Source of the DNA: Antedon mediterranea
Taxonomy: Eukaryota > Animalia > Echinodermata
Direction of reading: 5' to 3'
Assembly (NCBI RefSeq): GCF_964355755.1
Contig: NC_092671.1
Span: 33,366,304 to 33,430,303 of the forward strand
DNA: 64,000 nt
Below the pieces are notes generated by a model. It saw only the letters and a list, made by a program, of their open reading frames with translations, ran no database searches and was not told where the DNA came from. The position numbers and the translations under genes were made by a program. Shown here in pieces: positions 1 to 64,000 of this stretch (its first letter is position 1; each line of letters opens with the position of its first letter).

Positions 1-1603
1 TAAATTATTCAAGAAATACATAATAAACATATAAACCTTCTATTCATATGTCTTAATATAAAAGTATAGTTGAATATTGATATTATCACAATTTGACATA
101 TATATATGTTATATTGGCAATATTCAAATAAATGTAGGTCAAATGTACATTTAAAACCACCTTATTAATTCAAATTGTGATAATAAATGCTCCATAAAAA
201 GAAATAATTTGTTTCGTATATGTAATACAACCTAAATAACAATGAAACCGCTGTAATAAGCATGTTTTTTTAATAGGAGTAATTATAAAATAGGGATTAA
301 TCCAATTGCTATTCATGAGGCAGATATATTATACCTGGAGTTAAACAAAAGTGTCCCACCCTATAAGCACCATGTTCAACAGAGAGTGAAATCTTAAACA
401 AATCATCTAAAGTTCACTGACCTGGTCTTCCCATACATCCAAAATCGCATAAAGAATCCACAAACATCGGGTACAATATGACAAGAGCTACAACAGCTTA
501 TTATCACCAAGACCTCGCATGTATTCCTTCCAATCGACAACCGTAGCAACAAGCAGCAAAGAAAATGACACAAAAGACTATACTTGTACAGTCGCCATTC
601 TTTCTCTGAACTCACTCAAACAGTCCACAAGAGTCTAGACTTCTACGCACTCGCAAAACGTTCCTCTTATCATATTAGCCCAATTGCATACATTAACCTA
701 GAAAACTGACCTAATTGCATGTCTTCTTACAGCTAACACTACTCTCAGATTACGTTCTTAAGGGAAAACACATGCCACTTCAGCTTGCCTGGTCAATAAA
801 AACTTCTACAACAATTGTGGACATATAGTGTACTGGTTTTATTTTTTTCTCTTCCTTTCATGTATGAATATTTATTTATTTTTTTAAAGAATAATTCACA
901 ATCATTAGAATTGCCATCTGTTTCTTATGTTATTATTTCCTATGGTAACAGATTGATTGATATTAGGCATTCATTTCTTTAATTGACATAAGCAAAATCT
1001 GGAGAAAAAAACTGGGACTGTTGTGTCACCTACAGAACATGTTATAAAAATAATTTATCATTCAATCAAATTTTAGAAATCCTAATTAAAGCATCTGTGA
1101 TTATATTGATATTCTAGTTAAGTAATATTATTTAAAACAAACCCAATAACACCACAGGTGACATAATTGCATTAATATCAGAGTCTATGAATACTATCTC
1201 TATGATAGGATTTAAGATACAATTTCTTTTAAATTAAATCTGATTACTTTAATTAGAATTAATTATTATCTATTATATCATCAATCATTTATTCATTCAA
1301 TTGTTACTATGTATCTCTTTAATCTCTTTAATCTCTTTAATCTCTTTAATAAAAATATACTTTATCACATTATGAAAATAGACATATAAATTATACAATT
1401 GTTTTCCAATAAAAACAATCACTAATGTTAAGTAAAATTTAAAATTGGAAAATATTTACAATATTATTACAAAAAACATAAAAAGATCGAAATATAAAAG
1501 AATAAAACATTTAAAAATAAAGAACGAAATACATTATTCTGCCAGAACAATTAAAACATTTAATATATATATTCTTTACTGCAAAGAGTACACATATCTT
1601 TAA

Positions 1604-2077
1604 AGCTGTGTCTTATTATCAAACTTTATGTTACAAAAAAATGTGATGTACCCATATATGGACATGATGATGTCATATCACTACCATTTTTTAGGATATC
1701 ACACTTTTTTGGTCAAACTAGTTTAATAGTGTAGACAGAGCATTCAGATTGTCACCAAATAAGTAACAATCTGAATCTTTAATATGTGTTAAAAACAGGA
1801 TTTCCCAGGGATCACACTTTCTGTAATAACTATTAAGGTATTTAAATAATAAATGTTCTTATTAAGTAATATTGTTATATATAGTTTTAGTTTAAATAAA
1901 GTCAAAATCTTAAAGCTCTATCTACACTATCAAACTTTATGTGACAAAACATGTGATGTGCCTATATATAGACATGATGATATAATATCACTACCATATT
2001 TGGGCATATCACTACCATACAGTATTTGGGTACATCACACTTTTTTGTCAAACAAGTTCGATAGTGTAGACAAAGCT
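1604..2077 (+). mobile_element. Two copies of a ~140-190 bp MITE (1604-1741, 1914-2077)
   Basis: TIR AGCTCTGTCTACACTATCAAACT, with TTAA flanks on the second copy. The family recurs at 37682, 49131 and 60489. Confidence 0.85.
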
Positions 2078-5000
2078 TTAACCAAAAATAGTTAGGAACG
2101 AAAATGGGCTAGGTTGACCAAACATGGTAGAAATTGGGTTATTTAAGCATGGGTCATGAAAGATGGATGTAGGTAATGTCATTTGCAGATAGCTACTGGC
2201 TGCTAGAGAGTATCACCACACACATTGTGACATCATGAATAGGAAACCATATGAAGGAAATAGATGGAGAAATATATAAAAAGAACAAGAATGTTTATAT
2301 GAATAGAGAAAATCTAGAATGATAGACATAATAGTAAAATGTTAGACAGATATCATGAGGTAACTAGTAGATGCTCTTACCGCAATAACCTTTAATTCAT
2401 TTTTCATGCAACAGAAAAACAAACTTGCCCTCAACTATGTCATAGGTACATGAGTGAATGACATGAATTCACATTCAAAAGCAAATAACAGAAAAAATAT
2501 GTAAAAATAGAATATATTTTACAAAAAAATGTTGGCAATAGTAAAAAGTTAGAAAAAGAAATAAATGAATGACCAAACCACCCTCTCACTTTAAAATTGA
2601 TTTAAATCTTTTACTAAGAATGCCTAGAAATGAAACTAGAAAAAAGATAAATATATAATAAATAAAAATTGTGATAAATAAAAAATAAAAATTAAAAAAA
2701 AAATAATTAAATAAATAAATGAGAAAATATTTTAAAGGAATATAACATATATTTTAAAAACTACTGGATATTGAACAAGTAACTGACAAAAAGTAATTCA
2801 CAAAAGTAAGATTCAAGTTTCTTGGAGAAAAAACTTAAGGTACAAACAAAACTATGATAACTATTGTAATATTCTACCTCAAAATTTGTTTACGACAAGA
2901 AAGACCTTATGGTCAACGTTGCTTACATAACTGGTACAGATGCTTATTGACCATAATGACCCTTAAACATACAGAAAACTTAATATCAATGACCAACTTT
3001 AATCAATACAATTCTTTTATAGCCCTTCCCTTGTTTTGACTTGAATAAGTCTGCAATAATTCTCTTACGTCTACAAATAAAGGATGATTTTCATAATTTT
3101 GAATCCTATGGATATAAATAAATATTTTGATTAAACAAAACAAAGTAAAGACAATGAAATTTAAATTTACTGTATTTCAATAAATACTGAAATTAATGAA
3201 ACAAAACCAAGAAAAATATTACAAAAACAATGAAATATTACTTTAATTAATATTTTAGCAAACAAAACAGTGTTTTTATTGTAATGATTGATTAAAACTG
3301 CTATATTGAGACAATCTAAAATTACATTTTATTGCAAAAAAAAAATCAGAAAAGAAACTTAAGAAAATTACATTAAAAAAAGCTGAAAAGTTTATCATTA
3401 AAATGTAGAACGCTGTGCATCAGGGCCCGAGTAAAGACAGGCGCTACATATCAAAAAAGTTATACGAGCAAAGCAAAAAGATTGTGTTATTTAATAATTT
3501 TAGTCAGCAACAGACATTTACATTTTATTTTTACACAGAAGTAGAACTGAATACAAACTAGTAAATTCACTGAAACATTTACGAGCAAATTTGATGTTAA
3601 CAGAATAACACATTTCAAGTTATTATTTGTCAGGCGATGATACTATCTTTAATCCAGTTAATAAGTCTTGAGCACCTTTCAAAAGAGTTCACCTATTTCT
3701 TTTCTCCTTGCGTTCTACATCACCACAAAAAATTCACATTAAATTTCATATACAGTACATCATGACAGTATCTATTCATAAGGGATCATAACTATTCTAC
3801 TGCAGTTACTGCAGTTTCAATTCATAATAAATTTCAAATAAAATTATATGTAACAACAGTATATATGTGTTCATTAGAGATCACCGCACATTATTATACT
3901 GCAGTTACTGCAGTAAGTATATTTTTCACTTCATTGACATGTGATTATATTTTGTTTCAATGTAGAAGTTTGAGAGTCACTTTATTTTAGTAAATTTTAT
4001 GACATGACAGTATGGGATAATGGCAATATTGCAATTACTGTAATAACTATATTTTTTTTACTAAAATAATGTATGCTTATAATTTGTTTATATGTATATA
4101 TAAGTTTCAGTCAATAACAATATATAATATGCACTGCAGTAACTATTATTATACTTATAACAAATAAATATATATTTTCATATTGCACATTATAGTAAAA
4201 CAAGATTGAAAATATTATTAGTGAATATAAATGGCATTTAGTGATTGAAAATGATATTGTCATAAATGGTTTTTAAATCTATCTTTATTAATTTATTTTG
4301 CAAAATGAGCTGTCTCAAAGCAGAACTCTTTTATATATACACTTGTTCTACGTTTATTTCTTTGTCATTAATTTTAACCTGGTAGTAGTTGTCATCTACG
4401 GTAATCTAGCTAGCGATAATACGAGCAAATACTCCCAGACGAACCAGTAAACAAGACGCAAGATGTAGGACATGTCAAACTAAAACTCCACTAGATTAGC
4501 ATTTAACTACGAGCAATCTACAATCGAACAGGCAGGTATTGCTGCCCGATCAACCACTACTGGCCTGACCTCGAAAAAACATCATGTGCACAGGTAAAGG
4601 AAAACCTGAGGGGTCAACGACATGATGATGACCGTGTTAGCTTGATGAGCTTTTTCATTAAAGCGCATATACATTGCAACTTAATGACCCAAACTAATCT
4701 GGCAATCGCGGTGAAAATGCACCACCTGGACTGGCCTACGAATGACCCATCCTACACATTCTTACATCACATTGCTTTTCGAGACGCATGCCTCTTAATT
4801 TGAAATCGTGCGGCCGGATTAAAGAGATACTAAGTTTAGAATAATGCAATTTAGCGACTAATAAAGTAATCAAGTTTTTGGGATATATCTATAATATGAT
4901 GGCGAAAAAAAAAGACATTGCAGAATTGTCGTGTAGGACATTCACTTTCGAAAGAGGAGACATATTACGCGGCGGTTATTAAAGTAAAAGATTGATGTTT

Positions 5001-6037
5001 AATGGATTTAACAACATAGATACCTCAATTCAGAGAGATATAGGACTACGAATTCAATCCAATTTAAAATATTAGTTACTGGTATCAACTGAAATTACTT
5101 TTTTAATACATTGGAAAAAGAATAGAAAAATAATACAAGAAAATTAAAAAACTTCTTTTAGATTCACAATACTTAAAATTTATTTTTATTCAAAGACAGT
5201 TATTAATTTAAATTTAAAACATAATTTTAATATATTTAAATAAGAGTTTTAATAAAAGAGGTTTGACTATAATTTTAAATTTAATATAATTTTAATATAT
5301 TTACATAAGAGTTTTAATAAACCTAAAATATTTTCTAATCAATTTATTTCAGAGATCATGGTTGAACTATTCTATTGCACTTAATACAATAACATATAAT
5401 AACATACATTACTGTAGTAAACATACAATAACTGCAGTAACCACAATAGTACTTTGATTATTCCACTATTTTTATAATTTTGATTAAACCTTTTTTTTTG
5501 TAAAAAAAATATCTTTTTTTTAAATGATTTTTTATACTTGGTGTCGTGATCAGATTTATTTAACAGGAACATTATATTGTACATGAGATATGAATATGAA
5601 ATAAAAATAAATTAATTAATTTTAAGATCATGATCGCTGTCCATCTAAATATATGAGGAATGACATAATTCCTCAATCATATGTGAAAGGACAACTGTTC
5701 ATGACAGTAAAAAAATAATAATAAAAAAGTATCAAGAGAAAAAAACAAGATGTTCTTCTAACATAGTGGTACATACATATAAGTTGATTCTAATAGATGG
5801 ATGATTATGACAATTAGAATAAAGAATTCTATCAATCATAAACATGACATATGGAAGGTTTTAATGACAAGATTCATAAAAGCATCATAATTTTAAAATA
5901 ATTTTTATATTGAAATGTTTCTACATACTCTATATTAAAAATACTATTCCTTTCCGATGTGTGTATGGTTATAGTAAAATGGTGCCATGGTGCAGATTCA
6001 GTTGTTTGAAAGGGTTAGGTAAAGACCTGTGGTGCAT

Positions 6038-6336
6038 TCAATCGCTCAGGCTTGGTTGGACAACGCATATGGGTGGAAGACGGAAGAGGTGGGTAGACTT
6101 CACACTGCCATTGGTTAGTCTTTCGAAAAGAGATGATTCATTGGTTGGACATTTTGGAGCTTTGATACCATCATGCAGTACTCTTGGTTTAGGAAGATTT
6201 TGGAGCATCCATCTTCTGACATTATGCTTTCCAGAGTCTGTTTCCATTTTGGAATTGTTGTTGTGCCTATATGTTCTTGTACAATTTTTATCTACTTTAA
6301 TATAATTAGATTCCTTAAAGTATATTCTTGGAAAAA
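6038..6336 (-). CDS. Candidate terminal coding exon, unknown protein
   Basis: attttag|TT phase-1 acceptor, open for 98 codons (FPRIYFKES...FRLPPICVVQPSLSD*). GC higher than flanks. Phase-compatible with the 25289 donor. Confidence 0.45.
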
Positions 6337-6814
6337 CTAAAAATAATGTAAGAGGATGTAATATAAATTGTGTTTACTTCCTTTCTACGATGGTATCATG
6401 TAAATAGCTAACTTCATAATGGTATCATGTAAATAGCTAACTTTATAATAATAGTATAGGTATATGCAGAAATACTGCAAAAAAAAAACATTCATTCATT
6501 CTATTTGAAAAGTAACGATAAACTCAGATGTTACCACTGTTTTAGAGTGATGTTGAAAACCTTTCTATTACTTTTCAAGTTATGTATTCCACTCAAAAGA
6601 GAAAGCACCTGATTTGGTTTATCCAGGTAACTTTAGGCACAAAACAAACTACATATTTATCACATTGGAAATCAACAAACTCTGAACAATATTAATTTAA
6701 AATGCTAAAATCAGGAACCTTAAAACAATATAGATATGGAACTAAAATATTTTGGATTAGTAATGGAAAAAATTCAAATGTGTAAAATTAATAATATTCG
6801 TTTTTATATAGCGA

Positions 6815-7178
6815 TTATTACACAAGTGCTTCACATACTACACCAGTCATTTTTTTTTTATCAAACACAAAACATACGCCCATAATGCAGCTAGTAATCA
6901 GTTGTGTCTTGCTAACCGGTACCCATTTATACCTAGGTGGAGAGAGGCAAACGTGAGTAGAGTATCTTGCCTTATCAAACGTTCCCAATTGATGAAACAT
7001 TGGGTAGGGTTGTCTAAAGTATTTTATAACACACATAATTAGTTAAAGTTAAATTTGTTATGCATTTTGTTGTAGGTAGGAAAAAATGAAGATTCTATCT
7101 TGCCTAGGATACAACAATGCGGCGAGAGTTGGAACCTCAATCTCACGATCAGTAGTCCAACACACTGCACCACATGCC
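6815..7178 (-). mobile_element. tRNA-derived SINE interrupted by an insertion
   Basis: Minus strand reads a tRNA-like head (7110-7178), then GGCAAGATACT...TGCCTCTCTCCACCTAGGTATAAATGGGTACC, a body typical of invertebrate SINE2 families. Confidence 0.7.
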
Positions 7179-8956
7179 CTTATATGTATGTCACTGGACA
7201 TTTATTTAAGACAAAATTGAATTCAGAAAAAAAATCCAGTTAATAGTTAATGGCCTATTTAGCAGAAACACACCCCAAAAATTATTTTTATTTCACTCGA
7301 TTTAGAATTCATTAAAAAAATATAGAAGAAATGACAACTAAAATTATTAATATATGAAGTGTTCAAGGCTATTCTTTTAACATAGGATAAACTATATAAA
7401 TAAATGCTTAAGCTTGGATATCCTAAAAAAAATCCTATAGTATATCTAAACCCAGTACGAAAATAAGGCTTCAAACTCTTAAAACGCAAAAACCTTGTAC
7501 GCATATTAGGATGTTGAAATCTCCAGTGATTTAGCAAATATTTCTGCATGTGAGAACTCCATGTAATCTTAATCACATTTTTTATCCTAGCAATGAATTG
7601 TTGATTCAAGCATTTAAGGCCCTTTTAAAAAAAATATTTCTCTCAAAATTGTCCGTAGAGTATGTAGGTGGCGCTGCGTGGTTCCTAGCGCAACCAAAAA
7701 TGCGTTCAACCTGCCTGAGTGACTCCTAGGTCACCAATGGTTTGGAATAGGCTTATTGAAGTAGTCATTTTAAAACTTAATAATTTTCAATAAAAACAAA
7801 CTAAAATTTCAAAAGATCACTAAATATTTGTTTTTAATAATCTATTTATTTTTTAACTACAGTTTAAGTTTACTTTACTGTTTATCAACATTGTAGAGCT
7901 GACTGCATTTTTTGGTTGGCTAGCAACCATGCAGGGCCCTCTATCGTTACCGTGATACTGTATTGTGTTTGGAAAATTCAGATATTTTTATGTGTTGACT
8001 TATACTTCGGCCATAATAAATAATGCATGGCAAAGATAGGGGCTGAACGGTACGGTAGTAGTATCTACTCTATTATAAAGTTATACACTTCTTAATGATA
8101 TACAGTAAATTATACAATTGTGTACATCATATAAAATACAAGAACATGTGTATGGTGCACACAAATTGAACTAAATAACCGTGAAAAAAGCATGTACAAA
8201 TATGAAATCACACATACATTCTAAAAGTCAATTCATAAAATTGGTATATACAAAAGTAGAACCAGTGCTTTGGACACTTCTCTATTCAGGGGACACCCAT
8301 ATTAAGAGGACATTTGAATCCTGTAAAGCAACCTAGGGACAATACAAAGCACTATGGCCAACTGTGATTCAGGGACACTTTGTTTGGTCCAAAAGTGTGT
8401 CCCCTTAATGGGAGTTTCTATCTTCACCTACTTGTAATAATTGAAGGAAATAATGCAAAATTAGTATTCATTTCTTTATTTATTCCTCCGTTATTTATTT
8501 GCGACATTGGTTATATTTAAATCCTACTGATGCAAGTAGGAATAAATGTTTAATAAAGGAATTACCGGTACTAACCATGTTATTCACAACAAGAAAATAC
8601 ACACTTGTTAGATATTTTTCATGCCATAGTTGAATGAACGAGACGTAATACAGTTTAAATTTGTTGTTCCGATGTAGACAGAAGAGCGTGTGCATTGGTT
8701 TTTATTGTAATCTCAGAATAGTTATATTGTATTGGATAATAAAATTGCAATGCTTTGATGTGCTCGTAAGCAAAGATAATTATGTATTTCATGAAATGAT
8801 ATTACATTTTTTATTACCATGAATAGAGCTTAAATATACTGCACACAGTTGCTTTCAACTCTATTATTAGTATATAAAATGTAAGATCATCTTTATGAGT
8901 AAAACAGCGCCACCAGTTTCATAAACATTGATTGGAGTTTTTCCTTATATGGAACT

Positions 8957-10256
8957 CAGGGGTGCAGCCAGTGGGGGGGTCACGGGGGTCCTGACCCCCC
9001 TTTTTTTTAGAAAAAATAAATAAAAACATGAGACAACAATACAGATCAATCATCCTGGAGATACTGTGGAAGATTACTACCGAGCAGTATTACCAAATCA
9101 ACTTCTTGATTACAAACCGAGTTAAAAACCCGTTTTTCTGCCGATAACAGGCCATGCTTTAAAATATTTGGCGTAGCACCCGAGTCTATCGTGAAGTGTA
9201 ATGTTGAAGAAGTCTTCAAGGAACTTGAATTTGGTAGGATGATCTGCCAAGACACAAACATCTTCATTCCGAGCTTCAGTGATGGAAGCGACTGTGTAAA
9301 ATTAGCGGATCCAGATGTGTTCCCGAATGTGTGTGCACTTCTTCTAATCGCGTAGGCCTATGCCCGTAACGTCTGCTTAAGCTGAGCGGAGTTTTTCGAC
9401 TTTATGGAGAACGAAAACCTGTTTGGGAAATCACATGTCTTATGAGCAGCTTTCGGGATTGTGCCTCATGAACATACACTTTAACATGAACATTAATACA
9501 GAGAATGTCATTCGCGAATTCTGTCTCCAAGCCAAGAAGAATGTTCCAAACTTATGTTTAAAGATGCATCACGCGATGTCAAGAGCGCCGTTATAGTAAC
9601 TAACGTAAAATGTATAATAATAATTTAGAAGTTAGTTATTACAATTATGTATAAGCTACTATCACCTATACTATACATTCGAACAAAATAGGTATATTTT
9701 TAAACAAAATATTGTATGTACTGGGTATGATAAGCGTCTCACATACACACGGAGCCAATATAGCTTCTTGGACTTGCATAGTGTATGAACTCTAACCTTA
9801 CGGTTCTCATTTAATAATATCACTCCCTCCATGCTATCATTCTAATTTCTTTTTTCAAACTTTTGCATCTCTACGTTCATTTCATGCAACTTTTGTATTG
9901 GTGAAAAGGGAGGAATTCAAATAATTCCTCCTCTGAGTTTACAGCCTCTCTACACAAATCAACAAACAAGCAAGAAAAAAAGTGTTTGTCTGTGGCAGCC
10001 TGGAATATAAAAATGTTCTGTAATGAAAATGAGAGTTGTTTTTTGTTTTCTTTGTTTCAGTTTATTAGTGTTAACATTGTCATATTTGTGTGTGCGTAAA
10101 CCGATTCAAATGATCTAGATTGCCCTAGACCGCCAAAGCCCAACCGCGGGGCCCTTGGCGTCCCCCTGGCCCCCAGCCCATGGTTGCTCGCTTCGCTCGC
10201 AAAATACTCACATATTGGTTGACCCCCCCTTTAATTCTTTGCTGGCTGCGCCCCTG
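8957..10256 (+). mobile_element. Internally deleted hAT transposon with decayed transposase C-terminus
   Basis: TIRs CAGGGGTGCAGCCAG / CTGGCTGCGCCCCTG and perfect 8-bp TSD ATGGAACT. About 9050-9545 translates, with stops and frameshifts, to FPNVCALLLIA..MPVTSA*AERSFSTL..K..L...M...LSGLCLMNIH (hAT dimerisation domain). Confidence 0.93.
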
Positions 10257-11043
10257 ATGGAACTTATAAAGAGAACAAACTAGGGACATTAAATAACGCT
10301 GTTCATTGAGTTCTTAAATATTAAACTGATTCTATATCTATAAACATTAATTTAGTTTCAATATTATTTTATAATATCTCATTAATAATCACATGATGAA
10401 TATTTTTATATCTGATTTTATCATATAATTTCTCATTTATAATAATGTACATTAACTATAAAAAATTAAAATAATTTAAATGTTATATGAATCATAGGTG
10501 TGTTATTATCAGAATTTGTCATTTATAACAATTACAATAATTATTCCATAATTATTCCTTTTAGTCATGATGTGCGTTGTTGTAACCTTTAGGAACATGT
10601 CACGAATGTGAGAACATGTTTAACAAAACCTTTTTTTCCGTCTCCCTTAGGCTTCCAACATTAGGAACACAAAAGCATTAAGAAACAGTATGCAAAAGAA
10701 GCATAATTACTATTTAAAAATAAACTTTTAAAACACCTATGGAACGCTGGGAGTGCCATTAATGGAAGAATAGTACTAAGGCATATCAAACGTTTCTCAC
10801 CCCTGTTTTTTTTTTCACATACCGTAGTAATTCGTAATCCAGTGACAATTTGCGAGTCGAGTGGTCCGGAATATGGTCACCACCCACAAACTATAATCAT
10901 AAAATTGATGTAGGTTCGAGGCTCTCCTCAGCCATTAGTTCTGGATGGAACTTCTTGGGTAGGACTTATAATACAACGTTCAGTGGTTCATCAATGCATG
11001 TTGCAAATGATATAATGTCATCTTTAAGAAGAAGTGTTATGGC

Positions 11044-11212
11044 CAGTGGCGTAATGCAGAGGCCTCTGGGTAAGGTACCCTAAGTTGCCCGTTTTTAACC
11101 TTATACAACGTATTTTAATGCCATTTTCCCCTCCAGGCCCTGGTCGGGTGCCCCTATAAGCTTCGAGGCCCCTGAATCTATCCAGTTAGCGCTCATAACC
11201 ATTACGCCACTG
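11044..11212. mobile_element. hAT-type MITE
   Basis: TIR CAGTGGCGTAATG / CATTACGCCACTG with a degenerate TSD. A related decayed copy lies near 48190-48348. Confidence 0.75.
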
Positions 11213-11832
11213 GTTCTAGTTCAAGTCAATATTGTACAGTTCTAGTCACTATGAAGACATGAAATAAATAAGGCACTTGGCAATGATATTTTGTTAACAT
11301 GTATACAGTAAATACTGTATAAATATCAAATAAAGACTTGAACGTTTTATTCTTCATATCAACCAATACTTCACTGTCTACTGCAACCAAACACTATTTA
11401 CAACTATAAATAGAATAGAATAGAATGGTCTCAAAAGAATAAGGTATTCTTTGAAAAAATGATAGGATATTTCTTCAAAAATAATAGATTTACTTTTTAT
11501 ACTTTACATTATGCAGTTTGTAATATTGCAATTATTTTTTTTAATCAATTGGGTGTGATATCGTAAATATCTAAGCTTCCACTTACCCTAATGATTACTT
11601 CTAAGTAGACCCAGGTAGGGGTAAAAGAATAACATTAGCATAAAAATAAATGAATATGGCTAGAGAATAGATTTAATGACTTAAAACAATTGTATATTTA
11701 TTGTAGTACCAATATATGGTAGATGTGTATCTATCTTACTGTATCTTCAACTTTTGTATTACATTTTAGAAATCTGCCTCCAGAATTTAGAGAGTATTAT
11801 TTTTAGCATGGCTAGTTTTATTTTTACTTTAA

Positions 11833-12856
11833 CACTTTGACTGCCAGAGGTTTTTCCAGTTAGAAACTGCCACCGCCAGCGTTTTCAGCCCAATTAGATG
11901 TTTTTATTAAAGCTGATTGAAACTATGTATGTAATCTGATTTATATGTAATTTAGACTAAAATAATCATAAGGATTTTAGCTTTACAATGGTACCAAGTA
12001 TGATTTTCAAATCACAATATGTAAATCGTAATAGCAAAATAAAAGTAACCAACTTTTTTAGTTTTTCATAGTTTCGCGCAAGAAAGTCGAGATAATTGCG
12101 ATTTTGTGCAAGACATCACAATATGAAAATATCGCCCGGTGAGATCAACAAACAACGAAAAAGTTACTTACACGGCACCGATAGGCCTATAAAAACAAGT
12201 TATCACTATCAAAAAATGTATTACATTTTATAAATCATAAATCTTACATCAATTTTTCGCCAAAATCCACATAGTAAAGACACCAGGCCTAGTTAACCAG
12301 GCCTGAAGTTGGTCCGGAACCCTTTTACGACTAGGACTAGGGTAGCCTAGTACTACTAGCCTAGTAAACTGATGATAATATCCATACCATTTCTAAACAA
12401 GTTTGTTGTGTGAAACTCGGTTACTTACAGTGAAACACCAAAACAATTAGGGTATACATACAATAATAAAATGAAAGACTTCATATTGAAAATGACTCCA
12501 TTATTTTTTATTCAGAGAACAAACAAACATGCCAATCCACAAAAACCTTTGTAATGCTTCAGCGGCATAGCTAGCGCGCGACCGATACACAATGCGCCAA
12601 GCCATCGCTCTATGCGCTACTGTGATGCGCGGTGTATGTTATTCCGACAGGTACCATTTTGACAGTCGTTCGTAACCAAATTAGTTACTTTCAAATAGTA
12701 AAATATTGACGGTCCAGACCGAATATAGTGTCCATATTTATAGTATATACCAATAATTAATCTATCTACCGGATTTCGTAAAAAAAGATCTTCATGTTTG
12801 GCAGTCAAGCAATATGTTTCCAAACACGAAGATCTTCGTGTTTGGAAGTCGGAGTG
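11833..12856. mobile_element. Non-autonomous piggyBac-like element
   Basis: TTAA on both flanks. TIR CACTTTGACTGCCA vs CACTCCGACTTCCA. Subterminal palindrome CCAAACACGAAGATCTTCGTGTTTGG. Confidence 0.8.
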
Positions 12857-15800
12857 TTAAAGTAATGCTTGATAGATACCTCAAATATTTGAATCACAAT
12901 TTCATAGATTTTGAGGTGCGGATTTAGGCAGCGGATGAACAGGCAAGCATCTCTCCTAAAACATTTAACAGCCTTTTCTTTTTTAAATAAAATAATTAAT
13001 ATCGACGGATCATCTTTATCATTTATGAAATATTTAACCCCTCACTCCTCACCAAACTGGATCGGCCCCTGATTTTAAATATCAATTAAACAAATTTATC
13101 TATTTTTACAATTTAAATGGTTTTTTTTTGTATGTTTGGGTATATATGTACAACTGCATTCTACACATAAATGTTCAATATTTGTATACTATGTCTTAGT
13201 TTATTAATAATTAATAAACTGTTTATTTAACATTGACTTTGGTTTGTAATCAAAATGGAAGTGATGGTAAATTAAAAAATATATATCATGTAGCATATAT
13301 TTTACTTATGGTTACTAATCAGTTGTTTTTTTTTGTGGGTGAGATTTGTTACAGTTTTTATAAAGAATTCACAAATCGATAATAATACAAAATATTGTAC
13401 TGTTCACTGAAGCACATAATTAGGAGGAGGAGGAAGAATTCCTTGAATTGAATGGCATAATTGAAAAATAGAAAATACAATAGAGTACCGTATACATTCA
13501 AGCTGATTGACTTTTGTACATTAGGATTAACAGGCTTTGCAGTTTAGTTATCATAGATTGAATGGAGAATTTTTGAAAACAAAATTTAAACTTATCGGCA
13601 TGCATTTGGACTCTATGATCATTTTATTTATTTTGGATAGTTCATCCATATACAAAAAACAAAAAGAGAAACAATTCGGAGTGGATTCAGGAGCGTAGGG
13701 CAGCCAAAATAAAATTATGATATCGGTACTACTTTTTATATCTATTTTTGACAGACTATTATTGTATGGAGCACTCTTTGTCGTGAGTGAAGAAAATAGT
13801 TTGAACATTTATTTTTTAAATTGGTAAATGTATGAAACAATGTGAACTGTAAATGTAATTATATATGATATTAAGTTTATAGTATATTTCTGGATTTTTT
13901 TTATCTTTCTATCAATATCATATGAACCATAAAAAGCATAACAATAAGTTCAATACTTATCATTATAATTATATGACAATTTTGCTCTATATCTAATTTG
14001 TATGCGACTGGTGTTATCATCTTCAAATGGAATGTCAAATATATCATCAGCTAAAATGAATTCCATGTGCTTTCATATATTGTAGAACATTAAGCATTGC
14101 AGCATTGTAAAATATATTATATTTTATTATTTTTATTTAAAAATCAGCTCAAGCTTACTGGGTTTCTGATAACAAAATTACTTACTGCAGTAACTGTTAC
14201 TGCAGTAGAATAATTGTAACAGGTCTCTTATAAATGTATGATTAAAAAAAAAAATACAAGGATATCAATTAATTTACATAGTGTAACCACACACACTTAC
14301 ATATAATAAATGATTAAAAAATGCAAAATTTGTATTTTTTGGGTTTCAATGTGAATTTTTGCTCCCTACATTTTAATATTTGAGTTATGTTCAGAAAGTT
14401 AATAATTTCAGTACAATATTCATAATGATTAAAATAAATCTGGTGTTTATCAAATTAAATTCATAGGAAATGTGTGTATAATTTGTGCATATATGCCATT
14501 AACAAACGTTGTTCATTGGAGCATGAAGCATCATGCTTACTTATTTTATACAACTGGTGCTGATCATTTAACTTCTGCATTAAACTGCAGGCAAGAAATA
14601 GATTATTTAAACTTTATAATATGTTACTACTAGACAATATATAATAGAAAACAAATTACTTATTCAATTAAATTGAATGTTTATAAGTTCTATTATCTTT
14701 TGTAATTTATTCTGTTAGTACAAAATATTTACATAATTGCGTTATCCATTTCTTTTATTTAGTATTCATAAATGCATTCTTTAATGCCTTACTCTATAAG
14801 ATGATCATTAAATCTTGTAAATTTGCGACATTAAATAATTCCATTTTCATCATCAAATTGTATAATTCTCTCACAAATCACTGCCCTTTGTAACAGTCAC
14901 CAAATCCACCTCTCAGGTTAAAAACCACAACATTAAATAATTCAATTAATATTCATCCATATTATTTAAATGCTTTCTCCATGTTCATGATCTCAACAGA
15001 GAAATTGAATATGAATAAATACTATAGTAATTTGACAGGAGTGTAAGTAAATGGATGAAGTATGAACAAAGCTTGACTGTTGATGTAGAAGGCATGGAAG
15101 AAGCATTAGCTTAACACCTTAACAATGATTCAACCAGCTTCTCAAACATCTTGTATGGACACAAAGGTGACAATATTATAAATCAAAAATGATAACATTA
15201 TATATTGATTAGCATTCATTGACTGGCCCTTTGCCATAATTAGCTGTAATTATTTGACATAGAACCACCTGCTTGTAAATTATGTAAATCCCGCAGAATG
15301 TCACTGTACTGAGCAGCAAGGAAGACAGTTAACTGGTTTTGAAATGTCAATGGCCTGGCAAAGGGGGTCAACGATGCCTATTTTTGTTCTTAGAAGGTAT
15401 AATTATAGATTTTTCTTCAAGTCTAAAAAGTTAATGTAGATAGGGGTAAAGTTTTGGAGAGTATTAAAACAGGTAAATTTCGCCTAGAGAGAAATAAAAG
15501 AGATCAACATTTGTGATGACGAAAATAGATGTTAATACATTTAAAGGCACACAATAACAATTTCAGTTTATGATGTTTAATAGCAATATTTTCAAATACA
15601 GATTTCATTATTTTATTAATGAATAAAATTGATAATAACGAATGAATTTAAATATTTAATAACAGCTTTATATAGCTTTTACGATGCACTAAAATTGGTA
15701 ATTTGACACGTAATTAGATTGACTATCTGATTCCTACTTATTATTGATAAGCTCTACAATTAAAAAGCAATACACAAATGTCATCAATAACCAAAAATAC

Positions 15801-18270
15801 ATCTACCTAATGCTATAACTGAGATACAATAGAACTCCTCACTCATTTGAAACATTCCTATTCTAGGGACACTCCCATTGAAACAAATGACGGACAATTT
15901 GTTTTTAGTCCAACTTTGCAGAGAAAACTCCTATTAGGGAAAACTTTGTTTGGTTTGATCGATTTTTTTAAAAACCCAACCTGAAAAAAAAAAAAATAAA
16001 ATAAAAATGTTTAATTTGTTTTATAAAAAAAATTTAATTAGCATTATACGAGACATCAATGATGCAAAGATCAGCCATCGTTAACTCAACGTAGAAATGA
16101 TATAATATATTATTTTTAAAAAAAAGTATTTAATCACAGACCTTGTGTTTATACAATTGATGATAATCTTGTAGAAAATAAATTTACACACAAGTTTGAA
16201 AAATAAAAAACATAAAAAAGAATAAAAAGACACCTCTAAAAATGCCATTAGTAATCTTTATTAGTTAGCAAGACATTTTGTAAATGTGTCGTCAATGTTG
16301 CGATATTGTTATAATATGCAAATTGCAATGCTGTGCATTGGGTTAAGCGCTTCACATCTTTTCATATCCCCAGCTATCAAAGTCACATTTTACACAGAGT
16401 TCAAGGTAATCGTGTAGTTCAAGGCCATCATAAAAAAAAAAAACAGACTGCTGCATAATATGCTATCTATCCAATATCATTATAAACAAGAACATTCCTG
16501 TTAAAATGTTGTGAGGCAATATGATAACATTTTTCTAATCATCAGTTTGAACCATCTATTCAAATAGTTGACAAAAGGATAACCTTGAGAAGAATGCCAT
16601 AGGTGTTAAACAATACTTGTTATCATTATATAATATATAGTTATAAAAAAAACAAATGTAAAAATCATACCACAGAACAGCCTTCCCCCATTTTATTATA
16701 TTAGCAATACGAGCCTTCCTTTACTTTTGTTAACACATTCAGGGTTGCACTTTTCCTTTCCCCATAAGCTCAGGGGCCGCTGGGTTTAGCCAGTGAGTGT
16801 ATATATATATACTGCCGATTGTTTGTTTCATGAGAAAATGCCCACTTATGGAGAGGTGTCCTAAAAAATGAGTTCTGTTTCTCAAAATTGAAGATACTGG
16901 ATTCATTTTATTAATTTTAACTTATTTTATATTTATTTACTGTTGTAACTCACCAATAACAGGATGGAAACTAAAGTGAGGCTTTCATTTGAGGGTAGAG
17001 AAGATAGAAAGAGTTCTGAGGTACACACCAACACACCACTAGGGTCAGGATTGAAGCCTGAACCTTGGCTTCTGTCTTACTATTTTTTTCATTTGTACAA
17101 AAAAAATTGCAAATTCATGTATGTATTTTTTCCTTATATTTTTTCTTGTCTTTTTTATGAAAGTGACTCAATTTCAATAGTCTAAGCACTGGCTAAGGTA
17201 AACACATGCTACACATTTGTAAAGTTATTGTTCAAAGTTTACTTGTAAAGGTTATTTATATCACACATGGACTAAAGATCTCTGATTCAGAGTCTGAACA
17301 AGATATAAAAAAGAAGACTTTGTTTTATTTTAACCACTCATGAGAATTGAGTCCTTATGTACTTTCAAGTAATCTTGTAGGCATGCCAATTTCAATTAAC
17401 TGAAAATACAAGAATGAAAGTTGGCCTTAAATTATCTGACATCACAAAGGGAAGGCCTACAATTTTCTTTACACCCAAAAACATAACAATTAAGAGGCAG
17501 AACATGCAACTCTTCCTGTGAATATTTAACAAAGTTTGTAACCCATTACTGACTGTTATCTACAAAGGCAATGGGTGCACTTTTTACATGACTAAGCACT
17601 GTGGTGTGGACTTGACCCTTCCACTATGCTAATTTGATAGCAACTGTTGCCAGTAAATTCTGGTTATGAGACAACCCAGAGCATGTGGTAACCTGTCCAG
17701 ACCACAGTCAATCGGAAACTTAATAAGAATATAATGCTATGATTGACCAAACCTGACACAATTAATATCCTAGAACAGGCCCCAAAAATATACCAGGGGC
17801 AACTGTTACCCATTAAACAACAGGTCACCTTTATCTGCAACATCCCCACATATTACCATGGGATAAAATATGCCAAATCAGATTTTTTTGTTCATTTTTG
17901 TCCATTATTTTAAAACGATTTAAGTTATCTAAAATAGAATATTTACTGTATGTCAATAATAAAAATATAAAAAACAATAAAAATTACAAATATATATGAA
18001 ATATTAAAAAAAAATTACATTATTACTTTTAGTTTATATGGAAAATATTTATAAAAGAGGAAAAAATAAGATGTTTTAAAATTTAAATTGTATAATTATA
18101 GAAAAATGAATAATCGTAATGTCTCTGATAATATCATTTAACGATATAAGAATAATTTGGTAAATTGATTAAATCTCAATAAATTTTTTCTCTTGACAGA
18201 ACTTTCAGACAACATTGGAAATAAGTCGGCCTCTTACACAACATTTAAAAAACTAGAACTAGACAAAATA

Positions 18271-19313
18271 GACCCCATTTACACTTCAGCTTTTGGCCGG
18301 CTCGAGGCCGGCTCCGAGCCAAAAGTGCACAAGTATAAACACTCTGGTAACAACCGAGCCGGCTCAATTTTGAGCCTAGTCTAGAGTAGGCTTCGGGCCG
18401 GCAATTGTGGGCTTCGGGCCGGCACTTCGTATAGTGTAAACACTCGCGGTCATAAAATGAACGTTCTGGGTCAACCATAGTTTAAAGTTTACGAAACTTA
18501 TTGCTGATGAACGGGAATTCTTCATTGAAATTAAATTGGTGAAGATGTATACGCCTTTTTTACGAAACGGAAGACATTTTCGATCGATGACAAACAATGC
18601 TGTGCAACGAAGCGTAACCAACAGAAATAAAATAGCGTTTTCAGGGGATTTTAGGACACCATGCGGCGCCTATGCTTATACACTGTGGTGTTTTTTTCGA
18701 TGGCCTTTAAGAAGTGGAAACAAATTTTCTAATTTTTTTCAATCACACAGTTATGTAGGCTAATCTTTAAAGAACATTTTACAGTAAAAATTTTGTCCAT
18801 ACGGCTGTCCGTTGAGGAGTTACGAATTAACGGAGTAACTTGTCCTCAGAAAATAGTCTGAAAACGCTATGTTATTTCTGTTGGTTACGCTTCGTTGCAC
18901 GGCATTGTTTGTCATCGATCGAAAATGTCTTCCGTTACGCGAAAAAGGCGTATTGATCTACTACTATTCTTCAGAAAACGAGATGCAAACATTAGTAGTA
19001 AAGCAATAATACAATTGTTTTGATCCTTATTAAATACCGTTATTTGATTCTTTTTTGCTAAATTTCGATAGGTTTAAGTTTAATAATATTAACTTTTTAA
19101 GACGTTTGGTGGGCGCACATGAGCGGATACGACGTGAATGTAGCGAAATCGTATCATCGAGCACTCTTACGCGAGAGCAAGTGTAAACACAATAGTAAGG
19201 GCCCGAGGCCGGCTTTTTGGGTAAGTGTAAACACATTGCGGGCTAAAAAGAAAGCCGGCGTCGGGCCGACTTGGGGCCGGCGAAGAAATCGTCGATGAAG
19301 TGTAAATGGGGTC
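18271..19313. mobile_element. PIF/Harbinger-type non-autonomous element
   Basis: TIR GACCCCATTTACACTTCA / TGAAGTGTAAATGGGGTC, ATA/TTA flanks, subterminal GCCGGC and GTGTAAACAC repeats. Confidence 0.85.
18549..18953. mobile_element. Foldback MITE nested in the Harbinger-like element
   Basis: Inverted arms of about 95 bp (18549-18644 vs 18858-18953), ATACGCCTTTTT...AAAAAGGCGTAT. Confidence 0.75.
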
Positions 19314-20469
19314 TTAGTCTATTCAAAAGTTGACCAAAAAATAATAATTAAAGTAATAGATAAGGTGTACAATGCTAATAGGAGTATAACAGATGTTATG
19401 ATAGAAAGACCATAGTTTAGATGATAGATTAATGTCAAATTAATACTTTGTCAGACAGGGTTACTTGAATATGATTTGTTACTCTTTTCAAACACATCAT
19501 TAAAAGGTGATAATGATAACAAATATTAGTGGAATGATGATGATGATGATTACCAAGGTGATCATAAGAAAAGACTCCATTGATATCTTATAACAACATC
19601 AACGCTAAATACAATGTATATTCATGATTATTTTGATGACATGATGATGACATAGTAATGACTAAAAAATGGTGATGATGATAATGAGGAGGGCAAATTG
19701 AATCTAATAATGCCTCTAATCAAACACATTACAAAGCTAATCAAACTGATGCCCATGATGTATGGGATATCATCGCCATGGAAACTAAGCTGTAGCTAGG
19801 ATTGAACTGAAATGACCAACTGAAAAATTTTAATTACACTACTCAACTAATATATTCATACCTTGAAATACTTTTAGAGTTATTTTATACACATATAAGT
19901 TTATCTGGATAAAAGTTTAGCCATAAAATATATATACATGTTTACAGTAGGCCTATAATCATTTTTTTTCCACAAAAAGAGGATCAACATTTCGGAACCA
20001 TAATGGAAACATGAAAAATAATTTATAATACTTTTACCAGCTTTTTATAAAGAACCAATATTCTTTCAAATTTTTAATAACTATAATTAATTATAAAACA
20101 ATATATGATTTTAATATGTTTTAATCTTCTCTTGTAGTGGCCTATAATACTCATATTATTATAATATTAAGCCCATTGATTTCATTCACTAGTATAAAGG
20201 TTACTTCTTATGACTAATAATTTATATGTTGGAGGTTTTTTAATAGTAATTAGATAAAAAGGTACAAACTAATTAATCAGCAGCATTAATTACAGTGAAA
20301 TTCACAAGATCCACCTGCCGTGAATTTGTACAATATAGCAATCACTAATTCTGCTTCAACCACATGACCTACATGAAGGGCATAAATAATGAAGGATATT
20401 AAATTATTATTTTAAATATTATATTCAGTAATCATTCTTTTCTTAAATGTCATCAGGAACTGGTACTCA

Positions 20470-20770
20470 TTTTTTACTAGCTTCGGTTGGTTAGCAGGGT
20501 ATGACTTTTTTACTTGCCCGATATCGTGGGTGTCGTTTTTACTGGCCAATGTAGTTTTTACTGGCCACAGATCTAGTATGGCTAGTAATAGAAATGAGTG
20601 ATTTGTATTGTACTAGCCACAAGTAGTTTTTACTATAATAGCCATGACTTTTACTAGCCAGGAATGATTATTGCTAGCCAGATGTAGCCAAAGAAGGAGT
20701 GGTTACTACTAGGCCTAAATAGATAGGTGTATTTTAACTGGCCCAGAATTGTTATTAGCTAGGCAAAAAG
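20470..20770. repeat. Old degenerate tandem repeat
   Basis: Recurrent TTTTTACT(A/G)GCCA units. Confidence 0.55.
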
Positions 20771-21857
20771 TAATAGTTTTTAATATGTAGGGGTAATATT
20801 TCTTGGGTTTGAGATTGGTAAATATATAAAATATAATATTCAGAATTACATAACATTAGATAACAATTCTAAAAATTGATTGGTGGAGTTAGGAGAGTGT
20901 CAGCGTTTTTGATCTGAAGATGGATCAGCACTTGCTCATAAACATGATTTGTTAATTAATTAGTTTGTATAGCGTGCCAAAATAAAGTCAGATTTCTGCC
21001 AGAGAAAATGATTAAGTCATTCACTAAAACTAGCAATTTATTCTTTTCTAAATATTTGTCAGGGCGAATGTTTAAAATATATGCTTGTCTCATTGTGCAT
21101 GACAAATGAACATACCTAGGGTATGTCATCTCCGCCTGAACAATTTAAGGGTAGAAGGTTGACAAATCAGATTAGGAAATTAATAAAGGTTTGACAAAGC
21201 AGACACTTGCCAAGCATGTAACAGGAAAGTGTGGTTATGTTAGAACAGTGTTTTTTAATGCTTACGACCTACAATGACTGGCAATCATTAAAACATAATG
21301 CCAATCCATAATTAAGAAAAAACCAGACCACTGAGGAGACTGTGGTTCCCAATTTCAATATATATATATTTAACACAACTTTATATATAATATATGTCTA
21401 TTTGACCTTTAAACTGTATTTTAAATTAAAAAATGTATTGTAATTTGGTTTCTTTGTCTTTCTTTCAAATTGTGACATATATGTCGGAACATCTTAATTC
21501 TAACAATGTTAAAACTATGCATAAAACTTAGAGGGCAAAATAAATGCTGGTATTATTCACATACTGATATTTTATTATACGGTAGTTCAAAGAAAACGAT
21601 AAATATTTGTTTTATACAATAAATCTATTAATAAAATGTTGTACAATTGCCGCCAGCATAAAGAGACACAAAGGTTCATAATTTTGAATGTACAGGATAC
21701 TATTAAATATCATTTTAATGCTTCCACTCAATGATTACAAATTATTTAAGTATTTTTCGTCAACATTTCCATTCACATGGCTAACGAATGATTTCACTTG
21801 GAGGGGCTTTAAAGTTTTTTTTGGTTTTTTTTCATACCCATCCAACAGCAAGTAACT

Positions 21858-22063
21858 TGCCAATTACAGGATGGATAATCTATTTAATAGTTTATCATGC
21901 TTATAAACTAAGTCTCATTTAAGGCTTAGGGAGTGGTGTTGAAAGAGTTACAAGTTACAACAATGGCACTACTGTAGGTGATTTGTTTGTGAGCACTTAG
22001 TCAGGATTGAACCCTGGACCTTAGGATTGGAAGGCAAGCATGTTAACCACCAAGCTACAGCTC
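21858..22063 (-). mobile_element. tRNA-derived SINE
   Basis: Minus strand GTAGCTTGGTGGTTAAC (A box)...GGGTTCAATCC (B box). A related decayed copy lies at about 16950-17070. Confidence 0.65.
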
Positions 22064-23075
22064 CACTATTTTTTTTTCAGGTAATCCTGACATAAAAAGA
22101 CAAATAAATATAACGATATTCAATACAATTCAAACATACATACAATTCAATTCAAAACAATTTTGAATTCTCAGCAAATAATCATGTTAAAGATTTATTT
22201 GCTGTGTATTTTCAATTGAAATTTTCACCAAAAAAATAAATAAATTCTAAATTCATTTTCTGCAAAGAGATTATTGTTTTGTATTACTGATTTGTTTAAT
22301 CAAAAACACAAAAATATAAATTTAAATAAATTTGCAAGAAAAGATCTAACTAGGAATTAGGTAAATTTATTCTTTTTTAAATGAAAATAACAAAAACAGT
22401 ATATTAATCAATAGTAGATTATAATTTGTACTCATCATGAATTTAATAGTAGAGGGGATAGTACTTGGAAGAGTGACCTTTAGGGCACTTTCATAGAGGG
22501 CAGTAGAATCTATCTGGACATGTGAAATGGACAGTGAGTGGACATTGGTGGTTCCAAACAGATCATATAACCTCAAGGGAATAAATACTTAAAATATATT
22601 AGCTTGCTAGCATAGGGGGGAAATTGGCTAGTAAAAGTGATCATGATATTATACTGAGGGACAGCTGGCTTTTTTAAAATGGACAATAGCAATCTGACCT
22701 CAGGAAAATAACAGCCATATAGTATAGAAATATTACACAAAGGGCCTACCAAAATCAGAATATTACATATCTTTTGGTCAGAATAGAAATACCACAATGA
22801 TAAGTATAAACCACAACAAACAATAAAATCCATCAGACTTCAAAAGGAATGAATGAATGAATGTTTTTCCAGACTGAATAGTAGTGCTTAGTAAACAATA
22901 AGCAACAAACTGTTTTCTAAAACTTTGCAAATTGTATAAGAAATACCAGAGAGAAGTGTAATATACTTCTAAAAAAGATCTTGTATAATGTTAAGAATTT
23001 TGTAAAACAAATCAAATTAGTGAATAAAATCAAATTGGTGAACACATTTGAACATGTTTGATCTACATTTATTGT

Positions 23076-23279
23076 CTGAATGTCTTGGGTTTGGGCAAGC
23101 TGAATGCCTTAGGTTTGGGCAAGCTGAATGCCTTAGGTTTGGGCAAGCTGAATGCCTTAGGTTTGGGCAAGCTGAATGCCTTAGGTTTGACCAAGCTGAA
23201 TGCCTTAGGTTTGAGCAAGCTGAATGCCTTAGGTTTGAGCAAGCTGAATGCCATAGATTCGGGTAAGCTGAATGCCTTA
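23076..23279. repeat. 24-bp minisatellite, about 8.5 copies
   Basis: Unit CTGAATGCCTTAGGTTTGGGCAAG. Confidence 0.97.
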
Positions 23280-25288
23280 CATGTAGGTTTGGGAAACCTC
23301 AAACGCAGCTTACAATGTTGATTCTGTGTGATGACAGAGTGTATCGTAGGGGTAATAACCACCATAACAAAATGTGAATAATGTTACAAATTGTAAAATG
23401 AAAAAGAACTTCTAGACAATTATAGTTTATAAATAGAATGAGATGAAATTTTAAATTCACAATTACCCTGGATGAAAATTATCATTCTCTTATGAAGTTC
23501 TATACTATAGCGTCTAATAAATTGAAAGGGTGTGATTTTTGTCTGGTTAAAATGGGTGAACGTTTAATGTTTCTTTAAGAAGCATGATATGGGCTTTTTG
23601 GCACTATTGTATTGATTGAATAGTTAATTAATTGATTGAGTGATCTCAAAATGCTTTAAGCAAAATGAATTTGAAAAGGATGTTAAATAACCATAAGAAT
23701 ATAAAATAATTGCAGTGCCTTAACCACGGCACACAGTGGTGCGGTGATGGTAAGAAATTGGTCAAAAGTTACATGTTGTTGAGTTGTGTAGGGCAACTGG
23801 ACTTTTAAATTATCTTTCTGGTGATCTGATGATATCTTTGTGAAAAACTAACTTGTTTGTGCTGGCTACAGGATTGTCAACGGCCTCTGTGAAAAAGTGG
23901 TCAGGTTGAAAATTTACCAACCGTACTGGTAGCTACAGACCTGAATTGACTGGTACAGTATCATTTGAATGTATAAAGAGATATGATGAAATGTATTATA
24001 CAAAATGAATTAATATCATCTATTACTGAATATTTACAAGGTGCGTAATAGATTGCCCAAGACACCTGAATTTGAAAACATCTTTTACAAAAGCATTATA
24101 CATAGTTTTTGCTTGTAGGCTTGTCTTTTGTTTCAAACCATGCACAACAAAAATGGGCATTGACGGAGTTCCCATCCAGGAAACAGTTCATACGTTACGC
24201 ATAAAGTAAAAACACCGCCAGAGGATGACAGATGAGACTAGGCATGCTGGGATACAAATAGAAGTGTCATAACTGGATAGAAAAAAAATATAATATTACA
24301 TCATGTTTTCAAGGAAAATTACCAAAAATCATCTCTCCCTCTTCAAATGATGAAAGCATTATTTTGCTATTTTTATTTTCTCTTTTTTCTTCTTTTAAAC
24401 TATAATTATGATGTTTTTTGTGAAACTAATTTTATGGTTTTATTTGGCCTAAAAGTCTAAATATCAAGAATTTTGTGATGATGATAGAATGATAGCTAAC
24501 AAAAAGACCTTCAACCCAGCTTACCTCAAACACAGCACCTACCCAAGAAAACATTAACTTTTTTTATTCCTCAAATATATATATATTGTTTCCGTCTGAC
24601 CTTTTTAATAAAGTTATTAAACTATATTACAATATCACACAAGAAGACCAATACAAAGAACTGATCCAATCATTAAAAATGAACTAGTGGTTTAAATATT
24701 AATTTGATACATTTCTTGGAAAGGTTAAATAAAGGACATAAAATATTAAAGGAGAATTAACATGGTTGATAACCTGTGCAGAAAAGATGATGGTTATTAA
24801 ATGATTATTGTAATCAAAGTCCAAATAGCTTGTAAGTTGTAGAGTGCATGGGATCTAAAGCTGACCAAGTAAAGCTTATATGTTAAGAATTTAGTGAATA
24901 AACTCATAATGGCTACACATTTCACTGTGCTGTAGCCACAAAAATTAAGGTGGTGGTTCAGTTTTCACAACAAGAGGGAACAATCTCCTGTGTGGGCCAT
25001 GGGGTTGTCAAAGGCCTCTGGCGAAAAGTGGTCAGATTGAAACCTTACCAACTGTACTGATGGCTATGAGCCTTGCATTTGAAGTTTTGTCTACTGTACA
25101 ATGATTGGATTAACAGACAGACTGACTGTTGCCATCTACTAAAATGTGAGAATAAAAGAATATTGATACTATTTAGATACTATTAAACTCTTGTCTTCAC
25201 CAAAATAATATTAAACCAAGGAAGGCTCCATAAATTTTTCAAAATTCACTATTGACACAACAGATGTGTACAGAAAAAAGAATCTTAC

Positions 25289-25445
25289 CTTTATATCTTG
25301 GCTTTGCATTTTTATTGGCAGATAACCCGCTGTTCTTACAGTCTGTTGGACTGCGCGTCGTACTGTTGATAGCGTAGTGCGCATTCGGAGAAGTTGCGCG
25401 GTGAATTGGATCAGAATCGTAGCTTTGATCGCAGCAGTCAGCCAT
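25289..25445 (-). CDS. Probable first coding exon of an unidentified minus-strand gene
   Basis: Strong acceptor (ct)n-acag at 25516/25517, short UTR, acaATGG start. Encodes MADCCDQSYDSDPIHRATSPNAHYAINSTTRSPTDCKNSGLSANKNAKPRYK, then phase-1 donor AAAG|gtaaga. Locally GC/CpG-rich. Confidence 0.65.
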
Positions 25446-27592
25446 TGTTCTATGAATCATTTTTGTAAATTTTTTTTATCAGCTGCTTAATAGAAAACTC
25501 CAGCAATTATACCTTCCTGTAGAGAGAGAGAGAACAAATTGTATGTTACCAAATTATAAATGTTGCTGTCCTATAACAACACCAGCAAAACACCAGAGTT
25601 TACTCATAGTGTCAACACTGGTGTATTGTTTCTGCTAGTTCATTCACAATGTTAATGTGAAACAGGTATTGGGAGTCTTTCTAGTATGTGATTTACTGTG
25701 CTGTAGACAACTGTGATTTACAGTTTGTACTCTTGGTTTGGACCAGGCTGGTCATTTTATTCTCTAAGAATTGGTAAAAGAAAAATATATGTTGTCACCC
25801 TAGATCAGGTACTATTTCCTCAACTTCTGAATGTAGTTTGAAACCTTTCTAGTACAAACCAGTCAATTTGTATAATGTATATTTACATAAACAGATACAT
25901 AAAGAAACATGTACAAACATAAAAACACAGCTTAAGATGTATAAAATATGGGACACCATTATGCATTATACATTTTTAATAATTTAAAAATGTTCCCATA
26001 CCTTTGGTCACTTTGATATGTGTGTAAATACGCGATGTAGGAAACTGTATCAAACAAATGTAAAAACTCTATTTATAGAAGTCACTATCTTTAAAATATA
26101 TATTGACTTAAATACCTTTTACAAATTGAGATTTGACTGTTACATGTCCTCAATATAATAGCCATTATACAGGGTAGAGTATTATGCAGGAAATAATGTA
26201 ACATAGAATATGATTGATGATTTAAAAACTTAGCCAAAATGTAATTTCAAGTTTAGTTCTAATGATACATAGTTTACGATGTCCAAAAAAGAGAATGTAA
26301 AGCATATACATTTAATTTATATATATAGATTCAAGGTTACAGGAAACGCAGTAGAGAGATGACAAAGGCATAAAAACCAGTTCAACCAAGCTAAATAAAG
26401 CAAACTACGAGGCCTAGAAAGAAGGCAGATGTAACAAACACATGCAAGCATATTCTAATAGCCAAGCATTGTGAATCTTTATGATCACTTCATCATTTTA
26501 TTCTGAAATAATTACAAAAGTCTTCAATTAATGTTAGCTGTTCAATTGGGGCAGGGTCATGTTTTTGTTGGTGAATGATGATACAGAAATCATTAATCAT
26601 TGTTTTTTCCCTTTTACAATGATAAGGAATATACAGAAGACAAGGTTAATACATTGTTCTTGAATACAGTAAAATATTTCAACACCGAAAGATACATTAC
26701 ATTACTCAATACATCTTACAAGAATGACCTATAACTCATTCTATGCATCGGATACAAAGGCCTACTTTAAAAATCCAATTATCATTACAGATTTTGAATG
26801 GCCATAAAAAACAATACTATAGTAATTGTACAAAAACCACTAGTAATGACATAGCTTATTTCCAGTATATTCATTAATGTTATATTGTCACGTATAGTCG
26901 GTAATACATTTAAGAATGTTGTAAATGAATTTCTTTTCTAGTTTGCTGTACAAAGGCTACTTTTAGAATTTTAGGGATTTAACAAGGGTGTTTGCAGCGA
27001 TGTTGTACAATGAAAGGGTAGCTCCATGTTTAACATTCTTATTGTTATTATAAATTTAAATATATTCTATTGTAATAACATTAAAAAAAACCTCACTTAT
27101 TTTTTACAGTTGGAGCAGTAAGTAAGTTCCATTTTTCAGACGTTTTCATAACATGTGATAACAAATTTTACTTTCTTTTGATTTAAATTCGGATTTTCTT
27201 ACTTCAGAAAAAGGTCTTAAATTTACAGTCAATAATTTCCTATCTGTTAACACTACAAAAATGTCCTGTATCATCACCTTGTAATTGCATGTTTATAAAT
27301 TTTAAAGACTGAGCGACCATTTAAAGACACCTTCCCTACAATTTGTGACGTTTTGTAAAAATAATATACATTACTTTAAAAACATTACACCAGGTCATTC
27401 CTTGTCTTAAATACGTTTAAGTACGTTTTATGGTAAATTATGATAAAAAGTGAGAAACAATGCACTACCTAAGTAGCTAGCGGCGAATGACCTCTCGTGG
27501 ACGGTCTTTAGACCTAGCCTAGCTAGGCTTAGTTTTGTAGGCCTAGCTGGTAGACATCGGTAACGTACAAACATCGTACGCTAGCTATATAC

Positions 27593-27780
27593 CTAGCCTG
27601 ACGTTGTATAGTTGCTGCATTAATTGTGTTTCTATTTTTGCCAGACTCCGTTGATACAAATTGGGGTAAAAACTAGGAGTCTTCTATTTGTTTTGGCCTC
27701 ACAATCGATCGAAAAGTGGGTGAATTACAGAAGAAAAACAAAATATCAACCTGCGCGCAATGCATTTTGGGATTTATAGC
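27593..27780 (-). promoter_or_regulatory. Candidate promoter plus non-coding first exon
   Basis: ZNF143/Staf-like GCTATAAATCCCAAAATGCA (27761-27780, minus) next to TGCGCGCA. Donor CTAG|gtatat at 27593/27592, followed by a CTAG-rich patch. Confidence 0.55.
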
Positions 27781-28685
27781 GGGCCGCTATAATTATTAGA
27801 ATCGACTTATTTTTCACATTCTCAACCATTTAAAGACAAAAAATTATCGCAATAGGACCATATAGTATTATTTTTTCATTAAATATAGTTTGTGATCTTA
27901 AATTAGATCTAAAAAACGTAGGGAAGGTATTTAAAAAAAAAAAATGAAGATACCAATTATAGCCTTTTCCTCTACCCATCTTATATTTACCTACATTCCA
28001 ACTACTGTCTGCTTTGTGTAGGTTCATAGAGTTTGTTGAATGGGGAAACAAGCCCAATGACTGATGACATACAGAGAGAGGAGAGAGGTTATCTATAAAA
28101 TTACATGAATTTGGCAGAGGATCTGAATCCAAAAGCTAAAGAATGCAATATGGTATGGGATGGGGGAGCAAGGAAGTAAAGGTGTTTCCATCACTGAAAT
28201 CTAACCTCCAATTACTTTACTGAACACATCACTGTATTATATACAAATGAGGCATGGCATCACAATACAGGCACAGAGTTACAACCCCGACTTGAGATAT
28301 TACCTTGAAGTTTGCAATGTGAACAAATTGCCTAACATAACATATCCATTTTTAGATTTTAACAAATAATGATGCCAGAAACACTTATCTTTAACATAGT
28401 GTATCAAACTCCTGTTTATGAAAAAATATGTATCTACTGTATATCTATTTTGCAATTTTTAAAGTCGTTTCTATTGAAAATCCATTAGGAAATAATACAG
28501 TTGTTCGCTCAATAATTTACATACTTTATAACGATATTGTTAAAAAAACTGCTAACCCGAATCACATCATGTTTGGTACCTATCTGTACAAAAATATATC
28601 AGAAACCATATTTGTTAACAACCTAAAGGGTTTTTTTTCTAAATATAAAGCCAATGGAAATTGGTTTTATTAACATTTCTACAGA

Positions 28686-29353
28686 GGTCGTGTTCGTACG
28701 GTGATTAAAATAAGCGCTTAATTTCACCCATGCCTCGGGTTATAAATTGAGCGTTGTTCGTACTTGAAATATTTAACCGCTTAAATGCTTAATCGACGAA
28801 TCACAAACCGGAAATTACGTTTTAAGGTCAGTTGTCTTTACAACCTACGACCCCATTTTCGCACGCTAGTTACGTGTGGTATATTTTTTACTCGCGATCT
28901 TTCTTTGCAATAACAATTACTTGCTACCTTTTACACTGCTTATCCTTGCAACAAACCTATGCCTCTTAACGCCGATAATCCTGCCGAAATATGCCTTCTC
29001 CTGACGACCATTATTTTACTCATTTTGAGCCCAATGTTACACGACGGAAACACCACCGACCAGCTAGGCCTACACCAACAAGGATAGCACTAGCTGACGA
29101 TCGCTCTCGAAGCGTGTATGGAAAAGCTTCGTAGGAGAAATGACGGGCCTAGGCAGCGAACGTTTGTCAAAATTTGACACATTGAGATTTATTATCCTCG
29201 AAGGCAGAGTATAATTGGATTATCGCTGAAATAACCTGCAAATTTGGTGAACATTTTGCCTCGAATTTTTTGTAGCCTGAGGCAAAAGTTAATTGGATCA
29301 CGCGAACGGAAATCTGGAATAAGCTGGTATTTTCAACCCCTACGAACAGGCCC
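28686..29353. mobile_element. Degenerate Harbinger-type element
   Basis: Imperfect TIR GGTCGTGTTCGTACGG / CCCTACGAACAGGCCC, TAA on the right flank, CpG-rich interior. Confidence 0.6.
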
Positions 29354-29407
29354 TAAGAGTTTGTGAAAGACAATGCTAGTACCGGTATATGTTTTCAAAC
29401 ACAAATC

Positions 29408-29494
29408 AGCCAACCCCTATTCAGTGGACACCCCTTAATAAAGGACACTCTTTTGGTCTGCAAATGGTGTCCCTGTAATAGGGGTTCTATTGTA
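29408..29494. mobile_element. Tc1/mariner-type MITE remnant (dispersed family)
   Basis: ACCCCTATTCAGTGGACACC...GTGTCCCTGTAATAGGGGTTCTATTGTA. Relatives near 8255-8420, 15826-15950, 48870-49050 and 56593. Confidence 0.6.
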
Positions 29495-29757
29495 ATGAAG
29501 GTTTATTAATTTAATACTCAGGTAAACTCTATGAGTTACAGATTACAGATGAATGGCTCTATATCCTAGAAAAAACCTATAATTAGACAACCTATCCATT
29601 TATTCTGGTCAGTTGTCACTACTACAAGGTGACAGGTAGTGATTGAAACATTTGTGTATTGCAGATGATGTTTCTAGACTAAGTGAGAAAATATTAGCTA
29701 GGTGAATGTCTAAGAAAATTAAACCATTAATAGAAATATTAGAGGGGAACATAATGT

Positions 29758-29894
29758 AATTCCGTGAGATTTTAAAGCTCAAGTTGAGTTCTTAATAGTT
29801 TTGGAATCCTCCCCCAGTTTCAATGAATTCTACTAGTCCTAAGGATTCCAAAACTGCCAAGAACTCAACTTGAGCATTAAAATCTCATGGAATT
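29758..29894. repeat. Inverted repeat, 53-bp arms with ~31-nt loop
   Basis: 29758-29810 vs 29842-29894, 5 mismatches. Confidence 0.9.
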
Positions 29895-30031
29895 GATATT
29901 TGGAACATAGGTTCGCCACTATATGTAATGTTAACTAATTCCGTCATTATTTCTGGTTGCTCTATTTTAATTTCAGAAAAAAATGCAAATGTTCAATTTA
30001 AACAAGCTCACAATTTAGTAGAATATTATTT

Positions 30032-31150
30032 TTAAGGCCAAAAAAAAAAAATTATTGTGTTGGCCACGCCCGACCAACCTTAAACTGACGAAAATAAAGG
30101 TCGGTTTTTTTTTGGTTTTTTTTAGCCAAAAACGGCAATTGTGAAACCAAATGGTGAAAAAATATTGTCTTATTCGCCAAATTGGCGAATATATTTCACC
30201 TCCGCCGGACGTTTAAAAAAAAGAAGCGTGCAACCAACCGTGAATCGATCACCTGATAACCAGAATACGCGATTATCAATTTTGGGAGGATCCAAGTTTT
30301 AACTAAATAAATGTTTTGATTACACAGTGGTTGAGACACGTTTTTAATAGTTATCAAATTTTTAAACCCCCTCATAAATAATGGACTCTACCAATGTTGA
30401 TCTGCAAAGAACAACAGATCGTACATCGCATGAGGTTGTTGAGGCGGTGTTTTTTGGTTTTACTATACAGTACTACGATCCAATTACAAACTTGTTAAAT
30501 GATTTAAAAGGCATGGATTCGCCCATGGAGTAAAGTTACTCCATGATTCGCCAAGCAAGTAGGCCTATACGTTTAATAAAAATTTACCCAAGATTGTCGT
30601 AAGCTCTTTTGTTCAAACTTGTTATTTATTTAGCAGTAATCCACCCGTTCCGGCATGCATGCTAGGCCTCTAGCCGGGCCAGCCTAGGCCTACTCCTCGC
30701 TTGATCGATCGATGACGCTGGTAGGGAATTTCCCCGCGATAAGAAATCGGCGAAATATACTCATAAACGACCTACATTTTAATGTTATATCTTTAATGCC
30801 TGGCCAGTGTAATTACGTATGGATAAAACAATATAAAACTCAATATTTTTCATCTGAAATAATATGTTAACTCGCGTAATGTAACATATAACACGTAGGC
30901 CTAAATAGTTTATTTCGGTATTGATTGTTTTTGGGTTTATGGTAGCCAGGCCATGAAGGACATAGACATAGCAGCCCTAGGCCTATGCCTCAAAAAGCTA
31001 TAGGCATACGTTTATTTAATAAACCTTTTTTCAACTTTTGTTGAAACAATAATTTTATCTAGTGTTAGTCTAGGGTGCTATGAAAAGTGTTTTTAAAGTC
31101 TTTTTGTATCATTTGTGTAAATTGTTTATTTTTTTGCCGGCACACATTAA
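30032..31150. mobile_element. Probable truncated DNA-transposon-like element, family uncertain
   Basis: Begins TTAAGGCC(A)n...CGCCCGACCAACC, with a CpG- and TAGGCCTA-rich interior. No matching right end seen. Confidence 0.45.
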
Positions 31151-31259
31151 ATTCAAAAAATAATATAATTGGTATTATACTGTTTTAAATATTAAACAAA
31201 CTGACTATACTCTTCAAAACAGATCATCCCAAAACTATCGAGTTAAACAAAGTCAAAGG

Positions 31260-31625
31260 GGGTACGTTTATATCCATGGAGTTATGCTTTCATATCCCAA
31301 GCAATGTCATATTATAATTAACGTCGTAACAGCAAAGTGTTCAGACTCGCTGAACCTAAGATTTTGTTAGAAACTGAAGTGTCGCTGAACATCTGGTATG
31401 CAGGAGTAAATTTGATTGGTTGCAGGTCAAAATCATTGATGCATCACTTTCATAACGTAAAAGTCGTTTACTAATCTTGTACCTTGAGTTGTCATAACGA
31501 ACGAAAGATCAGTGTCATAAGAGGTGGCTTCCACTAATCTTTTCCTGGTTCAGACCTTTGGAGTTAAGTTGTAAGCCGTGTATGATACGAAAGCATACAG
31601 TAACTCTGTAGGTCTGAACAGGCTC
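31260..31625 (+). mobile_element. Harbinger-type MITE copy A
   Basis: Ends GGGTACGTTTATATCCATGGAGTTATGC / ...GGTCTGAACAGGCTC. Colinear with 33730-34090. Confidence 0.85.
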
Positions 31626-32429
31626 TAAAAACAAATGGAAAATCTAAAAACTACAGTTGGTCTAGCTCAAAAATATCCAAAATTTTGAATAATTTTTTTT
31701 TAAATGAATACATTTAGTTATTCAATTCAATTAAACTTTGATTTCAGACAATTGTCCATTCCATATGGTATAATACATTACACAAAAAAAAGATGAAGGA
31801 GAGAGGAAATATGAAAGTACTTATTGTTTCACAACTAAACCGACTCTTTAACATTTTCAGCGAACTAGCTTTTTACAGTAGATGTATATTTAATAAGTAT
31901 AGCACACCCAACTACACATTTACTTCTAATATACACCATATGCAAGTCAAATTCTTGGGTGCAGTGATCTTTTAAACCGATTTCATTATTTTATAGACCA
32001 AAGATTTAGGCTCTCACTTTTAAAGATGTACCAAATTCCAAAGATCCCCTTCCTCCTCTTCCACACTATTTCAACATTTTGTATCTCTCCTTGTGATGCA
32101 TATGAATTATTTTTCAGGACAATACATTTTTAGCTGGCGTTTTCTACATTAGCTGTTGTAACATGCACACGCGTGCCTGATGAGAACACTAATCAATTCC
32201 ACATAACCTAATAAGAACTGCCAATTGAAAATACCACAATGAATAATGAGTTGATAAAATAAAACAACAATATCTTATAGTCATTTTTTAACAAGGATAT
32301 GGAAAAATAAGCAATACAATTAAAAGGTAAACAACATTTCCAGGTGATCCCTTGTTTGCGGTCATCATCATTGTTATGTTAAACTGGATTTAATATAATC
32401 TTAGATTTTAGAAGAAAGAATTAATCCAA

Positions 32430-32494
32430 CTAAATCTCTGAAATATGATTCAACACAAAATTATTTTGTGTTGAATCATATTTCAGAGATTTAG
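32430..32494. repeat. Perfect palindrome, 32-bp arms with 1-nt spacer
   Basis: CTAAATCTCTGAAATATGATTCAACACAAAAT-T-ATTTTGTGTTGAATCATATTTCAGAGATTTAG. Confidence 0.95.
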
Positions 32495-32659
32495 AAAAAA
32501 AAAAGGTTTTTTTTTTTATTACAAAACCACTGATTACTTTTGAAAAAAAATACCTGTAAGTGTGAATATTTGTTAATGTGTAGATTAAAACACTTTTTTT
32601 ATTTTAGCTAAAAATAATTATGATGCCAGACACCTGGCATAAAGGAATCCTTGCAAAAA

Positions 32660-33126
32660 CCGTACTGACGCGGGTATAAGCCCATCCCCCTTGGACATGA
32701 AATCACGTCAAGTTTGGGGGGTGGGCTTATACCCGAGGATCCAAAAATGCAGATCGTCAAAAACAGCACATGTACACTGTGTATTCCACCATGCGAGCGA
32801 GCCCCCCTCCTCACGTGTACGACGTTGCCTCTAAATACACGAGGTGTAGAGTGTCGAAAAATTAAGCTTATAGTTCGTGTGATTTATCGTAGAATATCTT
32901 ATACTCATATGGCCTAGCGTATATTAGCCTAGCTTGGTTATGATCAAAGGTAGTGTATTCGGTGTATGGACGTCGCCAAATACAAAATAATGTATTACGA
33001 CACACACTGTAGATCTTCGAAGTAATGGGTGGGCTTATATCCGAGTGCCTCATTTTTCATGAAAATTAGTCAAAAGTCGGGGGTGGGCTTATACCCAAGT
33101 ATGGGCTTATACCCGCGTCAGTACGG
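32660..33126. mobile_element. Tc1/mariner (pogo/Tigger-type) MITE
   Basis: Perfect TIR CCGTACTGACGCGGGTATAAGCCCAT, TA on the right flank, internal GGGCTTATACCC repeats. Confidence 0.88.
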
Positions 33127-33481
33127 TAGTTTAAATTGCATGCATGTGTAATTTTTCTATTGCCCTTCACTTGTTTTAATTTATTTACAGTATATTTTGG
33201 CTTTTATTTTTTTAAACAAAGAGTACATTACTTCTTTTTTTAATACCAACCTTGCTTTTCAATTTTGTTACATGATATAGGGCAGCCTAACATTCTTAAT
33301 ATATGGCCAGAATGATCCAAAACCAAAATAAATTTGAAATTCATTTATATACCAACCCACCCTATGTAGTAAAATACGGTATAATAGGCTACGTCATTCT
33401 TATCTGATGTCTGAAAATCGCTTTCTGTTTTACAAGTCTGTATTTTCCAGACAAAAATCAAAACGTCGACTTTGTAACTTA

Positions 33482-34090
33482 GGGCATGTTCAAAACTACA
33501 GAGTTATGCTTTCGTATCGTACATGGTGTACACGTCTATTATGATACAAAAGTCATGCATTAACAATTTTGACCATTAACCAATCAAATTTACTCCTGCA
33601 TACCAGATGTTCGCCCAAATCGGTGACACACAGTTTGAAACGAAAGTGTTAGTTAAGCATATCTGAACACTTTTGGGTTACGACGGATAGCATAACTCCA
33701 TGGATATGAACATACCCTAACATAAAATGGTTCAGATCCATGGAGTTATGCTTTCGTATCGCAAGCAATGTCATATTATAATTAGCAACGTAACAGCAAA
33801 GTGTTCAGATTTTCTTATGTAACGCTTTCGTTTCAAACTGAATTGTCACCGATTTGGGTAAACATCTAGTATGCAGGAATAAATTTGATTGGTAACAGGT
33901 CAAAATCGTTGATGCATGACTTTCGTATCGTAAACGGCTCCGTTCATTAATCATGTACTGTACCTTGTACTGTCGTAACGAATGAAAAATCATTTGAGGT
34001 GGCTTCCACTAATCTTTTCCTGGTTAAGACCTATGGAGTTGTACGCCGTGTACAATACGAAAGCATAACTCCATAGGTCTAAACAGGCCC
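33482..34090. mobile_element. Two head-to-head Harbinger-type MITE copies (33482-33717 reverse, 33730-34090 forward)
   Basis: Same family as 31260-31625, with TTA/TAA flanks. Confidence 0.85.
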
Positions 34091-35061
34091 TTACTAAATG
34101 AAGTTATAGGCTTGAGATAAATTAACTACCACCAGTAATTACAATGATTCTACAATCACTTCGCTCTATTTAAAAAGGACATTCCATAGAAAATTAACAA
34201 ATAATAATAAATATAGTATTTTAAAAAGACCTCAAGACCAGAGAAAAATACAGTAGCTATAATTACAATAGCTCATTCTATGATTACTGTAAATAAACCA
34301 GCGTAGAAATTTAAATAAAACCTGCTACTGGTCATTAACCCTCAAATTAAAAACCAGATTGACAGCAATTTCTGTATACATAACTGTTTATTAAACAATG
34401 GCCTATATAAACAAAGACTTAAAATTAATTTCATCAACTTTGTTCAGTGTTTCTATAGTCAGTATACTGTTTGATTACCTATCTGTTGCAGACCCAATGT
34501 ACACAACTTATGCAAATAGATTAACAGTCTCTAGCCTATCAGTCATTGGCTTATATTTTCATTCAGTTGTCTGCTGAAACTTCAAATAACCAGATTATAT
34601 TGAATTATAAATTATAATAAATAGATGAATTTAAGCGAAACGTCCGTAATTTCTGCGAAAATTTGGTCAAACTATGGATGTATGATAAATACCGGTACTA
34701 CAAATATATATACAAACTATGCAAAATTATGACTTGGCCTTAAAAATCCATGGTAAAACACAATTTATAGACAAATCAACAATCCAAATAAAGGCCAATT
34801 TATACAGATGAGCGGTAAGCAGAAAAAAACCATATATAGTTTGTCCCAAATAGAATCTGTATCTTACCCTGAGTGGAAACCTCCCATCCGCTCCACACTA
34901 TGTGTAAATGGTCATAAGGAATAATATAGATTATTCAACTCATGTTGATTAATTCATCTGAATGATCAGGAAAAAAATGATGAAACTAAGCCAGGACTAT
35001 TTTAAAGCACCTTTGGCTGGTCCCAACATTGACCAATGCCTAATGGGACCCCAGCTCCATA

Positions 35062-35169
35062 TACAGCACCCGATGATCCAAGACGGTCTCCTATCCAAGC
35101 TCTAACCCGGGCCCATCGTTATTAACTTCGGTGATCTGACGAGAATTGTTTCAACGTGGTAAGGCCGTA
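35062..35169 (-). pseudogene. 5S rRNA pseudogene (or 5S-derived SINE head)
   Basis: Minus strand TACGGCCTTACCACGTTGAA...TCTCGTCAGATCACCGAAGTTAA...GGGCCCGGGTTAGAGCTTGGATAGGAGACCG...CGGGTGCTGTA is colinear with metazoan 5S. It carries indels, lacks the terminal bases, and is single copy. Confidence 0.88.
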
Positions 35170-37681
35170 TATAAAAAAATAAAATAAGGTATGTAATAAT
35201 TATAAAAAACTTAATATTGCAAAACTAGTATGTTCAAATTGCAGCCAATTTGTAAATTGCTTTGTGTAAAGTCTGATTAAATAAGGTAATGGAGCAGCCA
35301 ATGGATTAAAAATGTAATATCAAAAATGTTGTACATTTTTATGGCATGTAATAAAACTGCATTAGGGTATAATTCAAAATGACATGAATAATTACCAATG
35401 AAATCAACTGTTAAAAATATGCTTATAATCTAATTTACTGAAACCGGATGATGGAGAAATTAGTGAATAATTAAAGTAATTTGGTAAAAGTATTAAATTT
35501 TGATAATTAACATAGGTATTATAGATAAGAAGAAGAAGAATCATGTCAAAATTAGTTTACTGCAGTTGCTGAAGTTGTTGAATATTATGTTTGTTAATAG
35601 CAATCCATTTTGGGATAATCATACATACTGTTTACTGCTGTGACTGACTGAAAATGTCCACATTAGTAGGTACAACTTAAAATAGTATGCAGTGAGCAAC
35701 AGTTTTATTTTGACATGACCCATAAAAATATATTGAGAATTCCATATAAAATTCAAAATTAAATTAATATAATAGGCCTAGCATTAATGCTTAACTTTTA
35801 ATATTTTATCTGGCAATACATACTGTTTTCACAACAAAAGAATCTTAATTAATTGACCTGATAAATATATTTGTTATATGCTGTAATACATCTAGTTTGA
35901 TTCATTAATATAATATGTAAATTTGATTGTAAATAACTAAGCCAAGACCTTGGCCTACATTCTACAATCACAACTTACTAATTATAAATAGATTTGGTAT
36001 TCTTGAACAAGTCAAATTCAATATTAAACAATCCATTTTAAATGAACTCCATTTAGTTGGTTTTCACACACACACTAGACTACTATGCATGCATAGAAAA
36101 TATAGTTCCAAAACATATCAGAGTTATAACTGACAAAAGTGCTATGTGACATCAGTTAACTTTGTTATACACCTCTGTGGCATTAACTCTTGTACCTCCG
36201 ATATAAATCTAATAGGTATATTCGATAATTAATGTTAAACCATTATGCGAACGTAGGACTATAGAGTAATTACTTAATTGTAGGACAAAACAATTTTCCA
36301 ATAGAAAAGAGTGTGTTAAACATACAATATATGAAATCCCTATCTGATTGACAGGATGCCATTTTAAAGAACATAAGGTGCTGGGTATTCTAGGCTATCA
36401 CTTACATAACATATTTATAGAGGGTGCTATTTATAGCTTGAAGTTATACAACTAATAAATGCATTTAACAATTGTCAACGTACTGGAAACCTTTAAAAAA
36501 AAACAAAGCCGTGCACATTATTCTTAAAAATATTATATTCTTTATTTAACAGTGTGTGGCATGATTTTGAATGATCAAAAGTCAGGAATTTTTAAGGATA
36601 TTTTTTCACAAAAGGGGAGAAAATTTAATATCAGCTAGGTTCTGAAAGACCTATTTAATAGTATAACCACACTTCAGCTGCTGGAGAAGAAGGGGTTTGT
36701 TCAATCCCTCCTGGTTGCGGGCTTGTATAGCAACATAAATCATTGCATGATTGAAAACATGGATGAAAATATAGGTAAACCGAAGAGAAAAATACATTAC
36801 GAAAAGAAGGTTAACATATACATAAATTTCACACTCCTGCCGGATAATGGAGTAGTCATGCAACAGCGCCCTCAAGAGATGCACCCACCTAGCATCGTCA
36901 TCATTTCTTTTCGCAATGTTGTTGTGTGTTTTAACTTTGAAACAAATAAATGTTCTTAAAGTAAAAAATACAGTTACTGTAGTCAAAGTAACTGTATATT
37001 ATTGACAAGATCCCTGTTATATTATGCAACAGTTCTTCAAAATGTCAATGGCCGAAACTGATGTTATCTCCACCCCTATCAGCAGACTTTGGTAATTTAA
37101 ACGCTAGATTCGGTTGATAACCGAAAAGAAAAATTCCTGAACTTTGACCTGAAATACTATACCTTCATATTACTGACCAAACACAGACAATGTAAACTGA
37201 ACAACTAGCTGATAAACAATACAACAATGATAACTTTTGTTATAAGCCTTAAAAAATTCTGGAGTCTGGAACATGTTAGATAAAGATCATATTTCAAATA
37301 CAGTAGCTAAAAAAAAGTGTACTGTTTAGCATAAATGTTCAGTGTATTCTGAGATATATAAAAGTGCAAATCAAAAATATTATTAAAAATGAGTATTATG
37401 AGTAGTAAGATGTCATCAGGGTAAATCCTGACAAGAGCTTGTCAATTAGCTAAACACTATCCTATATCCTGCATTAATTTAAATAAAAAATAATAATCTT
37501 TCAATGTAATTAAACAATGCACAGTAATAACCCAGAAATGTTATCAATGTAAATACATGTAGTTTTTATTATTATTATTATTATTATTATAACAAAAACA
37601 ATATTTTGGTCTTAATTTCCAGTAAATTGTAAAAAGGTATACTGGATTAACTTTGTTTGCATGATAATCAACACACATTAA

Positions 37682-37867
37682 AGCTCTGTATACACTACTT
37701 TATCAAACTTTATGTGACAAAAAATGTGATGTACCAATATATGGACATGATGATGTCATATCACTACCATATTTGGGCATATTGCTACCATATTTGGTCA
37801 TATCGCTACCATATATGGGCACATCACAATTTTTTTGTCAAACTAGTTTGATAGTGTAGACAGAGCT
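37682..37867 (+). mobile_element. MITE, same family as 1914-2077
   Basis: Same TIRs and internal GGACATGATGATGTCATATCACTACCATATTTGG core. Confidence 0.85.
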
Positions 37868-38299
37868 TAATAGCCACCAAAGTAAATTTGATAAACCCGA
37901 TAAGGTTGGATGGGTCATTGGATTGGTCATGTGAGATATCTTGAAAATGTGGTAAAAATAAAAGACTTGAAACATTAACCAAAGAGCACAGCCTATCCTG
38001 GATAGGCAAGCATGTTTGTCACATACCTAAAGTGACAATTATTATGTAACACATTTTTAATTGCTTTGAAGAGGGTATAAAATACACTGTATTATCTTTT
38101 TCTCAATTTTCAACATTTCCGTAGCAAAGGGGACATCTCATCCTATAATACCATTATGTCATTTAAAGAGGATCATAATAATGTACAGAATGCTTGCTCT
38201 GAAAATGCCTGTGTGGTCTTATGTGGATTCAGAGTTTTGTTAAAATATAGGAGTAGGAGACAAGGAAGAATAGGAGGAAGGAGAGGGGAAGAGATGACA

Positions 38300-39337
38300 A
38301 GAGTTTTATTGTAGAATAGGAGGAGGAAAGTAAATCCAGAGTTTTGTTGTAGAATAGGAGGAGGAGGAAAATAAATCCCGAGTTCTGCTGTAGAATAGGA
38401 GGGTAAAGTAAATTCAGAGCATTGTTGTAGAATAGGAGGAGGGGGAAAGCGAATCCAGAGTTTTGTTGTAGAAAAGGAGGGGGGGGGGGGGGAAAGGAAA
38501 TCAAGAGTTTTGTTGTGGAATAAGATGAGTGGGAAAGGAAATCTAGAGTTTTGTTGTAGAATAGGAGGTGGGGAAAAGGAAATCCAGAGCTTTGTTGTAG
38601 AAAAGGTGGAGAGAAAAGGAAATCCAGAGTTTTGTTGTAGAAAAGGAGGAGGGGAAAGGAAATCCAGAGTTATGTTGTGGAATAGGAGGAGGGGGAAGGA
38701 AATCCAGAGCTTTGTTGTAGAATAGGTGGAGGGGGAAAGGAAATCCAGAGTTTTGTTGTAGAAAAGGAGGAGGGGAAAGGAAATCCAGAGTTATGTTGTA
38801 GAATAGGAGGAGGGGGAAGGAAATCCAGAGTTTTGTTGTGGAATAGGAGGAGGGGGAAGGAAATCCAGAGCTTTGTTGTGGAATAGGAGGAGGGGAAAGG
38901 AAATCCAGAGTTTTGTTGTAGAAAAGGAGGAGGGGAAAAGGAAATCCAGAGCTTTGTTGTAGAATGGGAGGAGAGAGAAAGGAAATCCAGAGTTTTGTTG
39001 TAGAAAAGGAGGAGGGGAAAGGAAATCCAGAGTTTTGTTGTGGAATAGGAGGAGGGAGAAGAAATCCAGAGCTTTGTTGTAGAATAGGAGGAGGTGGAAA
39101 GGAAATCCAGAGTTTTGTTGTGGAATAGGAGGAGGGAGAAGAAATCCAGAGCTTTGTTGTAGAATAGGAGGAGGGGGAAAGGAAATCCAGAGTTTTGTTG
39201 TAGAAAAGGAGGGGGGGGGGAGGAAGGAAATCTAGAGTTTTGTTGTGGAATAGGAGGAGGGGGAAGAAATCCAGAGCTTTGTTGTAGAATAGGAGGAGGG
39301 CAGGACATAGAGTTTTGTTGCAAAATAGGAGGAGGGA
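38300..39337. repeat. ~40-bp purine-rich minisatellite, about 26 copies
   Basis: Unit GGAAATCCAGAGTTTTGTTGTAGAATAGGAGGAGGGGAAA. Confidence 0.97.
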
Positions 39338-40149
39338 GATGAAGGCTATATAAAATGGAGATTTGGTTTCCACTGCATAACAATTATAAAGTGGGGAAAA
39401 AACATCTTATAAACCAGACGGAGCACTAGCAATACACATAATTACTATTAATAGATATGCACACACTGTATAATTCACAGGGTGGAGGTTTAGACACCAT
39501 AAACTACCACCACCCCCTCTGTATCTGCCTCATGGAATTTTCTATATAATAAAGATGGCAAAAACATTTTAATGATATAGAGATCAGAGATGTGGGTGTC
39601 CTCGGAGTGTGAAACGTGCATGCCGTACTTCCACAATAAAAGTTCCTGTTAAAACGATTATAGATGAAAAAGATAAATACAGTTTAACCTAAGTCTGTAG
39701 ATACAGACAGGTATAGCTTACTCTACTATCAGGACAAGTTGTAATATGGGAAGATGGTTCACCAAGAACACATGGGCCACAAGTCATTTTAGAATTCGGT
39801 TTTTTTTTTTCGAGGGGAGGACGTCAGACACCTGCATTTTAGCTGACCATCATTTACTGCACCAAGTATAACATCAGTTCTTTGACTAAGGTGTATAAGG
39901 TTTTACTTAAATTCATTACAGGCATTAGTCATGTCAATCTTGTAATGATAATAAAAATTATCATAGCTTTTTTTTTAATTTCTACCAGACATGATGATGA
40001 CCTACCACCATGCCATGTATGTTACACTATCCTATCTATTGCAAGGCCAAGAATAACATATTAAACTTGAAATAATGAGAGAATATGCAAATTTTGCGTA
40101 GTCATACTTAACTATAAGTAAAGCAGGTGAATAAAAACAGACCATTACA

Positions 40150-40660
40150 AGAAATATCAGTTCTATTTAACCTACGTTAACCCGACATGCTGTTTATGTG
40201 CTGAGCCAAGCAGGCCATGTCTGGCAAATGAATGCGATGCGCTCAGCCGATGTATCATGCGGAAGACAGACAGCAGCAAACGGCAAACCTACAGATTTTA
40301 AGCATGAACTTAAAAACAAAACTTAGCTTACTTTATTACACACCTACAATGGTGCGGATTTGGAAAGCTGGTCTCTAAACACTCCACATATATCGACAAG
40401 ATTTATGAAACCTCCATCACAATCTATAATCCGTTTATTCTGTCCACCTTATCGTCCGCATTATAATGTCATACTGTTGTGTGCAGCGCTAGCGCTGCCG
40501 ACTACCGACCAAGTTTAGCGATCACTGTCTGACCTATCTCGACTTTATGGTCAAGGTCATAAAACTGGTGGATGGAACTAAACTCTGACACTCCGATTAG
40601 ATGGCATCGGCTATTTGTTATATCACCCAACATTATAATAGAATCAATCGCGTCGTCAAT
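40150..40660 (-). promoter_or_regulatory. CpG-enriched candidate promoter/first exon divergent from ODAD4
   Basis: Local CpG enrichment, minus-strand donor AAA|gtaagc at 40332/40331, and TCAAGGTCA (ERR/NR5A-type) at 40551-40559. Confidence 0.4.
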
Positions 40661-42000
40661 GTATTATTTAAAAAAAAATGCCATTAATTTTATTTTCCGT
40701 ATGGGTGAATAGCATAAAAACAAAGGGATATGAGCTTGCCAAAAAACATCTACCAGACAAATAAAAATTACTGTATTTTTCATTGGGTATTGGGTATTAG
40801 CCTACCATAGGTCTAATAATTAGTGTTGAATTAATAATTAAATATGTCGATCTTTATTTCATCTTCATCAATATTCTATAAACACAACATAATTACAGTA
40901 ACATAACAATAATAAGTAATAGTAACAGTAATAAGAATGTTATCTATTTTTTATTTAGCTAATACAATTGAGTTTAGACCCGCCCTAAAAATTGTTTTCA
41001 AGTTTCTAATCAATTATTGATTGAAAGTTAATACTAATCAATTGATCAAGTCAATTAGACTGTTTTACTGAGGAGCGGACGGTTTCATTTCATTCATAAG
41101 TAATTACTGTAATTATTATAATCATTCATTTCTATAATCAACATAAAAAGTAACGTTTTTAGAAATGTTTATATATAAATGTACGGTATTTAATGTATGT
41201 TTAACAACGCGTTTCTGAAAGTTATATTAATCTACTCAAACTATACTTGTACTTTATTGATTTATTAAAGTTTACTGGAATCATTAAGTGTATCTGTTTA
41301 TACATTGTCTATTAATTAAATTATTTTTCTTATTACAGTAAAAACAGAAACTTATTAGTAAAACACGTATAGTATCCATTAATTGAAAGGAGTCTTTTCC
41401 CTAATTTTTCCTTTCTTTATATGTCATTGTTTAACATCATCTTTAAGATGTGAGTTTTACAAAACTTTTGCTCAGCCTATATCTAATTATCAGTCGGTGT
41501 TATGTAACACTGGAGGCTCTATAACACTATTAACGATGGACTCTTGTGTGCGCGTTAATATTTTTGTTGTTGTTGCATACTATTTAATATTCATAATATT
41601 TCAAATTAATAAAAAAAACATATATAAGTCTATCGAGAAGTAAAATTATGTAGCAAAATGTATTATATTTAAATAATTTGTTACATAAAGCGATTGTAAT
41701 CAAACACATTGGGCTAGGGTTCTACGAGATCAGTTCTAATTGTTGACAGAAAAGTTGCAGTGCGCCATCTTTCATGTGGTTATCCTTTTTAATATCGTTT
41801 ACCTCCAACTCCAGCCGTTTTCAATATTACTATAAGTTTACTTGTAAAGGAAACACATTTTCTTACATTAATTTATTTCGGTACACTCAGATTAAAACGC
41901 TTTATTGCATACTAACATCTAATTAAAACTAACATTAATAATAACTAGAGATTGGACTTAAAAACATGCTTAGTGTATGTGACATTTACGCTTAGCAATG

Positions 42001-42014
42001 GTTGCTATGGTAAA
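42001..42014 (+). promoter_or_regulatory. RFX X-box in the ODAD4 promoter
   Basis: GTTGCTATGGTAAA about 115 bp upstream of the ATG. X-boxes are typical of motile-cilia genes. Confidence 0.65.
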
Positions 42015-42127
42015 GAGGTCAAATGAGGACAATAATAAACGACGCTCTTTCATCATCAAACAACAGGCTGGCTACGACCAAAAACTAAATCGATCATAAA
42101 CCTTTTTATTAAAATTTGATTCATAAA

Positions 42128-42253
42128 ATGCCTTACGAAGGAGAAGAAGGCTCCGACAGCATTCAGAAAGGATCCTTTGCCATATTTGTAGCTGAAGGTG
42201 ATGTACTTTTTAAGCAAGGAGAGTACAAGAAGGCTTTAGAAAGTTACAGTGAG
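42128..42253 (+). CDS. ODAD4: ODAD4/TTC25 exon 1a (first coding exon, TPR1 helices)
   Basis: ATG in aaaATG context. Encodes MPYEGEEGSDSIQKGSFAIFVAEGDVLFKQGEYKKALESYSE, then phase-0 donor GAG|gtgagc. The ten exons join in frame to 1839 nt (612 aa + stop). Confidence 0.9.
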
Positions 42254-43686
42254 GTGAGCTAGCTCAACACAAAAACAACAAATCGACGATTTACGGGGGG
42301 AGCACATGCGCAGCTGGCATGCCATTGGCATTGATTGAGTATCTGTCGATAAGGCTTGTTTGTTGGTCGTATAGGCTAGCTAGGTTAGGCCTAGCTAGGG
42401 CTTAGTCTAGGAAGGACCATTAATGGACGTGGCCTAGCTAGCCTAAATAAGTCCAGCCAGACAACCAAGCCGATCAAAAGATAGGCCTAGGCCCTAACTA
42501 GGCCTAGCTAGGGCCAGGCCTATATAAAAAGTGGGTCGTGCACATCCATACAGTTCCAGGACCAATGCCTAGCTAGCTAGCCTAAGTAGGCCTAGCTAGC
42601 CTAGCCTACCCTAGGCCCTTCCCTCTGGCCTACAGTAAATGCCTAGGCCTAGTTTTTGGTAAGAGCGTAGGCCTAGGTATATTATTACTAGCTATACGAG
42701 GCTAGCTAGCCTAGCCATCTAGGCTTCAGCATTGACTTTCATCTGTGTCTATGCAGGCATGCCTATTTTAAGACTGAGCTGAGTGAAAATCAGGCTAGGC
42801 CTACTACTAAAAGGTCTCCATCTGATTGGCCAAAAGTAGTAACTTGTCCTTGATTATTATGTAACAATTAACACTTTGAATAACAACTTCTGCTGGGCCA
42901 GTCTATTCATGATTAAAACTGTATAATAAAAACATTTTTATTAAACATAGCCTAGTATTGATATTGATTTTTAATAATTTGGTTCATTGCTAATTTAGTT
43001 GTGTAGGCTTATAATAAAATAGGGGTTAATTATTACATTGAATGATATTAATTTTAATAGCAAGGTAAACTATTCTTTAAAATGAATAACCCTATAATTC
43101 TATTTGGAATAATCCATTGTCATCCCATCATTGCCCCTTTGGGACTAGTTGTTTTATAAATAAATGCCAAACTAAACTAATTAAAATATTTTTACTGTTT
43201 GTTTACTTATGCATATAAATGTGAATACTCAAAAGCTTATTCATTGTAAAATGTGAAATTATATGTAATAAATGAATGACTATTATTATTATTATTAAAG
43301 CCATTCTGTATTTGCAATGAGGTACCTGTATAATAATGGAAAACTATCAATGGGTCTACTTACAAACTGCTAATACCTTTGTTAAAAGAACAATTGATTT
43401 CTGGATTAAGACAATTGTAAAGGTCTTTACAAAGGTCATGTCTCTCTAAAGTAGTTTCTATGGAGATATCAAGCTACACCTAGTGCATAGTGAACATAGA
43501 TTGTTAACTGTTTGCAAGAACCAGTATTAAACCTTAGATGATCTAAGGTAGAAACAGAGAAGGCTTAGCCAAGTTCATTTACTTTTGATGATCACTGTAT
43601 TTTGATAGTTGGTTACTGTGTAGGACTCCACTCTATATTGATAGGTGGTAATACTGTATTGATAGTCTTTACTGTGGATATAAATC

Positions 43687-43815
43687 ATGGATGATTACAT
43701 TGATCCAGCAGTGGAAAGAGCAGAGCTCTTAAAGCTCTTACAGTCGTACATTGGTGAAGCTGAGGATCATATGCGGAAGAAAGAGTTTAGAAGAGCAAAA
43801 GAGGGTTATGATTTG
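43687..43815 (+). CDS. ODAD4: Candidate alternative first coding exon 1b of ODAD4/TTC25
   Basis: atcATGG start with in-frame TAA 6 nt upstream. Encodes MDDYIDPAVERAELLKLLQSYIGEAEDHMRKKEFRRAKEGYDL, then phase-0 donor TTG|gtaaag. The last 26 aa align without gaps to exon 1a in TPR register. Confidence 0.7.
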
Positions 43816-44028
43816 GTAAAGATGGTTGGATCATTTTTGTTTTGATTGTTGTTTTTGGTTTTTCATGATGTTCTAGTTGCAAGTAGACTATTATAGCCTA
43901 TAAAGTAATGTTTGGAGTACAATAGTGTGATTTTTCAAAAGTTGACAATGCCTTACTATTCGGTTTTTAAATATATATATATCGAGGCTTCATTAATCAA
44001 TATTCTTCAATGTTTCGTTTTTCTTTAG

Positions 44029-44160
44029 GCTCTTGAAATTGAACCTTCTGATAAAAACTGTCTGGTAGCCCGGTCCAAGTGTCACTTACAGCTGGGAGAT
44101 GCAGTATCAGCTCTCAAAGATGCAGAGGCCTCGCTTACTGAGGATAAAGATTATCACAAG
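44029..44160 (+). CDS. ODAD4: ODAD4/TTC25 exon 2
   Basis: ttctttag|GCT...AAG|gtaagt. Encodes ALEIEPSDKNCLVARSKCHLQLGDAVSALKDAEASLTEDKDYHK (TPR). Confidence 0.95.
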
Positions 44161-44293
44161 GTAAGTTAAGATTTATTATTTATTTATGCCATGAACATTT
44201 ACTGGTTCATAAAAAATAAGGTATATAAAAATAAAATGCATTGTTTTTAAAACTGTGCAAAGGGTTCAAATGGCACTGCAATGTTTAGGATAC

Positions 44294-44908
44294 AAACAGG
44301 AGTCCCGTCCTTCATTGCTTAGTACAGTATTCTAATCAAACAGGAGTCCTGTCCTTCATTGGTTAGTACAGTATTCTAATCAAACAGGAGTCCCGTCCTT
44401 CATTGGTTAGTACAGTATTCTAATCAAACAGGAGGCCCGTCCTTCATTGGTTAGTACAGTATTCTAATCAAACAGGAGTCCAGTCCTTCATTGGTTAGTA
44501 AAGTATTCTAATCAAACAGGAGTCCAGTCCTTCATTGGTTAGTACAGTATTCTAATCAAACAGGAGTCCCGTCCTTCATTGGTTAGTACAGTATTCTAAT
44601 CAAACAGGAGTCCAGTCCTTCATTGGTTAGTAAAGTATTCTAATTGAACAGGAGTCCAGTCCTTCATTGGTTAGTACAGTATTCTAATCAAACAGGGGTC
44701 CCGTCCTTCATTGGTTAGTACAGTATTCTAATCAAACAGGAGTCCAGTCCTTCATTGGTTAGTACAGTATTCTAATCAAACAGGAGTCCAGTCCTTCATT
44801 GGTTAGTACAGTATTCTAATCAAACAGGAGTCCCGTCCTTCATTGGTTAGTACAGTATTCTAATCAAACAGGAGTCCCATCCTTCATTGGTTAGTACAGT
44901 ATTCTAAT
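44294..44908. repeat. 44-bp minisatellite, 14 copies (ODAD4 intron 2)
   Basis: Unit AAACAGGAGTCC(C/A)GTCCTTCATTGGTTAGTACAGTATTCTAATC. Confidence 0.97.
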
Positions 44909-45067
44909 TAAGTGTTTTTTTCGGTTGTGCATGTCATACCACATAGTATTAAGTCTACCGATGTGTCCATGAATCTATTGGTTTTTTGTATCCACCCTTC
45001 TGAAAGGGTGTGGGTATTTGTTTCACAGCTGAAGTGAGTATTACTGATTCAATTGTAATTATTAAAC

Positions 45068-46245
45068 GATTTCGATCCAAGTCGGCCCTAAACCGTCTCG
45101 GCCAAAGTCAAGTCGGCCCCAAGTCAAGTCGGCCCCAAGTCATCTCGGCCTCAAGTCAACTCGGCCTCAAGTCAACTCGGCCTCACGTCAACTCGGCCAA
45201 AAAATAATCGGTCAACTCGGCCCCGTTAAAGTATGGAATGCAAAAGGTACAAAGGAAGGGGATTGATAAAATAATATTTCTTCACATTTTATTACCTATG
45301 AATAATTCTGACTTTTAATGAATATTAATATTTAGACAATAATACTTTTAGCAAAAAAAAAAGGAAGGATTTCACCAATTTTTCTTTATTTACGTTTAAT
45401 AAAATTTCAAATTGCACAAATTGTTCTGAAATTGCGCATAACAAACAATTGATTAATAAGCTAGCATTCATACTATTATTAATGATTACAATATGAACAT
45501 TTGGATAATAAATAGGAACACATTGTAGGCATACACCCAATATGATGATGCACGTACGTGGGCGCGTATGTTCGTTCGTGCGTCAAAATTCAATAAACAT
45601 GTCCGATATGCGAGGACATATATTAGGTGTAATAAGATTGTTTGGTTGGATTGTTTGGTTGAATCATTGAGGTATTAATTAATGTTAATTCTATGGTTGA
45701 ATCACGTGTAGATTTCTTCAGTGTATGCATTTGATTAGGCGACAACATCTGAAACCAATTCGTAGCTGCACCTCCCTGTGCCTTTGGCAGCTATTTCGAT
45801 ATCTACAACTGCTACGTGTTTTCGCTGACCGGGGGATTCCCCTTTTTTAAAAACGCAAATCATGGACAAAAACGATATGTACAGTTAAGTACGATCATTT
45901 TTCTATGGCCAAATGGTGGAACCATGGAGCTATAATAGCTCCATGATGGTCTTCAATTTACTAAAATGTGGTACCTGCACGTGTTTTTGTAAAACGCGGG
46001 TACTTCTATTCATATCGGCAATGATATAATTTTTTATTTTCTTATTTCTTAATTGTTTTTAAAGAGTGGATAGTAATAATCATAATAATATTAAGCACTT
46101 TTTGCGTTCCATACTTTATTGTGGCTGAGTTGACCGATTAGTTTTTGGCCGAGTTGACGTGAGGCCGAGTTGACTTGAGGCCGAGTTGACTTGGGGCCGA
46201 CTTGACTTTGGCCGAGACGGTTTGGGGCCGACTTGACCTGCACCC
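45068..46245. mobile_element. Foldback DNA element with subterminal tandem repeats (MULE-like, family uncertain), ODAD4 intron 2
   Basis: Perfect 8-bp TSD TATTAAAC. Long inverted ends built of 15-bp CAAGTCAA(G/C)TCGGCC(C/T) units. Confidence 0.88.
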
Positions 46246-46346
46246 TATTAAACACCTAATAACACTAAGAAATAAAGTAGTTTTTTCCCCCGACTTCTTT
46301 TGAATTATGTATTAAAACAATATTACTTATCATTTATCATTTACAG

Positions 46347-46500
46347 GGACTGTATCAGAAAGCCGAGGCTCTTTACCAGACCGGTGATTTTGAAATGGCC
46401 CTTGTTTTCTATCACCGTGGCAACAAACTCCGTCCTGAGCTACAAGAATTTCGACTAGGGATACAAAAAGCACAGGAAGCCATAGATAACTCAGTTGGCA
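46347..46500 (+). CDS. ODAD4: ODAD4/TTC25 exon 3
   Basis: ttacag|GGA...A|gtaagt. Encodes GLYQKAEALYQTGDFEMALVFYHRGNKLRPELQEFRLGIQKAQEAIDNSVG, matching the TTC25 signature GDFEFALVFYHRG...GIQKAQEAI as I recall it. Confidence 0.97.
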
Positions 46501-46524
46501 GTAAGTCATGTGATAATTATTAAC

Positions 46525-47404
46525 ATCAGTGGCAATGCTAGTGGTGGATCTAGAGAGGTAGATCCCCCACCAGAGCCTAGTGGTGACTATGACAGGCTAT
46601 CATATCATTGGCAATGCTTAGTGGTAGATCTAAAGAAGTACATCCACCACCAGAGCATAGTGGTGACTATGATATAGGCTATCATATCATTGGCAATGCT
46701 AGTGGTGGATCTAAAGAAGTACATCCACCACCAGAGCCTAGTGGTGACTATGATATAGGCTATCATATCATTGGCAATGCTAGTGGTGGATCCACCACCA
46801 GAGCCTAGTGGTGACTATGATATAGTCTATCATATCATTGGCAATGCTAGTGGTGGATCTAAAGAAGTACATCCACCACCAGAGCCTAGTGGTGACTATG
46901 ATATAGGCTATCATATCATTGGCAATGCTAGTGGTGGATCTAAAGAAGTACATCCACCACCAGAGCCTAGTGGTGACTATGATATAGGCTATCATATCAT
47001 TGGCAATGCTATTGGTGGATCTAGAGAGGTAGATCCACCACCAGAGCATAGTGTTGACTATGATAGGCTATCATATAATTGGCAATGCAAGTGGTGGATC
47101 TAGAGAGTTTGATCCCTACCAGAGCGTAGTGTTGAGTATGATAGGCTATCATATCATTGGCAATGCTAGTGGTGGATTTAGAGAGGTAGATCCACCACCA
47201 GAGCCTAGTCGTAACTATGATAGGCTATCATATCATTGGCAATGCTAGTGGTGGATCTAGAGAGGTAGATCCCCTACCAGAGACTAGTGTTGACTATGAT
47301 AGGCTATCATATCATTGGCAATGCTAGTGGTGGATCTAAAGAAGTACATCCACCACCAGAGCCTCAGTGGCAATGCTAGTGGTGGATTTAGAGAAGTACA
47401 TCCA
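46525..47404. repeat. 79-81-bp minisatellite, about 11 copies (ODAD4 intron 3)
   Basis: Unit ATCATTGGCAATGCTAGTGGTGGATCTAAAGAAGTACATCCACCACCAGAGCCTAGTGGTGACTATGATATAGGCTATCAT. Confidence 0.96.
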
Positions 47405-47881
47405 GAACCTGATGGTGACCATGCTATTGGGAATATTTTTAACAAAAAAGCAAAGAATTAAATTAGATTTTGACAAAGATTGTATTTTCACACATAGACA
47501 TAAACATGTGTCTCTTCATATTACTCCGACTCCACTCAAGGGTCATTAAGTATTTGACATAACCTCAACAAATAAAGTCATGCTATCACCAAAATCATAG
47601 CATGGTGAATCTAACATATTTCATTTTGGCCAGTGATTGTTTTAATTGTGGGGAGTAAAAATGTTTTACTAATTTTCTCTAAATTCAATTTCTCTAACTT
47701 GCCTGGATTAACCAAATATTAAAAAATATAATGATATTTAATGTCACCTGTACAGTCTGCTTTGCCTTCTTGATCAACCAATTTCTTTATTTATACAATA
47801 ACAATTTTTGTAATCTTTACGTATTTATCTACATACAGTATCTATAAATATAAGTTGTTCTGATATCTTCTTTATCAACAG

Positions 47882-47943
47882 GCCCATCAAAAGTGAAACT
47901 TGAAAACAAGGGTGATCTATCATTCTTCAGCAAACAAGATGAG
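47882..47943 (+). CDS. ODAD4: ODAD4/TTC25 exon 4
   Basis: caacag|GC...GAG|gtaata. Encodes SPSKVKLENKGDLSFFSKQDE, with the conserved KLENKGDLSF motif. Confidence 0.93.
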
Positions 47944-49130
47944 GTAATAAGAACTAGAAAATAATTAGCTTTTGTACTGAAGATTATTACTTCTCATTTA
48001 AAATGAACTTTGAACCAGCAAGCATTCAATGTCAAATCTTGGTATCATCAAAACATAACGGTTTTCTAACATTTTATTTTGGTCATTTGAGTGAAAACAT
48101 ACTTGTGTGTAAACATGTGTTAAACTATCAATTCTTTCATGACCTAAAAAATAAAACAGCCACAGAAAAACATGTACAACTGTCCGTGCTGCATATAGGC
48201 CCCTGCTTAAGACTCCTAAGTGGCCCCAATGTTAGAGATCTTGGAGCATTTTTAGCCTTTTTCTAAATGCCTGTTGTTTCTTCTGGGCCATGCTCAGGTG
48301 CCCCTGTAAGCTCTGAGCCAGCAAGTGCTCATAGCTGTTATGCCACTGATTCCAACCAGATTCTTTTAAGCCTATTATGTTCTGATAGCGTCTGCCATGG
48401 ATAGTAGTAATTTAACCCTATTGATTTAGTAGTGAATAAAATTATTTGTAAAATTACTGTAGATGATAGTTACAGACTTACTAATTTAAAAATATTTGTA
48501 AATATAACATTAAGTCTAGAAATAAATTAGTAATTTTACCAAAAATAAAATTGTTCATCCCATGAGGATGGCAATCAGAATTGTAATATGTGATTAGAAT
48601 TTTTTACCAAGATGCCTTTGAACTTTGAAAGTTTTGTTTTAAGATATATTGTATTGTGTTAAAACTAAAACACTAGAAATCAGTCTCTTTGCACTTAAAG
48701 TGTATTTTTTAGTGCAAATACAGACTAAATTAATATCATGAATCTTACAATGACTGTACTCTATAATGAACAAAATCTATTAACATTTATAATTAGTAAT
48801 ACCATAGAGCACTATAATATCTCTATGGTAATATAGTATAGAAACACAATTTAAGGAGATACCATTTTTAATAGGGGTGTATTGTCCCCTGAATAGGGGT
48901 TGGCCATAGTAGTGTTAAATTGTTCACAATTGTTTCACAAAAGGGTTCCCCTTAATAGTTGTGTCGCCTGAATAAGGATTGGCTGTAGTTGTAAAACCTA
49001 TATTGCCCTTGTTTGTCTCATGGAAAGGGGTCTGTCTTCTAGGGGTGTTCTCAGAAGGCATCAACATAATAAATAAGACAATAATGGTAGGTGGTCAATG
49101 GCCACAAAAACACACACAATTACTGCCTAA

Positions 49131-49290
49131 AGCTCTGTCTGCACTATCAACTAGTTTGTCAAATAAAGTGTGATGTTCACAAATGTGGTAGTGATATGCC
49201 CAAATATGGTAGTGGTATGACATCATCATGTCCATACAGTGTATAGGCACATCACATTTTTTGTCAAATAAAAGTATGATGGTGTAGACA
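49131..49290 (-). mobile_element. MITE, same family, reverse orientation (ODAD4 intron 4)
   Basis: Reverse-complement core GGTAGTG...ATGACATCATCATGTCC. Confidence 0.8.
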
Positions 49291-49368
49291 TCTTTTTATA
49301 TTTTACTCAGGTCTTAAAATGAATCAATTTGATTATGATAATATAATAACTCATTCCTATTATTGTAG

Positions 49369-49555
49369 ATGAAGACGACAAAGAAACAGCCTCGAATGGG
49401 GTACACCAAGCCAGGAACCAAACATGTTGACAACAAACAGAATAAACGTCCAGTGAGAGCAGAGCAATCTGACAAGGAGAAAGAGATCACAAAACAACTG
49501 TTAGGAGATCTGTACAAGGATCGACTTTATCTGGATAAGTTGCTGAAGGACGGCG
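49369..49555 (+). CDS. ODAD4: ODAD4/TTC25 exon 5
   Basis: ttgtag|ATG...G|gtgagt. Includes KQLLGDLYKDRLYLDKLLKD. Confidence 0.93.
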
Positions 49556-50094
49556 GTGAGTTTAGTAGTGATGATAATCAACAATAAGCCAATATATTTA
49601 AAATTAATTTGTTGCCCAGCCAAAAGTTTCAGAATACTAATGTCAGCATTTAAAACTTCTAGGAATAAAAAACACATGATAAATGAAATAATTATAATTA
49701 TTGGAAATTTTGTAATATATGTATTATGATGTTCAATTTGTTTTTATGACCTATAGCAGTAATTTTAATCAATTTTATACATATTTTGTTAATTGAAACA
49801 CAATTAAAAAAAAAAAAAAGGAAACAAAAATTAACCTAGAAAAACACAACTAGTCTGACCATCGGTTCTACAGTACTAGCCATAGATAAAGGTACAATAA
49901 TATATTATTTCCAAAGTAAACTCACAATTTGAAAACATTTATTTACTCAGAAGAGATAAAATAGACTGAACCAAATCTAGGAAATATGAATCCTATTGAT
50001 GTTTCATTTACTGTATGCCATTAGTTTTCTGTAATCTCTGTCATCTAAGTTGAAGATTAGGCTTCTAACAGTTCTTGTGATTTCGCAAATTTAG

Positions 50095-50316
50095 ACTTAA
50101 CAAGACCAACCACAGAGAGCGGTAACCAGATATATGATTTGGTGATGCAGGGATTACGATATTTAGATACACGAACAGAGTTCTGGCGTCAACAAAAGCC
50201 AATGTATGCACGCAATCGAGACAAAGCCGAGGCCAGCAAGGGAAGACGGGACAAGAGTAAAGTGCCAATGGATCCTGCAAAGTACATCCTTAAAAATCTG
50301 GAAGAAATTGATAATT
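50095..50316 (+). CDS. ODAD4: ODAD4/TTC25 exon 6
   Basis: atttag|AC...T|gtaagt. Includes GLRYLDTRTEFWRQQKPMYAR, with the conserved FWRQQKP motif. Confidence 0.95.
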
Positions 50317-50359
50317 GTAAGTAAGCAAATAAAAAGTAGTATTCAGGTTATCTTCTTCT

Positions 50360-50682
50360 ATTTTAAGGAGCAAACTTCATAGTTGAAGGCTACTGCTCCA
50401 CTAAGGGTCCCATTGTGACATCGGCAGCCAACTACGGCGCCAATACGTCTGTGTTTGTGTATGAATGAACTATATACACCAGGGTAACCCCCTACTCGTC
50501 TCGAAAGATTTACTAGGTTCTTTAAAGTGCACATGAGCCAGATGTACACTGGACCTACGGTTTATAGTCCTCCGAGAAGACTTGTTCTACTACCAGAACC
50601 ATGGAGCGATTGAGCCTCGAACCCTTGCCAATGTTATGGCTATGGATTTCGGTTCCACTGTCTTAACCGCTCGGCCACACTC
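50360..50682 (-). mobile_element. tRNA-headed SINE with Deu/Nin-like central domain (ODAD4 intron 6)
   Basis: Minus strand GTGGCCGAGCGGTTAAG A box and GGTTCGAG B box, then TCGGAGGACTATAAACCGTAGGTCC...TTAAAGAACC...GAGTAGGGGGTTACCCTGGTGT. Confidence 0.8.
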
Positions 50683-51056
50683 ACACTCGGCCACACTGTA
50701 CATCAATACAACTCTTAAATAAAAAGAACAAAATTGTATAAAGAATGAAGTTATGTTACCAGTCCTTCTGCCCCTTCCTACTATACTGTGGTCATATGTT
50801 TGCCCACAAAGTAATTGGAATTTATGCTGAACTTCTTGGTGGACACACAACCTCTAGCTTGGCATTTATACCTCTTGACAACCAAGTTTGCATTGCTGGC
50901 TAGGGGTTACATTCAAGCTCACAAAAGCAGGATGTTGCTCACTAACACAAAGCTACTTCGATTATTAGATTATACTACATCATGTTCACAATACAGTACT
51001 ATACATTTTATTTACTTAATTGGCGCTTAAATCTTCTCCTTTCTGTTTTTTTCTAG

Positions 51057-51264
51057 CCTTGGCCAAGAACAAACCAAAGGATGCTCTTAGCCAGTCTAAA
51101 CGTGTCCTGAAGACGGTGGAAGGATGGAAAGAAAGTGACGTACCTGATAAAGATGACTATCTTGCCAATTTACATAGTTGTATTGGTAATGCACACTTGG
51201 ACCTAGGAAACATGGAGTTTGCATTGAAGCATCATAATATTGATTATGATTTGTGCCAGTCAAG
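51057..51264 (+). CDS. ODAD4: ODAD4/TTC25 exon 7
   Basis: ttctag|CC...AG|gtaaat. Includes LANLHSCIGNAHLDLGNMEFALKHHNID (TPR). Confidence 0.95.
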
Positions 51265-51615
51265 GTAAATCAAAATATTCTTCATCCAGATATTAGTATA
51301 CAGGCACAGTGCCGAGAGTAAATAAATATTTGCATATGCGGTTGTCTTCTGTGCCTAGACGGAGCAATGATCCATTCATTGTAATCAATGAGCACTATAA
51401 AAGAACTAGGAATATCAGGTTTCAAGAATGTATCAATTTGTTTTTGAAATTGAAAGATGTTAGGAGAAAGAGGTGACTTTCAGTTCTGTAAATGTGTGTG
51501 TATTTTATTATTTTGACTATGTTGACTTTGTTTTCTGTCACCATGTTCGACTGTGTGCCTATAGATACACAGTTGACAGTGCCGACTAAAACTGATGAAT
51601 TTACATTTACAATAG

Positions 51616-51899
51616 GGAAAGTGAGGATGGACGATCAAGAGCATTGGACAATCTCGGCAGAGTCCATGCCCGTATCGGTCAGTTCACAGAAGCAGTCAAG
51701 TATTGGAAAGAGAAGTTACCAATGGTCAAGTCGGCGTTAGAGGCAACCTGGTTGTACCACGAGATTGGCCGCTGCCACTTGGAGCTTGGTGAATATCAAG
51801 AGGCTCATGATTTTGGTGAGAAGAGTTTGAAGGCAGCACAAGAAGCTGGAGATGATGTCTGGCAGTTAAATGCCAGTGTTCTTATTGCCCAATCAGAGG
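51616..51899 (+). CDS. ODAD4: ODAD4/TTC25 exon 8
   Basis: caatag|G...G|gtgcgt. Includes SRALDNLGRVHARIG...TWLYHEIGRCHLELG...WQLNASVLIAQ. Confidence 0.96.
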
Positions 51900-52233
51900 G
51901 TGCGTACATTTTAGTTTCTTCATGTGTTTTCCTTATTTTAACCAGTGTACACAGTTGTGTTTGACTCTACTATGTACCCATTTATACACGAAACGCAAAC
52001 ATAAGTAAACGTGTCTTGCCTATTAGAACATAATGCACCACAATGCGATGAGCCCACAATCAAACACCTAACACATGCTGCATCACTGCCCTGCACTTTG
52101 TCCTGTACTTTATAACAAACTGCAAACAGACTTTGAGGCTAAAAAAGGACACTTATGCTTTCCTTCATCAATTCTAGTCTACTTGTATTTTTGTTTGTGG
52201 GTGATTATTTTTAGATTTTCTTTTACTCTACAG

Positions 52234-52551
52234 TAAAACTTGGAGATTTACATGAAGCTATTGAGTCATTTGAGCGGTCACTCGAAATGGCAAAGATCCA
52301 AGGGGATTTCCCAGCTCAAAAAGCAATTTCAAAAGCTTTAGAAGATCTTAATGAAAAGATCGTTAAAGGACTGAAAGGAGAGGATGAGGACGAGGAAGAA
52401 CAAAATGAAAACAAAAATGATAAAAAGAGTGATGACGAAAAAGATAATATAGAAGAGAAGGAAGATGCAATGAAGGATTATAAAAGTGAAGATGAAGACA
52501 GCAAAAAGGACAAAGATAAAGAAAAGGAGGAACATAATGATTCGTCATCAG
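52234..52551 (+). CDS. ODAD4: ODAD4/TTC25 exon 9
   Basis: ctacag|TA...G|gtatta. Last TPR (VKLGDLHEAIESFERSLEMAK), then a D/E/K-rich tail. Confidence 0.92.
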
Positions 52552-52714
52552 GTATTATAGTTTATTTTTACTTGTTTTTGAATGTTTTTTGCATGTAAAC
52601 TAGCATTTTCTTAGACAGTGCCTAGCTATTTATTAGCCCTTACCATGATATATCATGTTTTATTTAAACTCATTATTATTTTTTAAAACAGTGTGTTAAT
52701 AATCTTGCAATTAA

Positions 52715-53562
52715 TCCCTGCGTATACCCGGTACTACCGGGTATAAACAGACGTCGTTGAAATACGTATACACGGTAATACCGGGTATGGGAAAAACAAT
52801 GATTTGATCGTATTTGCCTATAATATATAGCACCCTCTATATTTTTTCGATGAACTTTAATATTTATTCAAGTCATTACAATTCCAGCAAAAAAAACGGC
52901 CCTCTATAGTTGTATTATCGTCTTGAAAATAATGCGCCCTCTATAGTTAATTAATTAATTATATATAGTATAGTATATAATAGTATTTCTATCTTGGAAA
53001 GTTGTCTTGAGTAGCATAATGGCGACCATTTTTAAAGCAACAAAAATTTACCAGCCCCAATAGGGCAACATCGTGTTTATCACAACACGCAAAAAAAAAA
53101 TTCTGAAACAATAGTTATTTTTTGTACTATAGTGAATTTTTGGAAACTGTCATTATTTTCACGATTTTACCCCAAAACTTTGATTTGTGCATAATTTTTA
53201 TAAAACAATAAAAATAATTCAATTTTTTTAAATATTTTTATTTGTTATACGTATCTTCATCAATATCCAGTTGGAAAAACGTATTCCATAAAAATTTCTT
53301 ATAGAAAATATAGTTTTTATCATTGATTCGATAAAAAACACGAAATCCAAAATACCTGTAATGACGTCACATGACGTCATCAATATGCAAATTACTTTTT
53401 TGTTATACCTAACTGTAGACTAACCCTTTGCCCATCACCCACCACAAAAATAATTACACAATTATCTCAATTTGTATTATTTTGCAATTTATTAAAATAT
53501 CATGTTTTTTTAAAAATATATATTACGCACAGAGGTGGGAATAATGCTTCGCAGTGAAAGGG
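52715..53562. mobile_element. piggyBac-like non-autonomous element, ODAD4 intron 9
   Basis: TTAA flanks. Right end CGCAGTGAAAGGG, damaged left end TCCCTGCG, subterminal palindromes TATACCCGGTACTACCGGGTATA. Confidence 0.7.
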
Positions 53563-53621
53563 TTAATCATCGTAACCATTTAATTGTTCATATTATAAAA
53601 ATTGAATTAAATTTTTTTCAG

Positions 53622-53767
53622 ATGAGAGTGTCAAGTCAGACAAGTCCCATAACTCGCACAAATCTAGCAAATCGGACAAATCAGACAAGTCCGACAAATC
53701 AGACAAGTCTGACAAATCAGACAAGTCAAAACACTCGGAGGGCAAAAAAGATGTAGACGAAACATAA
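53622..53767 (+). CDS. ODAD4: ODAD4/TTC25 exon 10 (terminal)
   Basis: ttttcag|AT, phase-compatible. Encodes DESVKSDKSHNSHKSSK(SDK)n SKHSEGKKDVDET*. AATAAA at 53792 and 53806. Confidence 0.85.
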
Positions 53768-55894
53768 TATTATATAAGTATTTAAGATGTAAATAAATTT
53801 CTGGTAATAAAGTCCATCAGATACTGTCATGTGTCACTTTGATTCATGTATTAAAACACCTTGATTGTTATCTCATTTTAATACTATATTTTAATCTATT
53901 GTAAAATGAGAAAATATGAAATAAACTATCACTGCTCAAATTTCAATATTGTGTCTTCCTGTTATTTTTAATAATCCAGATTGAAATAAGCATTTTACTC
54001 TGTATTTTTGTATTCTGTTTTTCTTATATACAATATATATTGTCAAATTCCAATTTTTCCAACACAAACATGTTATTTTCAATGAATAATATGATAGGAT
54101 TTATGTAACCCTAGATAAAAGAAATATGCATATATAATTTCCATTGGGGTCTGTGATTACCTATCTCAATATTAAAACATTAATGTCAAGGTCGATTCTA
54201 TATATCCTGGGAAAAGTAACAAAAATGGAGTAACTTCTAATTTAAATAAAATTTTATTTTAAATAAAATTTTGGTTTACTTGCTTCTTTCCATAAGCTTG
54301 TTATTTATTTTTTTAAAATGCTACTACAGTACACCAGCGCCAAGGTACTGTAGATAAAGACCAGCTGGCAGCGCTATTTCTCAAAACCTTGAAAAGAAGC
54401 CCATGGGTTTCTTATTTTAGGACTCTTGGATGGCTTCTTTTTAAATGAATGCTGTGAATTGCTACTACAATAGGATGTTCAAAGTACCATGTGGAATAAA
54501 TATATGAGGCTTGAGCGTTGAGAAGAGTTGTTAGGTCATATATTGATACTGTATGATAACAATCATACATTTATTGAAAAGAAGCCCATACTACAGCTTT
54601 GAAATGGGATTTTTTATTTTTGCAAACCACATGGGCTTCTTTTTGAGATAGTGGGCTTATTTTTTAGGTTTTATGGTACTATGTTATGAGTGCATCAAAT
54701 GCAATGAAATAGTAAAGTAAAGATAAAACAATGAATATACAGAGAATGATGAGCCTTATTTGTTAGCAAACATTGCAAACTGTGGCCAACGAAAGAAGCA
54801 AGCAATTAAAGTAACAGCAAGTTTCTAATGTTGAATTGGTTTAATTCTATATTAAAATATGATTTTATACCCAAGAGTATTACACACATTGAATGTTGAC
54901 AATTTATTAGTAAGCAATGATTAAATTTTTATGGTGATGTAAGTAGGTTTACTAGTGAGTGCTTTCTTAAGTATATTGGTGCCGATAGGTAAGTGTGCGT
55001 AAATAGTCGTGCAGGGGGTTGTTAAACAGTTGGCAGCTTTCCGCGACCTTCCAAAGGGGATTGCTAAAGGTAATCAGGTATTTTGAAAGTGATCATACAA
55101 TGTGAAATTATCGCGTTGCAAGTTTGCAGAAATAAACTGTGTACCATGTTGCAAAAGTGAGGAAAATATTTCTTGTTGGATTTTTTAAATTGAAGCTGGC
55201 TTACAAGTACTGTACGTAATACTGTATACAGTATTTAGAAAATCGTTTTTGTTGTTTGATCCCAAATCGTTTGTGTCAACATTTCAAGGGTGGATCCGGA
55301 AGGTGAATTTCTAGGGATGTGTGCTATTTAGTGGGTTTAGTTTCACATTCTTTGCCATACCATTTCACCATATTTGGGTTCCATGCAACTCTTTGTACTT
55401 TTGTACTGAAATTATTCAACAATTTGAGGATATTATAACACATCAAACACACAGAAGATACTTTTCACATTAATAATTACAAAACAATGTGTTTTTTTTA
55501 TGGTATACATATGTGTTTAATATGTCTTTTTTTTTTTTTTATTCTCAATACCCTACTCATTGCTGTCAGACAATGATAAGTAGCTCTATATTTGCACAAG
55601 GACGTACATATTTGTTTGTCGTTACCCATTACTTGGGAATGTTTCTTTACTTGAGTTCTTGAAACAATTTTGGGGGATTCTAGATTGTACAATATCAGGG
55701 ACAGATCCAGGATTTTTAAATACTGTAGAGGGGTCCAGGGCATAAAAATGACACACTGAGTATTTGAGCTGCTTCATTCATTTCCAAAATTTAGGGTGGG
55801 GTGGGGGGGGGGGGGGTTTCTTGAATCCTATCCACAGTATGTGTAAGTACTAGGTCATTGGAAATTCAAAGCTCCATCATATTATCCACCTAAT

Positions 55895-56036
55895 GCTTGG
55901 TTCCCACTAGAGATGCAACGAAAGGACGTAACGCAATGTAAGTGATTTGACTAATCACAAGCGATTGATTATTCAAAATGTCGGTTGTCATTGGTCAACT
56001 TGCTTGCGTTGCGTTACGTCCTAGTGGGAATCAAGA
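55895..56036. mobile_element. Harbinger-type MITE
   Basis: TIR CTTGGTTCCCACTAG / CTAGTGGGAATCAAG and internal inverted GACGTAACGCAA. Confidence 0.75.
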
Positions 56037-57304
56037 TAGTAAGATACAAAACCAAAAACAGGTATATAGTTTACTTGGTATATTTTAATTTCCTATCTAT
56101 ATCCTAACAACTATTACTCATTACATCTATACTAATTACACATTGTGTTAACTAATATCCCTCTCTACCCTAAGGTCCAAACGACCTTCTTCTCTTAGGT
56201 TCACAAGGTTAGTATGCTATCTGACACTATTTCTTTTGAACCTAAATTTACATTTATATTTTAAAACATTGAATGAATGAATAATCAATGCTTTGCATAC
56301 AAATAAAATAAATCTATAATTAAAATTACTGTTTTTCCCATGTGATGCATTTAGCCAATGCACCCCATCATTGACTATTTTTAGGTAATACTTTTTTTTT
56401 TAAACTTATTTTTGCACATCATGTCAATTGTATTAATACTGATTGCCTTTACATCTTCTTTCATTAGTGTTAATTAATTTAAATAAATTAATTTAAATAA
56501 TTACCACAATCATTATTGTTTTTATAGCACCATTGAAAAACAACAGGGGTTTGTAAATGAAAATTGTTCTGTTTCTCCACAGCAATTGATTATACAGTAG
56601 AACTCTTGAACCTTCATTAAAGGGGGCACATTCAGGACCCAAAAAATGTTCCTCAAAAGTACCACTATTTCACAGGAAAGTTTTATGTATCTTATAATAG
56701 CTGAAATGTTAACTTGGAGATACCCAAACAATTTAGGATGAAAACTTATGATAAACAGAATATTTCTATAGCAGTCAAATAAAAAATATAATAAACATCT
56801 AATACATACATACTACAAAAAAGATATATAAGAATATTAGATATTATTATATGTTAAAGTAATAGATATTAAATTATACATTAGACTGTAAACTAACATT
56901 AAAATGATTTCTTCAATAAAGTTAAAATATATCAATAGTGTACATGATATTAAAAATATACAAATCATGTGAATTGAGAAAGGGTTCATATAACACATAA
57001 TGTCATATTCACCACTTTCATCCTGACCCACCCTGTGATTGTTATTATGGGATAGGATGATTTTTGGATGGTGACATTTAACTGCATGATAACTTAACCT
57101 CATTTTACTAACATGCAGATTATTCAACATTCTAATAAAATATATTCACTTCTAGTAATAAATATATATTTTTTTGCAACTCTTTTCGTTTTTGTTGCCA
57201 TGCAAAACATCATTTTCGTTTTCGTTATTGTATTCGTAAGGTTGTAAAATCTCCCTATTTTTTATGCTATAAATCTAAAAACAAGATTCATATGATACCA
57301 CTGT

Positions 57305-57865
57305 CATTCAATCTGTCAAACAATCAATCATTCAATCAATCATTCAATCAATTACTCAACCAATCAATCATTCAACCAATCATTCAATCAATTACTCAAC
57401 CAATCAATCATTCAACCAATCATTCAATCAATTACTCAACCAATCAATCACTCAACCAATCAACCATTAAACCAATCATTCAATCAATCATTCAACCAAT
57501 CATTAATTAACTCAATCAATCACTTAACCAGTCAATCACTTAACCAATCAATCAATCAATCACTCAATCAATTATTCAGTCAATTCTTCAATCAATCACT
57601 CAACCAATCATTCATTCAATCACTCAATCAATCAATCAATCAATTATTCAGTCAATCATTCATTCAATCAATCATTCATTCAATCAATCAATATCTCAAC
57701 CAGTCAATCACTCAATAAATCAATCATTCAATCAATCAATTATTCAATCAATCACTCAACCAATCATTCAATCAATCACTCAATCAATCATTCAATCAAT
57801 CACTCAACCAATCATTCAATCAATCACTCAATCATTCCATCACTTAATTAATCAATCAATCAACA
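57305..57865. repeat. Degenerate (CAAT/CATT)n microsatellite
   Basis: About 560 bp of TCAA/TCAT/CCAA tetramers. Confidence 0.95.
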
Positions 57866-58020
57866 ATTTAATAAATCATTCAATAACACTCTAATAATTA
57901 TATTAATATTCACCTCTTTTAATAAATATTTCAATAGATTGCAAAATAGATTGATAAATTAATCGATCACTTACTAACTGACCATCTTAAAAATTGCTAT
58001 GCACTAATACTTTAAAAAAA

Positions 58021-58140
58021 CTGGAGGTCCAGTGTACACATCTGGATCGTGTGCACTCTAAAAAACCCAGTTCATTTTTCAATTTAGTAGGGGGTTACTC
58101 CGGTGTACTGGTCCGTTCAGCCTGTTTGGTGGGACCCCTT
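58021..58140 (+). mobile_element. Fragment of the same Deu/Nin-like SINE just downstream of the PRMT2 stop
   Basis: GGAGGTCCAGTGTACACATCTGG...GTGCACT...AGTAGGGGGTTACTCCGGTGT matches the reverse complement of about 50477-50558. Confidence 0.75.
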
Positions 58141-58224
58141 AGAGGAGAAGAAAATGTGCCGTCTACATTCTATGTAACTTAATGTACAACAGAAGAACTG
58201 CTTTCCAGCATTCACAAATGATCA

Positions 58225-58257
58225 TCAACGCCATAGTAAAAATAGTTTTTCAAATAC
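58225..58257 (-). CDS. PRMT2: PRMT2 terminal exon
   Basis: tttttaag|GTA TTT GAA AAA CTA TTT TTA CTA TGG CGT TGA = VFEKLFLLWR*, like the PRMT2 C-terminus EKVFPIWR. Confidence 0.88.
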   Translation of the reverse strand, partial: VFEKLFLLWR

Positions 58258-58414
58258 CTTAAAAAAAAGTAATACGAGTAATATTGATAAATGAAGTTCA
58301 GATGCAGAATAAAATATACAATATACTGGTGGATGTGGATGTAAATTTCAGTTAAATCTGGGCTTTTGCAAAGAATAAATTGACACTCAATTAAAAATGG
58401 TGTAAACAGACTTC

Positions 58415-58687
58415 TACCCTATTCACATCTGCATAAATTGTTTGATCTCCAGAATTATACACGTTTCCTATGCATACGCGCACCTTGTGAAATCTTGGGA
58501 GGAAAGTATAGTTGCGTGCTTTTGATTACTGTGATTAGTCAGTTTAATACCAGGGCAACACAGAAATGCAGCCTCTCATCAGTGTGACAGGACCCCTGTG
58601 AAATCCTGGGAGATTTTCCACATAATTGTCTTCACACAATGCAAACTTGGTTACAACTTGTTACATTTTGCAGATGTGAAAAGGGTA
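58415..58687. mobile_element. Harbinger-type MITE, PRMT2 last intron
   Basis: TIR TACCCTATTCACATCTGCA / TGCAGATGTGAAAAGGGTA. Confidence 0.7.
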
Positions 58688-58868
58688 TTAGTTGTCAATA
58701 CTGTCTGGAATTAAATGGGTTTCAAGTTAAAAAAAAATTTAAATTATTTTTATTTTAAATTACTTTATTCATATTATTTTTAATGTTTTGGGGGACAATA
58801 CATTTTTAAATAGAATGTTTGATATATGGTTTGTTGTAAAATTATAAATTAAAAATGGCCACTCTTAC

Positions 58869-59037
58869 CTGTTGGAAACCAGAAATCTTATACTGAATTG
58901 TAAACGAGAACGTAACTCTAAGATGACGTCTCCAATCAGGATTCCTAGTAATAGTTACAGCGCCCTCTATTATATCACCTTCTTGAACTTTACAAGGGTC
59001 ATCCATTACGAACATGTCTTGTTTCCAATGGGTTGTT
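58869..59037 (-). CDS. PRMT2: PRMT2 penultimate exon (THW loop)
   Basis: tttag|A...CAG|gtaaga. Encodes TTHWKQDMFVMDDP...ITRNPDWRRHLRV, with the THW loop and PRMT2-like RNPxWRRH. Confidence 0.95.
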
Positions 59038-60296
59038 CTAAAAGAAAAAATAAAATATAAAATGTATTACCTTACAGTAGTGTTTGAATAGTGGATTCTA
59101 TTCTTCTAGTTCTCATTGATAAACTCCATGATATATTTCTATGCATTATGGCTGTATCATAAGACAATGTCACATGTGATATAACCATTAAAAATAACTT
59201 TGTTGTGAAGATACAGAACATTCAAATTTGTATCACAAAATTTAATGGATAAATCTTGGACAATTTTGGTTATCACGTCAGAGAATTTGGAGTGCATTAA
59301 AAAATTGTAGGCAATGTAAAGTTGATACAAAGTTTGCGGTACACCACGTATATTAGTTCTGAAAAGAACTGTTGAGTTAAAGTTACAATTACAGAGGTTT
59401 CAAATTGGGAAAATGATATCCGAGTCTAAATAAAAAAAAAGCATGGCGAAAACCATAAAGGATATAAATATATACTGTATATCCAAACAAATGTTGAATA
59501 TCAGCATGTATATAGTAAACAATGACACTTTTCCAGTGCATGGCCTATGCCGATGTGCAAAGTGTGTTGCATAGTAGATCATAAATCATAAATTGTGGCA
59601 CACTCAAGCGAAATCAGACATAAGTTGGAATTTTCAAATTGAGATTTTCAAAAATATGTAAAACTACATAATCCAAGATTTAAAATACTGAATAAATATC
59701 TTGATACCATGTTTATTTCCAGAGATATCAGTCTAAGGTTTTGGTTGTTACAATCAGTGTTTTGAGAAAAATGCTTTAAAGTTAACTAAAAGGAAATGAC
59801 AAGTACAAAAAAAACCAGGGTGTTTAAGTTAACGTCTTAGTAAAGGGGTATTCTAATTGTTGTATTTCAATTAAACTTCGCACCTTTGTTCATTAACTGT
59901 TAACTATTGTGTTTCATTTTTTTGATTAAAAAAAACCCATGAGAACATTTTCAATTTAAGCATAAAACATTATAGGTTTTATGAAAATCATACACAATTT
60001 TTTAACCAACTGACAACACAAAAATTCCTGCATTTATTTGTCTCAAAATAGAAAAACACCAAAGTAATGTAATTAAATACTGATTCTATCATTTTCCGTA
60101 ACAAAAAAAAAATTGTGATTTTTCAGCCTTTCATTGTTTGTGGCTGTCTATACAAAACTACCTATGCAACTTTTGTCTGAATTTGCTTGAATGTGCCACA
60201 ATGTATACACTTGAGAGAGAGAGAGAGAGACAGATCACTATGTGGAAGCTCTTGTGATTATCGGGACATAATATCTTTGTATAAGATGAGTCTTAC

Positions 60297-60436
60297 GGCT
60301 TGTCTGGTCCTGTGTCTAGTACAACATCTTCAGCATTTTCGTCATCTTGTGAGCAGAAATCAACTGCAAACCATGATCCAAATCCATGAAATGTTCCAGA
60401 CTTTTTAACAACAAATCTGAATTCACATTTACTCTT
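60297..60436 (-). CDS. PRMT2: PRMT2 internal exon
   Basis: tttcag|AAG...CC|gtaaga. Encodes KSKCEFRFVVKKSGTFHGFGSWFAVDF...VLDTGPDKP, the PRMT beta-barrel HGFxxWF and TGP motifs. Missed by the ORF track. Confidence 0.92.
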
Positions 60437-60488
60437 CTGAAAAAAATTGAAATGAATACCTTCATCAATGTTAGATTCACATCTATAA

Positions 60489-60607
60489 ATCTCTGTCTAC
60501 GCTATAAAACTTTATTTGCCCATATATGAACATGATGATGTCATATCACTACCATATTTAATCATATCACTACTATATCACACTAGTTTGAGAGTGTAGA
60601 CAGAGCT
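60489..60607 (+). mobile_element. MITE, same family, short copy (PRMT2 intron)
   Basis: CTCTGTCTAC...GTGTAGACAGAGCT with the shared core. Confidence 0.8.
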
Positions 60608-60728
60608 TTAGAAAAAGTTTAGCCCAACTGGTACAAAAATATCATTCATTATTTGCTAACCATCCTTATTATGAGTACATCAGGCTCTCATTGATAGATT
60701 GATTTCAATTGAAATCTGCATTGTCCAA

Positions 60729-61240
60729 TACCCCTTTCACACCAAAAGCAAAACTGGAGTTGACGTCCCGCTGTTTGGTGTGAAAGGTAAAATCAAGCAA
60801 CTCCGGAGTTTAAAACTGCGGGGTTGAACAGCTGAACATTCTCTGGAGAGCGAACTGCGGGGACACCCCGGTGTTTTGGTGTGAAAGGTACCAACATCAA
60901 ACTCCGGAGTGTTTCGTGTCAAAAGGTCATCCTCACACGATCACTCATTGCTTTAGTTTTATTTCAAAATACTTTAAATATTTGTACAACATATAGAGCA
61001 GGTTAAAAAATAATAAGTAGTATCATTAAAACATTATATTACTTCTGAGACTTTGAAAGTAATGATCGTCGCTATGTAAACAAACAAAATAGAGGGCGAC
61101 ATTTACAATTTTATTTTATAAACCCCGGAGTTGCTAGGTTGGTGTGAAAGGGGTATCTCCGGAGTTTCTCGACGTTTTGAATGGTCATAAACCCCGGGGT
61201 GTCTCCGGAGACACTCCAGAGTTTTGGTGTGAAAGGGGTA
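60729..61240. mobile_element. PIF/Harbinger-type MITE, PRMT2 intron
   Basis: Perfect TIR TACCCCTTTCACACCAAAA, 3-bp TSD CAA, internal GGTGTGAAAGG and ACTCCGGAGT repeats. Confidence 0.9.
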
Positions 61241-61612
61241 CAAGAGAGACAAGCAATTTATGTGCTTTGTATGTATGTTTTTTTAATTTATTGTCTGTAT
61301 ATGTTTGTATATATCTGTAACTTTTTATATGTATTTTTGTATGTATGCCATTTAGAAAATGAATTTCCATGGTGGACCAATAATATATTATCTTATTTTT
61401 TATTGAATTAAAACGTCTGAAAGCAGTTTTGTGTTACATCAATGTAAAATTGTCTCGGTTCTTTACGTGCCTTGATGACAACATAATAACGCAGTCTGTG
61501 CGAATTTACACAATTACACTGTGTTTGTCTTTACATTACAATACATGAGTTCATGTGGTAATGGTACCACACCAATCCCAAGTCTTCAAGTATTAAACAA
61601 ACATTTATATAC

Positions 61613-61742
61613 CTCAAGTTCACTAACTTTGACCTCTTTCATGTCAAATTCAAGTATAACTGCCATGTTGGACAACATATCATCTGCATCAATTAAATGA
61701 TTAAATATCGGCCTGCCAAAAAATCGATCCTTTGCCACCGGT
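61613..61742 (-). CDS. PRMT2: PRMT2 internal exon
   Basis: ttgcag|A...GAG|gtatat. Encodes PVAKDRFFGRPIFNHLIDADDMLSNMAVILEFDMKEVKVSELE. Confidence 0.9.
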
Positions 61743-62778
61743 CTGCAATTAAAATAAGGTATGCAAGACAACGTTAGTAAATCAATATATAAAATCTAAT
61801 TTGTTTTTCTGAAATAAAAATTACAAAGTTTAATAATAACGGCTGCAGACGGCTTGCTAATAATACTACTTATTTCTACTATATGAATTTTAAAACAAGT
61901 TCTATTAATTTTAATGAGAATATTTAGATAATTTGCAAATTAATTTTTAATGTATAGCTCTTTTTTTAGATATATTTTTATACTTTTGTAACTGCATTTT
62001 AGCCTCTTGGCTACGAATATTACAAACGGTATGGTGTTATGATTGTTTGAAATAAAGTTATATATATTAAACCTATACATTTTTATACAAAAACAAACAA
62101 ATAACAAAACCGGAGAGAAATTTACTGGCTTTATCCACTATGGAGTGTATTATATAGCTTTGATAAACCCAGTGGCTAAAGGTCAATTAATTATGGGATA
62201 AATGACAGATATGACACGACCACCTGCGATACGACCGGACCACCTGCGATATTACAACATGTCTGGTCATTTAATGAGTTTACTCATCATTATTCTCGAA
62301 TGTGTTCCGGCCAGCTGTGTGGCATTGATCTCACTGTCTAGTCTAAAGTCTGTCTTTTTACTAGTTTAACAAACAGCTGTTTACATAATCTAATCAAACG
62401 TTATAAATAAAGAAAACGAAGTTGAAGGGCAAATCATTTGGGGAAATGGGTGAAAAAAACTATTAAAAAAAATTGACCAAAAATTAACTTGATGGTGCCC
62501 ATTCATTGGATTAATATCAGCAAGAAATTGGTCTAATAAACGCATCAATTTACAGTTAAAAATAGCTTTAACAATAAAGAGGAATTAAAAGGTGCTACAT
62601 CGGTCGGGCTAGAAGAAGAGTGAGTAACATATTGGAGCTATTATAATATAGATTGTAGAAATATCAGGTTGTGAGTGGCCCCTTGTAGTAGGTATGTGAA
62701 AAAACATTCATTAGGCCAAGAAATGTAGTTTATAGTCTAGCATGCAATGCTGTTTAGTTTCCCCACACTATTACTTAC

Positions 62779-62954
62779 ATTAATGGCGTGAAGTCAAAGC
62801 CATAAACCGTGCGCCAGAAGTCTATTTTGCTACTATATTCTGTATTTGCTTTGCATGGCACAAGGAATAACTTCGCAATTGATGGCCACATAACCCCATG
62901 TGAAGCAAGCCACCTATTTCGTGCTACTATAACTGATTCAATCATCAACTCAAA
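62779..62954 (-). CDS. PRMT2: Protein arginine N-methyltransferase 2, internal exon (upstream exons outside the window)
   Basis: ttgcag|TTT...AT|gtaagt. Encodes FELMIESVIVARNRWLASHGVMWPSIAKLFLVPC...FWRTVYGFDFTPL, resembling PRMT2 FEFMIESILYARDAWL...WP (from memory). Confidence 0.92.
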
Positions 62955-64000
62955 CTGCAAACAAAAAAACAATTTGTAGAAAAAGACTTTTAGATATACG
63001 CCATTTCTATTCATCAGATTCTCAATACTACAAGAAGCTCTATTTTTTTTTGTCTAATACACTTTTAAAGCATAACATATTGAATGTCATTTTCCTCATT
63101 TTATTAACTATTTCAATTAATATAAGATGATGCTTAAATGGACAGGTAGTGCAACGACTTTCACCAGTATTTATTAGTGTACTCAGCTCTCTACCTGTAT
63201 ATTGTACTAACTTCAGTGCTATTTAGATTTTTCACGCTGCTGCTCTAGCCCGCTACGTCCCATTAGGACTACTCAATCAGAAGCTAAAGCAAGCAGCAGT
63301 TATAGTTCTAAGGACAGACAGTTTTGTGAAAATGGAAACTCCACTATGATTTATTGATTCCAGCTGCTACAGTAGACCCAAAAAACGTCTGGGAAAGAGT
63401 CTATTAGGACATGTCATGCATGCTAAAATTACAAATCCCTAAGCATTTCTGGTATATTCACTGTCAGATATTCATTGAATTATTATCGAAACAGTCCATT
63501 AAAGTTTGTGTTTGTAATAGGATACTTCACAATTGAAATATCTACAGTAGGGTGATGAAGTGACCCCCAGATTTGACCTTAGCAATACAATTAACTAAAG
63601 TGACAGAAATTGAGTATTCACTTCTGTAACAAAAAAATAATATTTATTCACATATAAAAAAAGAAAAGAAACCCAAAAACCATTGTCTGACAGACAGACA
63701 GACAAGTATTTGTTGCTTTAAATTACATTTTTTTCAGGTAAAATAACTATTATGTGACAATAAAATGATAAACAGTTGAAATAAAAAATATTTTTCAATA
63801 AGCGAGCAGCGTTTTTTGTAAGAAATATTTCTTGTTTTATTTGGGATAAAAGTGGCCTTTTATTTTTATGATGTGGAAAGCATCTACATAGCTATATCCA
63901 ACAGTCATTCTGCACAAGAATGACTTTTTGACTTAATAGTCACAGTGTCTAGTGGCCGGCATCATGAAAACAAAAGGTTGCAATGTTTTAATTTAAGATA

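What the first reader, a model, noticed from the sequence alone, without database searches (positions are those of the whole stretch)
43687..43815. Hidden alternative first exon swaps the first TPR motif of the dynein-docking protein ODAD4/TTC25
Seen: intron 1 contains a 43-codon ORF, too short for the ORF track. It has its own ATG (atcATGG, in-frame TAA just upstream) and a phase-0 GT donor that fits exon 2. Its last 26 aa (LQSYIGEAEDHMRKKEFRRAKEGYDL) align without gaps to exon 1a (FAIFVAEGDVLFKQGEYKKALESYSE). TPR consensus positions are kept (aromatic 4, small 8, aromatic 17, A20, Y24), and exon 2 supplies A27 and P32 (ALEIEP). The two exons differ greatly in DNA sequence, which points to an old exon duplication kept under selection. 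Known: ODAD4 is part of the complex that docks outer dynein arms on ciliary doublets. Inference: two promoters give mutually exclusive TPR1 variants, possibly for sperm flagella versus larval or somatic cilia. I know of no description of this. A weaker alternative is a cassette exon using the internal phase-0 acceptor ctcttacag|TCG at 43744.
Basis: partly seen in the sequence, partly recalled or inferred. Interest (0 to 1): 0.82.

Follow-up and report, generated by a model that had tools for sequence, protein, structure and literature searches.

The report
Ancient second start for cilia protein
An echinoderm gene for a protein that anchors the beating motors of cilia carries a second starting exon, shared with sea urchins, sea cucumbers, brittle stars and acorn worms, that likely swaps the protein's first repeat and may give some cilia or sperm tails a different motor anchor.

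Summary
Intron 1 of this echinoderm ODAD4/TTC25 gene holds a 43-codon exon (1b, 43687-43815) with its own ATG and a phase-0 donor that fits exon 2. It scores 21 bits on a profile of exon-1a sequences; the next best of 1259 comparable stretches scores -4.

Exon 1b is old. Its sequence occurs in 8 of 12 named echinoderm and hemichordate species seen. In 6, automated annotation lists both 1a-first and 1b-first isoforms on an identical exon 2. The cassette reading is unlikely, because the residues upstream of the internal acceptor are conserved.

Still to be shown: the 1b junction and a second promoter in this species, and any tissue split. The sea-urchin Ap58 record is 1a-type.

Beyond the finding: Lingula and Styela records also swap the first TPR through alternative starts, and some bivalves carry the Lingula-type variant in a separate paralogous clade. 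A shallow AlphaFold model turns 1b into one long helix.

I found no paper on it in the library searched. This scan reported the same exon before in a sea urchin genome (e1-9892769). Verdict: new member of a known kind (N-terminal swap by tandem exon duplication).

The parts
42001..42014 (+). X-box (RFX)-like site upstream of exon 1a; motif name recalled
   Evidence: the pattern was written after seeing the site
42068..42253 (+). exon 1a: 5' part from the start of the spliced contig, coding 42128-42253; canonical first TPR (positions 1-26)
   Evidence: contig of run X1 joins 42253 to 44029, GT..AG
43454..43467 (.). X-box (RFX)-like site 220 bases upstream of the 1b ATG; candidate promoter element, function untested
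   Evidence: weak, see Tried and rejected
43681..43683 (+). in-frame TAA just upstream of the 1b ATG
43687..43815 (+). exon 1b coding part: 17-residue conserved extension plus divergent first TPR (positions 1-26)
43742..43743 (+). internal in-frame AG acceptor (cassette alternative, disfavoured)
43816..43821 (+). phase-0 donor GTAAAG of exon 1b
   Evidence: unspliced read-throughs of orthologues also continue with Val (a GTN codon) at this place in 3 of 3 distinct sequences aligned
44029..44160 (+). shared exon 2 (end of TPR1 and TPR2)
46347..52551 (+). shared exons 3-9 (46347-46500, 47882-47943, 49369-49555, 50095-50316, 51057-51264, 51616-51899, 52234 to about 52551); with exon 2 an open frame of 522 residues, GT..AG introns
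   Evidence: parts covered by the spliced contig

Best explanation
Intron 1 of this echinoderm ODAD4/TTC25 gene holds a second first coding exon, 1b, conserved from sea urchins to acorn worms; it likely arose by an old duplication of exon 1a, is likely transcribed from its own promoter and spliced to the shared exon 2, and would give a docking-complex subunit whose first TPR repeat and N-terminal extension bind differently in some type of cilium or flagellum. Shown: the exon anatomy, its conservation, and 1b-first annotated or assembled sequences in relatives. Inferred: the duplication, which must predate the echinoderm-hemichordate split (over 500 million years, date recalled); fast early change followed by strong constraint; a separate promoter; a changed binding surface. 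Untested: which cells use 1b and what it binds.
For: Conservation: the 43-residue peptide matches, at 72-74% identity over its full length, the N-termini of S. purpuratus isoform X1 and A. japonicus isoform X3 (4 hits among 17 candidates). Six species have both 1a-first and 1b-first isoforms with an identical 44-residue exon 2: S. purpuratus, L. pictus, A. japonicus, Amphiura filiformis, Ptychodera flava and Saccoglossus kowalevskii (identity check 6 of 6). Unnamed full-length proteins that begin with 1b lie on contigs of 2.5-3.4 kb (P0010, P0040, P0011), whereas the gene spans over 10 kb here, so they are inferred to be spliced transcripts. The 1b extension is better kept than that of 1a: 8-12 of 17 against 3-6 of 16 identities to the window. 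Ten of 26 TPR positions are invariant in 10 distinct 1b sequences. Duplication: 1b scores 20.7-29.2 bits on the 1a profile in five relatives; their best other repeat scores 8.0-11.7. Both exons end at the same repeat position and phase. In a 30-column tree the 1b rows sit on a long stem (2.21 changes per site) with short tips. The Foldseek identity to the cryo-EM ODAD4 chains (204-224 residues resolved) rises from 44-46% with the 1b model to 46-50% with the 1a model, so the first repeat is inferred to lie in the ordered part of the docking complex.
Against: No 1b record was seen for 4 of 12 named ambulacrarian species: Diadema antillarum, D. setosum, Glandiceps talaboti and Heliocidaris crassispina. 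The 1b isoforms of Saccoglossus are listed only under nr and UniRef records, not the NCBI source. The isoform names come from automated pipelines; I did not see their read support. 1b is a poorer TPR: the whole-protein Pfam TPR_1 score falls from 89.3 to 70.7 bits in S. purpuratus and from 94.1 to 77.4 in P. flava. The AlphaFold model of the 1b isoform has no helix-turn-helix there (one helix, residues 7-47), so 'a TPR variant' may be the wrong picture. The 30-column tree is poorly resolved, and the long Styela row falls inside the 1b group. No partner or tissue was tested.
Confidence: 0.75

Rival explanations
1. Exon 1b is specifically the sperm-flagellum form and 1a the somatic or larval form.
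For: Sperm-specific swaps are known in this machinery: CCDC63 replaces ODAD1, and DNAH8/17 replace DNAH5/9, in mammals (PMC11779644, passages). In Ciona, Ap58 and DC2-related subunits differ between sperm and branchial cilia (PMC4427456, passages).
Against: The Heliocidaris record named 'outer arm dynein binding protein' (BAD38896.2) is 1a-type. I take it to be Ap58 from its name and recall that Ap58 was described from sperm axonemes; I did not read that paper, so the tissue of the cDNA is not checked.
Confidence: 0.25
2. 1b does not form a TPR hairpin. Its extension and helix A run on into helix B as one long helix that projects from the solenoid as a new docking arm.
For: The best AlphaFold model of the S. 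purpuratus 1b isoform has one helix at 7-47 (pLDDT blocks 74-85 for residues 11-50). The 1a isoform, folded the same way, has helices 9-25 and 28-41. Full-length TPR matches start at model residues 30-49 for 1b (8 of 50 rows reach the N-terminal part) and 1-14 for 1a (6 of 50) (not independent of the models). The turn glycine is lost in 10 of 10 1b sequences.
Against: Both alignments held only 12 close sequences. The small residues at positions 8 and 20 and the aromatics at 4 and 17, which pack the two helices in TPRs (established TPR consensus, recalled), are kept in 10 of 10. Language-model neighbours of residues 1-60 are TPR clusters (scores 0.91-0.94; this part includes 17 residues of exon 2).
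Confidence: 0.25
3. The second exon exists for its promoter: it brings expression to another cell type or stage, and the two protein ends do the same job.
For: Core TPR packing positions and net charge are similar in 1a and 1b. Each exon has an X-box-like site upstream (weak).
Against: 1b has its own invariant residues that differ from 1a (S3, G6, E9, H11, R13, K14, R19, L26) and a conserved 17-residue extension, which interchangeable ends would not need.
Confidence: 0.12
4. The 3' part of the ORF is a cassette exon entered at the acceptor before 43744 and spliced between exon 1a and exon 2.
For: The acceptor is present, in frame and open. One Holothuria leucospilota gene model (KAJ8019702.1) joins 1a to part of 1b.
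Against: The 17 residues of the extension, all upstream of the acceptor, are conserved with their ATG (8-12 of 17). The Holothuria model enters 1b at a different place than the acceptor here. An unnamed read-through (P0025) with the same 1b tail as that model has the full Met start. No other of the 181 full-length proteins classified showed both exons in tandem. The spliced contig joins 1a straight to exon 2.
Confidence: 0.04
5. Exon 1b is functional in relatives but a silent relic in this species.
For: The window's 1b has a few private changes (E16, K21, D25).
Against: Open frame, intact ATG and donor, and 15-21 of 26 identities to relatives, close to the 20-23 of 26 kept by exon 1a.
Confidence: 0.04

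Closest known systems
Tandem exon duplication-derived N-terminal substitutions (Martinez Gomez et al. 2021, PMC8373072; abstract and passages read)
   Same: Duplicated 5' coding exons used through alternative promoters give homologous N-termini. The paper lists 39 such N-terminal cases in human and finds them mostly ancient.
   Different: TTC25/ODAD4 is not named in that paper's main text (0 occurrences; supplement not searched). Here the two exons are only 5/26 identical, and the case lies in Ambulacraria.
RefSeq/nr isoforms of ODAD4/TTC25: S. purpuratus XP_011670214 (1b) and XP_030830887 (1a); A. japonicus XP_071822235/XP_071822236; A. filiformis XP_072032095/XP_072032097; P. flava XP_070570629/XP_070570630
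   Same: The same exon, the same junction, the same two N-termini.
   Different: Automated predictions without comment on origin, tissue or function.
Mammalian pentameric ODA docking complex (Gui et al. 2021, PMC8595878, section read) and sea-urchin Ap58
   Same: The gene body is the ODAD4/TTC25 orthologue (E about 1e-154 to the mammalian chains). TTC25 TPRs and ARMC4 repeats form a solenoid bridge between CCDC114/151 copies.
   Different: The vertebrate and lancelet records seen carry only a 1a-type start. The passages read do not say what the first TPR touches.
Sperm-specific paralogue swaps in the outer dynein arm and its docking complex (CCDC63 for ODAD1; PMC11779644, passages)
   Same: A docking-complex part exists in two forms that could suit different cilia.
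   Different: Those are separate genes with a known tissue split. Here it is one gene with two first exons and no tissue data.

Membership tests
ODAD4/TTC25 | Full-length orthology to mammalian ODAD4 | tested here: met
   S. purpuratus orthologue against PDB chains 8j07, 7rro, 9cpc at E 2e-155 to 2e-151; the window's gene body groups with echinoderm orthologues, support 100
ODAD4/TTC25 | Sits in the axonemal docking complex at 24-nm spacing | not testable with these tools
   known for mammals; no data for the 1b isoform
Tandem exon duplication-derived N-terminal substitution | The two exons are homologous and lie in tandem | tested here: met
   21.2 bits against a null maximum of -4.2, above all other repeats of the protein; same boundary and phase
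Tandem exon duplication-derived N-terminal substitution | Transcripts use one exon or the other as the first coding exon | tested here: met
   in relatives: both isoforms with identical exon 2 in 6 species and 1b-first proteins on short contigs; in this species only the 1a junction is shown
Tandem exon duplication-derived N-terminal substitution | A separate promoter or transcription start for the second exon | tested here: inconclusive
   only an X-box-like site at 43454; no start-site data
TPR repeat (Pfam TPR_1/TPR_2) | Consensus residues at 4, 8, 17, 20, 24, 27, 32 | tested here: met
   for positions 4-24; exon 2 supplies A27 and P32; G15 is lost and Pfam scores drop
TPR repeat (Pfam TPR_1/TPR_2) | Helix-turn-helix fold | tested here: inconclusive
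   AlphaFold on a 12-row alignment gives one continuous helix for 1b and a hairpin for 1a; shallow alignment, no partners
Cassette exon | Conserved internal acceptor, with the upstream part non-coding | tested here: not met
   the upstream residues and the ATG are conserved; the one chimeric model uses another entry point
Sperm-specific axonemal isoform | Expression restricted to testis or sperm | not testable with these tools
   no tissue-labelled reads or peptides were available

The most novel reading that the evidence does not exclude
Many bilaterians keep two kinds of dynein docking complex that differ at the first TPR of ODAD4. Ambulacrarians do it with exon 1b, Lingula and Styela with other alternative first exons, and bivalves with a paralogous gene that carries the Lingula-type start. 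The variants share loss of the turn glycine, may go back to one ancestral exon, and in the 1b form replace the TPR hairpin by a long helix that binds a partner not present in the 1a complex, tuning the beat of one class of cilia.
Probability: 0.2. Interest if true: 0.75.

Novelty: new member of a known kind. Interest (0 to 1): 0.5.

Why it matters
ODAD4 is needed to dock outer dynein arms and is a ciliary dyskinesia gene. Why sperm and epithelial axonemes swap a few subunits is stated as unclear in the recent structural literature (PMC11779644, passage). An isoform pair that differs only in about 43 N-terminal residues, kept since the echinoderm-hemichordate split and present in sea urchins, a standard model for cilia, gives a clean test of what the first TPR of ODAD4 does. 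It also warns that existing sea-urchin axoneme proteomes and cryo-EM maps may mix or miss isoforms. The mechanism itself, a duplicated first exon, is well known.

Tried and rejected
No whole genome was held for this window, so no genome-wide or paralogue search in this species.

Sequencing runs: 5 listed, no RNA holder on record. Run X1 (RNA is a guess) gave one 1836-base spliced contig through exon 1a and no contig over 43687-43815. Contigs drop rare forms, so this says nothing against 1b. DNA-like runs X2 and X4 showed no difference inside 1b, which is uninformative.

dN/dS could not be run: the scan of metagenome contigs returned 1 locus from 117 pattern matches, an unrelated chance match. 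The search of 50%-cluster representatives with the 43-mer found 1 protein, a 49-residue read-through.

X-box sites: the tailored pattern gave 3 matches against 0.08 expected, but I wrote it after seeing the two sites. A recalled general consensus gave 7 against 7.1 expected, and a recalled palindrome at 3 mismatches gave 3 against 1.7. Not counted as evidence for a promoter.

One origin for 1b and the Lingula/bivalve variant: AU p = 0.18, and 0.34 with Styela, on 30 columns; neither rejected nor shown. Each variant scores higher on the 1a profile (25-28 bits) than on the other's (about 12), but the 1a profile is much deeper. Three out-of-register rows of 80 were left out of the 1a profile.

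VIA searches were filled by the C-terminal TPR domain and did not list the cryo-EM ODAD4 chains. No complex was folded, since no partner sequence was at hand.

Papers: 10 searches listed none on ODAD4 first-exon isoforms. 'TTC25 + isoform + first exon' gave 0; none of the 20 listed of 96 contained TTC25. The Wallmeier 2016 paper and the sea-urchin sperm structure paper were not held; their supplements, and the closed supplement of the bioRxiv ciliome paper (10.1101/153437, listing only), may hold isoform-level peptides. The supplement of PMC3812683 lists Ap58 counts in embryonic cilia but no 1b peptide string. Walton 2023 (PMC10266980, passages) did not say what TPR1 contacts.

Full report
Observation. 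The window holds an ODAD4/TTC25 gene on the + strand. Exon 1a codes from 42128 to 42253, exon 2 runs 44029-44160, and seven further exons reach about 52551 with GT..AG introns and an open frame. A 1836-base contig of run X1 (RNA by guess) starts at 42068 and joins 42253 to 44029 and 44160 to 46347. Inside intron 1, 43687-43815 is a 43-codon ORF with an in-frame stop six bases upstream, its own ATG and a phase-0 GT donor. Its last 26 residues share only 5 identities with exon 1a. They nevertheless score 21.2 bits on a profile of 77 distinct 1a-type sequences (3 of 80 left out as out of register). The best of 1259 other stop-free, GT-ended 26-codon stretches in the window scores -4.2, and 0 of 100000 shuffles reach the score. 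The feature is real.

Relatives. The gene body groups with echinoderms (support 100; quick tree, 49 rows). The 43-mer finds 4 proteins among 17 candidates: S. purpuratus TTC25 isoform X1, A. japonicus isoform X3, a Holothuria model and an unnamed read-through. Two further searches (18 of 47 candidates; the best 120 listed of 1159) and three cluster look-ups gave 181 full-length proteins that could be classified: 19 with 1b sequence, 130 1a-type, 30 of a lophotrochozoan type and 2 of a Styela type (redundant records included). 1b sequence occurs in 8 of 12 named ambulacrarian species seen. Six have both isoforms on an identical exon 2: S. purpuratus, L. pictus, A. japonicus, A. filiformis, P. 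flava and S. kowalevskii. L. variegatus showed 1b only, H. leucospilota a chimeric model, and both Diadema species, Glandiceps and Heliocidaris 1a only. No named sea star or crinoid record turned up. Three unnamed full-length 1b-first proteins lie on contigs of 2.5-3.4 kb and are inferred to be spliced transcripts. The lancelet, Ciona and vertebrate records seen are 1a-type only.

First exon or cassette. The internal acceptor before 43744 exists. However, the 17-residue extension upstream of the TPR part keeps 8-12 identities to relatives, more than the 3-6 of 16 kept by the 1a extension, and begins with Met in every annotated isoform. The only tandem 1a+1b record is one gene model that enters 1b elsewhere. 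I read 1b as an alternative first exon. The promoter is inferred; an X-box-like site lies upstream of each exon, but the tests not tailored to the sites were at chance level.

Origin. 1b scores 20.7-29.2 bits on the 1a profile in five relatives, and their best other repeat 8.0-11.7. It ends at the same repeat position and phase as 1a. This points to duplication of exon 1a before echinoderms and hemichordates split (over 500 million years; date recalled). The 1b rows sit on a long stem with short tips in a weak 30-column tree, and ten positions are invariant among 10 distinct sequences: fast change, then constraint.

What it would do. ODAD4's TPRs and ARMC4's repeats bridge neighbouring CCDC114/151 coiled coils in the mammalian docking complex (PMC8595878, section 10 read). 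The cryo-EM chains resolve 204-224 residues, and their Foldseek identity is higher to the 1a model than to the 1b model, which differ only at the start. I infer that the first repeat is in the ordered part. 1b keeps the packing positions, changes the others to its own invariant set, and adds a conserved extension, so a changed binding surface is the likeliest effect. Against a plain TPR variant: Pfam scores drop, and AlphaFold with 12-row alignments gives one helix (7-47) for the S. purpuratus 1b isoform but a hairpin (9-25, 28-41) for 1a. That may reflect a shallow alignment and the lost turn glycine. Language-model neighbours of the first 60 residues are TPR clusters. Tissue is open. Sperm-specific swaps are known in this machinery (PMC11779644, passages; PMC4427456, passages). 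Ap58 is also found in sea-urchin embryonic cilia (PMC3812683, table passage and supplement row), and the Heliocidaris record that I take to be Ap58 is 1a-type (original paper not read).

Wider pattern. Lingula anatina isoforms X1/X2 and X3 start with different first TPRs on the same exon 2, as do Styela clava X1/X2 and X3. The Lingula alternative resembles the start of a set of bivalve proteins. Their bodies form a clade with the Lingula gene (support 95), apart from the 1a-type mollusc, annelid, nemertean and bryozoan proteins (98). Two venerid clams, Ruditapes and Mercenaria, fall on opposite sides at 52% body identity, which indicates paralogues. I did not see both paralogues in one species. 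Whether these variants share an origin with 1b is unresolved (AU p 0.18 and 0.34).

Known and new. The kind of event is known: tandem duplication of 5' coding exons with alternative promoters (PMC8373072, abstract and passages; TTC25 not named in the main text). The isoforms are in automated annotations. Ten searches of the held library listed no paper on them; most subscription papers and several supplements were not available. This scan noted the same exon in a sea urchin genome before (e1-9892769). That note gave me the lead to PMC8373072 and is not counted as evidence.

Verdict. Observation confirmed; alternative first exon very likely; promoter, tissue and partner untested. New member of a known kind, interest 0.5.

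Noticed in passing
proteins P0174/P0124 versus P0175 (Lingula anatina); P0020/P0041 versus P0042 (Styela clava): Other animals also have ODAD4 isoform records with two different first TPRs on one exon 2. The Lingula alternative matches the start of a bivalve paralogue clade.
   Followed up: partly
protein P0044 (Tegillarca granosa): A 1066-residue model is two tandem 1a-type ODAD4 copies fused by annotation.
   Followed up: partly
window 58845-63053, - strand: Exons of a protein arginine methyltransferase gene (Pfam PRMT_C), convergent with ODAD4.
   Followed up: partly
window 45078-46240: Inverted-repeat element in intron 2 with arms of about 115 bases at 90% complementarity, built of 16-base units, and very high read depth: likely a non-autonomous DNA transposon.
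   Followed up: no
window 44293-44908, 46525-47370, 38300-39336: Tandem arrays with periods 44 (14 copies), about 80 (11 copies) and 40 (26 copies).
   Followed up: no
window 42365-42810: Stretch of intron 1 rich in short CTAG/AGGCCT palindromes, matched by many short contigs from elsewhere in the genome.
   Followed up: no
window 41709-42067: A low-depth contig of run X1 abuts the start of the main spliced contig; a longer 5' end or a divergent transcript.
   Followed up: no
window 53606-53767: Open frame with a 9-base Ser-Asp-Lys repeat, possibly a last exon of ODAD4.
   Followed up: no
window 19772-19785: A third, near-palindromic X-box-like site with no gene identified next to it.
   Followed up: partly
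window 9110-9593: Probable hAT transposon remnant (weak Pfam match, E 0.014, below the curated cut-off).
   Followed up: no
window 6041-6373, - strand: 111-codon open frame that looks coding but has no Pfam match.
   Followed up: partly
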